This document shows positions 1-64,000 of a stretch of DNA of 64,000 nucleotides, one piece after another (positions within the stretch are counted from its first letter, which is position 1; every line of letters starts with the position of its first letter). This DNA is from Pseudomonadota bacterium (GTDB taxonomy: Bacteria; Myxococcota_A; UBA9160; JADFDR01), in contig PIVT01000014.1 of the NCBI GenBank assembly GCA_003353845.1, positions 3,538 through 67,537 on the forward strand, read 5' to 3'. Position numbers and translations under genes: made by a program. Below the pieces are notes generated by a model. That model saw only the letters and a program-made list of their open reading frames with translations, did not search any database and was not told the DNA's origin.

Positions 1-301
1 GAAACAGTTCTTCGAAATAGGCGTCAAAATCCTCGAAGTGAGCCGTTCCATCGGCGGCCCGCAGCGTTTCACGCACTCGCTCCCACCACCAACGTTTCTC
101 CAACGCAGGTACTTCTTCTATGGACACTTGGTCAAAAACCAAGGGGGCTGCCTGGGGCAAAATACGTGAAAACGCATCCGTGAGATGGCTGGCCGGCAAG
201 CTGACACCGTGAGCCTGTGCAACGCGACTGTAGAAAGCCCCTGCCGGCTCTCTCAGCTCAATCAATGTTCCCACAACATCAAATAATACGGCTCGAATCA
301 C
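1..301 (-). CDS. HAD-superfamily hydrolase, N-terminal part only (gene runs off the left edge)
   Basis: Not in the ORF track. Manual minus-strand translation from GTG at 301 (in-frame TAG ten codons upstream) gives VIRAVLFDVVGTLIELREPAGAFYSRVAQAHGVSLP... LFDVVGTL resembles HAD motif I with the second Asp replaced. Confidence 0.45.
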   Translation of the reverse strand, partial: MIRAVLFDVVGTLIELREPAGAFYSRVAQAHGVSLPASHLTDAFSRILPQAAPLVFDQVSIEEVPALEKRWWWERVRETLRAADGTAHFEDFDAYFEELF

Positions 302-420
302 GCTGGCTCCCGCTTCACCCTGGCATCGCTACAAGATAGCCGAGCCCCACGCCACAATCCCACAGCACAAATGGACAGAGCAGGAAGCAACGAGGTACCA
401 TCCCACGCGGCACAACCTCA

Positions 421-1320
421 ATGGAATCTGATACAGAGCGAAGGACGGAGGCAGGAATGCTGGGAATACTGGGTGGCAGCGGCGTTTACGAAGTAGACGG
501 CTTGCAGAACACGCGTTGGGAAACAGTCGAATCCCCTTTCGGCGAGCCCTCGGACCAACTCTTGTTTGGGGAACTCGACGGCCAGCCCCTGGTTTTCTTA
601 CCGCGTCATGGACGGGGGCACCGCTTTTCCCCCGCGACGGTGAACTACCGCGCCAATATCGATGCCTTGAAGCGTGTGGGGGTGAGTGAAATCTTATCCG
701 TGTCGGCTGTCGGTTCGTTTAAGGAAAAACTTTCACCCGGCACCTTCGTCGTCGTCGATCAATTTATCGACCGCACCACGAGCCGGGCCAGCAGCTTCTT
801 CGATGCGGGGGTGGTGGCCCACGTCTCCATGGGCCATCCCGTGTGTCAACGACTGGCCGCTCTCGTCGGGCAAGCCGCCGAAGGACTCGACATTCCGGTG
901 GCCCACGGCGGAACCTACCTGGCCATGGAAGGCCCTCAATTTTCCAGCCTGGCCGAGTCCGAGCTCTACCGCAGCTGGGGCTGCGACATCATCGGAATGA
1001 CGAACATGCCCGAAGCCAAGCTCGCTCGCGAAGCCGAGATCTGCTACGCAACAGTAGGCATGGTGACAGACTACGATTGCTGGCATCCCGATCACGACGC
1101 CGTGCAAGTGGCCGATATCGTCCGCGTGTTAACGGAAAATGCTCACAACGCAGGAAACCTTGTCAAAGCCGTTGCTCCAAGCGTAAGCGGAATCGAACAT
1201 CCCTGCCCCCACGGCTGCCAACGAGTGCTCGACAATGCCATCATTACAAGTCCAGAAGCACGCGACCCCGAAGTCACCGCACGACTCGATGCCGTCGCCG
1301 GGCGCGTATTAAACTCCTAA
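421..1320 (+). CDS. mtnP: S-methyl-5'-thioadenosine phosphorylase
   Basis: 299-aa ORF. GILGGSGVY N-terminus, LVFLPRHGRGHRFSPATVNYRANI and GMTNMPEAKLAREAEICYA are typical MTAP/PNP-family motifs. A start at M13 (457) is possible. Confidence 0.88.
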   Translation: MESDTERRTEAGMLGILGGSGVYEVDGLQNTRWETVESPFGEPSDQLLFGELDGQPLVFLPRHGRGHRFSPATVNYRANIDALKRVGVSEILSVSAVGSFKEKLSPGTFVVVDQFIDRTTSRASSFFDAGVVAHVSMGHPVCQRLAALVGQAAEGLDIPVAHGGTYLAMEGPQFSSLAESELYRSWGCDIIGMTNMPEAKLAREAEICYATVGMVTDYDCWHPDHDAVQVADIVRVLTENAHNAGNLVKAVAPSVSGIEHPCPHGCQRVLDNAIITSPEARDPEVTARLDAVAGRVLNS

Positions 1321-1350
1321 CATAGGCCTCGACAACGAGAGGAGAGCAGC

Positions 1351-1878
1351 GTGTCCATCACCAAATACATTCGCACCATCTCAGACTATCCCAAGCCGGG
1401 CATTCAATTTCGTGATATCACGACCCTGCTAAACGACGCCGAGGGCTTGCAAGTCTGCATCAACCAAATCACCGATCGCTACCGCGAACAGGAAATCGAT
1501 CACGTGGTGGGTATTGAGGCGAGAGGCTTCATCTTCGGCACGGCCGTGGCCTACACACTGGGTGTGGGCTTTGTCCCGCTGCGCAAGCCTGGAAAACTTC
1601 CAGGACCTACGGTCGGCATCGATTACCAACTTGAGTACGGCGAAGACCGCATTGAAATGCACACCGATGCCATCCGCGAGGGAGATCGCATCATCTTGAT
1701 GGATGATCTCATCGCGACGGGCGGCACGGCTGAGGCCGCCATCGAACTCATTGAGGGCGTGGGCGGCAGGATCATCGAGTGTTGTTTTGTCATAGACCTA
1801 CCGGATCTCGGAGGGGCACAGCGACTCCGAGAACTTGGGCACTCCCCCTTCTCGCTATGCCAGTTTGAAGGCGACTGA
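1351..1878 (+). CDS. apt: adenine phosphoribosyltransferase
   Basis: 175 aa with a GTG start. YPKPGIQFRDIT N-terminus and PRPP-binding motif RIILMDDLIATGGTAEA. Confidence 0.92.
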   Translation: MSITKYIRTISDYPKPGIQFRDITTLLNDAEGLQVCINQITDRYREQEIDHVVGIEARGFIFGTAVAYTLGVGFVPLRKPGKLPGPTVGIDYQLEYGEDRIEMHTDAIREGDRIILMDDLIATGGTAEAAIELIEGVGGRIIECCFVIDLPDLGGAQRLRELGHSPFSLCQFEGD

Positions 1879-1884
1879 ACTCCC

Positions 1885-2988
1885 ATGAAGGTAGACGGCC
1901 AGGCCTATCGCAGTCTTTGGTTTGATGAAGCCAGCGAAAGCGTTGCCTTTATCGATCAGAATAAACTCCCGCATTCCTTTCGCATCGATCATTTGCAAAG
2001 TCTGGAGGATGCGGCAGAAGCCATTCTGCACATGGGTGTGCGCGGGGCACCTCTCATCGGTGCCACGGCCGCTTTCGGCATGTACCTGGCGTTGCGCGCC
2101 GACCCCTCACCCCACAGTGAGGAACAAGCCGCCCGAACCTTACTCGCAACGCGCCCTACCGCTGTCAATTTGCGCTGGGCCATCGAACGCCTGCGCGAAC
2201 GACTTCGACAGACCCCGGGCCCTGAGCGCACGGCCATCGCCCTGGAAGAGGCGAGGCAAATCGCCGAGGACGACGTAAAAACCTGCGAAGCCATCGGAGA
2301 CCATGGCCTCACGTGTTTAGAAAAAATCTGGAAAGAAAAATCGGGGAAGCAAGAGGCGCTGCGCATCCTTACCCATTGCAACGCGGGTTGGCTGGCCACC
2401 GTGGATTGGGGAACGGCCTTGGCGCCCGTCTACAAAGCCCACCGAGCGGGAATCCCCATCCAAGTCTGGGTCGATGAAACGCGACCGCGAAGCCAGGGGG
2501 CCAAGCTTACCGCTTGGGAGTTGGCCGCCGAGGGCATCGCACACAAACTAATTGTCGACAGCGCCTCAGGGCACGTCATGCAAAGGGGCCTGGTGGATTG
2601 CTGCATCGTCGGCAGCGACCGCACGAGCGCGAGCGGTGATGTGTGCAATAAAATTGGCACCTACCCCACGGCCCTGGCCGCCCGAGATAACGAGATCCCT
2701 TTTTACGTGGCTCTGCCCACGTCTACCATTGATTGGGAAATCGATGATGGCCTGCGAGAAATCCCCATTGAGGAGCGAGATGCCAATGAGGTCTGCGAAG
2801 TGTCTGGTATTACTGCCGCTGGAAAAATGGAAACCGTTCGCGTGCCACCCCTTGGCACACCGGCTGCCAACTACGCTTTTGATGTAACGCCTCGCCACCT
2901 GGTATCCGGACTCATTACCGAACGCGGTGTTTTCACAGCCAACCCCACAGAGCTAAGCCTCTTGAAAAAACAACTGAACAGGGAATAG
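1885..2988 (+). CDS. mtnA: methylthioribose-1-phosphate isomerase (eIF-2B alpha/beta/delta-like)
   Basis: 367 aa. FIDQNKLPH, GAPLIGATAA, ILTHCNAGWLAT and GSDRTSASGDVCNKIGTY motifs. Confidence 0.9.
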   Translation: MKVDGQAYRSLWFDEASESVAFIDQNKLPHSFRIDHLQSLEDAAEAILHMGVRGAPLIGATAAFGMYLALRADPSPHSEEQAARTLLATRPTAVNLRWAIERLRERLRQTPGPERTAIALEEARQIAEDDVKTCEAIGDHGLTCLEKIWKEKSGKQEALRILTHCNAGWLATVDWGTALAPVYKAHRAGIPIQVWVDETRPRSQGAKLTAWELAAEGIAHKLIVDSASGHVMQRGLVDCCIVGSDRTSASGDVCNKIGTYPTALAARDNEIPFYVALPTSTIDWEIDDGLREIPIEERDANEVCEVSGITAAGKMETVRVPPLGTPAANYAFDVTPRHLVSGLITERGVFTANPTELSLLKKQLNRE

Positions 2989-3046
2989 AGCGCGAGGAAG
3001 TCTAGTCGCCCTAGATCTACAGCCAGAGATCCAGCGCTAGCGATCG

Positions 3047-3436
3047 TTATTTCTTTTTCGGGCGAATCCCGATGTGACTTTCAAACTCGTCTTCGACGAC
3101 ATCGGATTCGGAGGCATTTGCCAACACGATATTCTTCAGGTGCGAGTAACTCTCAACGGGAATCTGAGTAAAGGAAAAGGCGATTTTGTTCGGCTTGTCG
3201 TAGCGCACCACTTCCGCAAGCACGTCGAAAGCCATGGGTGTAATCCCGCCGCGCAAAATCAGTTTGATCTGGCAATGCAGACCGTCGGGCAGGTTCTCCT
3301 CCGCCGAAATCATCAAACCATTCATGCTGATGACTTCGACGACACCCATGACGCTCTGGCCACCTGGCCGTTGCACTTCAGCCGCGATATCCACGGCGAC
3401 GCGCGTAAACTCACGTTTATCACTTCCTTCCGACAT
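3047..3436 (-). CDS. PilZ-domain protein (putative c-di-GMP receptor)
   Basis: 129 aa. RxxxR (REFTR) is followed about 28 aa later by xSxxG (ISMNG). The first position of the second motif is non-canonical. Confidence 0.6.
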   Translation of the reverse strand: MSEGSDKREFTRVAVDIAAEVQRPGGQSVMGVVEVISMNGLMISAEENLPDGLHCQIKLILRGGITPMAFDVLAEVVRYDKPNKIAFSFTQIPVESYSHLKNIVLANASESDVVEDEFESHIGIRPKKK

Positions 3437-3593
3437 AACTCATCCCCTAGAGACCCCCGTCTCGGTAACACCCTGCTGTCGATCCTTCGATAACGAACTA
3501 TCGCCCACTCGCACGGGTTCGGCTAGTTCCTTCTACGCCGACTTCCACACTTACATCCACACTTATTTCCACTACAGCTGTAGCGAATTGCGT

Positions 3594-4535
3594 CTATTCT
3601 TCCTCTTCTGCTGCCTTGCGGATCAGATAACGCAGCGCACGGCTTCTCTCAGCGCTTCCCAATAATCGTTTCATGTCTTCGTACAGTGTGGGATCTGTTA
3701 GCAGTAACCCGATCGTCCCTTCGCCGTTATCCACCTTGGCTAAAATACTATTCAAATGGGCGCTGGACTCCGAGATATTGGCCACCGCCGTTTTCCCACC
3801 TGCGTCCTCGTAAATCAATCCGTGCAATACACCATCGCCTTCACGCACTTCCGTCAACATCGAATCCAAACTCTCAGCAGAGGAGCGTATTCCCTCCAAG
3901 GCGCTGTCCGCCGAAGACCCGTACACCAACTCATGCAAGATGCCGTCGCCCTCTTGGATTTCTTCGGCGATGGAACCCAAGGCGCCGATGGAATCCGCCA
4001 GATTTTGCCCACCCTCGGATCGGTCAAAATTGTCCACGACTTGATTGAGACTTGTAGCTAGCTCTGCAAAATTCTCCAGGGCCGTGGAACCGCGTGTCAT
4101 CATGGTATTCACGTTGAATGGATTTTGGTTTCTCAACACCGCGCCATCGCCCAGAGGCACCGCATCGGGCCCGCCCATGCTGATCTCGACGTACTTGTCT
4201 CCCAACAAACCAAAGGTGTCGATGCGTGAAACTGAATCGACTCGAATTCGGTCCTGCACCGAGCGTTCGATTTGCAATCGCACGGTCACGCTAGGCAAGT
4301 CACTCCCAATGGCAGTAAAGCGAACCTCGCGAACGACTCCGACGTCCTTTCCCGACAACATCACCGGCGCACCTTGGGTCAAGCCCTGCACGTCATCGAA
4401 GTAGGTGACCAACTCATAAACGGGGACCCAGGCTCGACGCTGTGAAGAGAGCATCAGGACGGCCACCGCAAAGAGAACCGCGCAACTGACGACAAAGCCT
4501 CCCACCACAAGCTGCAACTTTCGTTCACGCTCCAT
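3594..4535 (-). CDS. mlaD: MlaD/MCE-domain substrate-binding component of a lipid ABC transporter
   Basis: 313 aa. N-terminal TM followed by an MCE core, YFDDVQGLTQGAPVMLSGKDVGVVREVRF. Lies in an operon with the ATPase and permease. Confidence 0.8.
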   Translation of the reverse strand: MERERKLQLVVGGFVVSCAVLFAVAVLMLSSQRRAWVPVYELVTYFDDVQGLTQGAPVMLSGKDVGVVREVRFTAIGSDLPSVTVRLQIERSVQDRIRVDSVSRIDTFGLLGDKYVEISMGGPDAVPLGDGAVLRNQNPFNVNTMMTRGSTALENFAELATSLNQVVDNFDRSEGGQNLADSIGALGSIAEEIQEGDGILHELVYGSSADSALEGIRSSAESLDSMLTEVREGDGVLHGLIYEDAGGKTAVANISESSAHLNSILAKVDNGEGTIGLLLTDPTLYEDMKRLLGSAERSRALRYLIRKAAEEEE

Positions 4536-4573
4536 AAGGCCCTCCTTTCCTGGTGTACGGGCACAGTGAACAT

Positions 4574-5389
4574 TTAATCACGTTTCACCTCCAAACCATC
4601 CACTACGTTTTCAAATGCTGCGTCATCCATTCGCCCTTCCAGAAAGGCTTGCACATCTGGATGCGAAGAGGAACGCATTGCATCGCTGCTTCCCTCTTCC
4701 ACCACGAGACCATTCTTGATAAGCCCCACGCGGTCGGATATGGAAAAACACAGCTCGAGTTCGTGGGTGACCACCACCGAGGTCACATGCAAGCGTTCTT
4801 GCAGGTCCACAATTAAATCGCCCACCCGCCGCTGGTTCGCGGGATCTAAACCCGTGGTCGGCTCATCGTACAGGATGAACTCAGGCTGCATGGCAATCGC
4901 GCGCGCCAAGCCGATGCGCTTTTTCATGCCTCCAGATAATTCCGCGGGCATCAACTTCTCGGTTCCCGGCAAGCCGACAGACTCCAAGCACTCGGACACA
5001 CGATCTGAGAGTTCCGCCCGAGACAGGTTCAGGTGCTGACGCAAGGGATAGGCGACATTCTCATAGACATTCAGGGAATCGAAGAGGGCTGACCCTTGAA
5101 AGAGCACCCCGAACCGTCGCCGCTCGCGCACCCATTCAAACTCGCGACTGCATGCCATATCCTTTCCATCGATGAGAACCTCGCCCTTGTCTGCCTGCAA
5201 GAGCCCCACCATGTGTTTCAGACAAACCGACTTTCCACTGCCCGACCCGCCCAATAGCGTAAACGTTTCGCCGGAATGGATGTGTAGATCTACGCCTCGC
5301 AATACTTCATTGTCAGCAAAGGCTTTCTCCAGGTTGCGCAGTTCAATGGCCGGCACACGAGCCGTATTTTCATCCGTCCTGACTGTCAT
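4574..5389 (-). CDS. mlaF: ABC transporter ATP-binding protein (MlaF-like)
   Basis: Walker A GGSGSGKS, signature LSGGMKKR, Walker B ILYDEPTTGLD. Confidence 0.87.
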   Translation of the reverse strand: MTVRTDENTARVPAIELRNLEKAFADNEVLRGVDLHIHSGETFTLLGGSGSGKSVCLKHMVGLLQADKGEVLIDGKDMACSREFEWVRERRRFGVLFQGSALFDSLNVYENVAYPLRQHLNLSRAELSDRVSECLESVGLPGTEKLMPAELSGGMKKRIGLARAIAMQPEFILYDEPTTGLDPANQRRVGDLIVDLQERLHVTSVVVTHELELCFSISDRVGLIKNGLVVEEGSSDAMRSSSHPDVQAFLEGRMDDAAFENVVDGLEVKRD

Positions 5390-6186
5390 AACATTAAGAA
5401 CACCTTTGTCAGGAAGAAGTCAGCGATGAAAATCGAGATTGAGGCCACCACCACAGAGCGAGTGGTAGACTTACCTACACCCTCGGTGCCGCCTTGTGTC
5501 GTCAATCCCGCGTAACAGCCCACCATGGCGATGATCCATCCGAAGAAGAAAGTTTTCGAGAGGCCTGAGAGCAAATCCTCCACCGTGACCGTCGTCGTCA
5601 CCGTTGTTAGATAGAAATTCGGAGTGATGTTCAACTGATAATTCGAAATCAAACCACCCCCGAGGATGCCGAGAAAAATGGCCACAATGGCCAATAGCGG
5701 TAGGGCGAAGGTCGCTGCCAACATGCGCGGCACGACCAATTTCTGTAGCGGATCTGCGCCCATGGCCCGAATGGCGTCCACCTGTTCCGTCACGCGCATA
5801 GAACCGATCTCGGCTGCGATCCCCGCACCGATGCGCCCCGCCACCATGAGGGCTGTGAGTACCGGGCCGAGCTCGCGTACCACAGAGAGACTGACCAGGC
5901 TTCCCACATAAGGCTTGGCCCCAAAGCGTGAAAGTGCCTCTGCGGCTTGCAAGGCCAAGACCATTCCAGTGAAGAGTGCGGTCACACCGACGATGGGCAG
6001 GGACTGCACCGCAATGGCATACCACTGCCGCCAGAGTTCGGACCAGGGGAAGCGAGGCATGAATAACGCGCGCAAGCTGCGCAAAGCCATGAGGGAGAAC
6101 ACGCCAACGCCCAGTAATTGTTCGAGCCCCCATTCACCCAATTGACTCACTCGCCGCGAGATGTTTTCAACGAAAGACCCGCTCAT
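5386..6186 (-). CDS. mlaE: ABC transporter permease (MlaE-like)
   Basis: VRELGPVLTALMVAGRIGAGIAAEIGSMRVTEQVDAIRAMGADP is the MlaE family core. Start set at ATG 6186 (MSGSFVEN), giving an ATGA overlap with the upstream stop. The ORF track extends to 6225. Confidence 0.85.
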   Translation of the reverse strand: MSGSFVENISRRVSQLGEWGLEQLLGVGVFSLMALRSLRALFMPRFPWSELWRQWYAIAVQSLPIVGVTALFTGMVLALQAAEALSRFGAKPYVGSLVSLSVVRELGPVLTALMVAGRIGAGIAAEIGSMRVTEQVDAIRAMGADPLQKLVVPRMLAATFALPLLAIVAIFLGILGGGLISNYQLNITPNFYLTTVTTTVTVEDLLSGLSKTFFFGWIIAMVGCYAGLTTQGGTEGVGKSTTRSVVVASISIFIADFFLTKVFLML

Positions 6187-6749
6187 TTCGGACTCTCCTC
6201 GACGAGCAAGCGGGCACCACGCCACCAGCGATCAAAGTCTGGTTCCAAGACCTCAAAATTTCCGGGTGCTGCCAAAATGAAATCGTACTGACAATTTGCT
6301 TTCGCAGTGGTCACCGTCTTCACGGTCACCGCGGTGTCGCCTTCGCGAGTGGTAAAGACCTGTGCAATCCCAGCTTGCCCATCCACCGACACCGATTCCA
6401 CACGCGGCGATGACTCGGGTCGCAAACCGATCAAGAGTTGTTTCGCCAAGACCTCCAAGGAGGCCTGGGAGCGTTCACTCAAGCAATGAGAAAGCAAACT
6501 CACAGAGGATTGACTCTCGCTGGAAACGAAGCTCAACCCGGCACCCGGTACGTCGACGCGCTTCCAGGTTTCGTGCTCACTGTGCGGGACAGACACTCGA
6601 TACCCATGCTTGAGGTGCTCAATTTCTTGACTGGACAACCTCAGCGGATTCGCACAGCCGAGCCCGGCGGAGAGAGCGAGAAGGAACGCGAGTTGAAGAA
6701 CTCCCACAGAACCTAAGCTCAGGATTAAACTAGATTTTTCCTCTCTCAT
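6183..6749 (-). CDS. hypothetical lipoprotein co-transcribed with the Mla genes
   Basis: Start at the internal M (6749) gives signal peptide MREEKSSLILSLGSVGVLQLAFLLALSAGLGC with a lipobox-like Cys. It overlaps mlaE by 4 nt. No recognisable family. Confidence 0.5.
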   Translation of the reverse strand: MREEKSSLILSLGSVGVLQLAFLLALSAGLGCANPLRLSSQEIEHLKHGYRVSVPHSEHETWKRVDVPGAGLSFVSSESQSSVSLLSHCLSERSQASLEVLAKQLLIGLRPESSPRVESVSVDGQAGIAQVFTTREGDTAVTVKTVTTAKANCQYDFILAAPGNFEVLEPDFDRWWRGARLLVEESPK

Positions 6750-6832
6750 CTCAATGAATCTAGCTGGATTACGTCGCCAAAGGAAGCGCTTCTCGCTTGA
6801 CGCCAGCAAACGAGATTCCATACTCCGAAGCC

Positions 6833-7450
6833 ATGTCGACTAACCCTTTGCTCTCCCCTCCCCTCGTGCTGGCCAGCGGATCCCCACGGCGGCGCCAATT
6901 ATTGCAAGAAGCAGGCATCGAAATCGAAATCATCCCGGCCAATACCGCGGAGGTAAAGCGGGCGGGCGAAAGTGCGCGACAAGAAATCGAGCGGCTGGCC
7001 ACTGAAAAGGCCCTGGCCGTGGCGCGGAAGTTGGGCCCCCACCCCGCACGCCTGGTGCTGGGCTCCGATACAGGCGTGGTCCTGGACGATGAAGTGTTGG
7101 GCAAGCCGCGTGATGCCGAAAACGCAGTCGAACTTTTGCAGCGCCTCATGAATCGAACACACATCGTGATCACCGCCGTCAGCCTGGCACGAAGCGACAC
7201 CCTTGAGTGTAACTGTTTCTCCGTCGACACCGAAGTTTGCTTTGGCGAAGCAAGCTTGGAGGAGATTCAAGACTACGTAGCCACGGGTGAGCCCATGGAC
7301 AAAGCAGGCGCCTACGCCATCCAGGGTGAGGGAAAGCGCTTTATCAACCGCATCTGCGGCAGTGAGACCAATGTCATCGGGTTACCCATGGAAAGAACGC
7401 TGACGGAACTGCGCAAGCTGGGCATTTCCAATGTGGACGCCGCCTCGTGA
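6833..7450 (+). CDS. maf: Maf-like nucleoside triphosphate pyrophosphatase
   Basis: LVLASGSPRRRQLLQEAGI and GAYAIQG motifs. ATG 6833 is preferred over TTG 6797. Confidence 0.85.
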   Translation: MSTNPLLSPPLVLASGSPRRRQLLQEAGIEIEIIPANTAEVKRAGESARQEIERLATEKALAVARKLGPHPARLVLGSDTGVVLDDEVLGKPRDAENAVELLQRLMNRTHIVITAVSLARSDTLECNCFSVDTEVCFGEASLEEIQDYVATGEPMDKAGAYAIQGEGKRFINRICGSETNVIGLPMERTLTELRKLGISNVDAAS

Positions 7451-8184
7451 GCGCGCGGGACGCCCTCTCGCAACGCCTGGAGCAAGTCCGCGAGCGAATT
7501 GCCAATGCCGCCCGACGCGCCGGCCGCGATTCCGATGACATCACCCTGTTGGCCGTTTCCAAAAAGAAACCCGCGCGCGCTGTCGCGGAGGCTTTTGAAT
7601 ACGGCCAGCTGGATTTCGGTGAAAGTTACGTCCAGGAAGCCTGCGAGAAAATCAGTCAAGTCCAAGCACTGTTGAACGCGCGCTCCCATGCGGCTCCGGG
7701 TGATCGAACGACACCGCGCTGGCATTTCGTCGGCAAGCTGCAGCGCAACAAGGCCAAGGCCATCGCCTGGAACATGGATTGTTTTCATGCCCTGGACCGC
7801 GAAAGCCTGGCCCTGGAATTGGAAAAACACGCGGCGCAAGCCGGGCGCAAGCTCGACGTGCTGATTCAAGTCAACCTGAGCGGTGAAGCCCAAAAGGGAG
7901 GTGTCTCTCCTGATGAAGTCCAATCGCTCCTGACCTCTCTTGCCCCTCTTTCCCACCTGCGGCCCATTGGCCTCATGACCCTGCCCCCCGCTACCCAAGA
8001 GCCCGAAAGCAATCGCCCCTACTTCGCCCAACTGCGCGAAATGCGCGACCAGCTGCAAAACCTGGAGGGTTTGGAGAAAATCCGCGAGCTTTCCATGGGG
8101 ATGTCGCAAGACTTTGAAATCGCCGTGGAAGAAGGCGCGACCTGCGTGAGGCTGGGCACAGCCCTCTTCGGCCCGCGCACCTGA
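7447..8184 (+). CDS. yggS: YggS-family pyridoxal-phosphate homeostasis protein
   Basis: 245 aa with a GTG start overlapping the maf stop (GTGA). LLAVSKKKP (PLP lysine) and HFVGKLQRNK motifs. Confidence 0.85.
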   Translation: MSARDALSQRLEQVRERIANAARRAGRDSDDITLLAVSKKKPARAVAEAFEYGQLDFGESYVQEACEKISQVQALLNARSHAAPGDRTTPRWHFVGKLQRNKAKAIAWNMDCFHALDRESLALELEKHAAQAGRKLDVLIQVNLSGEAQKGGVSPDEVQSLLTSLAPLSHLRPIGLMTLPPATQEPESNRPYFAQLREMRDQLQNLEGLEKIRELSMGMSQDFEIAVEEGATCVRLGTALFGPRT

Positions 8185-8253
8185 GTGTTGAATTCCAGCG
8201 ATTGAATTCAGTCGCTCCAAGCCAAACCAGCACGAATATGAGGACGAACGAAA

Positions 8254-9078
8254 ATGGACGGATTAAGCGAAAAGACCGTTGCTTTCATCGGAGGCGGTGC
8301 CATGGCGCGCGCCCTGGCCAGCGGGTTGCTCTCCGCCGGTGTAGCCAAAGAGAACATCCTGCTCAGCGAACCCAACGAGGCCTGCCGCAAACAGTTGGAG
8401 CAGGATCTCGGCGTGGAGACCTCTGCCCGAAACGCTCAGGTCGTTCAGAATGCGGATATGGTGGTGCTGGCGGTTAAACCCGCCATTGTGGGCGTCGCGT
8501 TAAAAGAACTCGCCAATCAACCCGATCTCGATTTGAGCCGACCGCTTTGGGTCTCCATCGCGGCGGGTGTATCCATCTCTTCCATTGAAAGCCATCTACC
8601 CAAGGGCGCTCGAGTGGTGCGGGCCATGCCCAATACACCGGCCCAGGTGCATGCGGGAGCAACCACCTGGGTGGCAAATTCCAAAATCAGCCAAGGAGAC
8701 CGCGCAGCGACAAGCTCCCTCTTCGGCGCCGTGGGAACCAGCTGGGAAGCGCCTCAAGAGGGACTGATCGATGCCGCCACCGGCCTGGCCGGAAGTGGCC
8801 CCGCCTATGTGTTTGTCATCATCGAAGCCTTGAGTGACGCCGGTGTACGCGCCGGTCTACCCCGGGAAGCCGCCACACAGTTGGCCGCACAAACGGTCTA
8901 CGGTGCCGGCAAGCTCGTCATTGAGAGTGGGAAGCATCCTGGCGTTCTCAAGGACCAGGTGACCTCGCCAGGAGGCACCACCATTGCCGGGCTAGAGAAG
9001 CTGGAATCGGGCGGCCTGCGCGCCGCCCTCCACGATGCCGTGGATGCCGCGACCCGACGTTCCAAAGAACTGGGCTAA
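8254..9078 (+). CDS. proC: pyrroline-5-carboxylate reductase
   Basis: 274 aa. VAFIGGGAMARAL Rossmann N-terminus and C-terminal VTSPGGTTIAGL. Confidence 0.9.
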   Translation: MDGLSEKTVAFIGGGAMARALASGLLSAGVAKENILLSEPNEACRKQLEQDLGVETSARNAQVVQNADMVVLAVKPAIVGVALKELANQPDLDLSRPLWVSIAAGVSISSIESHLPKGARVVRAMPNTPAQVHAGATTWVANSKISQGDRAATSSLFGAVGTSWEAPQEGLIDAATGLAGSGPAYVFVIIEALSDAGVRAGLPREAATQLAAQTVYGAGKLVIESGKHPGVLKDQVTSPGGTTIAGLEKLESGGLRAALHDAVDAATRRSKELG

Positions 9079-9275
9079 AAATCACAGTGTAGAGCCCGCA
9101 AATGGCCGAAACAGGCTTCAGGAACGCTGGTGCGAAAGAAAAAGTGGAAGTTGAGTGCCAATCTAGAGCACTCTATGGACCCCCCCAGTACTCGGCGCGT
9201 CCAAGAGCGAGAAAGCTCAAGAAATCGACGCAGTTGACCGATTGGTTGCCTTAAAACGTAACGGAGGTCTGGCCC

Positions 9276-9863
9276 ATGCGGCTTACACCACTGGACATAC
9301 AGAATCATCATTTTCCACGCCGCTTTAAGGGCTATGACCCCGCTGAAGTCGACGGTTTCCTACGCATGGTGACCGAAGACTACAAATCCCTCATCGAGGA
9401 AAGCGAAGCGCTCAAAACCCGGATCCGAGAAGTCGAGCAGCGCGTGAACGAAATGCAGGGAAATGAAAAGACCCTCCAAGCGGCCTTTATCACCGCTCAA
9501 TCCATGACCGAAGACCTGCGCCAATCCGCGCTCAAGGAATCAGAGCTGGTCATCGCGCAAGCCGAGGTGAAGGCTGAGAAAGTCTTGGACGCCTCTCATC
9601 GCCGTGCCGCCGAGTTGGCCGAGGAAATTCGCGAGATGAAGCTGGTCAAGGTGAGACTGGCCACTGCCATTCGCAATACCATTGAGACGCACCTCACCCT
9701 GCTAGAGAGCTTGGCAGAAGAGCCTGACACGACGCGTGAGATCGAGGATAAAATCGCCTATCTCACCAAACCGGAAAGGGATGAGAAATCGTCTCCACAA
9801 GCGGAAAAGCCCCAGAGGCAGGCACCCCTGCCCAGACCTGCCACCACCAAAGGCGTCAAGTAA
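9276..9863 (+). CDS. divIVA: DivIVA-domain protein
   Basis: MRLTPLDIQNHHFPRRFKGYDPAEVDGFL is the canonical DivIVA N-terminus, followed by coiled-coil sequence. Confidence 0.8.
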   Translation: MRLTPLDIQNHHFPRRFKGYDPAEVDGFLRMVTEDYKSLIEESEALKTRIREVEQRVNEMQGNEKTLQAAFITAQSMTEDLRQSALKESELVIAQAEVKAEKVLDASHRRAAELAEEIREMKLVKVRLATAIRNTIETHLTLLESLAEEPDTTREIEDKIAYLTKPERDEKSSPQAEKPQRQAPLPRPATTKGVK

Positions 9864-9873
9864 GCTCGCTCCC

Positions 9874-10047
9874 ATGAGTGTGTCGGCGGACGCCTCCGCA
9901 GCCAACGCCCTGCAAATCCAAGCCACCGCAACAGGGGTCGGCTTTTGGATTCATGTCAGCCCCAAAGCCAAGCGCAAACGGATCTTGCTCACAGGCGAAT
10001 TCGAAGAGCTGCGGTCGCGGCTTCAAGCACTGGCGTCTGCCCGCTAG
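9874..10047 (+). CDS. short DUF167/YggU-like fragment (possibly a truncated remnant)
   Basis: 57 aa from ATG 9874. GFWIHVSPKAKRKRI resembles the YggU N-terminal strand (LRLYIQPKASRDSI in E. coli, from memory). The conserved C-terminal two thirds are absent, and only 86 nt remain before the next gene. Confidence 0.3.
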   Translation: MSVSADASAANALQIQATATGVGFWIHVSPKAKRKRILLTGEFEELRSRLQALASAR

Positions 10048-10133
10048 CTGAGATAGTTAAAGCACGGACGAAACACTGATGGCTCGAAGCCTGACCCGTA
10101 AAGATTAAATTTAAGCCCGGATCGAAGACTCCT

Positions 10134-10430
10134 ATGCCGACCTACGAATACCACTGTAAAGCCTGCGATCACGAATTTGAGCTGGAGCAGCGCATTACTG
10201 AAGATGCCATCAAGAAATGTCCCTCCTGCGGAAAGCTGAAGGTACGGCGCTTGATCTCCAGCGGGTCCTCGTTTCAGTTGAAGGGCGGCGGTTGGTACAA
10301 CGACGGCTACCACGGGAAACCCGAAAAGAAAAGCGAGACGAAATCCAGCGACAGCGGAAACAAAGAGAAAGCTACCGTAGATAAGCCGGCTGGCAAAAAA
10401 AGCAGCAGCAAAACCGACGCCAAGAAATAG
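10134..10430 (+). CDS. FmdB-family zinc-ribbon protein with a Lys/Ser-rich tail
   Basis: [16 protein letters not shown]...CPSCG is a CxxC...CxxC zinc ribbon typical of the FmdB/CxxC_CxxC_SSSS family. Confidence 0.75.
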
Positions 10431-10475
10431 TCGCTCGTTATACTTCCATCCCCCCCACAGGAGAAGGACCCCCCC

Positions 10476-11345
10476 ATGACCGATTCCCCTTCCACCGCTG
10501 TCGTCGCCGACGGCAAAGCCATTGCAGACGATATTCGCTCCCAGATTGCTGATGAGGTAACCAGCCTGGTCGAAGCAGGTCATCGTCCACCACACCTCAC
10601 GGTCGTCCTGGTAGGCGACAACCCCGCCAGTCTCTCCTACATCAAGGGAAAGCAGCGCGCCTGTACACGGGTGGGATTCAGTTCCTCGGAAGCGGACCTC
10701 CCAGAAGACACGGACATGTCGACCTTACTGGCAGTAATTGACCGGCTGAATGAAGACGACGGTGTTGACGGCATCCTGGTTCAGCTGCCCCTGCCCTCGG
10801 GCCTTTCGGCCGACGCCGTAGCCCTGGCCATTGATCCGGCCAAAGATGTGGATGGCTTGCACCCCGTCAATGCGGGCAAACTCATGGCCGGTCAACCCGG
10901 GCTGTACGCCTGCACGCCACTGGGCATCATGGAAGTCTTGGACCGCCACAAGGTGGCCTTGAAAGGCGCTCAAGCCGTCGTCATCGGCCGCAGCAATATC
11001 GTGGGCAAACCTATTTCCATGCTGCTGCAACAGCGCCACGCCACTGTCACCATGTGCCATTCGCGCACGCGCGACATCGCCGCGCTCTGCCGTGAAGCCG
11101 ACGTGGTTGTAGCGGCCACCGGTGTGGCCCGCATGGTGAAAGCCGATTGGATTCGACCCGGCGCGACCGTCATTGATGTGGGCGTCTCTGTCATCGACGG
11201 AAAACTCGTCGGCGATATCGACCTGGAGGGAGTATCCAAGGTGGCAGGTTTGGTCACGCCACCGCGCGGTGGCGTGGGCCCCCTCACCATCACCATGTTG
11301 CTCAAGAACACCCTCCAAGCCTATCGCGACCGCAAGGGGCTCTAA
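10476..11345 (+). CDS. folD: bifunctional methylenetetrahydrofolate dehydrogenase/cyclohydrolase
   Basis: 289 aa. HLTVVLVGDNPASLSYIKGK, VIGRSNIVGKP and PGGVGPLT motifs. Confidence 0.92.
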   Translation: MTDSPSTAVVADGKAIADDIRSQIADEVTSLVEAGHRPPHLTVVLVGDNPASLSYIKGKQRACTRVGFSSSEADLPEDTDMSTLLAVIDRLNEDDGVDGILVQLPLPSGLSADAVALAIDPAKDVDGLHPVNAGKLMAGQPGLYACTPLGIMEVLDRHKVALKGAQAVVIGRSNIVGKPISMLLQQRHATVTMCHSRTRDIAALCREADVVVAATGVARMVKADWIRPGATVIDVGVSVIDGKLVGDIDLEGVSKVAGLVTPPRGGVGPLTITMLLKNTLQAYRDRKGL

Positions 11346-11390
11346 CCCAGCCCGACCGCAACGCTTGAACCTGACCCACCCGGGGGCGCC

Positions 11391-12473
11391 ATGAGCGACG
11401 AGAGAAAAACACCGCTGTACGACCTTCACTGTGAACTCGGCGCGCGCATGGTTCCCTTCGCCGGCTTCGCCATGCCGGTGCAATATTCGTCCATCGTCAC
11501 CGAACACAAAGCCGTGCGCGAGCAAGCGGGGCTCTTTGATGTTTCGCACATGGGACAGATTCACTTCCAAGGCCCCGAAGCCCTGGCCTGCGTGGAGAGA
11601 CTCATCACCTGCCCCGTGGCCAGCATGGCCCACGGCCAGGTGCGCTACGGCTTGCTTTGCAACGACGCCGGCGGTGTGGTGGACGATGTCACGGTGTACC
11701 GAGTTGCCGATGACCACTTCTTTTTGTGTGTGAACGCCGCCAATATCGAAAAAGATGAAGCCTGGATTCGCGCGCACTGCCCCGACGAAGCCGGTGTCAA
11801 TAATCGCAGCGACGAGTTGGGGCTGCTCGCCTTACAGGGTCCCCAGAGTCCGGCCATCCTGGCCAGCCTCACCGATTTCGATCTCGACAGCTTGCGCCGC
11901 TATCGCTTTGCCGAAGCCAAGGTCAAAGGCGTCCCCGTATTGATTTCACGCACGGGATACACGGGCAGCGACGGTTTTGAACTCTATGTGGACGCCAGCG
12001 ACAGCGCCGACCTGTTTGGCGCCCTGCTCAATGCGGGAGAACCCCATGGCTTGATCCCTGCAGGCTTGGGCGCACGCGACACGCTGCGCCTGGAAGCCGC
12101 CATGCCCTTGTACGGACACGAGCTGGACGACGAGCGCTCACCTCTGGCCGCAGGGTTGGATCGCTTCATCAAATTAAAGGCCGGGGGCTTCATCGGCGCG
12201 GAAGCCGTGACCTCCGCCAAGGAACAGGGTCTCGACAGCAGCTTGGTTGGTTTTGAGCTCTTGGACAAAGGTGTCGCCAGAGCCGACTACGCCGTTGAAA
12301 AAGACGGCCAAGAGGTTGGAAGGGTCACCTCGGGGGCACCCTCGCCCGCCTTGGGCAAGTCCATTGGCTTGGCCTATGTCGCCAAGGGTCTGTCCGAACC
12401 GGGCACAGAACTCGACGTGATCGTGCGGGGTCGAGCCCTGCGCGCAAAGGTGGTTACCACTCCTTTTTTATAG
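11391..12473 (+). CDS. gcvT: glycine cleavage system aminomethyltransferase T
   Basis: 360 aa. TPLYDLH...GARMVPFAGFAMPVQY and GLFDVSHMG motifs. Confidence 0.92.
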   Translation: MSDERKTPLYDLHCELGARMVPFAGFAMPVQYSSIVTEHKAVREQAGLFDVSHMGQIHFQGPEALACVERLITCPVASMAHGQVRYGLLCNDAGGVVDDVTVYRVADDHFFLCVNAANIEKDEAWIRAHCPDEAGVNNRSDELGLLALQGPQSPAILASLTDFDLDSLRRYRFAEAKVKGVPVLISRTGYTGSDGFELYVDASDSADLFGALLNAGEPHGLIPAGLGARDTLRLEAAMPLYGHELDDERSPLAAGLDRFIKLKAGGFIGAEAVTSAKEQGLDSSLVGFELLDKGVARADYAVEKDGQEVGRVTSGAPSPALGKSIGLAYVAKGLSEPGTELDVIVRGRALRAKVVTTPFL

Positions 12474-12584
12474 TCGAATTTATCGCCGAGCCCCATAGTC
12501 GGCCCTCGTGGTTTTCGGTAGCTTGCCCGACTCAATCACAATCCAGTCACACCCTGACATAAAGACCCAGGAGAGTTCCGCGCC

Positions 12585-12983
12585 ATGGCTGATTACACGA
12601 TTCCCGATGACCTGCGTTACAGCGAAGACGACGAGTGGACACGCACCGACGGCGACATCGTCGAAATCGGCGTCACCGATTATGCCCAGGATCAATTGGG
12701 GGACATCGTATTTGTCGAGCTGCCCGAAGTGGGCGCCTCCTTCGAACAGGGCGCTCCCTTTGGCGTCATCGAATCCGTCAAGGCGGTCTCTGATCTTTAC
12801 GCCCCCGTGAGCGGAACCATCACGCAGGTCAACGACAGCTTGGTCGACAACCCCGAGCAAGTGAACGAAGACTGCTACCAGTCCGGATGGATCGTTAAAA
12901 TCCAGTGCAGCAATAGCGCCGAACTCGGTGAGTTGCTCGACGCCGCGACCTATAGCTCCAGCGTCACAGACCGAACGAGCTAA
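12585..12983 (+). CDS. gcvH: glycine cleavage system H protein
   Basis: 132 aa. Lipoyl-lysine motif ESVKAVSDLYAPVSG. Confidence 0.92.
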   Translation: MADYTIPDDLRYSEDDEWTRTDGDIVEIGVTDYAQDQLGDIVFVELPEVGASFEQGAPFGVIESVKAVSDLYAPVSGTITQVNDSLVDNPEQVNEDCYQSGWIVKIQCSNSAELGELLDAATYSSSVTDRTS

Positions 12984-12984
12984 G

Positions 12985-14352
12985 ATGGCCTACAACCCTC
13001 ACACAGACGCAGATGTTGCCTCCATGCTCGAGGTCATCGGCCAGCCCTCCATCGAGGCGCTGTTCCGAAACCTGCCCGAGAAAATCCGACTCCAACAAGA
13101 CCTGGCCTTACCCAGCGCACTCTCCGAGCAAGAAATTCTCGAAGAATTGGAAGCGCGCGCTGCACACAATGCCAATTTGTCCAATTACACTTATTTCTTA
13201 GGGGCGGGAACCTATCCACACTTCTCCCCCAGCGCCGTCGACTCCCTGATCTCACGCTCGGAGTTCTACACGGCCTACACGCCTTACCAGCCAGAAATCA
13301 GCCAGGGATCACTGCAAGCCATCTTTGAGTGGCAGACCATGATCACCATGCTCACGGGTCTCGACGCCGCGAATGCCTCCTTGTATGACGGTGCCTCGGC
13401 AGCCGCCGAAGCGGCCCTCATGGCGCTGCGCGTAAAACGCGGGCGCAAGAAAGTCGTCGTGGCGGGATTGCATCCGCATTACCGAGAAGTGTTAGACACG
13501 TATCTGGCCGCCCTCGGGGTCGAAATCGTAACGGTTCCCTATACCAAAGACGGACGCGCGCAAGCCATCGCAGATTTCGTCGACGATCAAACGGCCTGCG
13601 TACTCATTCAGCAACCCAATTTCCTGGGCTGCGTCGAAGACGTGCAACTGGCAGCACAAGCCGTGCAAGAAGCGGGCGCGCTTTTGGTGGGTGTCGTGAC
13701 CGAAGCACTTTCCATGGCGCTACTCCGACCCTTGGGTGAACTGGGGGCCGACATTGTTTGCGGCGAAGCGCAGAGCTTCGGACTGCCCATGAATTTTGGT
13801 GGCCCACATCTTGGATTCATGGCCACGCGCTCCAAGTTCCTGCGCCAGATGCCGGGACGCTTGGTGGGAGAGACCGTAGATCTTCGAGGAAAACGCGGCT
13901 TTGTCCTCACCCTCTCCACACGCGAACAACATATCCGACGCGAGAAAGCCACGTCGAACATCTGCACCAACCAAGGTTTGTGCTTACTCATGGCTACGAT
14001 TTATCTTTCGCTCATGGGTCGGCAGGGCCTGCAAAAGCTTGCGCGCTTGAACTTTTCCAAGGCCGAGTACGCCAAACAACGCGTGCGCGAAACGGCGGGC
14101 CTCGACCTCCCCCTCAGCGCGCCCAGCTTCAATGAGTTTGTCATCCGTGTTCCAGATTCCGCAGAAGCCGCGCTACTGCGCGCGCAAGAAAACCAACTCA
14201 TCGGCGGATTGGACTTAACGGCCTACTCCAACAAGATCGACAAGACCGACGACTTCGATCTGGGCCCGGCCGTGCTGGTTTGCTTTACCGAATTGGCCAA
14301 GCGCGAAGATATCGATCGTCTGTGCCAGGCACTCGCGGGGGACGACGCATGA
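12985..14352 (+). CDS. gcvPA: glycine dehydrogenase (decarboxylating) subunit 1
   Basis: Start at ATG 12985 (MAYNPHTDADV), 1 nt after the gcvH stop. Split P-protein N-terminal subunit. Confidence 0.92.
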   Translation: MAYNPHTDADVASMLEVIGQPSIEALFRNLPEKIRLQQDLALPSALSEQEILEELEARAAHNANLSNYTYFLGAGTYPHFSPSAVDSLISRSEFYTAYTPYQPEISQGSLQAIFEWQTMITMLTGLDAANASLYDGASAAAEAALMALRVKRGRKKVVVAGLHPHYREVLDTYLAALGVEIVTVPYTKDGRAQAIADFVDDQTACVLIQQPNFLGCVEDVQLAAQAVQEAGALLVGVVTEALSMALLRPLGELGADIVCGEAQSFGLPMNFGGPHLGFMATRSKFLRQMPGRLVGETVDLRGKRGFVLTLSTREQHIRREKATSNICTNQGLCLLMATIYLSLMGRQGLQKLARLNFSKAEYAKQRVRETAGLDLPLSAPSFNEFVIRVPDSAEAALLRAQENQLIGGLDLTAYSNKIDKTDDFDLGPAVLVCFTELAKREDIDRLCQALAGDDA

Positions 14353-15884
14353 CGGATTCCACTACGTTCCCTAGTACGTACCCTGCTGCTGGAGTGGGCA
14401 TCGCCACTCGCGGAATGAGCCTGGAAGAGCCGCTGCTGTTTGAGAGCAGCCGACCGGGCGCCGTGGGCTACTCGCTGCCCAAAGCTGACGTGCCCGACTG
14501 CGATCCGGCCAGCGTGCTACCCGACGAGTTTTTGCGCGAGGACATTCCGAACTTCCCCGAACTCTCCGAGCCCGAAGTGGTTCGCCACTTCACTCGCATG
14601 TCCACCTGGAACGCCGCCGTCGACTTGGGATTGTATCCTTTGGGCTCTTGCACCATGAAGTACAACCCCAAGGTCAACGAGCGCGTAGCTCGCCTCAGTG
14701 GTTTTGCCAACACCCACCCCCTTCAAGCTCAAGAACTCTCCCAAGGACTCTTGGGCAGCATGATGGATTTGAGTGAGTACCTGGCCGAGGTGGCTGGCTT
14801 CGACCACGTGACCTTGCAACCGGCGGCTGGTGCACAGGGTGAGTTGGCGGGCGTCATGATGATTCGCGCGTATCACGAAGCGCGCGGCGAACAACGCACC
14901 AAGATCCTTATTCCCGATACGGCCCACGGCACCAACCCCGCAAGCGCCGCCTTGAACGGTTACGACACCATCTCCATCCCGACGGGAGACGATGGCATTT
15001 TGCATCCCGAGGCCATCGAGCCTCTCATGGGCCCTGATGTGGCGGGCTTGATGATCACCAACCCCAACACCCTGGGTTTGTTTGAAGAGAACCTGGTCGA
15101 AATCGCCAAGATCGTCCACAACCAAGGCGGTCTGATCTACGGCGACGGCGCCAACTTAAACGCCCTCATGGGCATCGCGCGTCCGGGCGACCTGGGCATC
15201 GACGTCATGCACTTCAACCTGCACAAAACCTTCACCACCCCTCATGGAGGTGGCGGACCCGGCTCTGGACCCGTTGGCATTAAAGCCCACTTGGAGCCCT
15301 TCCTGCCCAAGCCCGTCTTGCGCACACACGAAGACGGTGGCGTCTTCCTGGATAACGATCGCCCGCAGTCCATCGGTCGCCTGCATGGCAACCTGGGCAA
15401 TGTGGGCATGATGACACGCGCCCTTACCTACATTCGTTTCATGGGACCCGACGGACTGAAGCGCTCCACGGAGATGGCTGTGCTCAACGCGAACTACGTC
15501 GCCGCACGCCTCAAGGATCGATTCGTTCTGGCCACAGGCGATCGCCCCGTCATGCACGAATGCGTGTTTTCCGACGAGCACCTCGAAGGCACCGATGTGA
15601 CCACTATGGATGTGGCCAAGCGCCTCATCGATTACGGCTACCACCCACCCACAACCTACTTCCCGCTCATCGTGCATGGCGCGCTCATGATTGAACCCAC
15701 CGAGAGCGAAAGCCGCGAATCCTTGGACTGTTTCATCGCCGCCTTGCTGGCCATCGATGACGAAGCACGGCGAGATCCCGGCTTACTGCACAAGGCACCG
15801 CACAACACTCGCCTCACGCGCTTGGATGAAACACGTGCCGCGCGCAAGCCGATCCTGCGCTGGTCACCGGGAAGTGGAGAGTAA
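14349..15884 (+). CDS. gcvPB: glycine dehydrogenase (decarboxylating) subunit 2
   Basis: ATGA overlap with gcvPA. PLP-lysine region NLHKTFTTPHGGGGPG. Confidence 0.92.
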   Translation: MTDSTTFPSTYPAAGVGIATRGMSLEEPLLFESSRPGAVGYSLPKADVPDCDPASVLPDEFLREDIPNFPELSEPEVVRHFTRMSTWNAAVDLGLYPLGSCTMKYNPKVNERVARLSGFANTHPLQAQELSQGLLGSMMDLSEYLAEVAGFDHVTLQPAAGAQGELAGVMMIRAYHEARGEQRTKILIPDTAHGTNPASAALNGYDTISIPTGDDGILHPEAIEPLMGPDVAGLMITNPNTLGLFEENLVEIAKIVHNQGGLIYGDGANLNALMGIARPGDLGIDVMHFNLHKTFTTPHGGGGPGSGPVGIKAHLEPFLPKPVLRTHEDGGVFLDNDRPQSIGRLHGNLGNVGMMTRALTYIRFMGPDGLKRSTEMAVLNANYVAARLKDRFVLATGDRPVMHECVFSDEHLEGTDVTTMDVAKRLIDYGYHPPTTYFPLIVHGALMIEPTESESRESLDCFIAALLAIDDEARRDPGLLHKAPHNTRLTRLDETRAARKPILRWSPGSGE

Positions 15885-15888
15885 GAGG

Positions 15889-16764
15889 CTAATCGTCGAT
15901 ACGGGTGCGGGCCAATTCGGCCAGGGGACCTTCGGGATCCAACTCCAACACCTTGCGCCAATGGTTTAGCGCGCGCGCCTCACGATCTAGTTTTTCGTAC
16001 AAGAGGGCCAAACTGCGATGCAACTCTGGAAGTTCGGGGTCAATGCGCAAGCTTTTCTCAAAATGCCAGAGCGCCTGTTCATTGGCACCCTCTTCTTCCA
16101 ACAGACTGCCCAGATTATAACGTGACTCGATATGATCCCGATCGATGGACAGCGCATTCTCATAACACTCGCGCGCACGACCAAAATTTCCCTGCTGATG
16201 ATAGACCGCACCGAGATTGCAGTGAGCGTCTGTAAAATCCGGCACCAGTTCGATGCATTTTTGATAGGCCACAATGGCCTCGCTGTACGTGTCGGAATCT
16301 CCATCGAGTTGAAAGGCACGCTCAAACCATTCCAAGCCGATGTTGGCATCGCCTCCCAAAACGGACGGAGACTCCTCTTCCTGAATGGGAGGCAGCGTAA
16401 AATCGATCACCTGTTGCCCATCGGGTTGGTAGAGCGTGTCTCCCACACGTACGACGACTCGATCCGAGCCCTCCACCCACACTTCAAGGGATTCCAAGGG
16501 CTGTTCGATCTCGGGCAGGCAAGCTCGCAAGGAAGCTAGATTCATGCGAATGCGACGAAGGGGAAGCCCTACCTCCAGCAATGCACAAATGGCCTTGATA
16601 CAGACCAGGTCCTTGAATTCGAAGAATTCTTCCTCTGGGCCGGATTTATTACCACTGTTCACCCGGCTGATAGAGACCAGGTCTGTCCGCACCCAGTAGC
16701 GCAAGCGTCCCGGGGAGATCTTAAAAACCTTAGCTATTTTGGGTAGCGTATAATCCGTCTTCAC
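15889..16764 (-). CDS. MerR-type HTH protein fused to TPR repeats
   Basis: The N-terminus YTLPKIAKVFKISPGRLRYWVRTDLV looks like a MerR HTH. The C-terminal half has repeated TPR-like A..Y/F..A...P units. Confidence 0.7.
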   Translation of the reverse strand: MKTDYTLPKIAKVFKISPGRLRYWVRTDLVSISRVNSGNKSGPEEEFFEFKDLVCIKAICALLEVGLPLRRIRMNLASLRACLPEIEQPLESLEVWVEGSDRVVVRVGDTLYQPDGQQVIDFTLPPIQEEESPSVLGGDANIGLEWFERAFQLDGDSDTYSEAIVAYQKCIELVPDFTDAHCNLGAVYHQQGNFGRARECYENALSIDRDHIESRYNLGSLLEEEGANEQALWHFEKSLRIDPELPELHRSLALLYEKLDREARALNHWRKVLELDPEGPLAELARTRIDD

Positions 16765-17002
16765 GTCGTCATTGTATCTCGGCTACTCGCGCTTATCCCG
16801 CCAAAGACGACGGTTTTTCACCCCCTCAGCGGGATTTTGCCCTGTTTACTATCATGCAAGATGGCCGTTTTTCCGTATAATAGAGGGAGACTCAATGGAG
16901 ATCAGGCAAGTTCTTTCACTAACCAGGAGGAGGAATTTAGCGCCAGTGCCGTACAGTCAGAGCGAAGTCAGAGTGTCGAAAACAAGCAACTAAGGAGAAG
17001 TA

Positions 17003-17404
17003 ATGACTCTGAGCCGTAACACGGTTGTAAATTTCAAAGATGTCCCAAACAGCCCAGCAGTTCGTTCATTTATCGAAGAGCGTTGCGAACAACTCGCTGA
17101 AGAATTCCCAGAAGAACTTTGTTTCGAAGTTACGATTATTCCTGAAGGAGACGGATTTACTGCCCACGGCCACGTAACTGGCCGAGATATAGACGTTGCA
17201 GCCAATCACGATTGGGAAAACGAGGCTGGCAAAGCAGCAGATCAAATTATTGAGAAGCTCCATTCACAACTGCGCAAGCAGCACGACAAGCGCCTTTTTA
17301 ATCACCGCCGTGCCGCAAGAAACGGGCAAAACAAGCGCAATATCAACGCCGTGATGGAAGAGCTTCAGGACGACCACGCCACGGAAGAAGCCGCCGAAGG
17401 TTAA
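17003..17404 (+). CDS. ribosome hibernation factor-like (HPF/RaiA family) protein
   Basis: 133 aa. Alternating beta-alpha pattern with a basic C-terminal tail (KLHSQLRKQHDKR) as in sigma-54 modulation/S30EA proteins. Similarity judged by eye only. Confidence 0.5.
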   Translation: MTLSRNTVVNFKDVPNSPAVRSFIEERCEQLAEEFPEELCFEVTIIPEGDGFTAHGHVTGRDIDVAANHDWENEAGKAADQIIEKLHSQLRKQHDKRLFNHRRAARNGQNKRNINAVMEELQDDHATEEAAEG

Positions 17405-17423
17405 GCACCAAGGAAGAACAAAC

Positions 17424-17470
17424 AAAAGGGCGGGAACGGTTCAACCGTTCCCGCCCTTTCTGCTTTTAAC
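17424..17470. terminator. bidirectional rho-independent terminator between convergent genes
   Basis: 12-13 bp GC-rich stem GGGCGGGAACGG(T)/(A)CCGTTCCCGCCC (17428..17456), flanked by AAAA upstream and TTTCTGCTTTT downstream. Confidence 0.8.
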
Positions 17471-17519
17471 CTGGCCCGAGGACAGAACACCCGAACTTCT
17501 GTCGCGTTTCACGACAGCG

Positions 17520-18809
17520 CTAAGAATCGCTTGGCGGCTTGGGGAGTGCGTTGGGTCGAGCCAGGTAGAAGCCCTGCCCGTAAGCAATCCCCAGCGACTT
17601 CACGGCCTCGCACTCTGCCGAGGTTTCGATTCCCTCCGCAACAATTTGTGAACCGATTTTTTTAGCCACGGCCTCCAGCGCTACCAGCAATTCCTGGCGA
17701 GGCGGATCATCTTCGATGGAACGAACCAAGAAGTGATCCAACTTGATGTAATCTGGAGCCAATTCCATTACGGCGCGCAAACTGGCATAACCCGCACCCG
17801 TGTCATCCAAGGCCACACCTATACCCAGGTTCGCGTAGTAATCCCGGGCCTCGCGGAAGATGGTGAAGTTGTCGATGGACTCCCGCTCAGAAATCTCTAA
17901 CACAAGGTCTTCGGGCGCCAACTCAATGCTGTCCAGCAAGCGCGTCAGGTGATCCCCACGAAAACTCGGGTCGTGAATGGCTGTGGGCAAGCAGTTTAGA
18001 AATAGCTTCGTATTGGCGGGAAGGGTGCGCGCATTCTCAAGCCCATGGCGTCGACACAGGTTGTCGAGATCAAAGAGAAGGCCCGTCTCTTTTCCCGTGG
18101 TAAAGAGGTCGTCGGCGCAGTACATCCCGGAAGTATGATGCGGTCGCACCAGAGCCTCATAGGCAAATACTTCTTCCGTGCGCAGATCAAAAATCGGCTG
18201 GTACACCATGGTGACATCACCTGCCAGGACCAGCTTGGTGAGTGCATTCCGTCGCCGGCGTGCGCCGAGTTTAGCTCCCAATCTGGATTCCTGGCGAGCC
18301 TGCTCTAACAGGCGGAAGAGTTGTCGTTCTCCGCGCAAAATAGGATTGTGCAAGGAGGCTGCAAAACCGACGGGCAAGCGCTTGGTCGTGCCGTAGTAGG
18401 GATGCAATACACGGCCGCGAATCTTCTCAAAGGCAGCTTCCAGACCCGTGGCAATGCGTGGCAATACTTCAGAAAAAAAGTCGGGATCGCTGCGCGGTCG
18501 AAACAATAAGATGATGATTTCATTGCTGCCGGATTCGCTCGTCAGGATGGAATCCTGGCCCCGCATTTGATCGCCCACAACATCGCGCACCATGATCGTC
18601 AGATCTTCCATGACGTTCTGGTAGGCCTCGGAGCCATAGTGGATCTCGATTTCTTCCAGGGGTGCGCCGTCGATTAACACAAGCCCAGCCGTTCCGACGT
18701 CCTCTAAGGCCTCGGACATCACGTCCATGACCATACCAAAGGGTGTCAGAGCGGTTCCCCCCTCTGTTGCACATCGAATATCTCCGGGATTCGTGCGGCT
18801 TGCCATCAC
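17520..18809 (-). CDS. degenerate GGDEF - EAL domain protein (c-di-GMP phosphodiesterase)
   Basis: EALVRP motif, with DDTGAGYASL and QGFYLARP in the EAL half. The GGDEF position reads SGSNEI, so it is predicted cyclase-inactive. Confidence 0.8.
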   Translation of the reverse strand: MMASRTNPGDIRCATEGGTALTPFGMVMDVMSEALEDVGTAGLVLIDGAPLEEIEIHYGSEAYQNVMEDLTIMVRDVVGDQMRGQDSILTSESGSNEIIILLFRPRSDPDFFSEVLPRIATGLEAAFEKIRGRVLHPYYGTTKRLPVGFAASLHNPILRGERQLFRLLEQARQESRLGAKLGARRRRNALTKLVLAGDVTMVYQPIFDLRTEEVFAYEALVRPHHTSGMYCADDLFTTGKETGLLFDLDNLCRRHGLENARTLPANTKLFLNCLPTAIHDPSFRGDHLTRLLDSIELAPEDLVLEISERESIDNFTIFREARDYYANLGIGVALDDTGAGYASLRAVMELAPDYIKLDHFLVRSIEDDPPRQELLVALEAVAKKIGSQIVAEGIETSAECEAVKSLGIAYGQGFYLARPNALPKPPSDS

Positions 18810-18882
18810 CGGCTTATCGGTAACTGCGAGATCAATCTGTTGGGGTTAAAGGGGAATTCTGGTTTTCAAAGGCCTTGACCAA

Positions 18883-19050
18883 CTATTGAAGTCGTCCCAA
18901 TTCCTCAATAATCAAGGTAAGCGTGATTTGATTGTCACTCTCGCTCTGCCCGAGCTGCACCACGCGCAGGCCTCCTTCTTCCAAGAGCGCATTGACGGCA
19001 TCCTCAACCTCTTTGGCCACCCCGCGCAAGACGATGCATCGCATTGACAT
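18883..19050 (-). CDS. small hypothetical protein (55 aa)
   Basis: Start at MSMRCIVL (19050), 44 nt downstream of the MoeB stop and co-oriented with it. No recognisable motif and no C-terminal GG. Confidence 0.3.
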   Translation of the reverse strand: MSMRCIVLRGVAKEVEDAVNALLEEGGLRVVQLGQSESDNQITLTLIIEELGRLQ

Positions 19051-19093
19051 CACAACTCTCCACAGGTCTCCCACCCCCTCTGGGGAAGAGACT

Positions 19094-20224
19094 CTATTCG
19101 CGCTCCCAGGCCTCGATTCCACCGGCCAGATTGCGAAGGTCCGAAAAGCCCTGTTTTTTCAATAGCTCACAGGCCTTCAAACTGCGTCCTCCCTTGGCAC
19201 AATGCACAATCACCGGCTTTTCTTGCCATTGGAGCACCTCACTCAGTCGCTGCTCCAACTGCGCCAGTGGGATCCTCAGCGTCCCCTCAATGGCATTCTG
19301 TGCCACCTCATCCGGCTCGCGTACATCGAGGAAAAGAAAGCTCTCCCCAATGGAGCCCAGCCGCTTCACCTCTAAAGGAGGGATTTCTCGGATGGGCGGG
19401 CCCTCGGAGGGTTGCTCCACACCACAAAACTGATGGTAGTCGATCAGCTCACGAATTATGGGCGATTCCCCACACACGGGACAAGTAGGATCTTTGCGAA
19501 TGCGAAATTCAGTGAACTCCATGGCCAGGGCATCGTATTGAATCAGGCGACCCGCCAGGGAGCGGCCCAGCCCGGAGATGAGCTTCAGGGTCTCCGTCGC
19601 TTGAATCATGGCAATCATGCCGGGCAGCACACCCAAGACTCCACCCTCAGCGCAGGAGGGCGCCAGATGGGGAGGAGGAGGCTCTGGGAAAAGGCAGCGA
19701 TAACAAGGCCCATTGGCGGGGTCGAACAAGGTGGCTTGCCCTTCAAAGCGAAAAATCGACCCATGTACATTGGGCTTGCCCAACATCACACAAGCGTCGT
19801 TCACCAAGTAGCGCGTGGGGAAATTGTCACTGCCATCCACGACAACATCGTACTGACTCAAAATATCCATGGCGTTGGCCGAGGACAGACGCAGTTCGTA
19901 GGTTTCCAGGGCGATGTCCGGGTTGAGGGAATGGATGCGTTGGGAAGCTATTTTGGCCTTGGGCTCCCCCACATCCGAGGTGCCGTACAAGATCTGCCGC
20001 TGCAGGTTCGACAGATCGACGTAATCAAACTCCACCAGGCCCAGACTTCCCACGCCGGCCGCCGCGAGATACAAGGCCGTAGGTGAGCCCAAACCGCCGC
20101 CACCAATGAGCAAAACGCGGGCCGCCAGCAGCTTCTGCTGCCCCTCCTCGCCAAACTCAGGAAGGCTTAGGTGGCGCTTGTAGCGCAAGAATTGCTCACC
20201 ATTCAGTCGAGTCGATCCAGCCAT
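19094..20224 (-). CDS. moeB: ThiF/MoeB-type adenylyltransferase fused to a rhodanese domain
   Basis: LLIGGGGLGSP nucleotide loop and two CxxC pairs (CYRC, CPVC). The C-terminal rhodanese has active-site VHCAKGGRS. Start set at MAGSTRL (20224). Confidence 0.85.
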   Translation of the reverse strand: MAGSTRLNGEQFLRYKRHLSLPEFGEEGQQKLLAARVLLIGGGGLGSPTALYLAAAGVGSLGLVEFDYVDLSNLQRQILYGTSDVGEPKAKIASQRIHSLNPDIALETYELRLSSANAMDILSQYDVVVDGSDNFPTRYLVNDACVMLGKPNVHGSIFRFEGQATLFDPANGPCYRCLFPEPPPPHLAPSCAEGGVLGVLPGMIAMIQATETLKLISGLGRSLAGRLIQYDALAMEFTEFRIRKDPTCPVCGESPIIRELIDYHQFCGVEQPSEGPPIREIPPLEVKRLGSIGESFLFLDVREPDEVAQNAIEGTLRIPLAQLEQRLSEVLQWQEKPVIVHCAKGGRSLKACELLKKQGFSDLRNLAGGIEAWERE

Positions 20225-20300
20225 GGGGAGTACGCTAACGGAGGGCATCCACCACCCGCAAGGCGACGGCTTGCCGCAGGCCGAGTTTCCAGTCAAACCC

Positions 20301-21818
20301 TCATTTCAAGGACTGGCTGATGGCAGCAGCCACTTTGATGGCCGAGTGAACCGATTGGTGAACACCCATGCCTTCGCCGCCTCCCGCATCGATGCCGACC
20401 AGCACCAAGCCTGGGATACTCGTCTCCGCCGTGGGCTTGTGTGGCCCGCACTGGCCCACGGTTTGCCCCAACCCCATGCACTCGCCACCCTGCCCCGCCA
20501 TGACGCGGTCGCGAGAGAGATCGGTGACCTCGGCCGGACCTGCATAGCGCTTGGATTCCAGCACAGGAACCATCTCGGGCCAGAGCTTGAACAACATGGC
20601 TTCGGCCTTTTCGATGAGCATGCCGATGGACTTGGAATTCTTGTCCGAGGAACACACGGTCCCAGCACTGACCAACTGTTTGCCAGGGGGGGCCAGACTG
20701 GCATCGTAGTTGGACATGACTTGCACGTAGAGGACTACCTCCTCAGGCTCAAGCCCCTCTTCTACTTTCTCGTATTTGGCAAGGTCCCACCAAGCGTCGT
20801 CGGAATAGGCAATGGCAATATCAAAATCCAATACGGGCTTGCTTAGAAAATAAATCTGCGAGGTGAGTCCCCATGCGGGCTGAAGATTCTTGACGCGTTC
20901 CACATAGGCCGTGTCGAAGTGCTCTTCACCCACAAGCTTCAACACTGTGGGATGAATTCCCGCCGAGCTGATCACCAAGGAGGAACGAATTTCTTCTCCC
21001 TCCGTGGTTCGCACTCCCACCGCCTTGCCCTCTTCCAGCAGAATTTTCTCAATCTTGACGCCCGTCCGCAATTTTCCCCCGGCCTGCTCAAACAAGTCAC
21101 GCAACTCCGCCGAGATGCGCATCATGCTGCCCTCGGGATAGCCACCCCCTCCGTTGTTGAAGGAGTCTTGCGCGATGCGAATGTATTCGGCCGCCGAAAC
21201 CAGATCATAGGGCTCCACCATGGCCATATTGGCGAAGAAGGCCAGGAAGTTGAACACGGCTACAGGCATATCGACATTCATACGCTCGATGTACTGCTTG
21301 AGCGTGATGTCTTCTTCATCGAGTTTGCAAATTTCTTCTGGGGATTTGAGGAAGATATCGATAAGAATGGGAATGGCCGCCATTCTCTCCCCTTCGCTCA
21401 ACCCCCACAAGTCAAAGAGATGTGTGGGGTCGAAGGGCTCATCGGCCTTGCCCAGCAGGATATTGATGTTGTCCAACACCTTCCATTCTTTGCCCGGAGG
21501 GCGATAACCAAAGGCCATCTTCTGCGGCCCCTTGAGCTTGAAATGGTCTTTGTCCAACCCCAACTCCGTGGCCAATAGCTCCAGGCGATGACCGCGAACG
21601 GGCGTGAGACCAATGGGGAAGTAGTCGTACAAGAAGCCGTCTTCACGTGTCCCCAGGGCCCTCCCGCCTACCTGCTCGTTCATTTCAAGAATCAACGGCT
21701 TGTGCCCCTGCTGCGCCAACAAGGTTCCGCAGGCCAGGCCCGCCAAACCTCCGCCAATAATGATCATTTCTGGAGAACTTGCCTCCTCGCCCGTTGTCAT
21801 CTCCACTCTCCCATTCAC
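20301..21818 (-). CDS. FAD/NAD(P)-dependent oxidoreductase (phytoene-desaturase/amine-oxidase-like)
   Basis: Dinucleotide fold IIIGGGLAGLACGTLLAQQGHKPLILEMNEQVGGRA. Substrate unknown. Confidence 0.75.
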   Translation of the reverse strand: MNGRVEMTTGEEASSPEMIIIGGGLAGLACGTLLAQQGHKPLILEMNEQVGGRALGTREDGFLYDYFPIGLTPVRGHRLELLATELGLDKDHFKLKGPQKMAFGYRPPGKEWKVLDNINILLGKADEPFDPTHLFDLWGLSEGERMAAIPILIDIFLKSPEEICKLDEEDITLKQYIERMNVDMPVAVFNFLAFFANMAMVEPYDLVSAAEYIRIAQDSFNNGGGGYPEGSMMRISAELRDLFEQAGGKLRTGVKIEKILLEEGKAVGVRTTEGEEIRSSLVISSAGIHPTVLKLVGEEHFDTAYVERVKNLQPAWGLTSQIYFLSKPVLDFDIAIAYSDDAWWDLAKYEKVEEGLEPEEVVLYVQVMSNYDASLAPPGKQLVSAGTVCSSDKNSKSIGMLIEKAEAMLFKLWPEMVPVLESKRYAGPAEVTDLSRDRVMAGQGGECMGLGQTVGQCGPHKPTAETSIPGLVLVGIDAGGGEGMGVHQSVHSAIKVAAAISQSLK

Positions 21819-22003
21819 CCCAAGAATTCACAGCCTCTAACTTTAGACCATCCCAAGTCGAATACACTGCAAGATGCCCATTCCAACGAGAATCTTGCAA
21901 TAAGGCTTCATTCCCCTGATTTACAAACCGAAAACGAGTAGAGACCAACCCGCAACTTCTGGAGCGGACAGCGCCAGTAAACATTCTTTGGAGACTCTGA
22001 ACC

Positions 22004-22405
22004 TTGACCCTTCGAACCGTTTTCAATCTCTTGTTTCTAATGAGTTTGGCCTTGGGCTTTCTCCCTGCGGAGACCACACACGCGGAAGTGAACAAGGGGC
22101 AGGAGACCTTGACGCCCCCTGAAAGCGAGGTTGCACCCAAGTTTAAAAACCGGCATCGGAAAGCAAGAGAGCAGAAACGAGAGGCAGCGAAATTACGAAA
22201 GGAAGCTGAAACGGACAAGGCTGCGAAAGAGAAGGCCACAACGGACAGTACCTCCTCTTCCGGCTCGGCCTCACTGATCTGCAAAGACGGGAAAGTCGTC
22301 TACCCCAAAAATCCTACGCCAAGTGAAACGCAAAGATGTGCCAGGCCCGTCCCAAAACTGAAAATCGTGGGGAAAGGCACCATCGCTGAGAAGGAAACCC
22401 CGTAG
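22004..22405 (+). CDS. hypothetical secreted Lys-rich protein
   Basis: TTG start and signal-peptide-like N-terminus LLFLMSLALGFLPAETTHA. Low-complexity K/E/A region. Confidence 0.4.
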   Translation: MTLRTVFNLLFLMSLALGFLPAETTHAEVNKGQETLTPPESEVAPKFKNRHRKAREQKREAAKLRKEAETDKAAKEKATTDSTSSSGSASLICKDGKVVYPKNPTPSETQRCARPVPKLKIVGKGTIAEKETP

Positions 22406-22573
22406 CCTCAAATCCTCGGCGTCTCCCAAAAACTTCACAGAAGATCAAAAAAAGAAGTACGCCAAGTAAGTCCACCTTCCCCGACCGCTTCGGGCATGGT
22501 GAATTTTCCACTTGTCACAACCGACTCTAGAATCCATTGTAGAGGGGCGAAAACCAAGTGGGAGAAACATCAG

Positions 22574-23146
22574 ATGTTTGGAAACACGCTTAGCAAGGGG
22601 AAACGAGCCAGTGACCCGCGCTGGACCCACCAGTCCATGGCCTGGATGCTGGTCATCGGCTTAGTGCTGGGGATCGGCGTCAATAACTATTCCACAGCCT
22701 CCGCTGACAAGGACGCGGAACAAGAAGACCCCTACTCGACCACAGCCCGGCGCGATCATGCCTTTGCCAAAACCATCCGCGAGGCCATGCACAAACTCGA
22801 AACGGCCAACCAGCTGGATGAACAAGCACAAGAGTTGGTGATCGCCTTGGTTACGCTCACCAACGCTGCCGCTCTGTATGAAACCAGCGAGCTACCACGA
22901 AGCAAAAAAGTGACACGCGCCATCGACGAGGCCTTTATGAGCCTGCCCTTTGAACTTCGGAAGTTGCGCCAAATCAGTACCATTGGAATCCGCTGTGCCG
23001 ATGAGATGTTTCAATCTCACGTGGCCATTGAAAATTGCAGCGGCTTCAACGACGACACGCTGTGCCGGCCCCTGCTCACCATTGGCAAGGCCGAGACCAC
23101 TTGCACTCGACAGGCCGCAGAGGCCATGCGTTCGTTTCTACCCTAA
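22574..23146 (+). CDS. hypothetical membrane-anchored protein
   Basis: Start at MFGNTL, with a single TM (MAWMLVIGLVLGIGV). No recognised family. Confidence 0.4.
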   Translation: MFGNTLSKGKRASDPRWTHQSMAWMLVIGLVLGIGVNNYSTASADKDAEQEDPYSTTARRDHAFAKTIREAMHKLETANQLDEQAQELVIALVTLTNAAALYETSELPRSKKVTRAIDEAFMSLPFELRKLRQISTIGIRCADEMFQSHVAIENCSGFNDDTLCRPLLTIGKAETTCTRQAAEAMRSFLP

Positions 23147-23156
23147 GCGGCCTTCG

Positions 23157-23633
23157 CTAAGCAAAGAGCCTTTCACAATTGATCTCTACCAGCGTCGGCG
23201 GTTTGCCTCCATCGCTGGACTGGAAGACCATGGTCGTCCCACTGGGATATTTCACGAGAAAGCCATGTTCCCAACGGGAGCCCTCGGCTGCCGGGGCGTC
23301 GAGTTCCGACAAGATGGAATCCACTTGATCGATGGGCATCCCGAATTGGAGGCCGCGGGTTTGAGCACTTGCCTGGCTGCCTACGGAGAGTTCCGTCTCT
23401 TTGGGCTCTCTCGGACAAAAGCCAATGACACAAACCGTTTCATTTTCATCGCGAAACCCAAAGAACAGTGCACCGTATATCCAAGCATTGGGTTGAATCC
23501 CGTGCCCGGGATGCCAACGCTCTAACTGAACGGGGGTGCCAAAAACTTCTTGTACATCCTGCTTGCTGGAGCCGATCGCAATCTTGCCAAGCGTGGCGTG
23601 TTTCAAAAAATCCAAAAGATCGAGTTCAAACAT
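23157..23633 (-). CDS. hypothetical protein (small globular, immunity-protein-like by composition only)
   Basis: 158-aa ORF, 6 nt downstream of the MBL hydrolase gene on the same strand. Confidence 0.45.
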   Translation of the reverse strand: MFELDLLDFLKHATLGKIAIGSSKQDVQEVFGTPVQLERWHPGHGIQPNAWIYGALFFGFRDENETVCVIGFCPREPKETELSVGSQASAQTRGLQFGMPIDQVDSILSELDAPAAEGSRWEHGFLVKYPSGTTMVFQSSDGGKPPTLVEINCERLFA

Positions 23634-23639
23634 CAGTTC

Positions 23640-24455
23640 TTAATTCCTTTCTTTCACGAAGAACGGCTCACTGGGGCTGTGACGCGGCGCAACGTGCAGT
23701 TCAATGGGGTGATCATAATAGGCGAGAGATTCCTTCATCGCACTCAATGCCAACTCCGGAGTGTTCCTTTCTGTGCTCAAATGACCGAGCACAATGGTAC
23801 AGGGGGGACATTCATTTTCTTCGAGTAAACGATCCATTAACTCTGCCGCAGCTTCGTTAGACATGTGGTAACGCGATGCGGGATTGTAATACTGGCGGAG
23901 CAATTCGGGATCGTAATTCGATTCGATGTAAATCAGATCTACATCCTGCAAATACGGAAGCAGCGCATCTCCTTCATGAAAATCGGTGGCTATCAAGAGA
24001 CGGTGACGTCCACAATCAAAGCGATACCCATGGGTATTCACGCCAGGCGCATGGGGCAAGTGAATGGGTGTCACCATCAAATCTCCAACGGCGAAAGGAT
24101 CGATGCCGAAGTTTCTGAAATCGATCCCCTCCAAATTTGCGCTGCTCGGAATGCGGCTCGGGTGCAAGTGGCGCTTATGAACCTGATCACGAGTTTTCTC
24201 GTGGATAAAAACGGGAATACCCAAGCGATCAATCACCCGCAGTGCGGAATAATTGACGTGATCAGAGTGCGCATGCGTAATCAACACCCCTGCCAGGGGC
24301 ACATCCAACCCCACCTCTTCTTCAAGCAGTTGAACAAAAGCTTTTTGTGAACGCAGGCCGCAATCAATCAACAAGCGTGCCCGATGGACACCCTCTCCCC
24401 ATTCCAACAACAGAGCGTTGCCGCTACTACCACTGCGCAAGGTTTTAAAAATCAA
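23640..24455 (-). CDS. MBL-fold metallo-hydrolase
   Basis: SGSSGNALL N-terminus and the ITHAHSDH metal-binding motif. Confidence 0.8.
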   Translation of the reverse strand: MIFKTLRSGSSGNALLLEWGEGVHRARLLIDCGLRSQKAFVQLLEEEVGLDVPLAGVLITHAHSDHVNYSALRVIDRLGIPVFIHEKTRDQVHKRHLHPSRIPSSANLEGIDFRNFGIDPFAVGDLMVTPIHLPHAPGVNTHGYRFDCGRHRLLIATDFHEGDALLPYLQDVDLIYIESNYDPELLRQYYNPASRYHMSNEAAAELMDRLLEENECPPCTIVLGHLSTERNTPELALSAMKESLAYYDHPIELHVAPRHSPSEPFFVKERN

Positions 24456-24613
24456 CTTTGGAATCCATTAGAGCAGGAGCCTTCAGTGTTCAACAAAGGG
24501 GTATCTTGCATGACGCCCATGGTCATGACCAGCTTTTTCAACCTACAAAACAGCCCTTAGCTTCGGCTTCCCTTCCTGAGGCGTGATATGGTTCCCTATG
24601 GGGAGCGCTCGAA

Positions 24614-25501
24614 TTGAACCTACATTCCACCGCAATTGGAATATTGCTCATTCTCGCCTTTGCGTCAGACGCATTGGCCGAGACTGCACTGGACAGAGGC
24701 GATGCCGCTTGGGCGAGGCGGGCCGAGCGCGTTACGGAGACGGGGAAACTGGAGGTGGAGCAGCTTCAGATTGCCATTGATTCCTACGAACAAGCTTTGC
24801 AAGAAGACCCGAGCAATCTAACCATCCATTTCAAGCTCATGGATGCGCTTTATTATATGGGCTTTTTCGTCTCCGAAACAAAAACGCAAAGGAGGCCTTT
24901 CTCGAATCGAGCCATTGAGCTGAACCAATTGGCATTGCAGGTGCTCGTGGATCGGGTTGGCCGAAAGAAGCTAGAGGAAGCACAAACCCCTGAAGCCCAA
25001 GCGGAGTTGTTGAAACAGGATCCCCAGGCGGCAGCAGTCCATCTTTGGTGCGGTATCAATTGGGGGCTCTTTTCCAGGGCTCACGGGAACCTGGCTGCCG
25101 CACGCCATAATGTGGCTCGAAAAATTCGTGACCATTCCGAAATGGTGATCCTCTTGGACGATCAGTATTGGGCCGGCGGAGGCTATCGGTTATTGGGCCG
25201 TCTGCACACCGACGCGCCCATTGTTCCAGGCTTTACAGGTTGGGTCAATCCCACCTACGGCGTCGTGCTGACCAGAAAAGCAAACGAAGTCTCGACAAAG
25301 GATCCCCGTAATCCATTTTTTCTTGCCGTAGCACTCCTCAAATTTCAACCCGAACACGAGGAGGAGGCATTGGAAATATTAGAGGAGTTAAGTCAACGTC
25401 AACCGGGAGGCAAGCGCCCGTTTGAAGACGCTTATTACATCAACAAGGCAAAGATTAAACTCGACGAAGTAAGGCAGCGTCGGGCACAGAAAAATTCATG
25501 A
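24614..25501 (+). CDS. secreted helical-repeat protein, possibly TatT-like TPR family
   Basis: TTG start and signal peptide ILLILAFASDALA. Helical repeat composition. The family call is from memory and weak. Confidence 0.45.
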   Translation: MNLHSTAIGILLILAFASDALAETALDRGDAAWARRAERVTETGKLEVEQLQIAIDSYEQALQEDPSNLTIHFKLMDALYYMGFFVSETKTQRRPFSNRAIELNQLALQVLVDRVGRKKLEEAQTPEAQAELLKQDPQAAAVHLWCGINWGLFSRAHGNLAAARHNVARKIRDHSEMVILLDDQYWAGGGYRLLGRLHTDAPIVPGFTGWVNPTYGVVLTRKANEVSTKDPRNPFFLAVALLKFQPEHEEEALEILEELSQRQPGGKRPFEDAYYINKAKIKLDEVRQRRAQKNS

Positions 25502-26145
25502 CGAGATCAATCAAAGATCCTTACATCGACTACACCCATCGCTATTTTCGCGCATGGTTACCCGTTTATGACCTGTTCGGGATCCTGATCGGAAGCGCCT
25601 ATCGAAGGGCAGCGAAAACCATTGCAACGCGCGCAGGTGTTACGGTTCTGGACATCTGCACGGGAACCGGTGAGATCGCACTGCGCTGTGCTCGTGCCGG
25701 TGCGACGGTGACGGGTGTTGATGTTACGGAGGAGATGCTTCAACAAGCGCAAGAAAAGGCCCGCCGAAAACGAGCCGCCGTTCAATTTTCCACAATGGAT
25801 GCGCGCCACCTCGCCTTTCCCGACAACGTCTTCGACGTCGCCGTGCTCTCGCTGGCCTTACACGACATGCCAGCCAAGGTTCGTCTCCAGGTCGTGCAGG
25901 AGGCGGCTCGGGTGGCCAAGGAGCGCTTGGTGATTCTCGATTATGATCTACCTCGCGGCAAACGCTTACGCCGATTGGCTCTCTCTTTTTTGATGCTCTT
26001 TGAAACGCCCTACCTCATAGACTTTTCCAAAAAAGGTGTTCTTCCCGTTCTGGAAAGTGCAGGTTTGTCCTCCGTCGCTATTCGCCATTGCCCCTTTTCT
26101 TTTTTCACTGTGTATGAAGTGACCCTGCCCACGACCTCAGGTTGA
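25498..26145 (+). CDS. class I SAM-dependent methyltransferase
   Basis: Motif I VLDICTGTGEIAL, a post-I acidic residue, and FDVAVLSLALHDM. ATGA overlap with the upstream gene. Confidence 0.8.
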   Translation: MTRSIKDPYIDYTHRYFRAWLPVYDLFGILIGSAYRRAAKTIATRAGVTVLDICTGTGEIALRCARAGATVTGVDVTEEMLQQAQEKARRKRAAVQFSTMDARHLAFPDNVFDVAVLSLALHDMPAKVRLQVVQEAARVAKERLVILDYDLPRGKRLRRLALSFLMLFETPYLIDFSKKGVLPVLESAGLSSVAIRHCPFSFFTVYEVTLPTTSG

Positions 26146-26146
26146 G

Positions 26147-28486
26147 CTACTGATTTTGAGGAAGCCAAGGGGCTTGAGTGGGAGCCCCACCTGCAGACTG
26201 CCCTTGTAGTTGAGCTTGAAAATCAGCCAAGCTCGTCACCGGCCGTTCACAAGTTTGGTTTTCACATACATAGGCCGTCACTTTTCCTCCCAAGGCTCGT
26301 TTTCCTTCGAGGAGTGGGATTCGCTTGGTGAGTTGTTCAGCCTCTGCCTGAGAAACAGTTAGGAGAATGCGATTCGGAAGAAAGGTTCGGTGCAATTCTT
26401 TCACAAAACCGGATGCCTGAGCACGGTTCTCCGGAGCGACGATCAAAATCTCTTTTGTCGGTTCGAAGTAGAAATCCAAAGCCAGGAGCATTTCGCTGAC
26501 TGTTGTCGGGGCTCTTGTAATCCGTGTGGAAAAAGCCTTCATCAGACTCTCCACTCTTTTGCGGTAAGCATCGTCTGTCGTCAGGGAATACAGGCGTAGC
26601 AGGTTCATGGCGGCGATGGAATTACCGCAGGGAACGGCGCCATCACTCAAGGCTTTTTCCCGCACGAGGAGATCGGTTTGGTCCGCGCGGGTAACGAAGT
26701 AGCCACCCTCCTCAGGATCCCAAAAATCGCGATCCAGGCTCACCTGCAAGGCCATGGCTGCGACCAGCCATTTTTCTCCGGAGGTCGCCTCAAACAAGTC
26801 GATCAGACCCGCTTCGAGAAAGGCGTAGTCCTCAAGCACGCCCTGCCCCTTCGGCTTTCCTTCGCGGAGATAACGAACGAGCTTGCCGTTTACCTTTCCT
26901 TTGGCCAGCAAAGTGTCAGCGGCTCGAGCACCAGCATCCACAAAGGCCTTCTCACTCAACACTTGACCCGCGCGCACAAAGGCAGAGATCATCAGCCCGT
27001 TCCAGGCCACAATTTGTTTCTCATCGCGCAAAGGAGGCGGCCGCATGGCCCGCGCAGTGGACATCTTTTTCCGCACCGAAGCAAGGTCCCGCTCTACCGC
27101 TAGCGGGGTTTGCTTCAACCTGGCGGCCAATTCAGCCACGCTGCGATCACGGCGAAGCACCGTCGCACCCTGTTCAAAGTTTCCGGCCTCGGTCACTCCA
27201 TAAGCAGACAGCGCCAGCGCTGAAAAGTCAGCTCCAACCGCTGCGCGCACCTGATCGGGGCGCCACACAAAGAAGATTCCTTCCTCTCCCTCACTGTCGG
27301 CATCTGTCGCAGAATAGAACGGACCTTCTGGGGAAGTCATCTCTCGCATCACGTAGGTCAACACATCGGCCGCGGTATCCGCATAGGCCCGATTTCCCGT
27401 CACCTGATAAGCCTCCACGTAGGCGCGCACCAAGAGCGCATTGTCGTAGAGCATCTTCTCAAAGTGGGGAACCGTCCATGTCGCGTCCGTTGTGTAGCGA
27501 TGGAACCCTCCGCCTATGTGATCATAAATTCCACCTCGCTGCATGGCGTCCAGCGTCTGGCGCACCATGTGCAGCGCCTGTTGCGACTTCACGCGACGCG
27601 CTTCTCGAAGCAAGAATCGATTGGGCAAACTCGAAGGAAACTTCCGGCCCCCCTTCATCCCTCCGTTGGCGTTGTCGTACTGACGCTGGTAAAGCAGCGT
27701 TGCTTTGTCCAAAACAGATTTCGTGGGAAGTTCACCCGCCCCTCCCATCACCAAGCTGCGCTCAAGCGATGCAACCACTTTCCTACTTGTTTCTTCCACG
27801 TCCGTCGGGTTCGAGGAGTAAAGCTCGTGCATGGATTTCAAGATCGACAAGAAGCCTGGACGGCGCCCCGAATCATAAGGCGGATAGTAGGTGCCGGCGT
27901 AAAAGGGTTTCCTGTCGGGAGTCAGCCAAACCGTCATGGGCCAGCCCCCACTTTTCTTGAAGCTATAAAGAGCCGCCATGTACAAGGCGTCAATGTCCGG
28001 ACGTTCCTCTCGGTCCACCTTGATCGCGATGTAGTGTCGGTTCAAGAACTCAGCTACCTCTTCATTCTCGAAGGACAGTTCTTCCATCACGTGGCACCAG
28101 TGACAAGTGGAGTAACCCACACTCAGCAAGACCGGTCGATTGAGCTTGCGCGCCGTTTCAAAAGCTTCATCACCCCAGGCGTACCAGTTCACGGGATTGT
28201 GGGCGTGCTGCAGAAGGTAAGGACTCGACTCCAGAATGAGACGATTGGTGTACTTGGCTGAACCATCGGTTGCCAGGTGAACGGTTCGGGGCTGATAGCC
28301 CGGTCCTTGATCTTTCACAGCCACCTTGAGTTGGTCGGCCAAGGACGGCGGCATGGCATTTGCTCCGGGCAGCGGAAAGTTCTCCGCACCCACGGCTTGG
28401 GCAATCAAGCTCAACGCCAACAGCCCTAGCCAAAAAATTTTCTCTTTCAGCCCGGCATGGCGTCGCCGCTGGACTTCATTCTCCAC
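26147..28486 (-). CDS. thioredoxin-domain protein of the YyaL/DUF255 family, with signal peptide
   Basis: 779 aa. [22 protein letters not shown]...[15 protein letters not shown] is the family hallmark. The C-terminal part is (alpha/alpha)6-like. Confidence 0.85.
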
Positions 28487-28564
28487 TAAGGCTTTCCCCT
28501 CTTAAAGAGCAAGCTTAATCGGAGCCCTTAGCTGCGCAAGGCTGTCCAGGCATAAACAACCACA

Positions 28565-28596
28565 GAGGGCGGTAACCCCGATGGGTTACCGCCCTC
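28565..28596 (-). terminator. stem-loop terminator downstream of the giant repeat-protein gene
   Basis: Perfect 14-bp stem GAGGGCGGTAACCC/GGGTTACCGCCCTC with loop CGAT. On the minus strand it is followed by TGTGGTTGTTTAT, which is only moderately T-rich. Confidence 0.55.
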
Positions 28597-28639
28597 TTCT
28601 AAATCCAAGCCTACAACTCAGGCTTCGATTTTCTTCCCG

Positions 28640-31600
28640 CTAGGGCAATCCAACCGGCGGGCTCGAATCCCCGCCACAACTCCAGCGCACCGTGGGCGAG
28701 TTATAAGCCCCGTAGCCCCAGAGCGGCAGCAGGATTTCGGTGACGTCATCGTTATTGCAATTGCCGTCGCCAGTAACGTCACAGATGGCCCAGTTGTTAC
28801 TCGGCTGGGTGTAGGCTCCGTAACCCCAGAGGGCCAGCAGAATCTCTGTTACGTCATCGTTGTTGGCAGCACCGTCACCGTTGATGTCCCCACACTGACA
28901 TTCATCACCGATGCCGTCGCCGTTGGTATCCGTATTGGTGACGTTTGCACTGTCGGGACACAGATCGGGGTCGGGCCCGGCATCGCAGAAGCCATCGGCA
29001 TCAGCATCACCACCGAAGGCCACACAGGGACCCTGTGCGCAATCGGGCGTGCCGTCGGCGGGTGCAAGGTCGATGGTATCGTCCTCACCCGGACACAGGT
29101 CAATATGGCCACAGACGGTGTCGAGATCCGCATCTCCTCCATAACTTACGCCGTCACCTGGATAGATGGATTCAAAACCAAAGTCGGCACTGCTGGTATT
29201 TGTCCCCCAGATCACTCCGCCGCCTCGAGAGTACACACTGTACCATGGCGTTGTTCCCGCACGAGTATTGGGCACGACCACCTCTAAGAGGTATGTCTGT
29301 TCAGGTACGACAGCCACCTCCGTCGGGAAGTTAAATCTCACCAGCCCCATCGTAAAGACTCCATCGAAAGGCGTCACAGGAACGCTTGTCGCGATGACCG
29401 GATCCGTAAAGAGCGAACCATCATGCAGCTTTATATAGATCGGGTCGTTTGGCTCAGTGGGTACGACATCTTGAAGCCACCAATTGATGCCGCGCAAGAT
29501 CGGTTGCGAGGGTTGAAACCGTTGTCCCAGGCTTGCCCAACCGGTTATGGAATAGTTCGCGGGAACGGTATTGTTGGCCTTCTGGTCAACGGTATCCCCT
29601 CCAGTTAGACAGTAGAGTTCCAGACAATCGGGAAGGCCATTGCCTCCATCTGCGACGTCCAGGTGGTCATCCATACCGGGACAGGCATCGACGGCGTCAC
29701 AGACGTCATCACCATCGGCATCCTCGCCCACGGCACAGAGCTGCAGACAATCGATAATACCATTGGCATCGAGATCTGGGAGATCATCTTCACCCGGACA
29801 TTGATCCAGGTCGTCGCAGATGGTGTCTTGATCGGTGTCCCCACCTCGGGTCAATCCTTCCCGTGCGGAGATGGTTTCGAAACCAAGGTCGGAGCCGTTG
29901 GCTGTTATGACCCCCCATTGGTGATAGAACCCGGTACCTGCAAGGTAGGGGTTTGTCGTATCCCAGTAGCTCGGGCTCGCACGATGGTTGGGTGCGACCA
30001 CCTCAAAGACATACATGTTTCCAATGGCAACATCGATGTCTGTCGGGAAGTCGAATCGCACCATCTTGCCGGGAGTAAAGTCACCATCGAAGGGCGTCAC
30101 GTCGACACTCGTCGCAACCACCGGACCTGCCAGGCTACCTTCATGCAAAATGATCTGCATGGGATCGTTTGGCAAAGCGGGATCGTCATCATAAAGCGAG
30201 ATTTCGATGGCCCGCAACGTCGGCTGCTGGGGTACAAATTCCTGGCCGTACGGTGCCAGGGACAACACCGTCTGGGCATAGCCCGACCAAATCCAGTTGG
30301 TTCTGGCAGCCCCCTGGTTCAGCGTCTCGTCTCCAACCAGGCAAGCCAGTTCGAGACAATCAGGCACGCCGTTGGCTTCCGTATCGATGTTGTCATCGAA
30401 CTCAGGAGCGGGAGATGCGCCCGGACAGACATCGGCCGCGCCGCAGACCTCATCGCCATCGTTGTCCTCGCCTACGGCACAGGTTTGCAGGCAATCCTGC
30501 AAGCCATTGTTGTCCGCATCGGCCAAGTCGTCGAGGCCGGGGCACTCGTCCGAGTCATCACAGATTGTATCGGCATCGGCATCACCGGATTCGTCCATGC
30601 CGGTACACACGTCGCTGTCATTGCAGTTGATGTCGCCGTCATCGTTGCCGCTGTCGTCGTCACCGTTACAGACATCGACGTCGTTGCAGTAACCGTCGGC
30701 GTCATCATTGCCGCTGTCATCATCGCCCTGACAGAGATCGACGTCGTCGCAGTAGCCGTCGCCATCGCTATTGCCCGCGGCGTCGTCACCATAACAAGCA
30801 TCGAGATCATCACAGAAGCCGTCGGCATCCGCGTCGCCTACGAGATCGTTCCCCTGGCACTGGTCGTCGGCATCACACACGCCATCACCGTCGGTGTCAT
30901 CGGGGTTATCGAGCGGACAAGGATCGATGTTGTCACACAACAGGTCTCCGTCGGTGTCGCCCGTGGCATCATCACCGTTACAGATGTCGATATCATCACA
31001 CACATCGTCAGCATCGGCGTCACCCGTAGCGTCGTCACCTAAGCAGTCATCAATGTCGTCACACACGCCGTCGCTATCCGTATCACCGGTGGCGTCGTTA
31101 CCGTCACATGCGTCGTAGCGATCGCAGACGCCATCGAGATCGATGTCTGTCCACGGCGTGGCGTTGTCGGGATCGCAAACGTCGCCAATGTCATCGCAGT
31201 CGATGTCGGCTTGATCGTTGTTGTAGTCGTAGCCACAATTGTCTTCCACATTGGGCCAACCGTCGTCATCACGATCGCGCTTTTGGCAGATATCACCTTG
31301 TCCATCGCCGTTGCTATCGAGTTGATCTGGGTTAACGATCAGATCACAGTTATCGCAAGCGTCACCGTGCGCGTCCCCATCGGAATCCAGTTGATCAGGG
31401 TTGAAGGTGAAGGGGCAGTTGTCGAGGTCGTCGCGCCAGCCATCGGTGTCGCTGTTCGGTTCCTCGCACGCATCCCCGATGCCATCGCCGCTGATGTCTT
31501 CCTGGCCCGGATTGTTGATGGCATGGCAATTATCTACTTCACATACGACCAGATCATTATCCACATCATCAAGAGCTGACGGCGGGACAAACTCACGGCT

Positions 31601-34375
31601 GATTTCAAATCCCTTCAAATACAGGTAGGAATTGGAATCGGTTCTGGGCTGTCCGAGACCGGGAGGATTGGGAACTTCTCTTTCCGCCATGGTGAAGCTG
31701 GACGGCGTCGTGCCGTGCTGCAAGTCTCCGCCAAACATGAAGGGGTTTAAACGCATCCCCATCTCACTGGTGCCGGGCCATTGAAAGAAGAAGTCCTTGT
31801 AATAGGTCCTGTCTTCGACAAACCCACCCAGGTTACAGGCGCTACCTTTACAATGAATCCAACCCCCGGTGTGATAATCAGGGAGATTGGTAGACCAGGT
31901 CGTTGTGGTTCCATTCAAGGTACCCAGCGCAGGACCCGAAGGGCCGTCTGCGCCGGTGTAGTCGAAGTGGCTGTACACATAAGCCAAACCGGGAGATCCG
32001 GCCACGAAGTACATGGATATGCGGTAGTCCGACATCACCACCGAAGTGCCATTGGTAGAGATGCCCGTGGAGGTTCCGTCATCCTGGAAGGTCAAGGTCA
32101 CCGTAGAGGGATCACCCGCCGGATCGGGAGCCCAATCCGTGCCGTTATCATTGTCCGTGTCTACAGCAGAACCACCCGTCCCGGCTCTGTAGCCCCAGGA
32201 GCCATCGGAGTCGCCACCAATGGGTCCAGGATTACGGTCGCCTGCACCGTTGGCGGGCGTGTTACGGACATTCAAGAGACTTCCCGTCAATGCACTTCCA
32301 GAAACCCCCGAATGCGTCCAAACGGGATTCAGATCGGTATTGGAGATGTCATAGGTGACCTTCCAAGTACCCACCTGGCCTTCGGGGCCGCTGCAGCGAT
32401 CACACGCGTCACCACCGGTAATCCCGTCGCCGAGTTCCATGCCATCGCCATCGCGGTCTCCCTGGTCGACATTGGGCACATCGAGACAATTGTCGCAGGC
32501 ATCGCCCACGCCATCGCCATCGGTATCTTCCTGGCCCGTATTATAGGTGTTGGGGCAATTATCAACGTTGTTGGGCAGGCCGTCGCCATCAGGATCGACG
32601 TCCAAGAGTTTGCCATTGACGAAGAGACCGTCATCAGCCGCAACTCGTGGGCCTCCAGAGGGATACCTGCCGTGACCGAGATCTTGGTAGGAGAAACCAA
32701 CAGTACGCGCCAACCCCATGCGCCAAGCCGCTTGGTTCATGACCAAAATACCGCCCTCAAGCAATCCATAGGCTCTCACGGTAATTGGCATGCTGTACTG
32801 CAAGGTGACGGACGCTGGCCCGACGCCATCCAAAATACCCGAGACCGTTTGATCCACGGGGAAGTCACCGCCGTCTTGACTGCCCAGGCTTGGGACCGTG
32901 AGGTCTCCTGTCAAGAGACTGGCTGCACCGTAGTTCACCAGCAAGGTCGGAGTCACTTCACCAACGATCACATATCCGTTGTCTTGACTTGTACCGGATG
33001 CACCCAAGCGCTGGGTCGTCAGTTCCATCTCCCAATACTCACCCTCGGCTGCATCCACCATCACATCTACTTCATAGATATAGGTGGGGTAGATTTTCCC
33101 CGTACCTGTTTTGCCAACGGATTCAGTTGCCGTCAGCGCAGTAAAGCGGGCCGAGAAATCACCCAGGGGGCCGGGTGTAAAGGCAGGCACATCGGCACCC
33201 GATCGCCACTGATTTTGCCCTGGAGGATGGAAGCTATCCTGACCGAGTAAATTGGTTTCATACCAATCCGTTCGATACCGAACAACCCCAGACCAGGCAC
33301 CCGTGGTTCGGTTGCGTGTATCCACACCAACGATTTCTGCACCACTGGAAGCGGCCGGACCAGCACAAGCATCGCCGACGAGGTCACCATCCGTATCTAA
33401 TTGATCATCGTTGTAGTCGTTAGGACAATTGTCGACATCGGCAGCAATGCCATCGGCATCCGTATCGACCAGGAATCCATTAACGAAGATGCCGTCCAAA
33501 TTGATATCGCGACTGCCCTGGGCGCCATTTTGCTTATACCAACCATTGCTCAGATACCCGGAATAGCGACCGATGTAAGTGATACTGTTGTTCATCCCCA
33601 TGCGGAAGGCAGCTTCCGAACGGTATAAGGTATTGGGAACCATTCCGTAAGCCATCACGCCAGCAAGCATGGTGTAGGAAATCGTCACCGAGGCCGGGCC
33701 CGTACCACTGAGGTAAGTCGGACCTGCACTCACATTGTTCTCAAAAAACGGAGTGTCTGCTGCGGATTGGTCTAACATCTCAACACCCAGGGTGAGATCA
33801 CCGCTGTCCAGCACCGTAGGCACATGGTTGATGGCCACCGTAGCTGTCGCGGCGCCAATATTCACGATGTGCCGGCTACTACTATTCCCGTAGGACACAC
33901 TCCCGGCACCGGCTCGATAGGCGCTCAAGTCCAGCTCCCAGTATTCGCCTTCATCGGCGCCAATGCTCACATGGATGTCGAACATGAATTTTGGATGAAG
34001 CGAGCCTTTATTATTCCAGGCAGACTTGGCGGAAGCCCTACCCGTAAATCGCGTATCGAAGTCAAGTGTAGTGTTCGATCCCGTAATGGCGGAGTCATGC
34101 TGAGACTGACCATTGGGTTGGTAGGCCGTATCTTTCACGGTATTGGTATTGCTATAGGAGGTTCCCAGAGGAAAAGAACCGGGTGCGTTACTTGAGCTAC
34201 TCCAACCCGCCTGGGTCTTGTTGATGAGCTGGATGCCCAGCACCTCGGCGGCCTGGGCCGCTGGCGCCAACCATAAACCGCAGAGCAAGATTGCAATGGA
34301 GCTCGAAATCTTGCTTTTTTGACTCTTCAGGAAAGTATTCTCTCTACGCAGCTGCTTAACACCCATTTCATCCAT
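28640..34375 (-). CDS. 1911-aa secreted hyper-acidic Ca-binding repeat protein (thrombospondin type 3 repeats, paralogous beta-rich modules, C-terminal double dockerin-like repeat)
   Basis: Signal peptide ...ILLCGLWLAPAAQA. Multiple DxDxDGxxDxxDNCPxxxNxxQxD units. The C-terminus GDINGDGAANNDDVTEILLALWGYG / DVTGDGNCNNDDVTEILLPLWGYG forms a dockerin type I-like pair. Confidence 0.85.
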   Translation of the reverse strand: MDEMGVKQLRRENTFLKSQKSKISSSIAILLCGLWLAPAAQAAEVLGIQLINKTQAGWSSSSNAPGSFPLGTSYSNTNTVKDTAYQPNGQSQHDSAITGSNTTLDFDTRFTGRASAKSAWNNKGSLHPKFMFDIHVSIGADEGEYWELDLSAYRAGAGSVSYGNSSSRHIVNIGAATATVAINHVPTVLDSGDLTLGVEMLDQSAADTPFFENNVSAGPTYLSGTGPASVTISYTMLAGVMAYGMVPNTLYRSEAAFRMGMNNSITYIGRYSGYLSNGWYKQNGAQGSRDINLDGIFVNGFLVDTDADGIAADVDNCPNDYNDDQLDTDGDLVGDACAGPAASSGAEIVGVDTRNRTTGAWSGVVRYRTDWYETNLLGQDSFHPPGQNQWRSGADVPAFTPGPLGDFSARFTALTATESVGKTGTGKIYPTYIYEVDVMVDAAEGEYWEMELTTQRLGASGTSQDNGYVIVGEVTPTLLVNYGAASLLTGDLTVPSLGSQDGGDFPVDQTVSGILDGVGPASVTLQYSMPITVRAYGLLEGGILVMNQAAWRMGLARTVGFSYQDLGHGRYPSGGPRVAADDGLFVNGKLLDVDPDGDGLPNNVDNCPNTYNTGQEDTDGDGVGDACDNCLDVPNVDQGDRDGDGMELGDGITGGDACDRCSGPEGQVGTWKVTYDISNTDLNPVWTHSGVSGSALTGSLLNVRNTPANGAGDRNPGPIGGDSDGSWGYRAGTGGSAVDTDNDNGTDWAPDPAGDPSTVTLTFQDDGTSTGISTNGTSVVMSDYRISMYFVAGSPGLAYVYSHFDYTGADGPSGPALGTLNGTTTTWSTNLPDYHTGGWIHCKGSACNLGGFVEDRTYYKDFFFQWPGTSEMGMRLNPFMFGGDLQHGTTPSSFTMAEREVPNPPGLGQPRTDSNSYLYLKGFEISREFVPPSALDDVDNDLVVCEVDNCHAINNPGQEDISGDGIGDACEEPNSDTDGWRDDLDNCPFTFNPDQLDSDGDAHGDACDNCDLIVNPDQLDSNGDGQGDICQKRDRDDDGWPNVEDNCGYDYNNDQADIDCDDIGDVCDPDNATPWTDIDLDGVCDRYDACDGNDATGDTDSDGVCDDIDDCLGDDATGDADADDVCDDIDICNGDDATGDTDGDLLCDNIDPCPLDNPDDTDGDGVCDADDQCQGNDLVGDADADGFCDDLDACYGDDAAGNSDGDGYCDDVDLCQGDDDSGNDDADGYCNDVDVCNGDDDSGNDDGDINCNDSDVCTGMDESGDADADTICDDSDECPGLDDLADADNNGLQDCLQTCAVGEDNDGDEVCGAADVCPGASPAPEFDDNIDTEANGVPDCLELACLVGDETLNQGAARTNWIWSGYAQTVLSLAPYGQEFVPQQPTLRAIEISLYDDDPALPNDPMQIILHEGSLAGPVVATSVDVTPFDGDFTPGKMVRFDFPTDIDVAIGNMYVFEVVAPNHRASPSYWDTTNPYLAGTGFYHQWGVITANGSDLGFETISAREGLTRGGDTDQDTICDDLDQCPGEDDLPDLDANGIIDCLQLCAVGEDADGDDVCDAVDACPGMDDHLDVADGGNGLPDCLELYCLTGGDTVDQKANNTVPANYSITGWASLGQRFQPSQPILRGINWWLQDVVPTEPNDPIYIKLHDGSLFTDPVIATSVPVTPFDGVFTMGLVRFNFPTEVAVVPEQTYLLEVVVPNTRAGTTPWYSVYSRGGGVIWGTNTSSADFGFESIYPGDGVSYGGDADLDTVCGHIDLCPGEDDTIDLAPADGTPDCAQGPCVAFGGDADADGFCDAGPDPDLCPDSANVTNTDTNGDGIGDECQCGDINGDGAANNDDVTEILLALWGYGAYTQPSNNWAICDVTGDGNCNNDDVTEILLPLWGYGAYNSPTVRWSCGGDSSPPVGLP
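29160..30360 (-). repeat. two ~243-aa paralogous coding modules inside the giant gene
   Basis: LELACLVGDETLNQ...LGFETI and LELYCLTGGDTVDQ...FGFESI align along their length. Examples are IILHEGSLAGPVVATSVDVTPFDG versus IKLHDGSLFTDPVIATSVPVTPFDG. Confidence 0.8.
30540..31150 (-). repeat. about 9-10 tandem 21-aa (63-nt) acidic di-cysteine coding repeats
   Basis: The unit is C-x-G-D/N-D-x-x-G-D-x-D-x-D-G-x-C-D-D-x-D-x. Examples are CLGDDATGDADADDVCDDIDI, CNGDDATGDTDGDLLCDNIDP, CYGDDAAGNSDGDGYCDDVDL and CQGDDDSGNDDADGYCNDVDV. Confidence 0.85.
32425..34240 (-). repeat. two ~300-aa paralogous N-terminal modules inside the giant gene
   Basis: EGEYWELDLSAYRAGA...GPASVTISYTM...FRMGMN...DGIFVNGFLVD aligns with EGEYWEMELTTQRLGA...GPASVTLQYSM...WRMGLA...DGLFVNGKLLD. 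Each module ends in TSP3 repeats, and the spacing is 900 nt. Confidence 0.8.
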
Positions 34376-34497
34376 CCTTATTTACAGTATCCAGGCACAT
34401 TGACACTGCGCTATCGAATTGAAGTACCATCTGATCGCCAAGCTCAAAACTAGAAAATCCTCTGCCTCCTGATTTAGGAACGGATCCCTGCGCTTGC

Positions 34498-34520
34498 ATT
34501 GCATACCTTGGGTATGCAAT
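34498..34520. promoter_or_regulatory. perfect 10-bp inverted repeat overlapping the -12 element and predicted start site
   Basis: ATTGCATACC-TTG-GGTATGCAAT read directly. The right arm contains the TTGCA of the sigma-54 -12 box. Confidence 0.4.
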
Positions 34521-34530
34521 TGACATGCCA
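34515..34530 (-). promoter_or_regulatory. sigma-54 (-24/-12) promoter for the giant repeat-protein gene
   Basis: The minus strand reads TGGCATGTCAATTGCA, against consensus TGGCACG-N4-TTGCA. The GG and GC dinucleotides are at the exact spacing with one mismatch. It lies about 140 nt upstream of ATG 34375. Confidence 0.65.
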
Positions 34531-34640
34531 GGTAAATCAAGATTATTAGTGCCACAATTCAGGTGCTTACAAGGCTTTAGGGATTTCTATAGTTAACTAT
34601 GTGAACATTATTTACAGCTATTGAGCAAATGAATCGCGGC

Positions 34641-34660
34641 CCGTAGCCGATACATTCAAA
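34641..34660. repeat. direct repeat copy 1 (CCGTAGCCGATACATTCAAA)
   Basis: Perfect 20-mer also found at 34855..34874. Similarity extends about 10 nt further (GAATCGCGGC versus GAATTGCAAT). It lies about 115-145 nt upstream of the sigma-54 promoter. Confidence 0.9.
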
Positions 34661-34854
34661 ATATTATTCAAGTTGCACACTTGTTATATGTCTCGATAAA
34701 AACAGAGCTATACACGACCGCGGTTCACCTTATTGCAAGTATACTTTTTTTCAAACACGAGTACACTGTACGCACTGAAAAGCTCCAACAAAACTGATGT
34801 GCTAGTAAATTATGAATATGGAATTAAACACAGCGTGAATGCAAGAATTGCAAT

Positions 34855-34874
34855 CCGTAGCCGATACATTCAAA
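34855..34874. repeat. direct repeat copy 2 (CCGTAGCCGATACATTCAAA)
   Basis: Identical 20-mer 214 nt from copy 1. It is embedded in a CCGATAC...GTATCGG inverted repeat just downstream of the glnK stop. Confidence 0.9.
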
Positions 34875-34921
34875 TTTCAAACGCAAACTGCGTATCGGTT
34901 GCACGTTCAAGAAGAAATTTT

Positions 34922-35320
<399 letters not shown>

Positions 35321-35350
35321 TTACGTGATCATTTTCCCCGGCACAAATGG

Positions 35351-36721
35351 CTAGTAGCGGTAACCCGTTTCTTCGTGCAGAGCGAGATCGAGTCCCTGAT
35401 TCTCGTCCTGAGCCGTTACGCGCAATCCGATTGTCTTATCGATTCCCTTCAAGAGAATGTAGCTGACCAGACCCGTATACACAGCGGTGACAACGGCAGC
35501 GCAGAGCTGCGTACCGAATTGGCTTCCTATGTTCAGGCTCCCTTGGTTGCCACCAAAGGATTCAGCGGCAAACACCGCGACCAGTAAGGTTCCCACGAAG
35601 CCACCCACACCATGTACGCCAAAAACATCCAGGGAGTCATCGTATCCAAACTTGCGCTTGAGGCTGGTCGACGCGAGGAAGCAGACTGCCCCCGAGACAA
35701 TTCCGATGCAAAGTCCGCCAATGGGACCGATAAAACCAGAGGCGGGTGTGACCGCCGCCAATCCTGCAACAGCCCCCGTCGCCAGGCCCAAGGCGCTTGG
35801 TTTCTGGTGAATAATCCACTCAATGCCCATCCAGGTAAGCCCGGCTGCCGAAGCGGATAGGTGAGTCACGGTAATGGCCATGGCGGCGTCTCCATTGGCG
35901 GCCAGGGCACTGCCGCCGTTGAAGCCAAACCAACCCACCCAAAGCATGCCGGTACCCGTCAGGGTCATAGTGAGGTTATGGGGGATCATGGCCGTTGTTT
36001 GATAACCCTCGCGCGGCCCGATCACGATGCAGGCCACCAATGCCGCGATGCCGGCCGTGATGTGTACGACAATTCCGCCGGCGAAGTCTAAGACCCCTTT
36101 ATCTGCAAAAAAGGCACCGTCTCCACCCCAAACCATGTGGCAGATGGGCAAGTAAACCAGGATCAGCCAAAGACTTGAGAACCACAGCATGGCCGAGAAC
36201 TTCATGCGCTCGGCAAAAGCGCCGACGATGAGCGCGGGTGTGATAATGGCGAAGGTCATTTGAAAAGCGAAGAAAAGGACCTCGGGGATGTTCCCTGTGA
36301 GCGTGTCACCCGTGATTCCCAACAGGAAAGCCTTGGAACAGCCGCCGATGAAGGAATGCAGGCCGACCTTCCCCACTTCCATCCCCGTGCTATCGAAAGC
36401 CGCGCTGTAACCAAAGACAAGCCAGAGCACACTCATGAGAGCTGTTAGTGCCAGGCATTGCATCAGGACGGAGAGCACATTCTTGGTTCGAACGAGACCT
36501 CCGTAAAAGAGAGCCAAGCCCGGAATGGTCATAAAAAGAACCAAGGCCGTGGAAATCAGCATCCAAGCGGTGTCGCCGCTATCGAGAGTGGCGTCCGCAG
36601 CATGGGCTGAAGTCGCTTTGGCGAACATTAGAAATACAGGCAGGAAAACTTGTAAACTCTTCAATGCCAGTTTAAATCGAGTTGTTGGGATTGTCTTCGA
36701 CCGTGTAGCGTGGGTTTCCAT
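35351..36721 (-). CDS. amtB: ammonium transporter
   Basis: 456 aa. DSGDTAWMLISTALVLFMT, DFAGGIVVHITAG and GVHGVGG motifs, with an N-terminal signal sequence. Confidence 0.92.
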   Translation of the reverse strand: METHATRSKTIPTTRFKLALKSLQVFLPVFLMFAKATSAHAADATLDSGDTAWMLISTALVLFMTIPGLALFYGGLVRTKNVLSVLMQCLALTALMSVLWLVFGYSAAFDSTGMEVGKVGLHSFIGGCSKAFLLGITGDTLTGNIPEVLFFAFQMTFAIITPALIVGAFAERMKFSAMLWFSSLWLILVYLPICHMVWGGDGAFFADKGVLDFAGGIVVHITAGIAALVACIVIGPREGYQTTAMIPHNLTMTLTGTGMLWVGWFGFNGGSALAANGDAAMAITVTHLSASAAGLTWMGIEWIIHQKPSALGLATGAVAGLAAVTPASGFIGPIGGLCIGIVSGAVCFLASTSLKRKFGYDDSLDVFGVHGVGGFVGTLLVAVFAAESFGGNQGSLNIGSQFGTQLCAAVVTAVYTGLVSYILLKGIDKTIGLRVTAQDENQGLDLALHEETGYRY

Positions 36722-36844
36722 TCCTGCTCCGTCCCTGTTTTAACTGATGATCTACGATTTGTGAGTTCTGCACCGCCCCGCGGCCTTCCCCAATTCAGGA
36801 AGGGAGATAAGGAATATTTAATCCTTTTGCCCATTGTTTATTAT

Positions 36845-36864
36845 CTGTGCTGATTTCAGCACAG
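36845..36864. promoter_or_regulatory. palindrome CTGTGCTGA-TT-TCAGCACAG upstream of amtB
   Basis: 9-bp perfect arms, 125-145 nt upstream of the amtB start and immediately after the preceding terminator. It could be an operator/UAS or a second hairpin. Confidence 0.3.
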
Positions 36865-36866
36865 TC

Positions 36867-36906
36867 TAAAAAATTGCAGCGCTCCCTGTCTTCAGGGAGC
36901 GCTGCG
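36867..36906 (-). terminator. rho-independent terminator of the cytochrome operon
   Basis: On the minus strand, GCAGCGCTCCCTG-AAGAC-AGGGAGCGCTGC (12-bp stem) is followed by AATTTTTT. It lies 33 nt after the stop at 36939. Confidence 0.85.
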
Positions 36907-36938
36907 ACTTGACCTCTCTATCTGTAAAACCCTTCTTC

Positions 36939-38720
36939 TTATGCAATTCCCTCCTTCGCGTCAGCTGCGGAGTTCTTTTCGTGTTCGGCTACGAGCTTGT
37001 CGTATTCCAACCCGTGTTCCTCACGCAGGCGCTCGGTGCTTATCATTCCGGTCAGCATGCTCTTATCAAAAGGAAAGACTTCTGGACGGAACGTGACGCC
37101 CCAGAGGTGCCAGATCAGCACGACGAGCACGGCCAAGGTCGCTTCATAACCATGGGCCACTCGTGCTGCAACGAGAACAACACCGGGGAGGTAGGTGGTT
37201 GTGAACTCTGGGAAGACCAAGATAATCCCTGTCCCACCGATCAACACACCACCGAGGAAGAGTCCCCAGTACTCGAACTTCTCACCGTAATCGAACTTTC
37301 CGAAACGGGGGGCCGGGCCCAAACCCATCTGATGTCGCAGGCTCTCAAAGATATCCTTGAAATCCTTTACAGTGGGCAAGATATCCGGTCGATGATGCGA
37401 GCGCAGCGTTACAAAGACGCCGTGCACCACATGCGCCACCATGATCGCGACGAATGCAAAACCACACACGCGATGGATGAAACGTGCCGAGAAAATGCCA
37501 CCCCAGAAGTCGATCACGGCTCCGGCCACACCAGAACTCGGATAGCCTTGGGGGATCCCGGTGAGCACCAACAGAATGAACAAGAACGCCACTGCCGAGT
37601 GCTCCGCACGCTCCAGTTTCGTAAACCGCATCACGCTGGCAGGTAGCCCTTCAAAGATGGCCTCCTCGTCCGGCGCTTCGGCTCTGCGTGTTCGGTAATG
37701 ATGGGTGAGCTGGATGATGATGTGCACAAGCAAACCAACCAGCATCATGGGAATCAAGAACTGATAGGCCATGCGAACGATCCACACGAGGACCCCACGC
37801 TCCGGTCCGAGCTCACCATGCCCCAACCAGGCACCGGCGAATTGTGTTGATGCGCCATCGTGGCACTCAGCACAAACCGCGACTACCTCTTCTTCTGTCA
37901 GAGGCCCCACATTGTGCGGGCCATGACAGGTGGCACAGGTCATGATCTCCGAGGGGTCGGTGCCTTCCAAACCTGACAATAAGTGCTGAAAAGTAAGCCC
38001 GTGAAAATCATCCATATAGGAGGTGACCACAGCGCCTTCTCGCTCATACTTGAGAACGAGCAGGCTATCATCCGAATGGCAATCGATGCACAGGGTCGTC
38101 ACACGGGCGATCATGGGCAAGTCAGCCCCCTCGCCCCCGCCATGCGCCGGGTGACAGGTATTGCACTCTGGCAAGTCAGCGTTGGGGTCTGATTCCAAAG
38201 TAGCTTCCGAGTGACCACCGGCCTCGAAGTCCTCAAACTCCTCCTCGTGGCAGCTATCACAGCGGTTGAGAATGGTCAGAGGGGCTGTTTCAAAGCTGCT
38301 ATCAGCGTGCGCGGAGTGACAATCCACACACATTGGAGCATCGTCGCCCTCGGAACTATGTTCTTGCAGGGTCTCTTCATGACAGGACTGGCAGAGTTCG
38401 GATCGCATCTGCGCATACTCACGTGCGCTCATGTCGTAATCGAAATCTGGATGGTCATCCACGTACTCTTCACCATGGCACGACTCACAAGCCAGGATCT
38501 CTCCGTGCGCCGACTTACGAACCGCAGCGCCATCAAACTCAAAGTAAATAACCTTGCCACTATCGAAAACGAACTCCACCTCGTCCGGATCCATATCTTC
38601 GTGACAATCCAAGCACTCCGCGTTCAGTTCATCAATTTCTTCGGGGAGCAAGTCCTGCCCCCACGCAGGAACTGCGAGGGGCAGGAACAACAGTACAAGG
38701 GCAACAACCGAGATACGCAT
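36939..38720 (-). CDS. nine-haem c-type cytochrome fused to a membrane cytochrome b (HydC/FdnI-like) domain; CbcL-like quinol oxidoreductase
   Basis: Signal peptide followed by nine CxxCH motifs (CLDCH, CESCH, CQSCH, CVDCH, CDSCH, CNTCH, CIDCH, CATCH, CAECH). The C-terminal ~290 aa has about 5 TM helices with conserved His. Start set at ATG 38720, preceded by AAGGAG. Confidence 0.8.
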   Translation of the reverse strand: MRISVVALVLLFLPLAVPAWGQDLLPEEIDELNAECLDCHEDMDPDEVEFVFDSGKVIYFEFDGAAVRKSAHGEILACESCHGEEYVDDHPDFDYDMSAREYAQMRSELCQSCHEETLQEHSSEGDDAPMCVDCHSAHADSSFETAPLTILNRCDSCHEEEFEDFEAGGHSEATLESDPNADLPECNTCHPAHGGGEGADLPMIARVTTLCIDCHSDDSLLVLKYEREGAVVTSYMDDFHGLTFQHLLSGLEGTDPSEIMTCATCHGPHNVGPLTEEEVVAVCAECHDGASTQFAGAWLGHGELGPERGVLVWIVRMAYQFLIPMMLVGLLVHIIIQLTHHYRTRRAEAPDEEAIFEGLPASVMRFTKLERAEHSAVAFLFILLVLTGIPQGYPSSGVAGAVIDFWGGIFSARFIHRVCGFAFVAIMVAHVVHGVFVTLRSHHRPDILPTVKDFKDIFESLRHQMGLGPAPRFGKFDYGEKFEYWGLFLGGVLIGGTGIILVFPEFTTTYLPGVVLVAARVAHGYEATLAVLVVLIWHLWGVTFRPEVFPFDKSMLTGMISTERLREEHGLEYDKLVAEHEKNSAADAKEGIA

Positions 38721-38730
38721 GACGATCTCC

Positions 38731-39834
38731 TTAGCGAACATTGGCCAGACGGAAGACTCTTATGATCTTCTCGCTGACTCCATAAGCAACAGCCGAAAAT
38801 ATGATCAAGGGCAGACAAACGATGTAGGCCAATCCCTTGAACGGTGCGGCAACCAACCTTCCGAAGTCACGCAATGAACCTGGATCAAAGGTCATCGAGT
38901 CAACGACTGGCGCCATGCGCTCTTCTTCGGCCACGACAGCAGGGGTCTCGATTCCAGTCACCACTGCGGGACGAAGTGCCTTCGCAAACAGCATCCCGGT
39001 TCCGTAGATGGCGGCCGCAATACCGATTACCGGCAAGAACATGATGAACGCCAAACCGATGAACGGAGAAACCGCCAATCTGCCGAGTTCGCGAAGTGAA
39101 CCTGGATCAAAGGTCGTCGCTTTAACCGCTGGCTCCGCTTTTTTCTCTTCGCATACAACAGCGGGGGGCTCGATTCCGGTTACCACGGCAGGTCGGAAAG
39201 GCTTCGCAACCAACATTCCGATTCCGTAGATCGCTGCCGCAATACCAATCACCGGCAGGAACATGATGTAAGCCAAGCCCATGAAGGGAGAGACCATCAA
39301 TCTCACGAGTTGGCGAAACGAGCCTGGTTTTGCTTCGGCCGTCTCTACAACCTGCGCAGTCTCTTCCGTTTTTCTTACCAATTGATGGATCGTCGCAGTG
39401 CCTTCGGCAGTTTCGGACACCTCAGCGGGATCGTCGGCAACCACTGCGTGAGCCCAGGATGATTGATCACCGCGCAACGCAGCCAATGCCATTTCTTCCA
39501 GATCGTCCGGGGATACCGGCTTCTCCAGATATCCGTAAGCACCCAGCTTGCGCGCCTTCGCTTCAACCTCAGGGCTACCATAACCAGTAATGAGTACGAA
39601 GGGGGTATCGGGCTCGTTATCGTGCAACCACTCCAGCAATTCCAAGCCATCCGCCCCAGGCATCCGGAGATCGGAAATGACCAGGTCAACGGGGTGAGAC
39701 TGCAATCCGCAAATCGCGCTATCTCCGTCCGCTGCGGTCGTTACCATTCGCTCATCCGTCGATAAGAGGCGCCTCCATCCTTCTCGGACGCCCTTTACGT
39801 CGTCCACGAACAAGATTTCTTGTCTATGTGCCAT
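38731..39834 (-). CDS. response-regulator receiver fused to three tandem hydrophobic repeats (unknown output domain)
   Basis: The REC domain has FVDD, VISDLRMPG, LITGYG and LEKP. It is followed by 3 copies of a ~74-aa unit with core SPFxGLAxIxFLPVIGIAAAIYG. An upstream start at ATG 39861 is possible. Confidence 0.8.
   Translation of the reverse strand: MAHRQEILFVDDVKGVREGWRRLLSTDERMVTTAADGDSAICGLQSHPVDLVISDLRMPGADGLELLEWLHDNEPDTPFVLITGYGSPEVEAKARKLGAYGYLEKPVSPDDLEEMALAALRGDQSSWAHAVVADDPAEVSETAEGTATIHQLVRKTEETAQVVETAEAKPGSFRQLVRLMVSPFMGLAYIMFLPVIGIAAAIYGIGMLVAKPFRPAVVTGIEPPAVVCEEKKAEPAVKATTFDPGSLRELGRLAVSPFIGLAFIMFLPVIGIAAAIYGTGMLFAKALRPAVVTGIETPAVVAEEERMAPVVDSMTFDPGSLRDFGRLVAAPFKGLAYIVCLPLIIFSAVAYGVSEKIIRVFRLANVR
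38734..39330 (-). repeat. 3 x 222-nt tandem coding repeat (last copy shortened)
   Basis: GAACCTGGATCAAAGGTC occurs at 38876 and 39098, exactly 222 nt apart. A diverged third copy sits near 39320. The protein-level repeats are DPGSLRELGRL..., PGSFRQLVRL... and DPGSLRDFGRL... Confidence 0.85.
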
Positions 39835-39838
39835 CGTG

Positions 39839-40303
39839 TTAGTTTCTCGTAGCGCTAGCATGTTGCACCTCCCGGGACCGCAGTCCCCACGTCAGCTCTT
39901 GACCTGGCGCAAAACACCAAGTCCGCTGTTCCAAAATCCGACGGACAGAGCGCACGACACGCTCCACGCCCGATGTGTCTAAATAGGTCTCTAAAAATTC
40001 CACGGAGCATGCGCTCAGATAGGCGGCCAAAATCACGGAAATGCCTTCTTCCACGATTGCCACCTTTCGCAAGCCGGGATACTCAAGGCTCAACCGGCTC
40101 AACACGATCAACAGTGATCCAAGTCGAAGCTCACTCACTCGGAAGATGAGTACGGCAATGGATGACAGGCGGTCGCTGTGGATCAACGCTTCCAAGTCGT
40201 GAAAGCACACGATGGGAAGTCCATCTCTGATCAAGGACTCCGCCAGTGCATCGTCTGCGGGGCCGCTTTCCAGAATGGCTATGAGGTTGGGTTGGTCATT
40301 CAT
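39839..40303 (-). CDS. pseudo-receiver-like protein (REC fold lacking the acidic pocket)
   Basis: 154 aa with a beta-alpha pattern like CheY. It reads LIAILESG where DD is expected and IAVLIFRV where the phospho-Asp strand is expected. First gene after the sigma-54 promoter. Confidence 0.45.
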   Translation of the reverse strand: MNDQPNLIAILESGPADDALAESLIRDGLPIVCFHDLEALIHSDRLSSIAVLIFRVSELRLGSLLIVLSRLSLEYPGLRKVAIVEEGISVILAAYLSACSVEFLETYLDTSGVERVVRSVRRILEQRTWCFAPGQELTWGLRSREVQHASATRN

Positions 40304-40365
40304 TTTCTATCTCGTTTTGGTCGTCTCTAACAAACAAATGAAAACTCTTTCCACCTCCTCTCTAG

Positions 40366-40381
40366 TGCAAGCTGCGTACCA
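40366..40381 (-). promoter_or_regulatory. sigma-54 (-24/-12) promoter of the pseudo-REC / REC-repeat / cytochrome operon
   Basis: The minus strand reads TGGTACGCAGCTTGCA, against TGGCACG-N4-TTGCA. There is one mismatch and the GG/GC spacing is exact. It lies about 60 nt upstream of ATG 40303. Confidence 0.7.
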
Positions 40382-40681
40382 ACAAACTGGTGGGAACCCT
40401 TCACTGGGGTCGATGTTCTAACTGATTGTAAATGCAAAGTTTTTCAGAGGGCCTGCGAAAGCGGGAATTTGGCAAATCGCGGCTAGTGTATGCAGGGCAT
40501 ATACGATCTCGGAAGACCGCCGTTTAGCTAAAAGCTGCCTGCCTCGCTAAGGCCTCGTTTTATTGAAACTTTTCAAGAGACATCACCCGATCGGCACTGC
40601 GAATTCAACCGTATACCAAACACATACACATTCCCAAAGGGAATGCAGCAGATCCAGCTAGAGGCTTGAGCAGGTGTCGGT

Positions 40682-42151
40682 TCAGGTGTCGGTGGAAGAA
40701 GTGTCTTCAGCGCCGTCTTCACCATTGTCAGAAATTTTTGGCACGCTCACTCCGTGCTTGCGCATGAGGGCGTGAAAATTCGTGCGCTGCATGTCGACCA
40801 CGCGCGCCGCTTCAGTGACATTCCAGCGCGCTTGCTGAAGCGACTTGATAACGAAGAGCTTCTCGAGCCGTTCCACCGCCTCCGCGCGCAACTCCTTCTT
40901 CCGAGCCGCCAGGGCGCGGGCATCCTCGGGAATGTCTTCATTCTCAATGGCGGAGTGCTCACCTAAAATCGTGGGCAAGGAATCGATATCGATGAACTCC
41001 GTGTCGGTGAGAAGTACCGCACGCTCGATCACGTTCTCAAGTTCGCGCACGTTTCCAGGCCACTCGTGCACCTCAAGAGCAGAGAGCGCCCGCGGTCGAA
41101 TACCTCCAATGGGTTTATCGAATTCTTTTGAGCATTTCTCGATGAAGTGGTGCGCAAGCAAGGGGAGTTCCTCGATCCGCTCGCGCAGCGGCGGCAAGGC
41201 GACAGTGAAGACAGCCAGGCGATAGTAGAGATCCTCACGAAAGGTACCGTTCTCCACCAATTCCTTGAGGTCCTTATTGGTCGCAACGACCAAGCGCACA
41301 TCTACACTGACATATTTGTCAGCACCCACGGGTCGGATTTCACGCTCTTGAAGAAGCCTCAGCAGGCTGCTCTGAATTTGCGGTGAAATCGTAGCGATCT
41401 CGTCCAGGAACAGTGTGCCTCCGCGTGCGGACTCGACCAGGCCTTTGCGATCGCGCACGGCTCCCGTGAAGGCTCCACGCACATGTCCAAAAAGTTCAGA
41501 CTCCAAAAGTGATTCGTTCAGGGCAGAGCAATCGGCCACAACATAGGGATTGTCTTTCCTGGGGCTGTTGTAGTGAACCGACTTGGCGATGCAGTCCTTA
41601 CCCGTCCCTGTTTCACCAGAAATAAGAATCGTACTATTGGTAGGAGCCGCCTTGGCCACCAGCTGCATGACGACTTGCATCTTCGGTGACGAGCAAACCA
41701 ATCCACCAATGCGATGCCGAGTCTCCAATTCCGAACGCAGTCGCTCGGTTAGGTTGAGGAGGTGTCTGCGCTCGAGAGCGCGGGCCACGGTGATCAGGAG
41801 TTGATCCGGTGCCACAGGTTTCTGCAGGTAATCAAATGCACCTTGCCGAATAGCATCGATGGCTGTCTCGATGGTCGCATATCCCGTTACGATCACAACC
41901 TCGGTTTCAGATGCGGTCGCACGCGCCTCGCGCAATACCTCCATGCCGTTAAGCCCGGGCATTTTTATATCGAGCAAGAGAAGATCAAAGTTTCCATTTC
42001 GTAAGAGTTCAATCCCCTCCTTCGGGTCACAAGTCGTCGTGACGTCGTAGCCTTCATCGCTGAGCACCCGTCGAATGCTCTCGCAAACCACGGCCTCATC
42101 GTCGATGGATAGGACCTTTGGGGAAAGGTCCCACTCTTCATTTACTGGCAT
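40682..42151 (-). CDS. sigma-54-dependent response regulator (NtrC family bEBP)
   Basis: REC ([11 protein letters not shown]), AAA+ Walker A GETGTGKD, the GAFTGA loop (RGAFTGAV), and a C-terminal Fis-type HTH ([25 protein letters not shown]). Confidence 0.9.
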
Positions 42152-42162
42152 AAAACTCTCCT

Positions 42163-43800
42163 TCAGCTTTCACTCTCTGCATCTGCAATGGCTACAGCGA
42201 CGGGCAGGAGAACCGTAAACTCGGTCCAACTCTGTCCGTCGCTATCAATGATGATGGTTCCGCCGTGACGAGTTGCGATCCCATAGGAAATCGACAAACC
42301 AAGGCCTGAGCCTTGCCCGGCTGGCTTTGTCGTAAAGAACGGTTCGAAAACCCGCGCAACGTCTCTCTTTGAAATTCCGTGGCCGGTATCTCGAACGCGA
42401 AAGCGAACCAGAGAAATGGATCCACTATCGGGCGGCAAACCGTGCTCTTCGAAGTCCGCGCGCGGAACTTTATCTACCTTCATAGAAAGTTTCCCTCCCG
42501 GCTTCATCGCTTGAATCGCATTCAGCATCAGGTTGAGAAACACTGGAGTCATCTGACTTTTGTCGACCTTGATTCCGGGGAGGTCCTCAGCGACAAGGCA
42601 TTCCTCCTCGATGTCCTGCTCACGGAGCTTCGGGCGTACCAACTTCAGCGTGTTCTCCAAAATCTCCCCAGGGCTGCAGACCTCCATGGGGTGATCCGTT
42701 TTCTGATCCCGTGAGAAATCCAGAAGATTTCGGATGATTACCGCACAACGGTTCGCCTCGTCCAAAATCATTCCCACGTCCTCGTATTCCTGCGACTCGG
42801 GATCGAAGTTTTTCCGCACAAGATGGCCGAAGGTAATAATAGCCATGAGCGGGCTATTCAATTCGTGGGCTACACCGGCCGCGACCAAGCCCACTGCTGA
42901 AAGTTTCTCCGCTTGCATGGCCTGATATTGTGCCGTGCGCACCTCCCTGGACTTCTCGTGCAGTTCATCCTTCAGGACACTGATCCACTCCTGCTCCTGG
43001 GCCCGCGACACGTGCATGTTCTCAACCATCTTATTGAATGAACTGGTGAGGACACCGATCTCCGACGCAGCAGGGGAAGAGATCGTCTGAGAGAAGTCAC
43101 CACTGGCCACCTGTCGCGTGGCCTCGATGAGATTCCATATCGGCCGGTTGACGGTGACCTGAACCAAAACGAACAAGCCAAGCGATATCAAAATCAAGAC
43201 GCTCATGGAAACACCGGCGGCTTTCCAACTGGCCGCAACGATGCGCTCCTCTGTAGGTTCCATGGACATGCTCACATCCAGAACCCCAAGGATGCTCTTG
43301 GTTTGCATATCCGCGTGGCATTCCTCCTCTCCGCAGCGCTTCTCGTTCTGGATCACACTGATCGTGGAAAGCATCTTTTGGCCAGCCTCATTCTCATAGA
43401 CTCTAGAACGCTCGGCGATGGAGAGATGCCGAATGGGTTTATTCGCGTCATGGCACAGGAAACAGGCCTCAGCGTTCTTGTCCACCATCATTCCGACTTC
43501 AATCGGAGTGGATGAATGAGAGATCTCGCCCTCCTTATTAAAGAGGCGGATCCGATCCACGCCGGGGTGGCTCCCCACAGAGTAGATAATCTCCTGCACG
43601 CCTTTCGGATTGTCCTCGAGCATCTCGTGGGAAATGCTCAGGAGAAGCATTTCCGCGACGTTGTCGCTGCTGTGGATAACTTCTTCAAGTACCTGGCCGC
43701 GCTGATTGGAAATGAGTGTCGCCGAAAGAATGATCATGCCGACAGCGACGAGGATCGCCGCCGATAAAGAAACCCGAGTTCCCAGCGTCATTTGCTTCAT
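42163..43800 (-). CDS. sensor histidine kinase with haem-motif periplasmic domain and HAMP
   Basis: Two TMs flank a ~170-aa domain containing CFLCH (CxxCH) and CGEEECH (Cx4CH). HAMP follows, then the H-box GVAHELNSPL and an ATPase with DTGHGI and GSGLGLS. Confidence 0.85.
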   Translation of the reverse strand: MKQMTLGTRVSLSAAILVAVGMIILSATLISNQRGQVLEEVIHSSDNVAEMLLLSISHEMLEDNPKGVQEIIYSVGSHPGVDRIRLFNKEGEISHSSTPIEVGMMVDKNAEACFLCHDANKPIRHLSIAERSRVYENEAGQKMLSTISVIQNEKRCGEEECHADMQTKSILGVLDVSMSMEPTEERIVAASWKAAGVSMSVLILISLGLFVLVQVTVNRPIWNLIEATRQVASGDFSQTISSPAASEIGVLTSSFNKMVENMHVSRAQEQEWISVLKDELHEKSREVRTAQYQAMQAEKLSAVGLVAAGVAHELNSPLMAIITFGHLVRKNFDPESQEYEDVGMILDEANRCAVIIRNLLDFSRDQKTDHPMEVCSPGEILENTLKLVRPKLREQDIEEECLVAEDLPGIKVDKSQMTPVFLNLMLNAIQAMKPGGKLSMKVDKVPRADFEEHGLPPDSGSISLVRFRVRDTGHGISKRDVARVFEPFFTTKPAGQGSGLGLSISYGIATRHGGTIIIDSDGQSWTEFTVLLPVAVAIADAESES

Positions 43801-44001
43801 TGCGACCCTTTCGTGGTGTTCGAGACACCGGAACGCAGTTCGTCCAGGAGGAATTCAAGGGTTAAGTGAAGGGGTGTCGACCAAGCAGACCCTGGAAGGG
43901 ACTGCAAAGGATGAAGAGATCCGCTTTCTTGCGCACCCCTCAGGTCCTTCGATGACACGGGGGACTCCGCACAGATCAACTCATTTCCCTACGAACTCAA
44001 C

Positions 44002-44023
44002 AATGAGGCGCTAGCGCCTCATT
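44002..44023. promoter_or_regulatory. perfect 22-bp palindrome AATGAGGCGCTAGCGCCTCATT
   Basis: Read directly. It lies about 200 nt upstream of the kinase start and 280 nt downstream of the MCP stop, with no flanking T-run. Confidence 0.35.
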
Positions 44024-44301
44024 CTCCTCCTAACAGATGAGGACTTACCATTGTACTCGCTCCATCCAACCCGAGCAAACCAACTAAAGAAAGAGGTAGC
44101 TAGCCAAAGTGTACTTGCGCCTCGATCTAAAACCATAATTACGCAAGGGAAGGCGTGGGATGCATCTGAGGTTGGATCGTGCCTACCAACTCTTCGGAAA
44201 CCTATCTAAATGAAGACTATCAAGAGAAGACAGTCCATTGTGATCAAGACGAAACGAAAGGATCTGCGACGTATTGCCATACATGGCGATTGGATCAAGA
44301 G

Positions 44302-46290
44302 CTACTGACTGGGTGTCTCATCCACTTTCCGCACCTTGAAGAAGGACATCAACTTCTTTAGTCCCTGTGCCTGGGACGACAGTTGCTCGGCAGTGCTCGA
44401 TAGCTGTTCCCCTGCGGTGGCGTTCTTTTGGGTGACGCGATCCATTTTGGACATGGCCTCGGTGATCTGATTCACGTTGGACGATTGCTCGTTGGAGGAA
44501 GCGGCCACCTCCTTCACAAAGTTGGCCGTATCCTGGATCGCGGGAATAAGAGCCGTGATCAAAGATCCCGAATGCTCGGCAGCCTTGACGCTCACACCTG
44601 CCACTTCGCCGATCTCCTGAGCCGCAGCACGGCTGCGCTCCGCCAGGCTGCGCACCTCCGAGGCGACGACAGCAAAGCCTTTGCCGTGTTCCCCTGCGCG
44701 AGCCGCCTCGATGGCCGCATTGAGCGCGAGGAGATTCGTCTGGTAGGTGATCTCCTCCACGATGGAGATCTGTTCGGCGATGCTTTCCATGGCGTAGCCG
44801 GTCTCCTCCACGGCTTGTCCGCTCTCTTCAGCACTGGCACAACTCTTGGTAGCCATCTGCTCAAGCCGGTGGCTATTCTCGGCGTTCTGCAGGATGGAGG
44901 TGCCCATGTCTTGGAGCACCAAGGCAGCTTCACTTACTGCGGCGGCTTGTTCGCTGGTTCCGCTAGCGAGGCCCTGCGAGGATGAGGCCACTTGCTCAGC
45001 AGCCAGGGAGAGTTCCATGGACTGCCCGTGTACATTTCGAATGACACCGTTGAGGCGCGTGGCCATATTATCCAAGACAATCCCCAGCTGACCTAACTCG
45101 TCCTCGGAGCCGAATCCAGAGCGGCGCGAGAAATCACCCGAAGCGATACGTTCCATCTCTCCTCCAAGCTCGCGAATGGACCCCGCATAACCTCTGGAGA
45201 AACAGAAGATGGCCAGCATCCCGATGCAGAATATCGAAGCGACGAGGATCCCGAAGATCGGTCGCACTTCGGCGACGCGCCCTCCGTAGGCAGTATTCCG
45301 CGTGTAGGCGACCAGGATGTAGGGTTGGCCCTCGATGGCGCGCCAGGAAAAGAAATAAAGGGTGTCGTAGGCGGTGCTATCACCCTGGGTGAGGGTCTCT
45401 CGATCACGGCGAATGATGTCGAGTTCTTCGGAGTGCAGGGCCTCCTCGCCGTAGACATCGAACATTGTTTTCTCTGTGAGGTCTACCGTCTGGACGCGAA
45501 TGGCAAGGAGATGCGCTAAGCGTTCCTGGCTCTCGATGGATCCCTCGACATCTAGACCGAATTTCAAATCCTCTTCGATCAGATCGAACATCTCCGCCTG
45601 TCTTTGAATCGTATAACGTTCGACGAAGCGCTCGGATTCTCGCTGTGCCATGGCCACACCGAACACGACCGCCGAAAGCACCAAGCCGCAAACAATCCCG
45701 AGGAGTTTAACTTGGATATTCAGTCGCAAGATTCCAGTGTCGCCTCTTTCCCATTCGGGCAACCAACGCTTGATCTCACGGCGTACCGGATCGAAGTGGC
45801 GCTTCAGGGAATACATTCCCGTGATCTGCGTAACAACGGAGGCCAGCGCAATGGCGACAAAGAGAATACCCGCGCTCTTCTTCGTGAAGAGATCCGAATT
45901 CGAAAGCAGCGCCACATCCAACACCACAGCGTTGATGAGCCACAAACAAAAATAATTGAGATTCATCTTCCAGGGTGTGTTGATGCTGGTGACATACGCC
46001 TGTGTCACCTCCTGCGGTGTCAGGTCCGCGGGGCTCGGCGCATCCAAGAAGACTGCGATGGGTCGAAGCCAGTAACTGAAGATGAAATGGTTGGCGATGA
46101 CAGACAAAATGCCGAGGCCGATGGCAATGACGGAGGCAATCTGAATCTGTGGCGGCGTCATGCGCAATAGCAAGGCGATGAATCCGATGAGAATGGTGGC
46201 GCCGATAGTGGCGTTGAACCCACCCGTCTGGATCACGCGATTTGTGAACTGGCGCCCCGAGGGCAGCGTTGGCGTTTCCATTTGCTCCAT
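44302..46290 (-). CDS. methyl-accepting chemotaxis protein with a six-TM input region
   Basis: HAMP plus the signalling hairpin [39 protein letters not shown]. Five predicted TM helices precede a ~150-aa loop, followed by a sixth TM. Confidence 0.88.
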
Positions 46291-46512
46291 AACAGACCTG
46301 TCGCGTAGCTCAAAAGTAGAGCGCGTACCGTTAAACTATCGACATCGCATTGGATTTATTAAGAAATATGCTTGGGGAATCCTGCCTAAGGGACGTGAAT
46401 TTAACGTACTCATGGTATGTTATGGCTCTCGGGCTAAGGCTGAGTTTAGAAAGTTTAGTGGTACGTTAATTTTTAAATTGAGACTAAGACGCCTGCTCAG
46501 CCCTTGAGACCG

Positions 46513-46534
46513 CAAAAAAGCGCCTGGCAAGCGA
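46513..46534 (-). terminator. weak candidate terminator after the NrfD-like gene
   Basis: The minus strand reads CGCTT-GCC-AGGCG followed by CTTTTTTG. The stem is only 5 bp. Confidence 0.3.
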
Positions 46535-46629
46535 CGACAAAGGCAGCTAGGGCTTCACGCAGCGCTCTCTTCAGGTCCCTTGGTGCTGCTTCATAGAACC
46601 AGGAAAGCCAATCGAATCCCTGTCCTATT

Positions 46630-47880
46630 TCAGATTTCGCGAATCACCGCTCGCGGATTCTCGAAGCGTGTATCGTCTCCCGACTCGTAGGGCTCGCTAA
46701 AGGTCAGTGGGATGGCCACCCTGCTCAAGACGGTGAACAGCAGTATCCCCACGGCCGCAATACCGATCCCGATCATAACCTCGGCAAGGGAGGGCACATA
46801 CTCATAGACCTCACCGAGGGTCCCGGGCGTGAACCCCGGAAGAACGAGGCCGATACCCTTCTCGATGAACACGCCAACGAAGACAAGTACGCAGCCGAGA
46901 TTCATGAGGAAGGTGTTCTGGCGAAGATGTGGAGTCAAGAGAAGGAAAAAGGCGATAATGTTGAAGAGCGCCCCGGTCCAAGCCCAGCTCACGAGGCTCA
47001 CGTGACCCTCAATGCCTCGGAAATAATACTGCATGTGGACAGTATGGGCGGTAGCCGAGCGGAACTCTGTGATGACCTCGGCGAAGAAGAGCAGGAGATT
47101 GACGAAGAGAACGATGGAGATCATTTCTGCAATCTTCTGCAGTGCTTCCTCGCGAATATTGATATTGGCAGTTTTTCTCAGGATCTGAAAGGCGATCACC
47201 ATGAGCGCCGGCCCTGCGCAGAGAGCGCTCGCAATGAAGCGCGGAACCAGGATGGCGGAGTTCCAATACGGGCGCGACGGCAGCACGTTGAAGATGAAGG
47301 CCGTCGTCGTGTGAATGCTAATGGCAGCGGGGATCGAGAACAGCATCAAGCTCATGAAGATGAATTTATTGTAGGGCTTACCGACGAAGGCACAGTAGAG
47401 GAAGTAAGTGACGATCACGATGTTGAGGACCAGGTAACCGTTGAGGATCATCACGTTCATCCCGATCATCGAGGTAGGCAGGTTTGGCGTACCGACGACA
47501 GGAAGCAAGTGCCAAAAGCGCTCCGGGCGCCCGAGGTCCGCCATGACAAAGAGGATGCACATCACCACCGCACAAATCGCGATGATCTCGCCGAGCACGA
47601 CGATCTCCTTGATGGGCTTCCAGTGATAGACATAGCCGGGTACGGCGAGGGCCATGGCGGCGGCGGCGACACCTACAAGGAAGGCATAGGTTCCGATGAA
47701 CATTCCCCAAGGCACGGGATCGCGCATATTCGAAACGATGTGCCCGTGCGCCAGTTGCTGTTGGTATCCGCTGACCCCGACGAGCACGAAGGCGAGCAGG
47801 ATCGCGAGCCACATATAATAAGTGCTGCTCCCGAACACTATCTGCTTCACACTGAATCTGATGAATTTCAAGAAGTCCAT
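46630..47880 (-). CDS. NrfD/PsrC-family polytopic quinone-interacting membrane subunit
   Basis: 416 aa with about 10 TM helices. Its position after a Tat-FeS NrfC-like subunit fits the family. Assignment rests on context and composition. Confidence 0.72.
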   Translation of the reverse strand: MDFLKFIRFSVKQIVFGSSTYYMWLAILLAFVLVGVSGYQQQLAHGHIVSNMRDPVPWGMFIGTYAFLVGVAAAAMALAVPGYVYHWKPIKEIVVLGEIIAICAVVMCILFVMADLGRPERFWHLLPVVGTPNLPTSMIGMNVMILNGYLVLNIVIVTYFLYCAFVGKPYNKFIFMSLMLFSIPAAISIHTTTAFIFNVLPSRPYWNSAILVPRFIASALCAGPALMVIAFQILRKTANINIREEALQKIAEMISIVLFVNLLLFFAEVITEFRSATAHTVHMQYYFRGIEGHVSLVSWAWTGALFNIIAFFLLLTPHLRQNTFLMNLGCVLVFVGVFIEKGIGLVLPGFTPGTLGEVYEYVPSLAEVMIGIGIAAVGILLFTVLSRVAIPLTFSEPYESGDDTRFENPRAVIREI

Positions 47881-47924
47881 GTCGCGCTCCCAAGAGGAAA
47901 AAAGTTCAACCTTTACCGCTCACA

Positions 47925-48857
47925 TCAATCGCCATAGAAGTAAAAGAACTTCGGCCTTGTATCGAGCTCTGCCTTCAAGACGAAAGTTCGTTTATTCTCC
48001 ATCAAGTACCGGATCTCACTATCGGGATCGAGAAGATTCCCGAACTTCCGGGCGCCGACGGGACAAGCTTCAACACAGGCCGTATAACGTCCTTGCCGCG
48101 TGCGTTGAATGCACCAGGTACACTTTTCGACGACGCCGTGTTCCCTGGGGCGATTACCCAAGATGTGCATATTGGGATTGATCTCCTCGGCTGGGATCTG
48201 CGGTTCGGTCCAATTGAAGTGGCGTGCTCCGTAGGGACAGGCCGCCATGCAGTAGCGGCAGCCAATGCACCAGTCGTAATCCATGACGATGATGCCATCG
48301 GGCTCCTGCCAGGTCGCTTGCGTCGGGCAAGCCTTCACGCATTCCGGGTTCTCGCATTGCTGGCAGGCCACCGGCAAGTAGAACTTACCCTCGGCAGGTA
48401 CCTTCTCATGGTCGTAGAAGGGGTTCCCATCTTCGAAGTCAATCCGACGCAGGACATCGGTTCTCTCGAATTCGAGGACGCGAATCCAATGGATCTCCGG
48501 GCTGCGCGATTGGTTGTTCTCTTCGACGCAGGCATACACACAGCGTCGGCAACCAATGCAGCGTGAGACATCCAAGCCGTAGCCAAAGAGCACATCATCC
48601 ATAGGGCCCGTAACGCCCAGCTTCACTTCCTTGCCAGAGCGTTTGGAGTATTTCTTCTCCAGGCGCTCGATGAGGCGGTCGAGTTCTTCAGGGGAAAGCT
48701 CACGGAAGTGCTTCTGGAACAACGCTTCAAAATCAATCTTCGCATTGGCGGCTGCAGGGACCCCGGTCAATGCGGCGGCTCCAGCTCCCGCCGCCTTGAG
48801 AAACTTGCGACGTGAGTGCGAGGCACACGCCGTCGTGTTCTTATCAATCTTCTTCAT
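47925..48857 (-). CDS. Tat-exported 4Fe-4S ferredoxin subunit (NrfC/PsrB/HybA-like)
   Basis: Twin-arginine signal SRRKFLKAAGAGAAALTG. Cluster motifs CIGCRRCVYAC, CQQCENPECVKACP, CIGCRYCMAACP and CTWC...CVEACP. Confidence 0.87.
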   Translation of the reverse strand: MKKIDKNTTACASHSRRKFLKAAGAGAAALTGVPAAANAKIDFEALFQKHFRELSPEELDRLIERLEKKYSKRSGKEVKLGVTGPMDDVLFGYGLDVSRCIGCRRCVYACVEENNQSRSPEIHWIRVLEFERTDVLRRIDFEDGNPFYDHEKVPAEGKFYLPVACQQCENPECVKACPTQATWQEPDGIIVMDYDWCIGCRYCMAACPYGARHFNWTEPQIPAEEINPNMHILGNRPREHGVVEKCTWCIQRTRQGRYTACVEACPVGARKFGNLLDPDSEIRYLMENKRTFVLKAELDTRPKFFYFYGD

Positions 48858-49512
48858 AGGGCACCTCTTCCAACCTGATTAGTGTTCGCAACTTCAGCCC
48901 CTTCACAGGTTGTGGTGGTGGCTTTGGAGTAAGAGGTTTGAATAAGGGAGCGTGAGGATCATGGCATACGACACACGTGAAGTACTCTTTGGCCCCGATC
49001 CAATTCCCCACTCGCTTGCCGTGAACACCCGCACGCCAGTCCGGGATCCTCTTCGCGTGGCAGCGAGTACACACGCGCCAGGATTCCGCCATTTGCACCG
49101 GAGAGTGATCGGAGAGGTGCAGCAGGTCGCGTTGATCATCTTGATGGCAGTCCAGGCACCAGAGGTCGCCGTGGCTGATCTTGATATTATCGTGTTCCTC
49201 AAGCTCACGTTCTCGTGGATCTGCGGGCTCGCCTTCATGGCAATCGTCGCAGGGAAAGTATTCGTCATCGATGGGTGGCGGATCGAGGAGCCGTGCCTCT
49301 TCGTCGGGCGGGAGTGGGCGGCTTGGATAAGGTCGTGGGTTGCGAAACTTCCCCAATTCAGGTGCAGGGAATATACGTTCATCGGAAGGCTCGCCTCCGC
49401 TGGAGCCGAGGAGAGATACTGCGACGATGGCCACGGCAAGGGTCTTTCCCCTTGCTCGCCATGATCCCGATCCTCGCCTTTTCCCCCAAAACTTATAGGA
49501 GTAGCCTATCAT
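48844..49512 (-). CDS. tetrahaem c-type cytochrome (cytochrome c3 family-like)
   Basis: Four CxxCH motifs (CDDCH, CLDCH, CTRCH, CVVCH) and an N-terminal anchor/signal. Overlaps the FeS gene by 14 nt. Confidence 0.8.
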   Translation of the reverse strand: MIGYSYKFWGKRRGSGSWRARGKTLAVAIVAVSLLGSSGGEPSDERIFPAPELGKFRNPRPYPSRPLPPDEEARLLDPPPIDDEYFPCDDCHEGEPADPRERELEEHDNIKISHGDLWCLDCHQDDQRDLLHLSDHSPVQMAESWRVCTRCHAKRIPDWRAGVHGKRVGNWIGAKEYFTCVVCHDPHAPLFKPLTPKPPPQPVKGLKLRTLIRLEEVPYEED

Positions 49513-49977
49513 TGCCCTGTCTCCTCCGCTGCAACGAGCGGTTTCACATGATGGATTTAGCAGTCTGCGAGTACGATCTGCAGAAGTAAAACATACGTCA
49601 GGCTACACATTTTCATGCGTTTTTACTGACATACATCTTATCGAACAGAAAACGGCGCACCCCAACTAGAAACTCGACCAACACTCCAAAACCGATCACA
49701 TCAGACCACAACGCACAACGATGTGGCCTGCGGCACCATGAGGCTTCCTCCGTCCCTTCGACCGCCCTGCGAGTCGATATACATTCCCTGGAAGCATATA
49801 AGATCTCGGTTCGTACGAGACAATATTTTGTAGCCGCCCGAGTGTCAATCAAGTTTACCGAACTGCGACGACTTGCCGCCTACCGCGCTGTTCGTCCTCA
49901 CTGATCCATCCCATGCGACAACATGCCTCGGTTCTAACAGTGAATTTATTTCAGCACGCCATTTGCTTCATGTAGTC

Positions 49978-49993
49978 TGGAATCTTGCCTGCT
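49978..49993 (+). promoter_or_regulatory. weak sigma-54-like element upstream of the DUF2339-like gene
   Basis: TGGAATCTTGCCTGCT has GG and GC at the correct spacing. Both boxes are otherwise poor (TGGAAT, CTGCT). It lies 41 nt upstream of ATG 50034. Confidence 0.25.
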
Positions 49994-50033
49994 TTGCCAC
50001 ATCAAGAATCCACATCCTGGGGGCGAAGGATTC

Positions 50034-51797
50034 ATGACACAAGAATTTGACCAGTTGCGGGGTCAGATCGAAACGTTGACACATGAGGTTCACTCGATCC
50101 AGCAGAGGCTGGATACGCTTGAGGACCATGCGGGCAGAGAAAACGCGGAACGTCCCCCTGCTCCTCTCAAGGATGGGATAAGGCCCGAGCTCGCTCAGGC
50201 CAACACCGAGACCTCAGCAGACTCCAGCGAGTCGGTGCAAGGGATCATTTCTTTCACAGGACGCACACTCGTCGTGCTCGGCGGAGCGTTCCTACTTCGC
50301 GCCGTCACCGACACTTCGATGATCCCACCTCTCGGTGGAACCATCGCGGGTTTGCTGTACGGCATATGGTGGTTGGTGCAGGCCGACCGCACCGCCCAGG
50401 CGGAACGTCGGACCAGTGCAAGCTTTTACGGCTTGGTAACCGCGATCATTATCTACCCCTTGATTTGGGAAACCACTGCACAGTTCGAACTTTTGAGTAC
50501 AGCCACAGCAGCTAGCATCCTCGTGATCGTTCACTACCTGGGGCTAGCGGTAGCCTGGCATCGAAAGTTGCAGGCCGTCGCTTGGATCTTCACACTCTTT
50601 TCCGCAGCCACCGCAACGGCACTTATTTTTAGTACCCATGACCTCATCCCCTTCAGCCTGGCTCTATTGCTCATCGCCTTCGGCATCGAATCCTTCGCCT
50701 TTAAAGACCAATGGCTGGCGCTTCGTTGGCCCATCGCCTTCACCTTGGATTTTTGCATCTTAGCCATGGTCTTGGTGGCAACACGCATCGACGGCCCTTC
50801 TCCAAGCTTTGCCCCACTCCCCGCTATGACGGTAATCGTCATCAGTTCTCTGCTTCCAACGCTCTACTTCGGGAGCATTGTCGCTCGAACCCTACTCAGT
50901 GATCACGTTGTTCGACCCTTCGAGTTCGTTCAAGCGTCCCTGGCCTTTCTCGTGGGGTTTGGGGGAGCGATCCGCGTCACCGCATTCATCGAGACCAGCT
51001 TGGTCCCGGCCGCTGTTTCCATCATCCTCCTGGGCTTAGCGAGCTACGCAGTCTCCTTTACTTCCATCGATCGCCGCTCGGGGCGGGGGGTCAACTTCTA
51101 TTCCTACACGACCCTCGCCATCACACTGATCATTGTGGGGAACTTAATACTCTCTTCCGGAATCATGCTCGGGCTCTCTTTGGCACTGCTCGCCGTCGCG
51201 ACGACCCTCGTCGGTAGGCATTTCGACCGAATCACGCTGAAGTACCACAGCGCGATCTACATGGTAACGGCTGCGATTGCTTGTAATCTCGTGGCCCTGG
51301 CCTCAAACGGATTGCTCGCAGACCCGACTCGTGCCTTGCATTCCGTCGAACCCTTTTGCCTCGGGATCGTCATGCTGGCCGCACTCTGCTACGGAGCGCT
51401 CGCTTCAACCTCCACCGAGAAGACATCTTCATGGTATACACTCTTGCCACAGGCCACCCTTGCCGCATTGGTGGTGTGGAGTGCTGCGGGGATTGCAGCA
51501 GGGACCCTGCCTGGATTACTGGGCTTGCAAAAATCATCTCCTGATGTAGATCCCGCTTTGATCGTAGCGACACGACCGTCGGTGCTCGCGATAATCGCCG
51601 TGCTGCTCGCATGGAGCGCTCGACGCTGGTCTCTCAAAGAACTGACATGGCTCGTCTACCCCATCCTGATTCTGGGAGGGGCGAAACTTGCGTTGGAGAG
51701 CTTGCAGCACGGACGGCCGGAGACACTCTTCGTCGCCTTTGCCCTGTATGGCGGCGCACTGATCGTAACTCCAAGGTTGGCCAAGCTGAACTTCTAG
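50034..51797 (+). CDS. polytopic membrane protein with N-terminal coiled coil (DUF2339-like)
   Basis: 587 aa. QLRGQIETLTHEVHSIQQRLDTLE is followed by more than 12 hydrophobic helices. The family call is from memory of the architecture. Confidence 0.55.
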   Translation: MTQEFDQLRGQIETLTHEVHSIQQRLDTLEDHAGRENAERPPAPLKDGIRPELAQANTETSADSSESVQGIISFTGRTLVVLGGAFLLRAVTDTSMIPPLGGTIAGLLYGIWWLVQADRTAQAERRTSASFYGLVTAIIIYPLIWETTAQFELLSTATAASILVIVHYLGLAVAWHRKLQAVAWIFTLFSAATATALIFSTHDLIPFSLALLLIAFGIESFAFKDQWLALRWPIAFTLDFCILAMVLVATRIDGPSPSFAPLPAMTVIVISSLLPTLYFGSIVARTLLSDHVVRPFEFVQASLAFLVGFGGAIRVTAFIETSLVPAAVSIILLGLASYAVSFTSIDRRSGRGVNFYSYTTLAITLIIVGNLILSSGIMLGLSLALLAVATTLVGRHFDRITLKYHSAIYMVTAAIACNLVALASNGLLADPTRALHSVEPFCLGIVMLAALCYGALASTSTEKTSSWYTLLPQATLAALVVWSAAGIAAGTLPGLLGLQKSSPDVDPALIVATRPSVLAIIAVLLAWSARRWSLKELTWLVYPILILGGAKLALESLQHGRPETLFVAFALYGGALIVTPRLAKLNF

Positions 51798-52624
51798 TTC
51801 GACGCTTCTTCCTTTATTTTCTTGCTCTGTGCCCGAACTTCTTCGCGTTTCTTCGTCAATTGATTGAGGAGATCGCTCACCTCGGCTTCGATCTCATCCA
51901 AATCAAAGGTGTGCCAGGTAATCGCCAAATGGTGGAGCTTGCCGTCAACTTCTTTGAAGAATGCATCCCTTTCACTCGGTTCGATTCGGCGAATGATGTA
52001 TCGATAGAAACGATTGATCGAATGGATGCCACTGAGCGTCTCTCGGGCGATTTCGGGATTCTCTGGATAGTTGTCGCTCTCCTCATTGTGGCAGTGCAGG
52101 CAGGCATCGGCGACAGAAGTGATGTCGAGAACTTTGACGTCGATGGATCCATGGCAAGTGACACACGTAGGTCCCTGGTCTTCCTGTTTCTCCGCCACCA
52201 CCTGTTGGAAGTGTTCGCTCTTTTTAAAACCGTTGAGAATCTCCTCGTGACAGCCACCACAGGTATCCACAACATTCTTGAAATGGACGCCGCTGGCCTC
52301 ATCGGTTGCTGCAACTCCAGGAAAGTGTGACTTCTCCTTGTCGGCGATGCTGGGGTCTCCGCCATGACAATCGTCACAAGTGATATCTCCTGAATGCACG
52401 GAAGCTTTCCATTCCTGGAAGTAGTCGAAGATCTTCTTGTTTTGCACGAGGAACTTGGAGTTCCCGTGGCACTCGACGCAGGTATTGGGTTTAGCTTCTG
52501 CAGAAGCATCGCTGGAAAGCATTAACCCGATCGCAAGCAAGAGGCACGACAGGGAAATGGCGGCTCGGAACACAAGGAACTGTGCGCTACTGCAACGTTT
52601 CGATTGGATAGATAGTATTCTCAT
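51794..52624 (-). CDS. pentahaem c-type cytochrome
   Basis: Five CxxCH motifs (CVECH, CDDCH, CGGCH, CVTCH, CLHCH). Start set at ATG 52624, preceded by AAGGAG 7 nt upstream. N-terminal signal/anchor. Confidence 0.8.
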   Translation of the reverse strand: MRILSIQSKRCSSAQFLVFRAAISLSCLLLAIGLMLSSDASAEAKPNTCVECHGNSKFLVQNKKIFDYFQEWKASVHSGDITCDDCHGGDPSIADKEKSHFPGVAATDEASGVHFKNVVDTCGGCHEEILNGFKKSEHFQQVVAEKQEDQGPTCVTCHGSIDVKVLDITSVADACLHCHNEESDNYPENPEIARETLSGIHSINRFYRYIIRRIEPSERDAFFKEVDGKLHHLAITWHTFDLDEIEAEVSDLLNQLTKKREEVRAQSKKIKEEASN

Positions 52625-52873
52625 CTCGATCTCCTTCTCCAGCAACTCAGATAATACAAACTTCTACTCCGTCGTCCCGCAAGGAACATTATGTCCATTC
52701 AAGGTGGCCAAGACTCAATCTAACCAACAAACTGTGCCGAAAGCCATTGATCTCATCCGACGGTAGTTGATCGCTACAAAGATCGTCGCGACGGCGCTGC
52801 TTATGGCGTACCCTGCGCAGAAGTGGCGCGGTCAGTGGATGATGACCAAAAACTCGTCCTAAAGGAATTTTTC

Positions 52874-54418
52874 ATGCAACAGCTCAGTGGACAGGACGCC
52901 CTGTTCCTGCACCTGGAATTCGACGGTTTCCCCATGCATATCGGGGGCGTCGCCATTTACGATCAAACCACCGCGCCGGGTGGCAAAGTCAGGTTCAAGG
53001 ATATTCTTCGCACCTTTGAAGAGCGCCTGCACCGCTCTCCCATTTTTCGCCGCAAGCTGGCCATGGTCCCCATGTCTTTGGACCAACCCTACTGGGTGGA
53101 CGATGAGAATTTCGATTTGGAGTTTCACGTTCGCCACATCGCCTTACCCCAGCCCGGAGATTGGCGGCAGCTATGCATTCAGGTGGCACGTCTGCACTCG
53201 CGCCCGCTGGATCTCAGTCGCCCGCTCTGGGAAATCTATGTCATCGAAGGCTTGAAAAATGTGGAAGGTGCACCCGAGGATAGTTTTGCACTGTTTATCA
53301 AGGTTCATCACTCGACCATGGACGGAACCGCAGGGCTTGAGTTTATCGGTGCCATTCACGACTTGGAAGCGAACCCCGCCCCCACGGAAGCGGCACCTCC
53401 TTGGACACCAAGGAAACTTCCGCACAACATCGAGCTGCTGACCCGCGCCTATTTCCGCAACATGCTAAAGCCCACTCAAATGGCCCGCCTGATAAGTGAT
53501 ATCTTCCCAGCATACCAGCGGATCACGCGCGGAAAAAAAGAACAGCTCTTCGAAGCAATTGAGGAAAAGCCGAAGACCCGGTTCAATGGAAAGCTATCCC
53601 CGCACCGGGTCGTGGATGCAGCCCGATTTGATTTCGAGGATTTTCGGAAAATCAAAAACGCTGTCAAAGGTGCAACCATCAATGATACCGTGCTGACCGT
53701 CGTGTCCGGTGCCCTGCGCAAGTATCTTAAGGCCAAGGGCGAACTGCCAAAACAGAGTCTGGTCACGGGTTGTCCCATTGATGTTCGCAATGAGACTGAA
53801 CAATCCACTGGCGGCAATGTCGTTGGTTTTATGAATGTGGCGCTCCGAACCGATATCGCCGATCCACTAAAGCGGCTGCGACTCGTACACAAGGCGGCTC
53901 TTTCATCGAAAGCCTACGCCGAGGCATTGGGACCGCGAATCGCCATGGACGTGGCGGAGGCGGTGCCCGGAGGCTTTATCTCACTATTGATGCGTTTGGC
54001 AATCGGCGCGGGCATCGCCGAATCCAACCTGGTTCAAAATACCATGGTCACCAACGTGCCGGGGCCGCCCGTCGAACTGTACCTGACGGGTGCCGAGTTG
54101 GTGAATGCCTTTGGTGTGGGCCCGCTGCTACCCACCATGGGCCTGTTTCACACGGTGACAACCTTCGTGATGAATAAGAAGGGCACCATCATCATCGCCT
54201 TTGCGTCTTGCCGAGACGTGATGTCCGACCCGGAATTCTACGCAGATTGCTTGCGGGATTCCTTTGAAGAGTTGAAACATGCCGTCTCCACCACCGCCTC
54301 GACCAAGGCCGCGCCGCGTGCCAAGCCAGGAACCAAGAAGAAGACAAGCAAGGTCACGAAGAAAAAGACGGTGAAGACCAAGTCGAGCAAAACCCAGAGC
54401 ACAAAGAAAAAGGCCTAG
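52874..54418 (+). CDS. wax ester synthase/diacylglycerol acyltransferase (WS/DGAT) with Lys-rich tail
   Basis: Active-site HHSTMDG (HHxxxDG) and N-terminus MQQLSGQDALFLHLE typical of the family. The C-terminal ~45 aa are K/T/S-rich. Confidence 0.85.
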   Translation: MQQLSGQDALFLHLEFDGFPMHIGGVAIYDQTTAPGGKVRFKDILRTFEERLHRSPIFRRKLAMVPMSLDQPYWVDDENFDLEFHVRHIALPQPGDWRQLCIQVARLHSRPLDLSRPLWEIYVIEGLKNVEGAPEDSFALFIKVHHSTMDGTAGLEFIGAIHDLEANPAPTEAAPPWTPRKLPHNIELLTRAYFRNMLKPTQMARLISDIFPAYQRITRGKKEQLFEAIEEKPKTRFNGKLSPHRVVDAARFDFEDFRKIKNAVKGATINDTVLTVVSGALRKYLKAKGELPKQSLVTGCPIDVRNETEQSTGGNVVGFMNVALRTDIADPLKRLRLVHKAALSSKAYAEALGPRIAMDVAEAVPGGFISLLMRLAIGAGIAESNLVQNTMVTNVPGPPVELYLTGAELVNAFGVGPLLPTMGLFHTVTTFVMNKKGTIIIAFASCRDVMSDPEFYADCLRDSFEELKHAVSTTASTKAAPRAKPGTKKKTSKVTKKKTVKTKSSKTQSTKKKA

Positions 54419-54453
54419 CCAATTTCAATTGGCACTTTCGATGGCTTCGGCTC

Positions 54454-55404
54454 TCAGTTTGAAGTCGCGCGGCTTGACTTGCGCGTACGTGCAGAGGCTG
54501 CCGACCTTTTGATGTCGTCGCCATTAATGGTATCGATGATTTCGTGGAAGGCCCCGAGCCCACCGAGGTGACCCTCACCAGGGCGCAGGGTGAAGCGTGC
54601 GTCGGGGATCAAGTCCACCATGTGCTGGCAGTGTTCCACGGGGATGATGGGGTCTGCATCCCCATGCCACATGTAAACCGGAACCCGAATGTCCTTGAGT
54701 AAGAATCCCCAATCCCGGCCAAAGAGGACACTGTCAATGAGAAACGCCTGCATCTGATCACGGCCACCGTTCACGAGGTCTTCGATGAACATCTGTCGCG
54801 TCAAGGGATTCGTGAAGAGGCGGCGGTCACCATGAGGCATTCGGCTGGTCACCAGTTGAATAAGTGGATCGGCCTTGGGTGCCAACACTCTGATCAGGTT
54901 GCGCATGAGAAGATTGAGGGGAGCGCGCGCATGCTTCATGACGGGCGAGGCCATGCGCGTGGCGGTGGATACGGCTCCCTCCGCAGCCTCCGGCCCGGTA
55001 GAGGGTGCCAGGCTGCCCAGGATCACGGCGTTTCTCACCCGATCGGGCATCTCGGCGGCACAAGCCAGGGCGTAGGGGCCGCCGCCGGAGAGACCCACAA
55101 CATCGAAACCTTCGATCCCCTTGCCGATGCAGAACTCTTCGACGTCGTGAGCCCAATGGACAATGGCTTCGTAGAGATGTGGTGTGGAATCGCCGATGCC
55201 CGGGCGTTCGATGGCGATGATCCGGATGTCGCGCTCGCAGGCCCCCTCCCGTGCGTCCGGCGCAATTTGTCGCCTCGCTCCGGGGCTGGCGTGAAACCAG
55301 AGCAAGGGCCGACCCGAGGCAGGACCGTACTCGGCATAGCCGAGCTGGCGGCCGTCCCTTAGGTGAAAGGTTCCCTGCAAGCGAGGGGGGCGAATTTCGG
55401 GCAT
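54454..55404 (-). CDS. alpha/beta-fold hydrolase
   Basis: Nucleophile elbow VGLSGGG, with a late Asp and His (GDADPIIP, GEGHLG). Confidence 0.8.
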   Translation of the reverse strand: MPEIRPPRLQGTFHLRDGRQLGYAEYGPASGRPLLWFHASPGARRQIAPDAREGACERDIRIIAIERPGIGDSTPHLYEAIVHWAHDVEEFCIGKGIEGFDVVGLSGGGPYALACAAEMPDRVRNAVILGSLAPSTGPEAAEGAVSTATRMASPVMKHARAPLNLLMRNLIRVLAPKADPLIQLVTSRMPHGDRRLFTNPLTRQMFIEDLVNGGRDQMQAFLIDSVLFGRDWGFLLKDIRVPVYMWHGDADPIIPVEHCQHMVDLIPDARFTLRPGEGHLGGLGAFHEIIDTINGDDIKRSAASARTRKSSRATSN

Positions 55405-55668
55405 GGAAGCTCCTTCAAGATCGGCCTAATAAGAGGGGGGGACTCTGCAACGGCCCAGCAACAGCGCCCGTTCAAAAAATTAGCATGCTGAAGCCCACTT
55501 GCCTCTAGCCCGAACTAGGTTGGTTGATCAGAAGAGAGCCGCACTGCCCTCTCTTCCCTGGGGGCAGAGAGCGAACATCAGCCCTTGCTTTCTAGCTCTT
55601 GAAAAAAGCAGGCCCAATTAGAGAGTGGAAATGAAAAATTTCTGTATAGTCAGAATGACGATGGGGGC

Positions 55669-56241
55669 ATGATGGGGTTCAAAAACAAGATCATAAGAGT
55701 TCTCTTCCTGACAGTGCTTGGCGGCATCTTTGCGACGTCGGCTCAGGCGGCGTCTTTTTATATTTCCCTGGCAGACGGGTCAAACCCCAACTCGACGGGC
55801 GTTGCCATCGATTTGTACCTGAAGAACAGCGAGCCCTTCTATGCTTTTACTACTTATGCATGGGAAGTCACTGCCGTGGGTGACATTGCGCTCACCGGTT
55901 GGACCCCCAACGAGGGATCACCAGCCTGGAAGCAGTTTCCTGAAAAAATCTCCGGCACCCAGGGCGAGTTCGCGATCACACCAGGACCGATACACATCGG
56001 AACCTTCACGGTGGATGTAGGTACGGAACCCCATGAACTCTGGGCAAGTTCCAATCTCCAGGACGTGGTGGAATATAAAGGCTTCATCACTTCCCGGATT
56101 GAACCCATGCTGCTTTACAGCAGTTCCCAACCGGGTGTGCTCAATCCCATTCCCGAACCCGGCTCAGCTCTCCTCTTCCTCTTGGGCCTCGGACTCGTGA
56201 ACCTGGCCGACCGTCGAAAACGAACGCAAAATCGAGAGTAA
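55669..56241 (+). CDS. PEP-CTERM sorting-domain secreted protein
   Basis: Signal peptide. The C-terminus PIPEPGSALLFLLGLGLVNLADRRKR has the PEP motif, a TM and a basic tail. Confidence 0.8.
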   Translation: MMGFKNKIIRVLFLTVLGGIFATSAQAASFYISLADGSNPNSTGVAIDLYLKNSEPFYAFTTYAWEVTAVGDIALTGWTPNEGSPAWKQFPEKISGTQGEFAITPGPIHIGTFTVDVGTEPHELWASSNLQDVVEYKGFITSRIEPMLLYSSSQPGVLNPIPEPGSALLFLLGLGLVNLADRRKRTQNRE

Positions 56242-56247
56242 AACGAG

Positions 56248-56928
56248 CTAGAGAGCTACCACACCAAAGAGCTTCTCGTGAAAAGTAACGGCAAGTGCGA
56301 AGAGCACCAACGCGAGCACGATTCGCCAGATCCCAAATTCTGAGAGGACCAGGCTATTGCGTCCTTGAACAATGGCCATCAAAGGAATCGCCGAAGTCTG
56401 TTCAGCAAAGCGCTTCCAATGCTCACCGTGCGCACGCGCACGACGCGCATCAATCGTAATCTGGCCCACTCCCGCCACAAAAAGAAAAGTGCCAAAGAAA
56501 ATCAGTGAAGCGAGATCCCCTTTTTGCACGAGGTGTACAAACGCCCAGATACAAACGCCGGACAAGGCGGGGTGGCGCGTAATCCGCAGGACACCCTTAG
56601 CCACTCCGTCCTTTTCGAGTAGGGCGCCACCGGCGACAGCCGTTGGGCTCGGTGTGGTCATCCCCACCCCTACCAAGAGAAATGCGACGAGCAGAAGAAT
56701 GAACCCCACCGGCCCGAATCCTGACGTCATGTCCCAGCATTCAATGATCGAACTATTATGGGAATAAGCGCGGCACAGCCATACGACCCCCACAATGGAA
56801 AGAACCGAGAAGAGTCCCAGGTACCCATTCTCGCCCAGTCGCTGCACGAGGGCATCACGCATCCGTGTCCCGGAAACAAAGATGTGAATTCCGATAAAGA
56901 AGAGAGACGCCAGAATAATTGATGTCAT
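56248..56928 (-). CDS. NnrU-family membrane protein
   Basis: MTSIILASLFFIGIHIFVSGTRMRDALVQRLGENGYLGLFSVLSIVG matches the NnrU N-terminal pattern, recalled from memory. Confidence 0.65.
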   Translation of the reverse strand: MTSIILASLFFIGIHIFVSGTRMRDALVQRLGENGYLGLFSVLSIVGVVWLCRAYSHNSSIIECWDMTSGFGPVGFILLLVAFLLVGVGMTTPSPTAVAGGALLEKDGVAKGVLRITRHPALSGVCIWAFVHLVQKGDLASLIFFGTFLFVAGVGQITIDARRARAHGEHWKRFAEQTSAIPLMAIVQGRNSLVLSEFGIWRIVLALVLFALAVTFHEKLFGVVAL

Positions 56929-56990
56929 AAAACCGCCCTCGCCCGATTTCTTGGTTGAAGGTTAGTTCTTCAGCTGCTAGAAGACGCCGG

Positions 56991-57797
56991 TTATTCGCTT
57001 TTTAAATAGCATTGCCGCCAGTCTTCCAGGAAAAGCTTATACCCCAAATATCCAAAAATTAACGGAAAGACAAAGTACTGGTACTGGGTCCAAGCCAGAG
57101 CAAGCAACGTATCGGCGACTCCACCCGGCATGTTTGCAAAATGGCCAAACACCTCTGAAAAAGAAAAGACAAAAGTTGCAGCCGCTGGCGCACCGCAACT
57201 GAGCACGGGTACCAAATAACGATAAGGTGAACGCTTCTTGTTTAGATGGAAGAAATAGAAAGTCGATACCACATTTATAAATGCATAAACTTCGATGGTG
57301 AAAAACGTAGAATTGTGATTGACCGTACGCAGATCAACGGCGCCGAAAGAACCCAGCATCCACCAATACATATGCAACACGCTCTCACGCATATAGTCGG
57401 TATACGACACCACATCCTGAATCGTATGAATATCAATAAAAACAATACGGGAAAAAATCACCCAGGGAATTTCCCACACGATGTTCGTGATGGCATAACA
57501 CAGCATCCAGATCACCAGGCAGTCATGGTAGATGCCCATTTTTGAGCGGCTTTCATTCTTTTGCGTCAGCAAACCCAAAAGCCATCCATTGAGCCAAATG
57601 CTGACGCCATAAAGGGAGACCCTGGCACTCGTAAGGAAGTCCACGACGCCAAGGAAAAACAAGGCGCCCATCACCCCGACGCCACCCCACCAAAAAAGCG
57701 TCCATAGTAAAAACTGCTTTCGGGCGATTGGAGAAATCGAACGTTCAATGGGCTGACCTACCATCTCAAGATCCGCTGCCTGCGCTGAAAGGTTCAT
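56991..57797 (-). CDS. hypothetical polytopic membrane protein (visibly lower GC)
   Basis: 268 aa, Trp/Tyr/Phe-rich with about 7 hydrophobic segments. No recognised family. Confidence 0.5.
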   Translation of the reverse strand: MNLSAQAADLEMVGQPIERSISPIARKQFLLWTLFWWGGVGVMGALFFLGVVDFLTSARVSLYGVSIWLNGWLLGLLTQKNESRSKMGIYHDCLVIWMLCYAITNIVWEIPWVIFSRIVFIDIHTIQDVVSYTDYMRESVLHMYWWMLGSFGAVDLRTVNHNSTFFTIEVYAFINVVSTFYFFHLNKKRSPYRYLVPVLSCGAPAAATFVFSFSEVFGHFANMPGGVADTLLALAWTQYQYFVFPLIFGYLGYKLFLEDWRQCYLKSE

Positions 57798-57924
57798 AGG
57801 GGTCCTCTTTTGCCAACTTCTTATTTTACAGTGCTGTAAGATTAAGGCTTTTTAAACCGCAGTCAACCTGAAGGGGTGCCCTTCGACCCGAAATTTGTCA
57901 GCGGTGCGACCCACCAGGCGAGCG

Positions 57925-58362
57925 TCAAGAAGCCAGGACGAGGATCCCGATACCGAGAACACCGAGTCCGAATAGTTCTCGACGTGCTGGGAGCAACTGG
58001 AACGGGAAGCCTAGAATGCCGACGACCAGTGCTCCCACCGATGCCTGAATGAACACTCCGCGATCAGGGTTCGTTCTCCATTCAGGAAGCCACATGCAGC
58101 CAAGCAAGCTAACCGAGATCAGTCCGACGACCAGGAAATACGACGCTGCACAGATCAGCTTCGATCTCTGATCTGAGTTGACAATGGCATAGGCCAGCGC
58201 AGGGAATAGAACATAGAGCCCTGCGTAGAACCCGATGGTCCAGACGGATCCGTACTTCATCGATGAAGCCGTCAATGCACTCAAACCAGCTACCCCCAGG
58301 CCCACGATCCCGACGGAACTCACAACTCGATAGAAGACATCTCTATATAAACTCAAGCGCAA
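57925..58362 (-). CDS. hypothetical four-TM membrane protein
   Basis: 145 aa and hydrophobic throughout. Overlaps the upstream LLM gene by 10 nt. Confidence 0.45.
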   Translation of the reverse strand: MRLSLYRDVFYRVVSSVGIVGLGVAGLSALTASSMKYGSVWTIGFYAGLYVLFPALAYAIVNSDQRSKLICAASYFLVVGLISVSLLGCMWLPEWRTNPDRGVFIQASVGALVVGILGFPFQLLPARRELFGLGVLGIGILVLAS

Positions 58363-59267
58363 ACCTCAGTAAGGAAGGATAGCGTTTCGTCGGCGGGTCC
58401 GACGTTGGTGGGTACGATGGCGGCCATAAAATCCGTCACTCCGATTTCCCGCAGTTGCTCGATCCGTGCACGCAACTCGGTTGCATTTCCAACGAGAGCC
58501 AGTTCCGCGGGACCCTCGATCCCCTCTCGATCGAGCATGCCACGATAAGAGGGCAGCATTCCGTACATGGCCAATTCGCTGCGAATTTGCTCGCGTGCCG
58601 CCTCGGCATCATCCGTCAAGACGATGGGAAATCCGGCGACCACTCTAGGCGCTTCGCGGCCAGCCTCTTTGGCTGCATCTGTAATGCTCGGAATAATATG
58701 ATCCGCCAGGGTTTTGGGTCCCGTCATCCAGGTAATCGTTCCCTGCGCGAGACTTCCGGCCAACTTTAGCATGGCGCTTCCCAGGGCAGCAATCAGCAAG
58801 GGCACTGGATCGGCACCTGATACTCTCATTCCAATTTTTACGCGATACTGCGCGCCTTCAAAATCTACATTCTCTCCGCGCAGCAACGGTCCGAGAACCT
58901 GAAGGTACTCGCGCATGTGACGCGCCGGGTGCTCGTAAGAGAAGCCGAGCAAATCCTCAATAACAATTTTGTGAGAGAGGCCAATCCCCAGTGCAAATCG
59001 ACCCGAGCTAGCTTGTTGGGCCGTTAGTGCCTGCTGAGCCATGGCGGTTGGATGGCGAGGATAAGTGGGTACCACGGCCGTCCCGAGTTCGATCCGCTCA
59101 GTTTCTCGACCCACCAGTGCAAGCGTGGTAATCGCTTCGAGGCCGAAGATATTGGCCATCCACAAACTTGAGAATCCCATGGCCTCCACACGCTTGGCGT
59201 AGGCTACAACTTCGTCGATTGTTTCGTGGGGTCCATCGGTCCCACCGAGCATGACTCCAATTCTCAT
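58353..59267 (-). CDS. luciferase-like (LLM class, probably F420-dependent) oxidoreductase
   Basis: Start at MRIGVMLGG (ATG 59267, with GAAGGAGG upstream). FSSLWMANIFG and RFALGIGLSH motifs. Confidence 0.8.
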   Translation of the reverse strand: MRIGVMLGGTDGPHETIDEVVAYAKRVEAMGFSSLWMANIFGLEAITTLALVGRETERIELGTAVVPTYPRHPTAMAQQALTAQQASSGRFALGIGLSHKIVIEDLLGFSYEHPARHMREYLQVLGPLLRGENVDFEGAQYRVKIGMRVSGADPVPLLIAALGSAMLKLAGSLAQGTITWMTGPKTLADHIIPSITDAAKEAGREAPRVVAGFPIVLTDDAEAAREQIRSELAMYGMLPSYRGMLDREGIEGPAELALVGNATELRARIEQLREIGVTDFMAAIVPTNVGPADETLSFLTEVCA

Positions 59268-59606
59268 CTCCCGAACCTCCTTCGACCAGCAGACACAAGC
59301 GGCGTTTCCGCATCCGGTAACGCCCATTATGACAAATAGACGTGACTGAGTCTCAATTCATCCGCTTGAAATCAGCCCTCCCCGCTCCATTCTCTTGGTT
59401 GGGGGTCGGTTATCTGGCCTCTGGGAAGTCATTTGGATGGGGGAAATTAGCGGTGTGGACAACTCGCTTGGGTTGGCATTGCCATGGATTGACGCCACAG
59501 GTGCATTGGGAACCAGGAGGAATGATACAGCGAACTGGTTCAGGCTGTGGAAAGTAGAGGCATCGCTAACGGGTGCTAACTGATTTAGAAAGATACTCGG
59601 CCGGTA

Positions 59607-60248
59607 CTATTTGTTCTGGTGACAAGTAAGGCAGAGTTCTGATCCCACCATTGTGATTCGAAGTAGCTGGGGGATGGACGGATCATCATTGTGAACATCG
59701 TGGCAGGTGGCACATTCGATGTAACCATCGAAAAATACCAGCTCCCGAGGATCAGGTCCGGAAAAAGAATGGCACTTGGAGCAGTCGACCACCTCACCCA
59801 TGAGGTGACCCGCGGTGGGATCGTTCCAGTCAATGCTGATGGGGTGATCGTCTCTCAAGTCTGTACCGATGAGCCCGTTCCCGCCGATGGTGCCCGTGCT
59901 CGGTGGTGGCGCACCACCGTAATTATCGACGGCAATGGTTCCATCATGACAGGAAAGGCAGAGCCGCGAAACGCCTGCGGGCTGGCCTACCGGGGTATCC
60001 ATGGTGGGGCTCTCATAGGTTTGGTAGGTAGCAACGGTAACCGTGTGATTCCACAACGGGGCATCCGGGATGGTGCTGTCAGCGTTGTGAGGCGTATGGC
60101 ATGGATCACAAATGGTTCCAACCGCAACTGAGAAGTCATGAGCACTATTTTCGATGCTAGCGCCGGCGAACGGGCCAAAGCACATGGCCAGGAATAAGGT
60201 TCCTACGATAGTCAGATGTCGTTGGCAGCGTGCACGTAATTCAATCAC
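59607..60248 (-). CDS. pentahaem c-type cytochrome
   Basis: Five CxxCH motifs (CDPCH, CLSCH, CSKCH, CATCH, CLTCH). A GTG start at 60248 with GAGAGGA upstream gives a signal peptide. The maximal ORF reaches 60335. Confidence 0.75.
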   Translation of the reverse strand: MIELRARCQRHLTIVGTLFLAMCFGPFAGASIENSAHDFSVAVGTICDPCHTPHNADSTIPDAPLWNHTVTVATYQTYESPTMDTPVGQPAGVSRLCLSCHDGTIAVDNYGGAPPPSTGTIGGNGLIGTDLRDDHPISIDWNDPTAGHLMGEVVDCSKCHSFSGPDPRELVFFDGYIECATCHDVHNDDPSIPQLLRITMVGSELCLTCHQNK

Positions 60249-60631
60249 TAATAAATCCTCTCTACCGTTATTACGCAAGTTTCGTGCCAGAGAGTTCACT
60301 CCTCCTGGAAAAGCCGCATGCGTACCGGCGATCAAGCTGAGAGTAGAGTCCCTCTTGCTGGTAATGCATCGCCCACGCTATCTAGCGGTCCCCAAAGGAA
60401 CGTGATGGATTCTGAGTAGTAGATATATTTTCAATGGGAAGCAGGAGGGTCACCCCAGGTACTCTCTTGCCAGTGCTGTAGTTTGTCACGTCAACTATAA
60501 TGTGTCGTGGCAGAATGCCACAAACCGGACTGTCGATCCTGGTAACGGGTCCGACTGGTTTCCTTTTGCTGTCAAGATCAAGCTCTTCGCAACCAATCTT
60601 TTATGCCAGCATACTAGCACTTTCGCGTTCT

Positions 60632-60945
60632 CTAGGGGACGTGTGAGGTTGGCGGAAAGCGATAATCAGGAGCATGGTTAGCACTAATCAAGAACCGAGA
60701 TCGGTGCCGATGAGGTTTTTGCGAGGGACAGGCGTAGTCGTAAATGAATACGGAGCCGGCGATTGCGTCGCTGACATAGATCTGTCCCCCCTCATAAGTA
60801 ATACGGAGCGGATAGCTGTTGGTGTTTTCGACGGAGAGGTCGGGCGGAGGTTGGCAAGCGGAGATACCAAGCATGAAGAAGAGGAGGAAGGCAAATGGGA
60901 AGACCGCTGCGGTAGCGCGGCGGACACGTAGGCAGACATGTAAGA
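60632..60945 (-). pseudogene. possible decayed remnant of a beta-propeller (NHL/YncE-like) lipoprotein
   Basis: The frame encodes RVRRATAAVFPFAFLLFFMLGISAC (lipoprotein signal) followed by SYPLRITYEGGQIYVSDAIAGSVFIYDY. No ATG, GTG or TTG precedes the signal in frame. After IYDY, all three frames hit a stop codon within roughly 15-30 codons. Confidence 0.3.
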
Positions 60946-61116
60946 GACAAATGAAGTGCCATAATGAAAAGCAGTTTAAATAACCGAAACCACTCGATTC
61001 ATACCTACAACCTTCTACAATCTTTCCCGCACGCTCCAGTGAATACTAACCCGAGCCATTCAGGTGCTTCATAAATCAAGTTGGCGCCACCCGCACTATG
61101 ACGATCCTTGTCTTCA

Positions 61117-64000
61117 TCAGTCTTCAATGGTCGCCTGAGGCAATGCGACATTCCAGAACTTCACATCATCGAGTTCACCCACGTAAGATAAAGCGCTCAG
61201 ATCGTAGAACCCGTTTGTGTTCCAATAGGTAGCGCCACCGGAAGGAGAATCGGCCCCTGAGAACGATGGCCGGCCGCCGGCAGCAAAGTACGAACTTACG
61301 TGCCTGAACAGCGAGCCATCACCGACCAGGTCTCCACCCCAGAGGTGCGGATCGGCGAGCATGATGTAGTCGCCAGTGCCACCCATGTCGGTCTCAGCTG
61401 CAAGCTGACCATCGATATAGATCCGGATGAACTGTCCGTCCCATGTCCCCGCCACGTGCTGCCACACGCCAGGCTCCAGGGTGACTCCATATGAGGGGGC
61501 GCCGGAAGCAGCTGTCTCTGTTTGGGCAAACGAGAGCGCCTTGAGATTGGTCGGCAAGGTCGGCGTTGCTGAGCTGTCGCAGGTTGCTTGATCGAGGGGC
61601 TGCAGGTACGTGCCCTGAATGTAGCCCGCGGGACTCACCGGGTGGACGGTTTCTGGCCAACTACCACCCCAGGGATCACATCGCTGATCGGCAGGATCTC
61701 CCACCGCAACCCAGAACCGCAAGACATCGTGTGTCGAGTCTTCGTCGGTGCAGTTGCCGGCAATGGGATCACCGTCGTCACTGAAACGCATGATGCCAAG
61801 GGCCCAGTTCTTGATCCATAACTGAGTGGTCAGGATGTCTCTTCTCAGTGCGGTGTTCAGGCCGAGATCTTTGCCCTCCTGGCATCCAAGGGCGGTGGGT
61901 TTGATCCAAACAGCAAACGAGAACTCACTAGCTGGTTGCATCTCCTGAACAATCACAGGAGCGCCGCCAGTGCTGTATGTCGCCGGAGGGAAGCCGTCGT
62001 CAGGGTTGATCGGATAGTTCAATTGAACGGCACCCTTGTCGCTAACTCGGTCCATGTTGACCGCGTTATCGCCTGCTGCCGCGCCTGGTTTCGTACTTGC
62101 TACCCATTGAACGTTGCGGGTAAGCACACCATGCATGTCCTCTTGCGTGCCCAACGCACCACTGCTGGCGGCGACCGACCCCGCGCTTTCGTTGAAGTTC
62201 CAATTCAGTACTAGCTCAGTAGCCGAGGCTTCCGGCGGCAAGGCAAGGGTGATCGCCGTGTTATCGGCGGCACTGCCGAAAGCGTCAACAATGGAGCCAG
62301 TGACGGCGGCAACGGCACAGACCCCCACCTCTGATAGATCGATGGTGTTGTCCAGCGTCAGAATCGCGACGGTATCGCCAGCCGTGTGGGTAACCGATGA
62401 AATGACTCTGGCACCGCAATCCAGGGTGAAGTCCCCGATCTGTAGATCACCACCGCCATTGGAGTAGGCCTCTTCGAAAAAGGTCACGAAGATCTGGTTG
62501 CTATCACTCACCATCCCGTTCAACCTGAGCTCAGTACGACCATAGAGGACGTCCTGGAGACTGAATGGAGGCGGAGCAGTGACCGCGACGGGCCACGGGC
62601 CCGCAGACACCTCTTGCGTTTCAATGGTACCGTTGGCGCCGTTGACATACGGACCGAGCACGCTGTCGTACCAATCCCAGATTGAACTCCTGCGCGCGGC
62701 CAGCGTGTCGGTGTCGAGATCGTCGGCTTCCAGCGGTGCACTCAGCTGAATCGTCGCAGTGTATTCCCCGGGTATGTGCATGACACCGGAGATACTTTGA
62801 CCATTGTTGTTGTGATCGAAGAACCAGAAGTCCTCCGCATCGACGGCGTTTGAGAAGACGTCAGTGTCATGGTCCACGGAGCCAAAGATCCCGATGGAGT
62901 CATCTGTTTCCTTGAAGGTGACGGTCAAGAGATCACTGCCGATATGGCCTTCCACTGAGAGAATGTCCGGCGTGAAATCGGGCGGGTTGAAATAGCTCTC
63001 CCATCCGCTTGCGGTGACCGCCAGGCGTGTGCCGCCGTAGCCTCCTTTATTGTCCATTTTATGGGGAGAGTTGGTCAGGTGGCAGGAGGCATTGCCGCAG
63101 CTCATTCCAGCGTGCTGTCCACCGGCGTAATAGTGACACGCGCCACAGAAGGAGTTCCAGTGGCCACCGTCCGCACAGTTCTCACCATTGTTATCGGCAT
63201 CGTCACCGGTTCCACAGTCACCATAGACGGTGACGTTGAAACGCTCGCGAATCATGCCGCCCCGATTGGAACCGTGGGCTTCATGACAGTCGGTGCAAGA
63301 CAAGACGAAGTTGATGCCGGCGTTACGCTCGGCGGAATCGTAGGGCCAGCGCATAAAGTGACCGGCACCTCGCCCGCGGGTCACATAATCCATGCCGAAG
63401 AGCACGTCGGGGTTCCCGGAGGTGCCCCAGAAACCGGAGGTTCCCTCGCTGCTCACATAGGCGGGTAGGTTCGCACTAGCGAAGCCGTGCGCCGTGCTCC
63501 AGTTGATCGCCTCGCTCTCGGCACTCATCTGAGTCGTGTGGCAATCGAGGCAGAGCGTCGTGTAGTCGGGCAACACGTCGCCGCTGTACTCGGATTCGTA
63601 GTCTCCACCCGACTTCGGTGGCCGATACTGCGCCTCCTGATCAAAGGAGACTGCCCCGCCGCGGGCCATGCTGTAGTAATAGCCACCAGTGCCCGATCCC
63701 TGCGCCGCGAAGTCGTCCATCTTCTCGCCGGGTTTGGCGCCCCATAAGGTCTTTCCCATTGCGCGCGGGTTGTTTACCGGGTCGCTGAAGTCGGGTCGGG
63801 TTACCGGTGAATAGCCATCCTCTGCCTCCCAGTACTTGCCAGTGACGACGTGTGGGTTGTGGCAGGAGGAACACTGAATTTCAAAGTCATTGCCATTCTT
63901 GGAGAACATCGTGCCCAGGTTGTGACTCTCCGCCCGGCCAAAGGACTCTTCGATATCGTTGGCAGCTCCGCTGTATCCCGGACCACGGTGAGCGGAGAGA
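61117..64000 (-). CDS. large extracytoplasmic multihaem cytochrome fused to Ig-like spacers and a C-terminal LamG/concanavalin-like domain (5' end outside the window)
   Basis: The frame stays open to 64000 (LSAHRGPGYSGAANDIEESFGRAESHNLGT precedes the first Met). In-window motifs are CSSCH, CLDCH, CTDCH and CGACH plus CGNASCH (Cx4CH). The C-terminus has FSFAVWIKP...LDDVKFWNVALPQATIED, typical of Laminin_G_3. Confidence 0.8.
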   Translation of the reverse strand, partial: LSAHRGPGYSGAANDIEESFGRAESHNLGTMFSKNGNDFEIQCSSCHNPHVVTGKYWEAEDGYSPVTRPDFSDPVNNPRAMGKTLWGAKPGEKMDDFAAQGSGTGGYYYSMARGGAVSFDQEAQYRPPKSGGDYESEYSGDVLPDYTTLCLDCHTTQMSAESEAINWSTAHGFASANLPAYVSSEGTSGFWGTSGNPDVLFGMDYVTRGRGAGHFMRWPYDSAERNAGINFVLSCTDCHEAHGSNRGGMIRERFNVTVYGDCGTGDDADNNGENCADGGHWNSFCGACHYYAGGQHAGMSCGNASCHLTNSPHKMDNKGGYGGTRLAVTASGWESYFNPPDFTPDILSVEGHIGSDLLTVTFKETDDSIGIFGSVDHDTDVFSNAVDAEDFWFFDHNNNGQSISGVMHIPGEYTATIQLSAPLEADDLDTDTLAARRSSIWDWYDSVLGPYVNGANGTIETQEVSAGPWPVAVTAPPPFSLQDVLYGRTELRLNGMVSDSNQIFVTFFEEAYSNGGGDLQIGDFTLDCGARVISSVTHTAGDTVAILTLDNTIDLSEVGVCAVAAVTGSIVDAFGSAADNTAITLALPPEASATELVLNWNFNESAGSVAASSGALGTQEDMHGVLTRNVQWVASTKPGAAAGDNAVNMDRVSDKGAVQLNYPINPDDGFPPATYSTGGAPVIVQEMQPASEFSFAVWIKPTALGCQEGKDLGLNTALRRDILTTQLWIKNWALGIMRFSDDGDPIAGNCTDEDSTHDVLRFWVAVGDPADQRCDPWGGSWPETVHPVSPAGYIQGTYLQPLDQATCDSSATPTLPTNLKALSFAQTETAASGAPSYGVTLEPGVWQHVAGTWDGQFIRIYIDGQLAAETDMGGTGDYIMLADPHLWGGDLVGDGSLFRHVSSYFAAGGRPSFSGADSPSGGATYWNTNGFYDLSALSYVGELDDVKFWNVALPQATIED

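What the first reader, a model, noticed from the sequence alone, without database searches (positions are those of the whole stretch)
28640..34375. 1911-aa modular, hyper-acidic TSP3/dockerin surface protein built from nested duplications
The protein starts with a signal peptide followed by two ~300-aa paralogous modules, each capped by TSP3 Ca-binding repeats. A third beta-rich region with further TSP3 repeats comes next. It is followed by a 21-aa di-Cys acidic array and then two ~243-aa paralogous modules, each preceded by a DCLQxCAVGEDxDGD linker. The protein ends in a double dockerin-like EF-hand pair. Dockerins imply a cohesin-type partner, but none is in the window. The gene has its own near-consensus sigma-54 promoter, so it is regulated rather than constitutive. 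It could be an inducible Ca-dependent adhesin or matrix scaffold, possibly tied to the neighbouring extracellular electron-transfer genes.
Basis: partly seen in the sequence, partly recalled or inferred. Interest (0 to 1): 0.6.

Follow-up and report, generated by a model that had tools for sequence, protein, structure and literature searches.

The report
Giant calcium-binding secreted matrix protein
This is a real 1,911-residue, very acidic secreted protein that strings calcium-binding repeats between domains otherwise found in small bacterial "floc-forming" surface proteins and ends in a dockerin-type docking module, so it most likely glues cells to their extracellular matrix; it is unusual in its make-up but is of a known general kind.

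Summary
ORF 28640..34375(-) encodes 1,911 aa (14.6% Asp, 65 Cys). It has a conserved signal peptide, paralogous A/B modules (E 6e-49) and D1/D2 modules (E 1e-59), canonical TSP3 repeats (thrombospondin-2/COMP, E 1e-35) and ten 21-aa di-Cys acidic units. The only sigma-54 -24/-12 match in the 64 kb lies upstream, and a strong terminator lies downstream.

New findings:
- A/B are homologous (hhalign 99.7%) to ~290-aa PEP-CTERM proteins distantly related to PepA, the RpoN-dependent floc-formation protein.
- D1/D2 are related to ~200-aa PEP-CTERM proteins with weak DUF4082/choice-of-anchor-R similarity.
- Both model as beta-sandwiches.
- The C-terminus belongs to a widespread "CQCGD" Cys-containing subfamily of type I dockerins. 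Of 37 members, 35 hit Pfam Dockerin_1. The window's own copy scores 22.7 bits against a cutoff of 22.9.
- Module C has no relatives outside seven orthologues.

Best reading: a sigma-54-controlled, Ca2+-rigidified extracellular matrix or aggregation protein that carries PEP-CTERM-type cargo domains on a dockerin anchor.

The proposed tie to the electron-transfer genes is not supported: a close relative loses synteny exactly at the gene's upstream boundary. No cohesin was found. Expression, secretion and Ca binding are untested. This is a new variant of a known kind, of moderate interest.

The parts
34845..34874 (-). Distal copy of a 30-nt direct repeat (core TTTGAATGTATCGGCTACGG). Candidate enhancer/UAS.
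   Evidence: There are only two copies in 64 kb, against 0 expected. Function is untested.
34631..34660 (-). Proximal copy of the 30-nt direct repeat, about 100 nt upstream of the -24 element.
34515..34530 (-). Sigma-54-type -24/-12 promoter motif TGGCATGTCAATTGCA.
   Evidence: the only match to TGGCAY-N5-TTGCW in the window, against 0.10 expected. It lies about 140 nt upstream of the start codon, inside a 39.6% GC intergenic region.
28640..34375 (-). Whole coding sequence (1911 aa from the first ATG). The likely true start is the ATG at 34366.
34250..34375 (-). Sec-type signal peptide, residues 1-42, cleaved AQA|AE.
   Evidence: Read from the sequence. A43 and E44 are invariant in 7 orthologues.
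33470..34249 (-). Module A (residues 43-302): PepA-like beta-sandwich domain.
   Evidence: AF2 model pLDDT 80, pTM 0.83, all-beta.
33341..33469 (-). TSP3 cap of module A (residues 303-345).
   Evidence: 51% identical to the central TSP3 block.
32600..33340 (-). Module B (residues 346-592), a paralogue of A.
   Evidence: (E 6e-49).
32396..32599 (-). TSP3 cap of module B (residues 593-660).
   Evidence: (55% identical to the central TSP3 block).
31571..32395 (-). Module C (residues 661-935): family-specific domain of unknown fold.
   Evidence: Conserved in 7 orthologues and duplicated in P0006. No relatives elsewhere. Unrelated to A/B and D.
31127..31570 (-). Canonical TSP3 Ca-binding 'wire' (residues 936-1083).
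   Evidence: Pfam TSP_3; thrombospondin-2/COMP, E about 1e-35.
30497..31126 (-). Ten 21-aa di-Cys acidic units (residues 1084-1293). Each is a minimal DxDxDGxCDxxDxC loop.
   Evidence: periods 21, 21, 21, 20, 21...; 63-nt tandem repeats. There was no PDB hit, so the TSP3 affinity rests on the motif only.
30371..30496 (-). Cys-rich acidic linker 1 (DCLQTCAVGEDNDGDEVCG..., residues 1294-1335).
29840..30370 (-). Module D1 (residues 1336-1512): jelly-roll domain related to small PEP-CTERM proteins.
29639..29839 (-). Cys-rich acidic linker 2 (residues 1513-1579, containing DCLQLCAVGEDADGDDVCD).
29096..29638 (-). Module D2 (residues 1580-1760), a paralogue of D1.
   Evidence: E 1e-59. AF2 core pLDDT 77-94, beta-sandwich. 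Foldseek hits are PHR domains, viral jelly-rolls and CBMs.
28979..29095 (-). Acidic Cys-rich linker 3 (residues 1761-1799).
28643..28978 (-). C-terminal TSP3 repeat plus Cys-containing type I dockerin-like module (residues 1800-1911). EF-hand loops are DINGDGAANNDD and DVTGDGNCNNDD; the tail is RWSCGGDSSPPVGLP.
28564..28597 (-). Intrinsic terminator: 15-bp stem with 10 GC pairs, followed by a T-rich tail.

Best explanation
The gene encodes a secreted, calcium-loaded extracellular matrix or cell-aggregation protein.

Proposed mechanism:
1. Shown by sequence: a Sec signal peptide is cleaved at AQA|AE.
2. Inferred: the 65 cysteines form disulfides in the periplasm, and the protein then crosses the outer membrane by an unidentified route.
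3. The TSP3 repeats are shown by homology to thrombospondin and COMP. The ten 21-aa mini-repeats are assigned by motif only. By inference, both bind tens of Ca2+ ions and turn the acidic linkers into stiff, extended spacers.
4. Five beta-sandwich modules sit along this rod: two PepA-like (A, B), one family-specific (C) and two DUF4082/choice-of-anchor-R-like (D1, D2). A/B and D occur elsewhere as the sole cargo of small PEP-CTERM (exosortase-sorted) surface proteins. One such protein, PepA, retains exopolysaccharide on cells and drives flocculation. By inference, the modules here bind matrix polysaccharide or neighbouring cell surfaces multivalently.
5. In place of a PEP-CTERM anchor, the protein ends in a Cys-stabilised type I dockerin. 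By inference, this docks it to a cohesin-like or other receptor, or to itself.
6. By inference from the motif alone, transcription is from a sigma-54 promoter and so needs an enhancer-binding activator. This parallels RpoN-dependent pepA.
For: - The ORF, composition and internal paralogy are confirmed.
- There are seven orthologues at 42-63% identity with the same module order and an invariant signal-peptide cleavage site.
- TSP_3 is above Pfam's cutoff, and residues 940-1037 match thrombospondin-2/COMP at E about 1e-35.
- The A/B profile finds 78 cluster representatives. Most are ~290-aa proteins made of a signal peptide, this domain and a PEP-CTERM tail. hhalign gives probability 99.7%, E 5e-26.
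- Two of these proteins match NCBIfam floc_PepA over its full length, at E 1.5e-12 and 6e-8.
- PepA is RpoN-dependent, carries a mapped -24/-12 promoter, and increases bound exopolysaccharide (PMC9850573).
- The D profile finds ~200-aa PEP-CTERM proteins at E 5e-7 to 2e-6 against 5.8 billion sequences.
- The A and D2 models are confident beta-sandwiches. Their nearest folds are lectins/CBMs, adhesive fibre tips and PHR/jelly-rolls.
- The C-terminal module belongs to a family in which 35 of 37 members hit Dockerin_1. The family profile matches solved type I dockerins at E 1e-9 to 1e-8.
- The sigma-54 motif is unique in 64 kb, and a terminator sits immediately downstream.
- The same organism encodes a genuine PEP-CTERM protein.
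Against: - There are no expression, secretion, Ca-binding or ligand data.
- Module A itself gives no hit to floc_PepA, and module D gives no hit to DUF4082. Both links are transitive, through sub-threshold matches.
- Structural matches are weak (TM 0.25-0.52), so a glycan-binding role is only a fold-class analogy.
- The window's dockerin scores just below Pfam's cutoff, and its model is low-confidence.
- No cohesin was found.
- Conservation of the sigma-54 motif could not be tested, because no upstream DNA of orthologues was obtainable.
- Sigma-54 motifs are not enriched upstream of other Cys-dockerin genes: 4 found against 1.9 expected.
Confidence: 0.55

Rival explanations
1. It is a cell-surface adhesin for a specific external target, such as a mineral surface, another species or a host, rather than a self-matrix scaffold. 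The beta-sandwich modules would act as receptor-binding domains, and the dockerin would hold the protein on the producer's surface.
For: The best structural neighbours include Bdellovibrio adhesive-fibre tip domains and phage receptor-binding or baseplate proteins. Relatives of module A are fused to VWA, cadherin-like and LamG adhesion domains. The locus varies between close relatives, as is typical for surface-recognition genes.
Against: The structural matches are weak (TM no higher than 0.52). The closest sequence relatives with any experimental link are floc or matrix proteins (PMC9850573). No target can be inferred.
Confidence: 0.25
2. It is mainly a calcium (or other divalent metal) sink, or a mineral-nucleating protein. 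The hyper-acidic Asp-rich arrays would buffer or template cations at the cell surface, possibly in connection with the neighbouring metal-respiration genes.
For: Asp is 14.6% of residues and the net charge is about -268. There are at least 16 loops of the form [DN]x[DN]x[DN]Gxx[DN]. Multihaem cytochromes lie nearby.
Against: Five conserved globular modules and a docking domain would not be needed for a cation sink. Synteny with the cytochrome block ends exactly at the gene's boundary in a close relative. TSP3 repeats in characterised proteins are structural Ca sites.
Confidence: 0.1
3. It is a component of a cellulosome-like enzyme complex, in which a dockerin-bearing subunit is recruited to a cohesin scaffold for polymer degradation.
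For: It has a type I dockerin homologue at the C-terminus. TSP3 repeats occur in secreted glycanases of Saccharophagus (PMC2386152).
Against: No catalytic or CBM family was detected in any module at Pfam, NCBIfam or PDB sequence level. No cohesin was found in the protein or in the ORFs scanned.
Confidence: 0.05

Closest known systems
PepA-type PEP-CTERM flocculation proteins (NCBIfam NF033554; Aquincola/Zoogloea PepA)
   Same: Modules A and B are homologous to the single globular domain of a family of ~290-aa PEP-CTERM proteins, some of which match floc_PepA over its full length. Like pepA, the gene has a -24/-12 sigma-54 motif, a long leader and its own terminator (PMC9850573).
   Different: The domain is duplicated and embedded in a 1,911-aa protein. 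There is no PEP-CTERM tail. The module gives no direct hit to the PepA model. The anchor is a dockerin.
Thrombospondin/COMP type 3 repeat 'wire' and bacterial TSP3 repeats (e.g. OmpA-family 5wtl)
   Same: It has DxDxDGxxDxxDNCPxxxNxxQxDxDxDGxGDxC repeats with paired Cys. Pfam TSP_3 is above cutoff, with E about 1e-35 to TSP-2 and COMP.
   Different: It additionally carries ten shortened 21-aa units with one loop and two Cys each, which no model or PDB sequence recognises. There is no TSP C-terminal lectin-like domain.
Type I dockerins of cellulosomal enzymes (Pfam PF00404; e.g. CelS 1daq/2mte, Xyn10B 1ohz)
   Same: It has two tandem segments of a 12-residue EF-hand loop (D1, N/T3, D5, N9, D12) plus a helix. 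Family members match solved dockerins over both repeats.
   Different: It belongs to a subfamily with invariant extra cysteines (DGIGDxCQCGD ... CDVxGDGxC ... C). The module is always fused behind a TSP3 repeat at the extreme C-terminus of non-cellulolytic environmental proteins. No cohesin partner is known. This copy scores 22.7 bits against a cutoff of 22.9.
'Dockerin-type giant proteins' of Omnitrophota and other TSP3+dockerin extracellular giants
   Same: They also combine many TSP3 repeats and dockerin/EF-hand repeats in very large predicted extracellular proteins (bioRxiv 10.1101/2023.11.21.568195).
   Different: This protein is much smaller, has a single terminal dockerin, and has a different set of globular modules (PepA-like, C, D).
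DUF4082 (PF13313) / choice-of-anchor R (NF041539) domains
   Same: The D modules' nearest relatives are small secreted proteins with sub-threshold hits to both models. They share the GQxF...hydrophobic-strand pattern and a jelly-roll model.
   Different: D itself hits neither model at E up to 10. It carries a disulfide-type N-terminal DCLELxCL motif.

Membership tests
Thrombospondin type 3 repeat (Pfam PF02412) | HMM score at or above the gathering threshold | tested here: met
   42.1 bits against a cutoff of 25, in 4 stretches. E about 1e-35 to TSP-2/COMP chains.
Thrombospondin type 3 repeat (Pfam PF02412) | Ca2+ coordination by the Asp-rich loops, with disulfide-paired Cys | not testable with these tools
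   Motifs and Cys spacing are present. Binding itself needs biochemistry.
Dockerin type I (Pfam PF00404) | HMM score at or above the gathering threshold | tested here: inconclusive
   The window copy scores 22.7 bits against 22.9. 35 of 37 members of its C-terminal family hit the model, best E 1.2e-15.
Dockerin type I (Pfam PF00404) | Duplicated segment with a 12-residue EF-hand loop (D1, N3, D5, N/D9, D12) followed by a helix | tested here: met
   DINGDGAANNDD (1830-1841) and DVTGDGNCNNDD (1866-1877), each followed by VTEILL. The model places helices after both loops.
Dockerin type I (Pfam PF00404) | Sequence homology to solved dockerins | tested here: met
   The orthologue profile A5 gives E 0.014. 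The wider family profile A9 gives E 1e-9 to 1e-8. Member L095 matches CelS dockerin at E 2e-9. The window copy aligns to L095 at E 2e-18.
Dockerin type I (Pfam PF00404) | Confident dockerin fold with Ca geometry in a model | tested here: inconclusive
   pLDDT is 40-50 for this part, and there are no dockerin hits in Foldseek.
Dockerin type I (Pfam PF00404) | A cognate cohesin partner | not testable with these tools
   No cohesin was found in the protein or among about 20 window ORFs scanned. The rest of the genome was not available.
PEP-CTERM / exosortase substrates (TIGR02595, PF07589) | C-terminal PEP motif, then a transmembrane helix, then a basic cluster | tested here: not met
   The C-terminus is ...RWSCGGDSSPPVGLP with no hydrophobic helix. 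There is no PEP-CTERM hit.
PEP-CTERM / exosortase substrates (TIGR02595, PF07589) | Globular domain shared with PEP-CTERM proteins | tested here: met
   A/B against the PEP-CTERM family A6: hhalign probability 99.7%, E 5e-26. D against P0078-P0080: E 5e-7 to 2e-6.
Flocculation protein PepA (NCBIfam NF033554) | HMM score of 80 bits or more | tested here: not met
   Module A has no hit at E up to 10. The intermediate P0104 scores 47.9 bits over the full length.
Flocculation protein PepA (NCBIfam NF033554) | RpoN-dependent transcription | not testable with these tools
   Only the motif is shown. The PepA precedent is in PMC9850573.
DUF4082 (PF13313) / choice-of-anchor R (NF041539) | HMM score at or above the cutoff | tested here: not met
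   D1 and D2 have no hit at E up to 10. Relatives score 18.8 bits against 28.4, and 15.7 against 30.
Cellulosomal scaffoldin / enzyme | Cohesin modules or a catalytic/CBM module | tested here: not met
   No such family was found at Pfam, NCBIfam or PDB sequence level.
RTX / T1SS giant adhesins | GGxGxD nonapeptide repeats, a C-terminal T1SS signal and no N-terminal signal peptide | tested here: not met
   Pfam finds only TSP_3 at E up to 1. A conserved N-terminal Sec signal peptide is present.

The most novel reading that the evidence does not exclude
The 'CQCGD' Cys-dockerin may be a general C-terminal anchoring module of Gram-negative environmental bacteria. On this reading it is interchangeable with PEP-CTERM in a choice-of-anchor fashion. 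It would dock PepA-like and other matrix-binding cargo domains to an as yet unknown cohesin-like or outer-membrane receptor. That would amount to a non-cellulosomal dockerin-based system for assembling the extracellular matrix, here under sigma-54 control.
Probability: 0.25. Interest if true: 0.65.

Novelty: new variant of a known kind. Interest (0 to 1): 0.4.

Why it matters
PEP-CTERM proteins are widespread and are needed for floc and granule formation, yet almost nothing is known about what their globular domains do.

This protein shows two such domain families fused to a Ca-binding rod and to a different anchor, a dockerin. That offers three things:
- Natural evidence that these domains function outside the exosortase pathway.
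- A multivalent construct for testing what they bind.
- A concrete bait (the Cys-dockerin) for finding the missing partner of the many non-cellulosomal dockerins in environmental bacteria.

If it is wrong, this is simply one more large acidic TSP3-repeat surface protein from an uncultured bacterium.

Tried and rejected
- **Exact look-ups.** Searches for the protein, its 1908-aa database copy, two orthologues and the neighbouring Amt found no contigs. Cluster look-ups gave no names either.
- **Genome scan.** The genome-contig scan with the full-length alignment was swamped by unrelated TSP3 proteins and returned no family member.
- **Metagenome scan.** The scan with module C found nothing.
- **Module C.** It has no PDB sequence match, no relatives outside the family, and no relation to A/B or D. 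Its fold remains unknown because both prediction jobs went to A and to D2+dockerin.
- **21-aa array.** A search against PDB gave no hit.
- **RNA elements.** Rfam found none in the window.
- **IHF site.** No convincing IHF site lies between the repeat and the promoter: there is one 1-mismatch hit, in line with genome-wide chance.
- **Nearby regulator.** The NtrC-type regulator at 40682-42151 is not specifically PrsR; it is below all equivalog cutoffs.
- **Sigma-54 as a general feature.** It is not general to Cys-dockerin genes: 4 motifs against 1.9 expected.
- **Link to electron-transfer genes.** Rejected on the synteny break.
- **The window's own PEP-CTERM protein.** It is unrelated to A and D.
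Full report

Yes. The longest ORF in the region is 28640..34375 on the minus strand and encodes 1911 aa.
- It is 14.6% Asp and 12.4% Gly, with D+E = 338 against K+R = 70, and 65 Cys. The Asp and Cys are concentrated between residues 900-1300 and in the linkers.
- Segment-against-segment BLASTP confirms the nested duplications. A (43-337) against B (346-627) gives 36.6% identity, E 6e-49. D1 (1313-1560) against D2 (1561-1798) gives 47% identity, E 1e-59.
- The acidic caps of A and B align to the central repeat block at 51-55% identity.
- The 21-aa di-Cys array has ten units, with periods of 21 and one of 20, at residues 1084-1293. It is visible at DNA level as 63-nt tandem repeats with 74-80% matches.
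- Both DCLQxCAVGEDxDGD linkers are present.
- The N-terminus has a basic n-region, a hydrophobic core and AQA|AE. A43 and E44 are invariant in all orthologues.
- A Shine-Dalgarno-like AAGGA sits 8 nt before the second ATG at 34366. The database copy of this protein, P0001, is 1908 aa.

**2. Transcription unit**

- TGGCATGTCAATTGCA at 34515-34530(-) is the only match to TGGCAY-N5-TTGCW in 64 kb, against 0.10 expected. A looser pattern gives three matches against 1.4 expected.
- The motif lies about 140 nt upstream of the start, in a 546-nt intergenic region of 39.6% GC. The gene is 56% GC.
- This region also holds two copies of a 30-nt direct repeat found nowhere else in the window.
- No sigma-70-like site lies on the coding strand. 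A 15-bp-stem terminator follows the stop codon.
- The gene therefore looks monocistronic with a sigma-54-type promoter. That the promoter functions is inference.
- An NtrC-family enhancer-binding response regulator and a kinase lie 6-9 kb upstream, but they are generic and fall below every equivalog cutoff, PrsR included.

**3. What the modules are**

*Whole protein.* Pfam finds only TSP_3 (42.1 bits, cutoff 25). NCBIfam gives sub-threshold TSP3-driven hits to MtsC and Omp28. PDB sequences give thrombospondin-2 and COMP at E about 1e-35 over residues 940-1037.

*Family.* Seven proteins share the whole architecture at 42-63% identity, all from unnamed NCBI assemblies.
- Most have one D module. 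The window protein and P0002 have two.
- P0006 has a second C module.
- The family therefore evolves by module duplication.

*A/B modules.*
- There is no Pfam, NCBIfam or PDB sequence hit.
- An exhaustive HMM search of 1.84 billion cluster representatives with the A/B alignment found 78 proteins at E no greater than 1e-3, 25 of them at E no greater than 1e-10.
- Most are 280-300 aa: a signal peptide, this domain, and a classical PEP-CTERM tail (VPEPxT...GLxGLA...RRR).
- hhalign of A/B against these gives probability 99.7%, E 5e-26 over 178 columns.
- Eleven of 21 members hit NCBIfam floc_PepA. P0104 and P0107 do so over the full model length, at E 1.5e-12 and 6e-8, but below the 80-bit equivalog cutoff.
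- Other relatives fuse the domain to TSP3+dockerin, VWA, LamG or cadherin-like domains.
- PepA is a PEP-CTERM protein of Aquincola. Its transcription depends on RpoN from a mapped -24/-12 promoter. Its over-expression restores flocculation while shifting exopolysaccharide from soluble to bound (PMC9850573).
- The AF2 model of module A is a confident all-beta sandwich (pLDDT 80, pTM 0.83).
- Foldseek against PDB gives only weak neighbours: a Bdellovibrio adhesive-fibre tip domain (E 5.8e-4, TM 0.25/0.35), CBM61/CBM6/CBM35 and concanavalin A. This indicates a lectin-like fold class, not membership.

*D1/D2 modules.*
- There is no direct family hit.
- The D profile finds three ~200-236-aa proteins at E 5e-7 to 2e-6, plus one close family fragment.
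- Two of the three carry PEP-CTERM tails. All three share the GQSFxP...IDAIEF...V.ATS...HFDFP..V.L.PGQTY pattern.
- All three have sub-threshold DUF4082 hits (best E 0.0017). Two of them also have sub-threshold choice-of-anchor R hits (E 0.011 and 0.031).
- The D2 core models as a beta-sandwich with pLDDT 77-94.
- Its nearest folds are PHR domains (TM up to 0.52), viral capsid jelly-rolls, phage baseplate proteins and CBMs.

*Module C (661-935).*
- It is conserved in all orthologues.
- It has no PDB match and no relatives beyond a fragment of the same family.
- The metagenome scan found nothing.
- It is unrelated to A/B and D.
- It remains a family-specific domain of unknown fold.

*C-terminus (1800-1911).*
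- On its own it scores 22.7 bits to Dockerin_1, against a cutoff of 22.9. The orthologue profile reaches solved dockerins only at E 0.014.
- A metagenome scan found 235 relatives.
- In 37 aligned examples the module is always at the extreme C-terminus and always preceded by a TSP3 repeat. All share an invariant DGIGDxCQCGD, then CDVxGDGxC, then a final Cys.
- Thirty-five of the 37 hit Dockerin_1, best E 1.2e-15.
- The family profile hits solved type I dockerins at E 1e-9 to 1e-8, and a tandem-dockerin 'serine protease' fragment (8x3a) at E 2.4e-14.
- A single member matches the CelS dockerin across both repeats at E 2e-9.
- The window copy aligns to that member at 42% identity, E 2e-18, with all Cys and both EF-hand loops in register.
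- Its loops, DINGDGAANNDD and DVTGDGNCNNDD, fit the D1/N3/D5/N9/D12 dockerin pattern.
- I therefore accept it as a divergent member of a Cys-containing type I dockerin subfamily.
That part of the model has pLDDT 40-50, although two long helices follow the loops.
- Other proteins with this tail have entirely different heads, for example the 826-aa protein in L081 next to nucleotide-sugar genes. Another is a 521-aa protein in L095 beside a small protein with a VPxxA-type sorting tail and an NtrC-type regulator plus a polytopic kinase.

**4. Context**

- Neighbours on the upstream side are glnB, amt, a multihaem-cytochrome/cytochrome b fusion, response regulators, a kinase, an MCP, and an NrfD/4Fe-4S/cytochrome c set.
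- Further away are more multihaem cytochromes and a genuine 190-aa PEP-CTERM protein. The organism therefore very likely has an exosortase system.
- Downstream, beyond the terminator, is a secreted DUF255 thioredoxin-like protein.
- A JGI contig (L161) is 87% identical in DNA from the regulator through glnB. It loses all similarity exactly after the glnB stop codon. There it carries a convergent gene whose product ends in a PEP-CTERM-like tail.
- The giant gene and its AT-rich leader are therefore a variable insertion point, not a conserved part of the cytochrome cluster.
- This argues against the proposed functional tie to extracellular electron transfer.

**5. Mechanism**

Best explanation (confidence 0.55): a Sec-exported, disulfide-rich, Ca2+-rigidified rod carrying five beta-sandwich modules.
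- Four of the modules (A, B, D1, D2) are homologues of the cargo domains of exosortase-sorted matrix proteins.
- The rod is anchored or cross-linked through a dockerin.
- Expression comes from a sigma-54 promoter.

What is shown:
- the anatomy;
- the homologies;
- the promoter motif;
- the terminator.

What is inferred:
- export across the outer membrane;
- Ca loading;
- the ligand, most likely exopolysaccharide or cell surfaces by analogy with PepA and the lectin-like folds;
- a docking partner;
- sigma-54 dependence.

Rivals:
- a target-specific adhesin (0.25);
- a cation sink or mineral-nucleating protein (0.10);
- a cellulosome-like enzyme subunit (0.05).

**6. Novelty and score**

Large TSP3 plus dockerin extracellular proteins are already described in environmental bacteria. 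Dockerin-like modules without cellulosomes have long been noted.

What is new here:
- The particular architecture.
- The recognition that A/B and D are PEP-CTERM cargo domains. A/B is distantly related to PepA, the RpoN-dependent floc protein; D resembles small PEP-CTERM proteins of unknown function.
- An orphan domain, module C.
- The definition of a widespread Cys-containing dockerin subfamily that always follows a TSP3 repeat.

This is a new variant of a known kind. Interest is about 0.4.

Noticed in passing
window 34631-34660 and 34845-34874 (- strand): A 30-nt direct repeat (core TTTGAATGTATCGGCTACGG) occurs twice, 214 nt apart, upstream of the sigma-54 motif and nowhere else in the window. 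It could be an enhancer-binding-protein site. The proximal copy also contains a small hairpin plus T-run.
   Followed up: partly
window 55669-56241 (+): A 190-aa protein with a signal peptide and a genuine PEP-CTERM tail (IPEPGSALLFLLGLGLVNLADRRKR; Pfam 23.4 bits against a cutoff of 20.7). It is unrelated to modules A and D. It implies an exosortase system in this organism.
   Followed up: yes
L161 7139-7367 vs window 34921 downwards: A metagenome contig 87% identical from the NtrC-type regulator to glnB diverges completely right after the glnB stop. There it encodes a convergent gene whose product ends in a PEP-CTERM-like tail (APEPAAELLTLIAAICLGSLHALRRRERRK). This position appears to be a hot spot for swapping surface-protein genes.
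   Followed up: partly
window 38731-39861 (-): A response-regulator receiver domain is followed by three tandem ~65-aa repeats, each with a hydrophobic hairpin (…SPFMGLAYIMFLPVIGIAAAIYG…). This is an unusual membrane-embedded output. The repeat number seems to differ in L161.
   Followed up: no
window 36939-38741 (-) and 61117-63909 (-): The first is a 600-aa fusion of a multihaem cytochrome c (DmsE-like) to a formate-dehydrogenase-gamma-type cytochrome b. The second is a 930-aa multihaem protein carrying a LamG/concanavalin-like domain.
   Followed up: no
window 26147-28486 (-): A secreted 779-aa DUF255 thioredoxin-like / GlcNAc-2-epimerase-like protein lies directly downstream of the 65-Cys giant gene, separated from it by a strong terminator. 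A role in its oxidative folding is conceivable but unsupported.
   Followed up: no
L095 8738-15511: A 521-aa TSP3 plus Cys-dockerin protein sits next to a 177-aa protein with a VPVPAAVWLF…RRKSS sorting-type tail, and next to an NtrC-type regulator plus a 711-aa polytopic histidine kinase (PrsK/PrsR-like by architecture).
   Followed up: no
L081-L160 (metagenome loci): The C-terminal unit of a TSP3 repeat plus a CQCGD dockerin is attached to many unrelated N-terminal regions, with 235 relatives found. The tail RWxCGxDSxPPxG is specific to the closest subgroup (L081-L083 and the window family).
   Followed up: partly
window 30617-30829: The 63-nt DNA tandem repeats inside the acidic array are still 74-80% identical. 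This points to recent expansion and likely copy-number variation (and assembly risk) in this part of the gene.
   Followed up: no

Follow-up and report, generated by a model that had tools for sequence, protein, structure and literature searches.

The five minus-strand genes at positions 36939-43800 of the window (the whole 64,000-nucleotide stretch of DNA that was analysed) probably form a self-contained inducible respiratory module, in which a haem-bearing histidine kinase (HK) would signal to a sigma-54 activator that switches on an operon encoding a CbcL-type cytochrome and two receiver proteins. From first to last they encode the HK, an NtrC-type activator (bEBP) and, after a 378-bp gap, a small protein, a REC protein and the cytochrome, and all features described for this block by an earlier sequence-only reading were found where it had placed them. 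Judged from its genes and control elements, the block appears to place a CbcL-type enzyme, which Geobacter expresses constitutively, under the BccR-type sigma-54 control that is known for CbcBA. Its features are as follows:

42163-43800, minus strand: sensor histidine kinase, 545 aa (TM, periplasmic two-haem-motif PAS-like sensor, TM, HAMP, HisKA with H312, HATPase_c; Pfam)
43216-43707, minus strand: periplasmic sensor domain of the kinase, residues ~32-195, with CXXCH at 43450-43464 and CX4CH at 43315-43335
40682-42151, minus strand: NtrC-type sigma-54 activator (bEBP), 489 aa (REC-Sigma54_activat-AAA_lid-HTH_8; Pfam, NCBIfam)
40611-40627, no strand assigned: candidate distal upstream activator site, palindrome GTAT-N9-ATAC, GTATGTGTTTGGTATAC (pattern match)
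40488-40504, no strand assigned: candidate proximal upstream activator site, palindrome GTAT-N9-ATAC, GTATATGCCCTGCATAC (pattern match)
40366-40381, minus strand: sigma-54 (-24/-12) promoter, TGGTACGCAGCTTGCA, 62 nt before the ATG at 40303 of the first operon gene
39839-40303, minus strand: pseudo-receiver, 154 aa, CheY-like (beta-alpha)5 fold without phospho-acceptor pocket
38731-39834, minus strand: membrane-tethered single-domain response regulator, 367 aa from M10 (Response_reg, E 2.6e-26)
38734-39333, minus strand: three tandem 74-aa membrane units (39112-39333, 38890-39111 and 38734-38889; alignment), core 'SPFxGLAYIxFLPVIG'
36939-38720, minus strand: CbcL/MtoC/MtrH-family cytochrome, 593 aa from M8 (signal peptide, nine-haem c, linker TM, FdnI-type di-haem b; Pfam)
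36876-36905, minus strand: intrinsic terminator (13-bp stem with 10 G-C pairs, 4-nt loop, T-run)

The cassette was found in 45 distinct loci, belonging to Gemmatimonadota/Longimicrobiales MAGs and to an uncultured "delta"/Myxococcota-like lineage. Metagenome contigs with cytochromes 37-61% identical show the same gene order. The sequence-only reading had named a lack of conservation of this neighbourhood as evidence against itself and had proposed a co-occurrence survey. Among 38 close loci (GTDB representatives with a cytochrome at least 37% identical and enough upstream DNA), all four partner genes are present in 34, a kinase homologue precedes the cytochrome in 34, and the partner genes are absent at four (L034, L078, L083 and L084), whereas only one of 17 distant GTDB loci carries the full cassette, its cytochrome being 36.9% identical. 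The five-gene neighbourhood is thus kept among close relatives. The surroundings of the cassette yielded no sixth gene that is conserved as a functional partner.

The bEBP shows the expected domains and, as first read, an intact GAFTGA loop (residues 226-231; 41459-41476), together with a Walker A motif, GETGTGK. The spacer measures exactly 378 bp (40304-40681), and the promoter earlier placed about 60 nt before the next gene lies within it. A loose -24/-12 pattern has two matches in the 64 kb against 0.24 expected, and for this reason the match alone is only suggestive; its retention in relatives makes it significant, the element being present in 45/45 distinct loci, 44-131 nt ahead of the start codon, while the background is 0.07 per kb. 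The form GG[CT]A[CT]-N6-TGC occurs in 37 of the 45, within this range of distances, and GGCA[CT]-N5-[TG]TGA at the equivalent position in the other eight. The GTAT-N9-ATAC palindrome has only two matches in the window (0.17 expected), both inside the spacer. Across the 45 loci it is exact in 39 and present with at most one mismatch in all, against a background of 0.065 per kb; the proximal copy, with the consensus cTGTATa.g....gcATACAc, lies at -113 to -124 from the promoter GG in nearly all loci and the distal copy at -229 to -247 in most. Two palindromes at fixed spacing are likely to be activator sites.

It could be argued that the adjacency is incidental, with the kinase and activator serving other genes and the cytochrome operon using another promoter. 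A lone -24/-12-like match in one window can indeed be chance, and no strong sigma-70-like site turned up either way; however, gene order, promoter and the two fixed-spacing palindromes are kept across two distant lineages, and the same palindrome adjoins homologous activators in other operon types, so that this explanation is very unlikely. In the inducible module favoured here, whose wiring is backed by conservation, the kinase would phosphorylate the adjoining activator, which would bind both TGTAT-N9-ATACA palindromes, some 115-125 and 230-250 bp ahead of the -24/-12 promoter, and drive sigma-54 transcription of the three-gene operon up to the strong terminator. The latter, noted previously as closing the operon, lies 34 nt beyond the cytochrome stop codon, just outside the range first given.

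The kinase has two predicted TM segments (residues 4-34 and 187-221) around a periplasmic domain of ~160 aa. The haem-attachment motifs claimed for this domain are indeed two in number, C113-FL-C-H (CXXCH) and C156-GEEE-C-H, although the second is CX4CH rather than CXXCH; C113, C116, H117, C156, C161 and H162 are invariant among 26 sensor sequences, two Desulfuromonas proteins included. The CX4CH kind of haem-attachment site is rarer, and the kinase is assumed to carry haem at either site. The domain matches PF21563 weakly (Pfam), and its profile matches the haem-c PAS sensors 3B42 (E 1.1e-4) and 3B47 (E 0.011), so that the proposed "periplasmic haem sensor" is borne out at the level of homology with solved structures. 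The match to these periplasmic domains, from GSU0582/GSU0935 (PDB 3B47, 3B42), spans the helices at the N-terminus as well as the strand bearing the haem motif, and aligns CX4CH onto their CXXCH. Compared with them, the window sensor has CX4CH at the ancestral site, an extra insert of ~35 residues bearing the second motif (CXXCH), and a histidine kinase rather than an MCP as its output. The kinase sensor is a haem-c PAS sensor of the kind with two motifs (CXXCH + CX4CH), as reported for Geobacter GSU0599.

The kinase most likely signals whether the c-haems predicted at its two motifs are reduced or ligand-bound, and in this way would follow the pool of electron carriers in the periplasm. Haem sensor domains often act through binding of small ligands such as O2, NO, CO or sulfide, and Gemmatimonadota are usually described as aerobes, which makes an O2-off switch plausible. 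A sensor that binds such a small ligand (O2, NO, CO or sulfide) at the iron instead of following redox poise, and thereby acts as an O2- or NO-responsive switch, would be consistent with the homology to 3B42 and 3B47, and the sequence does not separate ligand from redox sensing; since cbcBA induction in Geobacter follows falling redox potential (bioRxiv 10.1101/2021.04.15.440034), such ligand sensing is regarded as rather improbable.

The cytochrome ORF reaches 38741, but a 593-aa form is on record at NCBI, which makes M8 at 38720 the probable start. The nine-haem c subdomain (37860-38615) contains nine CXXCH motifs (residues 43, 85, 117, 138, 161, 193, 218, 269 and 290), the FdnI-type di-haem b subdomain occupies 37077-37628 (Ni_hydr_CYTB, residues 372-555), and five TM helices are predicted after the signal peptide. 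The protein is colinear over its full length with CbcL of D. thiophila (27% identity, E 1e-52), with the nine CXXCH motifs paired one-to-one and every haem motif and b-haem histidine in register. The histidine count suggested for the b domain found four FdnI-type b-haem ligands in the cytochrome (H381, H423, H530 and H545, aligning with FdnI H18, H57, H155 and H169), and nine more conserved histidines are candidate distal ligands. The description as a "CbcL-like" nine-haem c/b fusion consequently stands as regards full-length homology, but not as orthology, given the 27% identity and five rather than six predicted TM helices, the C-terminal helix of CbcL being absent here. On these alignments, the enzyme is placed as a distant CbcL homologue within the CbcL/MtoC/MtrH family. 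Proteins of this family combine an N-terminal multihaem c domain with C-terminal b-type TM domains, and are found in 15 phyla, with one Gemmatimonadetes homologue and identities down to 28.6% (PMC6295460).

Such an inner-membrane enzyme would exchange electrons with the quinone pool through its di-haem b domain, and its nine-haem domain would hand them to or from periplasmic carriers. Either direction would be possible, since the family has members among Fe(III)-reducing and Fe(II)-oxidising organisms alike (PMC6295460). With the wiring unchanged, flow might be reversed, the enzyme being an MtoC-like quinone reductase that is induced by a reduced periplasm and feeds electrons from donors in the periplasm, for example reduced cytochromes, Fe(II) or H2, into the quinone pool; the family, with its members in Fe(II) oxidisers, has been argued to be bidirectional (PMC6295460), and the cassette is directly followed by a periplasmic NiFe hydrogenase operon at one locus (L007) and by hypABCDE at another (L001). 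However, hydrogenase or hyp linkage is limited to one or two of the 45 loci, the L007 hydrogenase has its own NrfD-type membrane subunit, a conserved donor-side partner was not found, and quinol oxidation is the activity of all those relatives with BccR-type control that have been characterised (bioRxiv 10.1101/2021.04.15.440034), all of which makes reversed flow unlikely.

Pfam and NCBIfam searches of the 154-aa protein returned no family match, and its family of at least 147 members carries 'hypothetical protein' wherever a source name is given. An AF2 model (pLDDT 81, pTM 0.75) had as its best Foldseek matches the TadZ/CpaE atypical receivers and the receivers of HupR, NtrX and NtrC4. The atypical receiver domains of TadZ/CpaE are not known to have a phosphorylation site. 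These N-terminal domains (PDB 4LDA, 4DAD and 4DN6, labelled 'CheY-like protein (tadZ)' and pilus-assembly proteins) are the closest structural matches, with E values of 2e-5 to 1e-4, but share no sequence relationship with the 154-aa protein, which stands alone and is encoded with a respiratory enzyme. None of the receiver-position Asp, Thr/Ser or Lys is conserved in the 154-aa family, and the alpha4-beta5 face ('AEYLTACGV') is highly conserved. The model and alignment together identify it as a true pseudo-receiver, as first suggested.

The neighbouring REC protein, whose ORF reaches 39861, probably starts at M10 (39834). It is 38% identical to the receiver of the bEBP and is predicted to be phospho-competent, the acidic pair DD, the phospho-acceptor Asp ('SDLRMPG'), Thr ('TGYG') and Lys ('KP') being kept in 47 homologues. 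The three membrane repeats ascribed to it were recovered as 74-aa units, each with a hydrophobic stretch of ~35 aa and basic residues on both sides; two of them are also visible in the DNA as a direct repeat of 182 nt with 79% identity and a spacing of 222 nt. Receiver homologues carry one to three units, mostly one and in two cases two. The unit, which belongs to no curated family, also occurs in ~80 small stand-alone proteins.

The two accessory proteins would be co-induced with the cytochrome. The tethered receiver most likely takes phosphate from the cassette kinase, which at the membrane would provide feedback or drain off phosphate, and the soluble pseudo-receiver may be its partner. That the pair instead gates, assembles or localises the cytochrome by phosphorylation, as originally proposed, would fit the membrane tether, the conserved alpha4-beta5 face and three operon genes that appear strictly co-transcribed in 45 loci (small-to-REC gaps of -4 to +47 nt). 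Yet no fusion or other Rosetta-stone evidence was found, the membrane unit is present in many proteins unrelated to cytochromes, and individual loci have the cytochrome without either accessory gene (L040) or without the pseudo-receiver (L042), which leaves such a direct effect on the cytochrome conceivable but unsupported and doubtful. The fusions that seemed to be present were artefacts.

The arrangement, which the sequence-only reading did not recognise as described, has precedents in Geobacter bccR/cbcBA (bioRxiv 10.1101/2021.04.15.440034) and in the two-motif sensor GSU0599 (PMC8396549). In G. sulfurreducens, the NtrC-type sigma-54 activator BccR (GSU0598) adjoins a bc-type quinol oxidoreductase operon, cbcBA (GSU0597-GSU0593), in which a sigma-54 promoter is followed by hypothetical proteins, a response regulator, the bc cytochrome and a terminator, and BccR is experimentally needed for sigma-54-dependent induction at low potential (bioRxiv 10.1101/2021.04.15.440034). 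GSU0599, which adjoins bccR judging by gene number, and GSU0591 resemble the window kinase in having two CX2-4CH motifs and a PAS-like periplasmic domain (PMC8396549, PMC3831638). The comparison with BccR was made through a Desulfuromonas proxy and literature descriptions of the Geobacter proteins. In Desulfuromonas, kinase and activator homologues flank a cbcBA-like operon bearing the GTAT-N9-ATAC palindrome: the D. thiophila kinase sensor is 31% identical (E 1e-29) with both haem motifs, and the window bEBP is 46% identical to a D. thiophila bEBP divergent from a cbcA/cbcB-like pair with the palindrome upstream. Around ten metagenome loci pair this sensor type and bEBP with cbcA/cbcB-like genes, and at L093/L094 the kinase and bEBP recur together with both palindromes, at spacings of 126 and 228 nt, and the -24/-12 promoter.

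The differences from these systems lie in the enzyme and its accessories. The window enzyme is of the fused CbcL type, whereas that of Geobacter has two subunits, CbcA (7 haems) and CbcB, and CbcB-like proteins gave no match; the window activator is co-directional with its operon and bccR is divergent. The cbcBA-type loci examined hold no detectable relatives of the pseudo-receiver or tethered receiver, and the small-protein profile found no relative in the cbcBA-type and L094-type operons examined, for which reason the accessory genes may not be homologues of those in Geobacter. CbcL (GSU0274) and its Desulfuromonadales orthologues share the nine-CXXCH periplasmic domain and, behind it, a di-haem b membrane domain of the HydC/FdnI type (PMC9129911). 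Geobacter cbcL is expressed constitutively (bioRxiv 10.1101/2021.04.15.440034), unlike the sigma-54 wiring proposed here, and Desulfuromonadales-type cbcL has no kinase, activator or receivers ahead of it in three loci examined. The family survey covered neighbouring cytochrome and MtrB genes only, and the term 'response regulator' is absent from the paper (PMC6295460). Together, these comparisons suggest that the window cassette joins BccR/cbcBA regulatory logic to a CbcL-type fused cytochrome, a new combination of known parts that is common in the little-studied phylum Gemmatimonadota.

The five genes of the cassette are all present on the minus strand and in the order proposed by the sequence-only reading, as follows.

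Features of the cassette in the window
42163-43800, minus strand: histidine kinase, 545 aa (Pfam HAMP/HisKA/HATPase_c)
40682-42151, minus strand: NtrC-type activator, 489 aa (Pfam REC, Sigma54_activat, AAA_lid and HTH_8; GAFTGA at residues 226-231)
40304-40681: spacer of 378 bp between the activator and the 154-aa ORF
39839-40303, minus strand: 154-aa ORF, predicted pseudo-receiver, without a Pfam or NCBIfam family
38731-39861, minus strand: receiver protein ORF (Pfam Response_reg)
38734-39333, minus strand: three membrane units of 74 aa each in the tail of the receiver, from alignment of the units
36939-38741, minus strand: cytochrome ORF, 600 aa (Pfam paired-CXXCH, c7 and c3 models, and Ni_hydr_CYTB)
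36876-36905, minus strand: terminator hairpin 3' of the cytochrome, with a 13-bp G+C-rich stem and a T-run

The strong terminator said to end the operon is thus present but sits just beyond the range that had been assigned to the block. The receiver (367 aa) probably starts at M10 (39834), and the cytochrome probably at M8 (38720), since a 593-aa form is on record. No Rfam family was matched in the window.

A locus scan covering one genome per GTDB species returned 80 loci, and the order kinase, activator, 300-430-bp gap, small ORF, receiver and cytochrome recurs on contigs encoding cytochrome homologues 37-61% identical to that of the window. When partner genes were counted at loci with at least 5.5 kb of upstream DNA, all four were found at 34 of the 38 loci with a cytochrome identity of at least 37% and at one of the 17 loci below 37%, itself a 36.9% case. 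Conservation of the five-gene neighbourhood among cytochrome relatives, the check that had been suggested for the original proposal, is borne out by these counts; on this comparison of loci the cassette is a conserved unit, and a chance neighbourhood is ruled against. The carriers are Gemmatimonadota/Longimicrobiales MAGs and a few MAGs labelled delta proteobacterium, Deltaproteobacteria or Myxococcaceae, the latter labels including the nearest relatives of the window (76% and 61-65%). The partner genes are absent in distant members of the family from Nitrospirota, Acidobacteriota, Rokubacteria, Chloroflexota and Planctomycetota. Clustering of all ORFs around 46 loci gave no sixth conserved partner: the clusters comprise the five cassette genes, their antisense shadows and one opposite-strand membrane-protein ORF, the last being found at 40 of the 46 loci and absent from the window. 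The remainder of the window is ordinary chromosome, with glycine cleavage, Mla, amtB/glnB and similar genes.

The spacer carries a candidate -24/-12 sigma-54 promoter, TGGTACGCAGCTTGCA, at 40366-40381, 62 nt 5' of the ATG, and such an element lies upstream of the small gene at all 45 distinct loci (background rate 0.07 per kb). At 37 of these GG[CT]A[CT]-N6-TGC occurs exactly once, 44-131 nt (mostly 55-80) before the start codon, and at the other eight, a Gemmatimonadales subgroup (loci L004, L006, L011 and L013-L017), GGCA[CT]-N5-[TG]TGA is found in the equivalent place. In this subgroup the -12 TTGC has become TTGA or GTGA while position and GGCA[CT] are kept, an unusual clade-conserved variant of the -12 element. 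Two GTAT-N9-ATAC palindromes stand at fixed distances from the GG, -113 to -124 and about -229 to -247; they are exact at 39 of the 45 loci and have at most one mismatch at all 45, the background rate being 0.065 per kb, and their extended consensus is TGTAT-N9-ATACA. In the window they occupy 40488-40504 and 40611-40627 and are the sole matches to the pattern in 64 kb. Judged by sequence, the spacing of palindromes and promoter is the classic geometry of an enhancer-binding-protein promoter. The conservation of the -24/-12 element and the two palindromes at fixed geometry argues strongly, across the loci compared, for sigma-54-dependent control of the operon by the adjacent activator. Elsewhere in the window, at 34515-34530 (minus strand), stands another -24/-12-like site, TGGCATGTCAATTGCA. 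The gene about 140 nt downstream of it (28640-34375, minus strand) encodes a secreted protein of 1911 aa with thrombospondin type-3 repeats, and the site itself is just downstream of the amtB (35351-36721) and glnB P-II (34922-35293) pair.

The transmembrane segments of the kinase (4-34 and 187-221) bracket a periplasmic stretch with the motifs CFLCH and CGEEECH, both invariant in an alignment of 26 sensor domains. Two haem-attachment motifs are therefore present in the periplasmic domain, as had been read, although the second is of the CX4CH and not the CXXCH form. The sensor profile matches the haem-c PAS sensors of GSU0935 and GSU0582 (PDB 3B42 and 3B47; E 1.1e-4 and 0.011, respectively), and the CX4CH of the family is aligned on the CXXCH of both; this homology, with a haem motif at the equivalent position, supports the prediction of a periplasmic haem sensor. 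In G. sulfurreducens, a pair of such motifs is reported for two proteins, GSU0599, a two-component protein, and GSU0591 (PMC8396549, PMC3831638). Judged by locus numbers, bccR (GSU0598) and the cbcBA operon (GSU0597-0593) appear to lie between their genes.

The Geobacter cbcBA operon runs from a sigma-54 promoter through genes for two hypothetical proteins and one response regulator to those for CbcB and CbcA, and needs the sigma-54 activator BccR for induction at falling potential, cbcL and imcH being constitutive; a histidine kinase is unmentioned in that paper (bioRxiv 10.1101/2021.04.15.440034). A comparable layout is found in the window, where a REC/AAA+ (GAFTGA)/HTH activator adjoins the cytochrome operon, as it does at 34 of the 38 close loci, and where the -24/-12 promoter is followed by small accessory genes first and the cytochrome last. 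The window activator is 46% identical to that of Desulfuromonas thiophila, which is divergent from a cbcA/cbcB-like pair and serves in this comparison as a proxy for GSU0598. Beside this pair, D. thiophila also encodes a kinase whose sensor is of the two-motif type seen in the window (31% identity, E 1e-29), and upstream of cbcA lies a GTAT-N9-ATAC palindrome in common with the window. A metagenome scan with the D. thiophila sensor as query yielded about 10 loci that pair this type of sensor and activator with cbcA/cbcB-like genes, and one locus type, L093/L094, combines kinase and activator with a -24/-12 site and two palindromes, the spacings being 126 and 228 nt. Since the kinase/activator module fronts cbcA/cbcB-like, multihaem/FeS (L093/L094) and CbcL-type operons, comparison of these loci indicates that it is portable, preceding several kinds of quinol:cytochrome c oxidoreductase. 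At three Desulfuromonadales-type loci, two of them noisy Geobacter-like assemblies, no kinase, activator or receivers were found beside cbcL.

Several further observations were made at these related loci. At L093/L094 (5600-9834), the operon contains genes for small membrane proteins of 83-91 aa and receiver-like proteins of 129 and 170 aa, together with those for a cytochrome with five haems and an FeS protein with a Tat signal, so that the regulatory module is seen with yet another, third type of enzyme. In D. thiophila (locus L088; sites at 8567, 14040 and 18357/18472), GTAT-N9-ATAC also occurs 130 nt upstream of the frameshifted cbcL. Another copy precedes a 71-aa ORF and nrdD, and exactly 115 nt downstream of that palindrome is a -24/-12 site; the regulon of the D. 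thiophila activator may be larger than cbcBA. Downstream of cbcB in the same locus (16260-17063) is a two-haem-motif sensor domain without kinase domains, which may be the counterpart of GSU0591. At locus L114, a second full two-motif kinase with a Cys-rich insert in its ATPase domain is encoded directly upstream of cbcA (8001-9869).

The enzyme under this predicted control is CbcL-like, as had been proposed, but is not a CbcL orthologue. With the frameshifted D. thiophila cbcL as a proxy, which matches published fragments of G. sulfurreducens CbcL, the window cytochrome aligns end-to-end (27% identity over 586 residues, E ~1e-52), its nine CXXCH motifs pair one to one, and nine further conserved His could be the distal c-haem ligands. 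The b domain matches PF01292 (E 3e-13), and the family profile aligns to E. coli FdnI (1KQF_C) over its whole length (E 1.4e-12), placing window residues H381, H423, H530 and H545 on the FdnI b-haem ligands H18, H57, H155 and H169, respectively. In CbcL itself, a c domain with nine haems is joined to a six-helix, di-haem b membrane domain (PMC9129911). Members of its orthologous group in Desulfuromonadales are 57-100% identical and have six TM helices, and the group is characterised by quinol oxidase function, required when acceptors lie below about -0.1 V; the window protein falls outside at 27% identity and has five predicted TM helices after its signal peptide, lacking the C-terminal helix of D. 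thiophila CbcL. It also differs from the two-subunit CbcBA, with no match to the CbcB-like subunit and, for the CbcA-like subunit, a match that is confined to the c domain and weak (E 5e-9) beside the one to CbcL (E 2e-52). Its multihaem c domain, FdnI-type b domain and full-length colinearity place it in the CbcL/MtoC/MtrH family, which has been reported from 15 phyla (PMC6295460). Iron reducers as well as iron oxidisers have members of this family, so that sequence by itself does not show which way the electrons flow.

The surroundings of the kinase are rich in electron-transfer genes. An operon for an NrfD-type membrane subunit, a 4Fe-4S protein and a multihaem cytochrome of c7-like type (46630-49512, minus strand), reminiscent of the Geobacter Cbc4 complex, is followed by a methyl-accepting chemotaxis protein (44302-46290, minus strand) directly upstream of the kinase. 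Elsewhere in the window, a 930-aa protein with a paired-CXXCH multihaem motif and a Laminin_G_3 (concanavalin-like) domain is encoded at 61117-63909 (minus strand). In the Gemmatimonadota-type contig L007 (3539-9110), the genes directly after the cassette form an operon for a periplasmic NiFe hydrogenase, with small subunit, FeS, NrfD, large subunit and HycI; in the 76%-identical relative L001 (1976-11932), hypABCDE, another kinase/activator pair and two additional cytochromes come after the cassette.

The two proteins encoded between promoter and cytochrome are both related to receivers. The 154-aa protein has no curated family in Pfam or NCBIfam and no Response_reg match even at E<=1; its own family comprises at least 147 proteins, for which every source name given is 'hypothetical protein'. 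An AlphaFold model built with 33 homologues is a (beta-alpha)5 sandwich in the order b1a1...b5a5 (pLDDT 81, pTM 0.75), and a Foldseek search with this model returned 50 PDB matches at E<=1e-3, nearly all receiver domains, with TadZ/CpaE proteins first. Whether 18 or 33 homologues were aligned, the acidic pocket, phospho-acceptor Asp, Thr/Ser and Lys were not conserved, and a conserved segment, AEYLTACGV, was found at alpha4-beta5. Because the modelled fold is that of a receiver without a conserved phospho-acceptor pocket, the protein is best described as a pseudo-receiver, in agreement with the sequence-only reading. A marginal PDB profile match to FAAP24 (E 0.015) was judged to be due to chance, and apparent fusions of pseudo-receiver and receiver at loci L016, L065, L071 and L043 were ruled out, stop codons separating the genes. 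A profile search with all filters off gave no significant relatives of the 154-aa protein in L094-type or cbcBA-type operons.

The membrane-tethered receiver matches PF00072 (E 2.6e-26), and 47 homologues conserve its DD pair, its phospho-acceptor Asp and its Thr and Lys, as expected of a bona fide response-regulator receiver. When it was compared with the receiver domain of the activator with a view to shared kinase specificity, the two proved 36-38% identical and their alpha1 helices similar in part. Each membrane unit of its tail has a core AP[FI]xGLAFVxFLPVIG, about 35 hydrophobic residues and basic flanks, and matches no Pfam or NCBIfam model. Two of the three units form a 182-nt DNA repeat (79% identical, 222-nt period), which Tandem Repeats Finder missed and a separate repeat search detected. 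Most receiver homologues have one unit, two homologues have two and the window has three. As copy number varies and basic residues lie on both sides, a hairpin or monotopic anchor would fit better than a single spanning helix. In a library of 1.8 billion proteins, about 80 small stand-alone proteins (P0245-P0327) were found to carry the unit (AAPFxGLAY..LPxxG) in tandem, two or three times over, and it was seen fused once to a HypA N-terminal fragment (P0251) and once to another receiver (P0249).

Together, it is proposed that the kinase responds to the redox or ligand state of its periplasmic c-haems, one or two in number, as homology suggests, and that with the activator it would switch on the three-gene operon from the sigma-54 promoter via the two upstream sites, a step supported by conservation. 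By homology, the enzyme would link the quinone pool to periplasmic cytochromes, and, by analogy with BccR/CbcBA, induction may be expected when the periplasm is reduced or acceptors are poor. For the tethered receiver, the favoured role is that of a feedback element or phosphate sink with the pseudo-receiver as its partner. It is unlikely that the receiver pair instead forms a switch on the cytoplasmic face of the enzyme, gating its activity or assembly by phosphorylation set by the haem kinase, much as in the post-translational tuning of the original proposal, with the membrane unit acting as a general tether of soluble domains to membrane redox complexes; were such docking to occur, a respiratory quinol oxidoreductase would answer to one two-component system at two levels, transcription and the protein itself.

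For experiments, the cassette offers several handles: TGTAT-N9-ATACA, which occurs twice, as a candidate box for the activator; a promoter of fixed geometry; a kinase with a predicted two-haem sensor as the candidate cognate partner; and two accessory families without curated annotation. It is a tractable system for asking which signal haem-c PAS sensors read, and could mark regulated quinol:cytochrome c exchange in genome annotation. It is widespread in Gemmatimonadota, a phylum abundant in soil and little characterised as to its capacity for anaerobic metabolism and extracellular electron transfer. Known relatives exist for each part, namely the CbcL/MtoC/MtrH family, BccR-type sigma-54 control, haem-c PAS sensors and pseudo-receivers. 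In the literature searched, no description was found of a BccR-type module wired to a CbcL-type enzyme, of the prevalence of the module in Gemmatimonadota, of the conserved TGTAT-N9-ATACA boxes or of the two accessory families. In Geobacter, three inner-membrane quinol oxidases split the redox-potential range, of which only CbcBA is known to be sigma-54-switched, by BccR, and CbcL is constitutive; in contrast, the cassette attaches a BccR-type regulatory module to a CbcL-type enzyme.

Follow-up and report, generated by a model that had tools for sequence, protein, structure and literature searches.

Response regulators nearly always end in a DNA-binding or an enzymatic domain. The CheY–FliM pair, DivK, CpdR and the RssB adaptor represent CheY-like regulators, which are single-domain or protein-binding. 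In extracellular electron transfer, proteins of the CbcL family are the inner-membrane points of exit (or entry) for electrons. CbcL contains nine CX2CH motifs within the N-terminal half, along with six transmembrane helices within the HydC/FdnI-like C-terminal half (PMC6295460). The genes cbcL and imcH are expressed constitutively and their use depends on the acceptor potential (PMC5585712), so the choice of pathway by redox potential is still a question. Beside the canonical cbcL of G. sulfurreducens (GSU0274) there is neither a receiver or pseudo-receiver gene nor one for a dedicated kinase, and the published surveys of the CbcL/MtoC/MtrH family do not mention such neighbours. In the same bacterium, the cbcBA operon includes a sigma54 promoter, small hypothetical proteins, the “response receiver” GSU0596 and a b/c-type inner-membrane cytochrome, and is adjacent to the gene of the sigma54-dependent activator BccR (bioRxiv 10.1101/2021.04.15.440034). 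A literature search found no description of a response regulator that is membrane-anchored or has a transmembrane output, nor of one associated with CbcL.

The window, which is the whole stretch of 64,000 nucleotides analysed here, contains a response-regulator gene whose product has, at its C-terminus, a conserved but unannotated intramembrane module in place of the usual DNA-binding or enzymatic domain. The product is a membrane-bound response regulator comprising a canonical phosphorylatable receiver, an acidic tether and three hydrophobic units. Its gene is the middle one of an operon, between the gene of a predicted pseudo-receiver and that of a cytochrome of the CbcL type. With the kinase and activator genes upstream, they make up a compact unit of five genes: CxxCH kinase, sigma54 activator, pseudo-receiver or small receiver, tethered receiver and CbcL-type cytochrome. 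The features of the locus, with the evidence for each, are listed below in the order of transcription.

42163..43800, minus strand: sensor histidine kinase (Pfam, transmembrane segments, motif)
40682..42151, minus strand: sigma54-dependent response regulator with a receiver (REC), an AAA+ sigma54-interaction domain and a Fis-type HTH (Pfam)
40367..40381, minus strand: sigma54 -24/-12 promoter-like element TGGTACGCAGCTTGC (consensus match, intergenic)
39839..40303, minus strand: predicted pseudo-receiver, 154 aa, first gene of the operon (AF2, Foldseek)
38731..39861, minus strand: response-regulator gene, 376 aa (ORF, Shine-Dalgarno sequence, homologue extension, public gene call)
38727..38733, minus strand: TAA stop overlapping AAGGAG, from which the cytochrome gene is translated (read from the sequence)
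36939..38720, minus strand: cytochrome of CbcL architecture, 593 aa (Pfam, NCBIfam, PDB, haem and transmembrane counts)
36876..36905, minus strand: hairpin resembling an intrinsic terminator (stem of 13 bp with 10 GC pairs, then a T-run)

As judged from the gene descriptions, the window operon shares the design of cbcBA/BccR. GSU0596, however, is only about 130 aa long, which leaves no room for membrane units, and CbcBA consists of a 7-haem c-type and a separate b-type protein, whereas the cytochrome of the window is a 9-haem c/b fusion.

Gene Boundaries and the Receiver Domain

The initial annotation ended the gene at 39834, a position that turned out to be an internal Met; the start lies at 39861, and the open reading frame occupies 38731..39861 of the minus strand. 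The ATG at 39861 is preceded by a GGAGG Shine-Dalgarno sequence 5–9 nt before it, the N-terminal extension MLxxR.T.T is kept in homologues that lack the internal Met, and the 376-aa product is also the public gene call for the contig. The start overlaps the stop of the upstream 154-aa pseudo-receiver gene by 23 nt. The parts of the protein are as follows.

39490..39816, minus strand: receiver (REC), approximately residues 16–124 (Pfam PF00072, motifs, AF2, Foldseek)
39331..39489, minus strand: acidic tether rich in Ala, Val, Glu and Thr, from the receiver to unit 1, predicted to be disordered (AF2, sequence)
39109..39330, minus strand: unit 1, residues 178–251 (repeat comparison)
38887..39108, minus strand: unit 2, residues 252–325, a recent duplicate of unit 1 (repeat comparison)
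38734..38886, minus strand: unit 3, residues 326–376, the conserved terminal unit, AAPFKGLAYIVCLPLII... (repeat comparison, homologue alignment)

The receiver is intact, in agreement with the first reading of the sequence. All four receiver motifs were found (FVDD at residue 18, ISDLRMPG at 62, LITGYG at 90 and LEKP at 112), and the key residues in the 376-aa numbering are D20/D21, the phospho-acceptor D64, T92 and K114. The match to Pfam Response_reg (PF00072) reached 92.5 bits (E = 2.4e-26), where the cut-off is 30.2. The AF2 model, which was built for the 367-aa version of the protein, showed a (beta-alpha)5 receiver fold with pLDDT >90 over residues 1–125, and a Foldseek search of the PDB aligned it with solved receivers at E of about 1e-10 and target TM of 0.8–0.9. 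The catalytic residues are conserved in every REC-bearing homologue aligned; such strict retention wherever the receiver exists indicates that phosphorylation matters.

The receiver and the units are separated by about 55 residues, and the AF2 pLDDT falls below 50 at residues 131–171 of the 367-aa model. The linkers between the units, of about 40 residues, are also predicted with pLDDT <50, and both kinds of linker have a low-complexity composition.

Three Copies of a Hydrophobic Unit

The C-terminal part of the protein had been described as three copies of a unit of about 74 residues with a 222-nt period still visible in the DNA. The copies and the period are present, a unit spanning about 45–74 aa; unit 3 is shorter, comprising 51 aa and ending in a basic tail KIIRVFRLANVR. 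Between units 1 and 2 the identity is 75% in DNA and 72% in protein, while unit 3 is 56% identical to them in DNA and 44–46% in protein. The repeat search of the DNA revealed a match of 182 nt whose copies are 79% identical and spaced by 222 nt. Tandem Repeats Finder reported no repeat at the locus, because there are only 2.7 diverged copies. The repetition is far beyond chance, and a profile built from the units recovers homologues at E values down to 1e-54. At the same time, the number three is a recent and local state: the closest relatives (69–81% identical) carry two units and lack the extra copy represented by unit 2, others carry one, and the range in the family is 1–6.

In unit 1, a short amphipathic lead-in precedes the uncharged segment of 32 residues, LMVSPFMGLAYIMFLPVIGIAAAIYGIGMLVA, after which come a basic exit and an acidic spacer. 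The Pro/Gly-kinked hydrophobic segment of about 30 residues noticed in each unit corresponds to an uncharged helical core of approximately 31 residues with an invariant Pro, Gly and Pro, which follows the pattern AAPFxGLAYxxxLPxxG and bears basic residues at both ends. Ala and Gly are conserved at i / i+4 spacing. The alignment of units contains no conserved polar, His, Cys or Met residue, and a cofactor-binding role was rejected for want of such His, Cys or Met residues.

Each unit may form either a re-entrant hairpin, entering and leaving on the same side, or a transmembrane helix. Stomatin, caveolin and reticulon-type proteins are monotopic and insert by hydrophobic hairpins. The unit resembles them in having an uncharged segment of about 30 residues (modal length in family members, 31 aa), too long for one transmembrane helix and too short for two, with a conserved Pro at its centre and flanked on either side by basic residues, but it has no relationship to them in sequence or fold. 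The loops between units are equally basic, with 4–4.5 K/R per approximately 18 aa and no alternation from loop to loop. The number of units, varying from 1 to 6 between close relatives and even within one MAG, speaks for the same side too. Charge and parity statistics make the same-side hairpin a candidate arrangement, which AF2 and covariation do not support: in the AF2 model each unit is one straight helix of 38–48 residues, and mean-field DCA of 485 unique units (Neff 388) gave helical i+3/i+4 couplings, as well as artefacts from the near-invariant prolines, and no antiparallel hairpin ladder.

The Unit as a Protein Family

Searches against Pfam and NCBIfam matched only the receiver, both in the window protein and in 78 family representatives. 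PHROGs gave no match for a stand-alone unit protein, the best hit of a PDB profile search with the unit had E = 0.95, and Foldseek against the PDB aligned the receiver only. The unit is therefore unrecognised by these profile and structure searches, as the initial annotation had supposed, and its further claim that the output is neither DNA-binding nor enzymatic agrees with the lack of any match for the C-terminal module in the same four collections.

The unit profile finds at least 816 protein clusters (at 50% identity) with 1–6 units located behind a receiver or standing alone. The number of units differs between close relatives and even between two clusters of one MAG. Among the 171 family members examined, 101 are stand-alone proteins without a receiver, and many of the stand-alone members retain receiver remnants (MSALRK..., WTP...), which indicates that decay of the receiver left the units in place. 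Stand-alone two-unit genes occur inside the same clusters at four loci (L053, L055, L073 and L080), one locus (L074) contains tandem duplicated REC-unit genes, and one homologue of the unit was found on a phage contig, where a holin-like role was considered for it. None of the 78 representatives scanned contains a unit fused to a cytochrome domain. The receiver-less and phage-borne homologues suggest that the units have a role of their own, which need not involve a cytochrome. Homologues without the receiver or without the cytochrome neighbour, named earlier as grounds for doubting the proposed role, do exist across the family and are not found in the clade of the window. The unit defines a new protein family with variable copy number, receiver-less derivatives and a phage-borne member.

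The Downstream Cytochrome and the Gene Junction

The N-terminal half of the downstream gene product includes a signal peptide and nine CxxCH motifs (residues 36–287), and the C-terminal half contains 5–6 hydrophobic segments (residues 309–545) forming an FdnI/HydC-like b-type domain. Pfam matches are Paired_CXXCH_1, Cytochrome_C7 and Ni_hydr_CYTB (E = 3e-13); the formate dehydrogenase gamma family of NCBIfam was matched with E = 2e-12, and FdnI in the PDB (1kqf_C) with E = 8e-6. The neighbour had been taken for a nine-haem cytochrome, and the nine motifs with the C-terminal Ni_hydr_CYTB/FdnI-like domain bear this out. The protein shares the defining architecture of CbcL/MtoC/MtrH, nine CX2CH motifs followed by a multi-transmembrane HydC/FdnI-like b domain, and by this architecture it is assigned as a putative quinol:periplasm oxidoreductase of the CbcL type with nine c-type haems and a dihaem b domain. 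Its nearest named homologues belong to Gemmatimonadota MAGs (39–44% identical), and homologues carry generic database names such as “cytochrome b/b6 domain-containing” and “cytochrome c3 family”.

The stop codon of the response-regulator gene lies inside the ribosome-binding site of the cytochrome gene exactly as had been read: TAA occupies 38733..38731, AAGGAG spans 38732..38727, and 6 nt after this site follows the ATG of the cytochrome gene at 38720..38718. The tight coupling of the two genes, also suggested at the outset, is reproduced elsewhere, the gap being 10 nt here and 10–32 nt in eight related loci. The strong terminator-like hairpin located 34 nt past the cytochrome stop closes the operon.

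Promoter, Pseudo-Receiver, Kinase and Activator

The promoter-like element upstream of the operon has one mismatch to TGGCAC-N5-TTGC and precedes the ATG at 40303 by about 64 nt. The sequence TGGYAY-N5-YTGC was found 34–91 nt upstream of the homologous gene in eight of ten related loci, and near-matches are present in the other two. The -24 GG / -12 GC element at the right spacing, together with the adjacent activator gene, marks the operon as sigma54-dependent by sequence criteria. Pfam identified the activator with E = 1.2e-66 for Sigma54_activat and E = 3.3e-29 for Response_reg. An activator gene of this kind is present in all related modules, and a kinase gene is adjacent in every module.

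The kinase has transmembrane segments at residues 5–33 and 192–221 and, between them, a periplasmic domain with CFLCH at residue 113. Pfam detected HAMP, HisKA and HATPase_c domains; Mcp40H-20_sensor, a family of Geobacter haem-c sensor domains, was matched below the threshold. A single CxxCH at about residue 112 is found in 33 of the 34 homologous kinases of related loci.

The product of the first gene is predicted to be a pseudo-receiver, with a CheY-like fold and without the phosphorylation residues. The AF2 model has the b1a1...b5a5 topology with pLDDT 79 and pTM 0.74, one of five models being confident. The top Foldseek matches in the PDB are the atypical receiver of TadZ/CpaE (4lda, ranked first), Spo0F and the NtrC1 REC, with target TM of 0.66–0.81. 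Neither Pfam nor NCBIfam matched the protein, and since hhalign of the 154-aa family against REC gave no sequence signal, the assignment is one of predicted structure. The family alignment contains no conserved Asp at the ends of b1 or b3, and the acidic pocket, Thr and Lys are absent. In having a predicted receiver fold without the phosphorylation pocket, the protein is similar to TadZ/CpaE, but it stands alone instead of forming the N-terminal part of a ParA/MinD ATPase, and it has no detectable sequence similarity to them. The pseudo-receiver gene is kept at the same position in all window-type loci, and in proteobacterial loci this position is occupied by a gene of a true single-domain REC.

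Conservation of the Neighbourhood

The cytochrome gene is directly downstream in all nine window-type loci with enough sequence (the window and L001, L003, L008, L089, L100, L107, L108 and L109). Three of the nine were reached from cytochrome homologues of only 39–61% identity, and two of these three belong to Gemmatimonadales and Longimicrobiales. Of the 71 evaluable loci of Beta- and Gammaproteobacteria, 40 have cytochrome c and b genes downstream, with a small REC gene upstream in 35 of the 40, and 31 have no cytochrome neighbour. The genome survey was queried with a receiver-plus-units alignment of the proteobacterial subfamily, and it is therefore biased to this subfamily and to receiver-bearing members. 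The adjacency to the cytochrome pointed out for the window is thus conserved across phyla, both in window-type and in Beta/Gammaproteobacterial loci. The kinase genes change their place (in window-type loci they lie upstream and share the strand, in proteobacteria they are downstream and convergent), while the response regulator stays before the cytochrome. This conserved placement before a respiratory cytochrome points to an undescribed control of electron flow at the membrane.

Possible Function of the Tethered Receiver

The explanation which we prefer, tentatively and with a confidence somewhat below even, is that the protein is a membrane-tethered CheY-like receiver acting on the co-made cytochrome, with the units as anchors rather than signal transmitters. 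The kinase would sense the periplasmic redox state through a covalently bound haem and would phosphorylate both the sigma54 activator, switching the operon on, and the tethered receiver. The units would carry no conformational signal. Their part would be to keep the receiver against the inner membrane, on its cytoplasmic side, and they would probably do so as re-entrant (same-side) hydrophobic hairpins able to self-associate. The phosphorylated receiver, like membrane-bound CheY, would then bind a membrane partner. Gene order makes the cytochrome the most likely one, and the contact may be made with the co-translated cytochrome b domain on its cytoplasmic side, the pseudo-receiver perhaps taking part; it would tune the activity, assembly or placement of the cytochrome faster than transcription can. 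The protein is comparable to CheY-type regulators in its canonical receiver with all catalytic residues, in the lack of a DNA-binding or enzymatic output and in the presumed phospho-dependent contact with a protein. Unlike them, it keeps its receiver permanently at the membrane by means of a long disordered linker and novel hydrophobic units, 1–6 in number. The disordered tethers in the AF2 model argue for the tethered receiver as the active part and against conformational gating through the membrane module. What counts against the cytochrome as the partner is the set of 31 proteobacterial copies without a cytochrome neighbour, the more than 100 unit homologues that have lost the receiver, and the canonical cbcL of G. 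sulfurreducens, beside which no such gene is found.

Contact with the cytochrome would be unnecessary if the tethered receiver were a feedback element or phosphate sink, competing with the sigma54 activator for phosphoryl groups and so limiting or sharpening cytochrome expression, with the pseudo-receiver (the small true REC in proteobacteria) as a second modulator of the kinase. We regard this as a rather doubtful alternative. The response-regulator gene does sit inside the sigma54-controlled operon, each module has one kinase and two or three receivers, and a flexible tether with a membrane anchor fits co-localisation with a membrane kinase. Membrane inhibitors of kinases encoded in the regulon are an established design, as exemplified by MgrB, a feedback inhibitor acting on PhoQ. 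Yet a mere anchor needs neither an invariant Pro, Gly and Pro nor a motif conserved across phyla, the receiver-less derivatives retain their units, sometimes in the same cytochrome cluster, and it is the position just upstream of the cytochrome that is conserved while the kinase genes move. In a further reading the units themselves would be the functional part, as a small intramembrane subunit or scaffold that self-associates through small-xxx-small helix packing; it would give respiratory complexes order or stability, or else shape the membrane, and the receiver would do no more than adjust its oligomeric state. Stand-alone members with receiver remnants, the stand-alone two-unit genes within clusters, the tandem REC-unit genes and the i / i+4 spacing of Ala and Gly are all in line with such a scaffold. 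Nevertheless it seems unlikely, as no unit–cytochrome fusion was found among the representatives, the orphan and phage contexts speak against a dedicated cytochrome subunit, and the catalytic residues of the receiver are strictly conserved where it exists.

Least probable, to the point of being very unlikely, is the strong form of the initial annotation's proposal, that the three-unit module is a receiver-driven effector (a gate, channel or re-entrant plug) opening and closing the access of electrons or quinol to the cytochrome. Translational coupling, conserved adjacency and the membrane-embedded state of the module agree with gating, but the approximately 55 and 40 residues predicted by AF2 to be disordered provide no rigid allosteric path, a number of units varying freely from one to six is hard to fit with a defined gating structure, and conserved polar, His, Cys or Met residues are absent from the unit. 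It is also improbable, though worth stating for its consequences, that the system is a post-translational redox switch in which a haem-c kinase, via the membrane-embedded response regulator and the pseudo-receiver, toggles a CbcL-type electron gate within seconds. If true, such a switch would add a new class to the outputs of response regulators, in which an intramembrane hairpin module acts on a respiratory complex, and would explain how metal- or electrode-respiring bacteria choose inner-membrane electron exits by acceptor potential. A membrane protein predicted to be phospho-regulated and co-made with a CbcL-type cytochrome makes the question of pathway choice testable.

Distribution of the Module

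Beyond the window, the module was found again in metagenomes, MAGs of Gemmatimonadota and many Beta- and Gammaproteobacteria. In Noviherbaspirillum sp. ST 5-3 the cluster (locus L071) lies at about 5.270–5.277 Mb of NZ_CP176528.1. As a separate observation on the units, the candidate role of a dedicated cytochrome subunit was rejected because orphan and phage copies exist. Carriers of the module include Rhodoferax, Sulfuritalea, Georgfuchsia and one complete genome of Noviherbaspirillum.

Response-Regulator Gene and Its Receiver Domain

The gene under study encodes a response regulator whose membrane module is novel and defines a family of its own, and it lies in a conserved redox-sensing respiratory cluster; the signalling principle itself is not new. 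The protein consists of a receiver, a tether and three hydrophobic repeat units:

38731..39861 (-): response-regulator ORF, 376 aa
39109..39330 (-): unit 1, aa 178-251
38887..39108 (-): unit 2, aa 252-325
38734..38886 (-): unit 3, aa 326-376, shorter than units 1 and 2

The initial annotation placed the gene at 38731-39834. The lower end stands, whereas 39834 is an internal Met codon. The start was moved to 39861, because this ATG is preceded by GGAGG (5-9 nt 5' of the start), the nine extra N-terminal residues (MLxxR.T.T) are kept in homologues without the internal Met, and the public gene call for the contig is the same 376-aa product. The first 23 nt of the gene so defined overlap the 3' end of the gene before it, whose stop is at 39839..39841. 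The receiver is canonical and intact, as was initially read from the sequence: it matches Pfam Response_reg (E = 2.4e-26), carries the motifs FVDD (aa 18), ISDLRMPG (aa 62), LITGYG (aa 90) and LEKP (aa 112), and is modelled by AF2 with pLDDT >90, the best structural matches being solved receiver domains. With the start codon corrected, the initial observation is confirmed, and its interpretation, a phosphorylation-controlled membrane protein that could gate, assemble or localise the cytochrome, is partly supported.

Repeat Unit and Its Topology

Direct repeat and sequence comparison recovered the three tandem copies noticed at first, which lie in the C-terminal 200 residues with an exact 222-nt period. 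Between units 1 and 2, identity is 75% for DNA and 72% for protein; between unit 3 and either of them it is 44-46% for protein. As the initial description of the unit as unrecognised implied, profile searches of Pfam-A, NCBIfam, PHROGs and PDB sequences gave no match. Despite its absence from family databases, the unit is a genuine, widespread module. A query with the C-terminal 200 aa returned 24 relatives, nearly all composed of a receiver and 1-3 units, and a unit profile (48 columns, 44 units) scored against 1.84 billion representative proteins matched 816 at E <= 1e-3 and 271 at E <= 1e-10.

The unit has a core of ~45 aa. It opens with a basic lead-in and closes with a basic exit; the uncharged stretch between them is most often 31 residues long and follows the pattern AAPFxGLAYxxxLPxxG. 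In the 44-unit alignment, Pro16, Gly19 and Pro27 never vary. His, Cys, Met and charged residues are not conserved in the unit, which makes a cofactor site unlikely. Acidic Pro/Val/Glu spacers of ~40 residues separate the units in the window's subfamily; in the Beta/Gammaproteobacterial subfamily the unit period falls to 42-49 aa.

AF2 modelled every unit as one continuous helix of 38-48 residues (pLDDT 70-85) joined by linkers of pLDDT <50. The 31 uncharged residues are over-long for a single transmembrane helix and insufficient for two. The inter-unit loops are all strongly basic (mean 4-4.5 K/R against ~1 D/E per ~18 residues), and loops 1 and 2 equally so, which is at odds with the positive-inside rule for alternating helices. 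Unit counts among close relatives are both odd and even, and in every case the C-tail is basic and the terminal unit conserved. Segment length, equal loop charge and variable parity favour, as sequence statistics, a re-entrant hairpin with both ends cytoplasmic; the hairpin ladder sought by covariation among 485 unique units was absent, only helical couplings being found. It seems that the hairpin and ordinary transmembrane helices are about equally probable.

Operon Organisation

The response-regulator gene stands second in an operon of three genes, with two regulatory genes upstream:

42163..43800 (-): histidine kinase
40682..42151 (-): sigma54-dependent response regulator
40381..40367 (-): sigma54-type element TGGTACGCAGCTTGC, ~64 nt upstream of the first operon gene
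39839..40303 (-): first operon gene, predicted pseudo-receiver, 154 aa
36939..38720 (-): cytochrome gene with signal peptide, nine CxxCH and FdnI/HydC-like b-type domain
36905..36876 (-): strong terminator-like hairpin 3' of the cytochrome gene

Eight of ten related loci carry the pattern TGGYAY-N5-YTGC 34-91 nt before the orthologue of the first operon gene, and the other two have near-matches. The 154-aa protein has no family match and no sequence similarity to receivers. Its AF2 model, confident in only one of five versions, has the (beta-alpha)5 receiver fold, the closest solved structures being the TadZ/CpaE atypical receiver, Spo0F and NtrC1. It is predicted to be a pseudo-receiver without the acidic pocket and phosphorylation residues; proteobacterial clusters have a true single-domain receiver at its position. 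The TAA stop of the response-regulator gene lies within the AAGGAG site of the cytochrome gene, exactly as initially described, and the cytochrome ATG follows 6 nt on. The C-terminal b-type domain of the cytochrome has 5-6 hydrophobic segments.

The periplasmic domain of the kinase contains CFLCH at aa 113 and gave a sub-threshold match to the Geobacter haem-c sensor domain family. In 33/34 homologous kinases from related loci of both subfamilies, a single CxxCH is conserved at this position. The conserved motif and the weak match suggest that the kinase may be a covalent-haem redox sensor.

Conservation of the Module

The gene order of window-type loci is kinase, sigma54 activator, 131-155-aa protein, receiver with unit(s), and 9-haem c/b fusion. 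The cytochrome is found 10-32 nt downstream in all nine window-type loci with enough sequence, the window included, and is missing from 31 of 71 evaluable proteobacterial loci; the receiver is missing from 101 of the 171 family members examined. A reverse search from cytochrome homologues (61% identity; 43%, Gemmatimonadales; 39%, Longimicrobiales) found the same five genes in 3/3 loci, which belong to the nine.

The Beta/Gammaproteobacterial subfamily has at least 555 matching places across species-representative genomes, with carriers including Rhodoferax, Rhodocyclaceae, Sulfuritalea, Georgfuchsia, Steroidobacteraceae and the complete genome of Noviherbaspirillum sp. ST 5-3. Just downstream, 40 of the 71 loci encode a cytochrome c with 7-13 haems (mostly nine) and a separate cytochrome b; these loci have a convergent kinase and activator downstream and, in 35 cases, a true small receiver upstream. 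Some proteobacterial clusters have an added stand-alone two-unit gene (loci L053, L055, L073, L080), and locus L074 carries two near-identical receiver plus three-unit genes in tandem (4457..5461 and 5956..6846 (+)) upstream of the cytochrome genes. The remaining loci are orphans in varied contexts; for example, two (L024, L027) adjoin ars genes, and two (L005, L023) are divergent from ubiT/U/V-like genes. In the latter, from Burkholderiales MAGs, a three-unit paralogue is divergent from an SCP2 gene and two U32-peptidase genes (136..2655 (-) beside 3311..4180 (+)), which we take to resemble ubiT/ubiU/ubiV of O2-independent ubiquinone synthesis.

Copy Number and Receiver Loss

Unit copy number ranges from 1 to 6 across the family. 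The nearest full-length relatives, at 69-81% identity, carry two units; the extra unit of the window protein arose recently by duplication of the first. Gemmatimonadota versions carry a single unit. One MAG (GCA_029261835.1) has two paralogous clusters, with two-unit (L001) and one-unit (L100) receiver proteins; both contigs stop after 91 codons of their cytochrome genes, which are near-identical, probably through an assembly break at a repeat.

The receiver-less proteins are stand-alone, with 90-180 aa and an N-terminal Met. Many keep receiver remnants (MSALRK... at the N-terminus, ...WTP...), e.g. P0028, P0054, P0058, P0059, P0062 and P0068, which points to descent from receiver-bearing ancestors and indicates, at the sequence level, repeated receiver decay with retention of the membrane units. 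One such two-unit protein (125 aa; L102 4331..4708) is encoded on a contig catalogued as viral in IMG/VR (IMGVR_UViG_3300000203_000003, 141,978 bp; L101, L103 and L106 are listed alongside). Phage-type NAD synthetase, phosphoesterase and S-AdoMet lyase genes are among those nearby. An exact-pattern scan for AAPFIGLAY hit only 2 viral contigs among 2.9 million. In another family protein, P0026 (224 aa), three units are fused to the first ~65 residues of a HypA-like hydrogenase nickel chaperone (Pfam HypA, E = 7e-15); the fusion is either genuine or an artefact of a frameshift or of gene calling.

Comparison with Known Systems

In the Geobacter cbcBA operon, a sigma54 promoter drives genes for small hypothetical proteins, the 'response receiver' GSU0596 and a b/c cytochrome, and the activator BccR is encoded divergently (bioRxiv 10.1101/2021.04.15.440034). 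Judged from this description, the window module is close to it in design; unlike the window protein, GSU0596 is too short for units. The downstream cytochrome fits the published CbcL/MtoC/MtrH architecture (PMC6295460), and receiver neighbours go unmentioned in the published genomic survey of this family. In G. sulfurreducens, the canonical cbcL (GSU0274) has a radical-SAM gene and an RND pump on its flanks, not the module. In locus L003 (5422..9917 (-)) the cytochrome is followed by RND efflux genes (membrane fusion protein and AcrB-like pump), and cbcL likewise precedes an RND membrane fusion protein gene (GSU0276), an adjacency that may be residual synteny.

No description of a response regulator with such an intramembrane output was found in the literature searched. 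The association is robust, unannotated and phylogenetically broad, and it makes post-translational control of extracellular-electron-transfer cytochromes testable.

Proposed Mechanism

The settled elements from which a mechanism can be built are the intact receiver, the membrane-embedded conserved repeat C-terminus, membership of a sigma54 operon, tight coupling to a cytochrome of CbcL architecture, and a co-conserved kinase whose haem-binding motif is itself conserved. We infer that the kinase would sense the periplasmic redox state and phosphorylate both the sigma54 activator, as a transcriptional arm, and the tethered receiver, as a membrane arm. In the AF2 model the receiver stands on ~55 disordered residues and the units on similar linkers, which makes allosteric gating through the membrane module appear unlikely. 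More plausibly, the phosphorylated CheY-like receiver, held by its tether, would bind a partner at the inner membrane face. The leading candidate is the cytochrome b domain, perhaps together with the pseudo-receiver, owing to the conserved position of the gene directly upstream and stoichiometric coupling; as a target, this domain is weakly suggested. Taken whole, the proposal falls a little short of probable, its identity and architecture being near certain.

The main rival, rather unlikely in our estimate, is that the protein, itself part of the regulon, acts back on the kinase as a feedback element or phosphate sink. The survival of receiver-less units would suit an intramembrane scaffold formed by the units and modulated by the receiver, which we consider quite improbable.

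Other Features of the Window

The gene directly upstream of the kinase gene, also on the minus strand (44302..46290 (-)), codes for a methyl-accepting chemotaxis protein with HAMP and MCP signalling domains. A second respiratory module (46630..49512 (-)) lies near the response-regulator gene:

48844..49512 (-): multihaem cytochrome c
47925..48857 (-): Tat-signal 4Fe-4S protein
46630..47880 (-): NrfD-like membrane subunit

A further multihaem cytochrome is encoded at 51794..52645 (-). A 1911-aa protein with thrombospondin type-3 repeats (28640..34375 (-)) is preceded, ~140 nt upstream of its start, by a good sigma54-like element with one mismatch, TGGCATGTCAATTGC (34516..34530 (-)).
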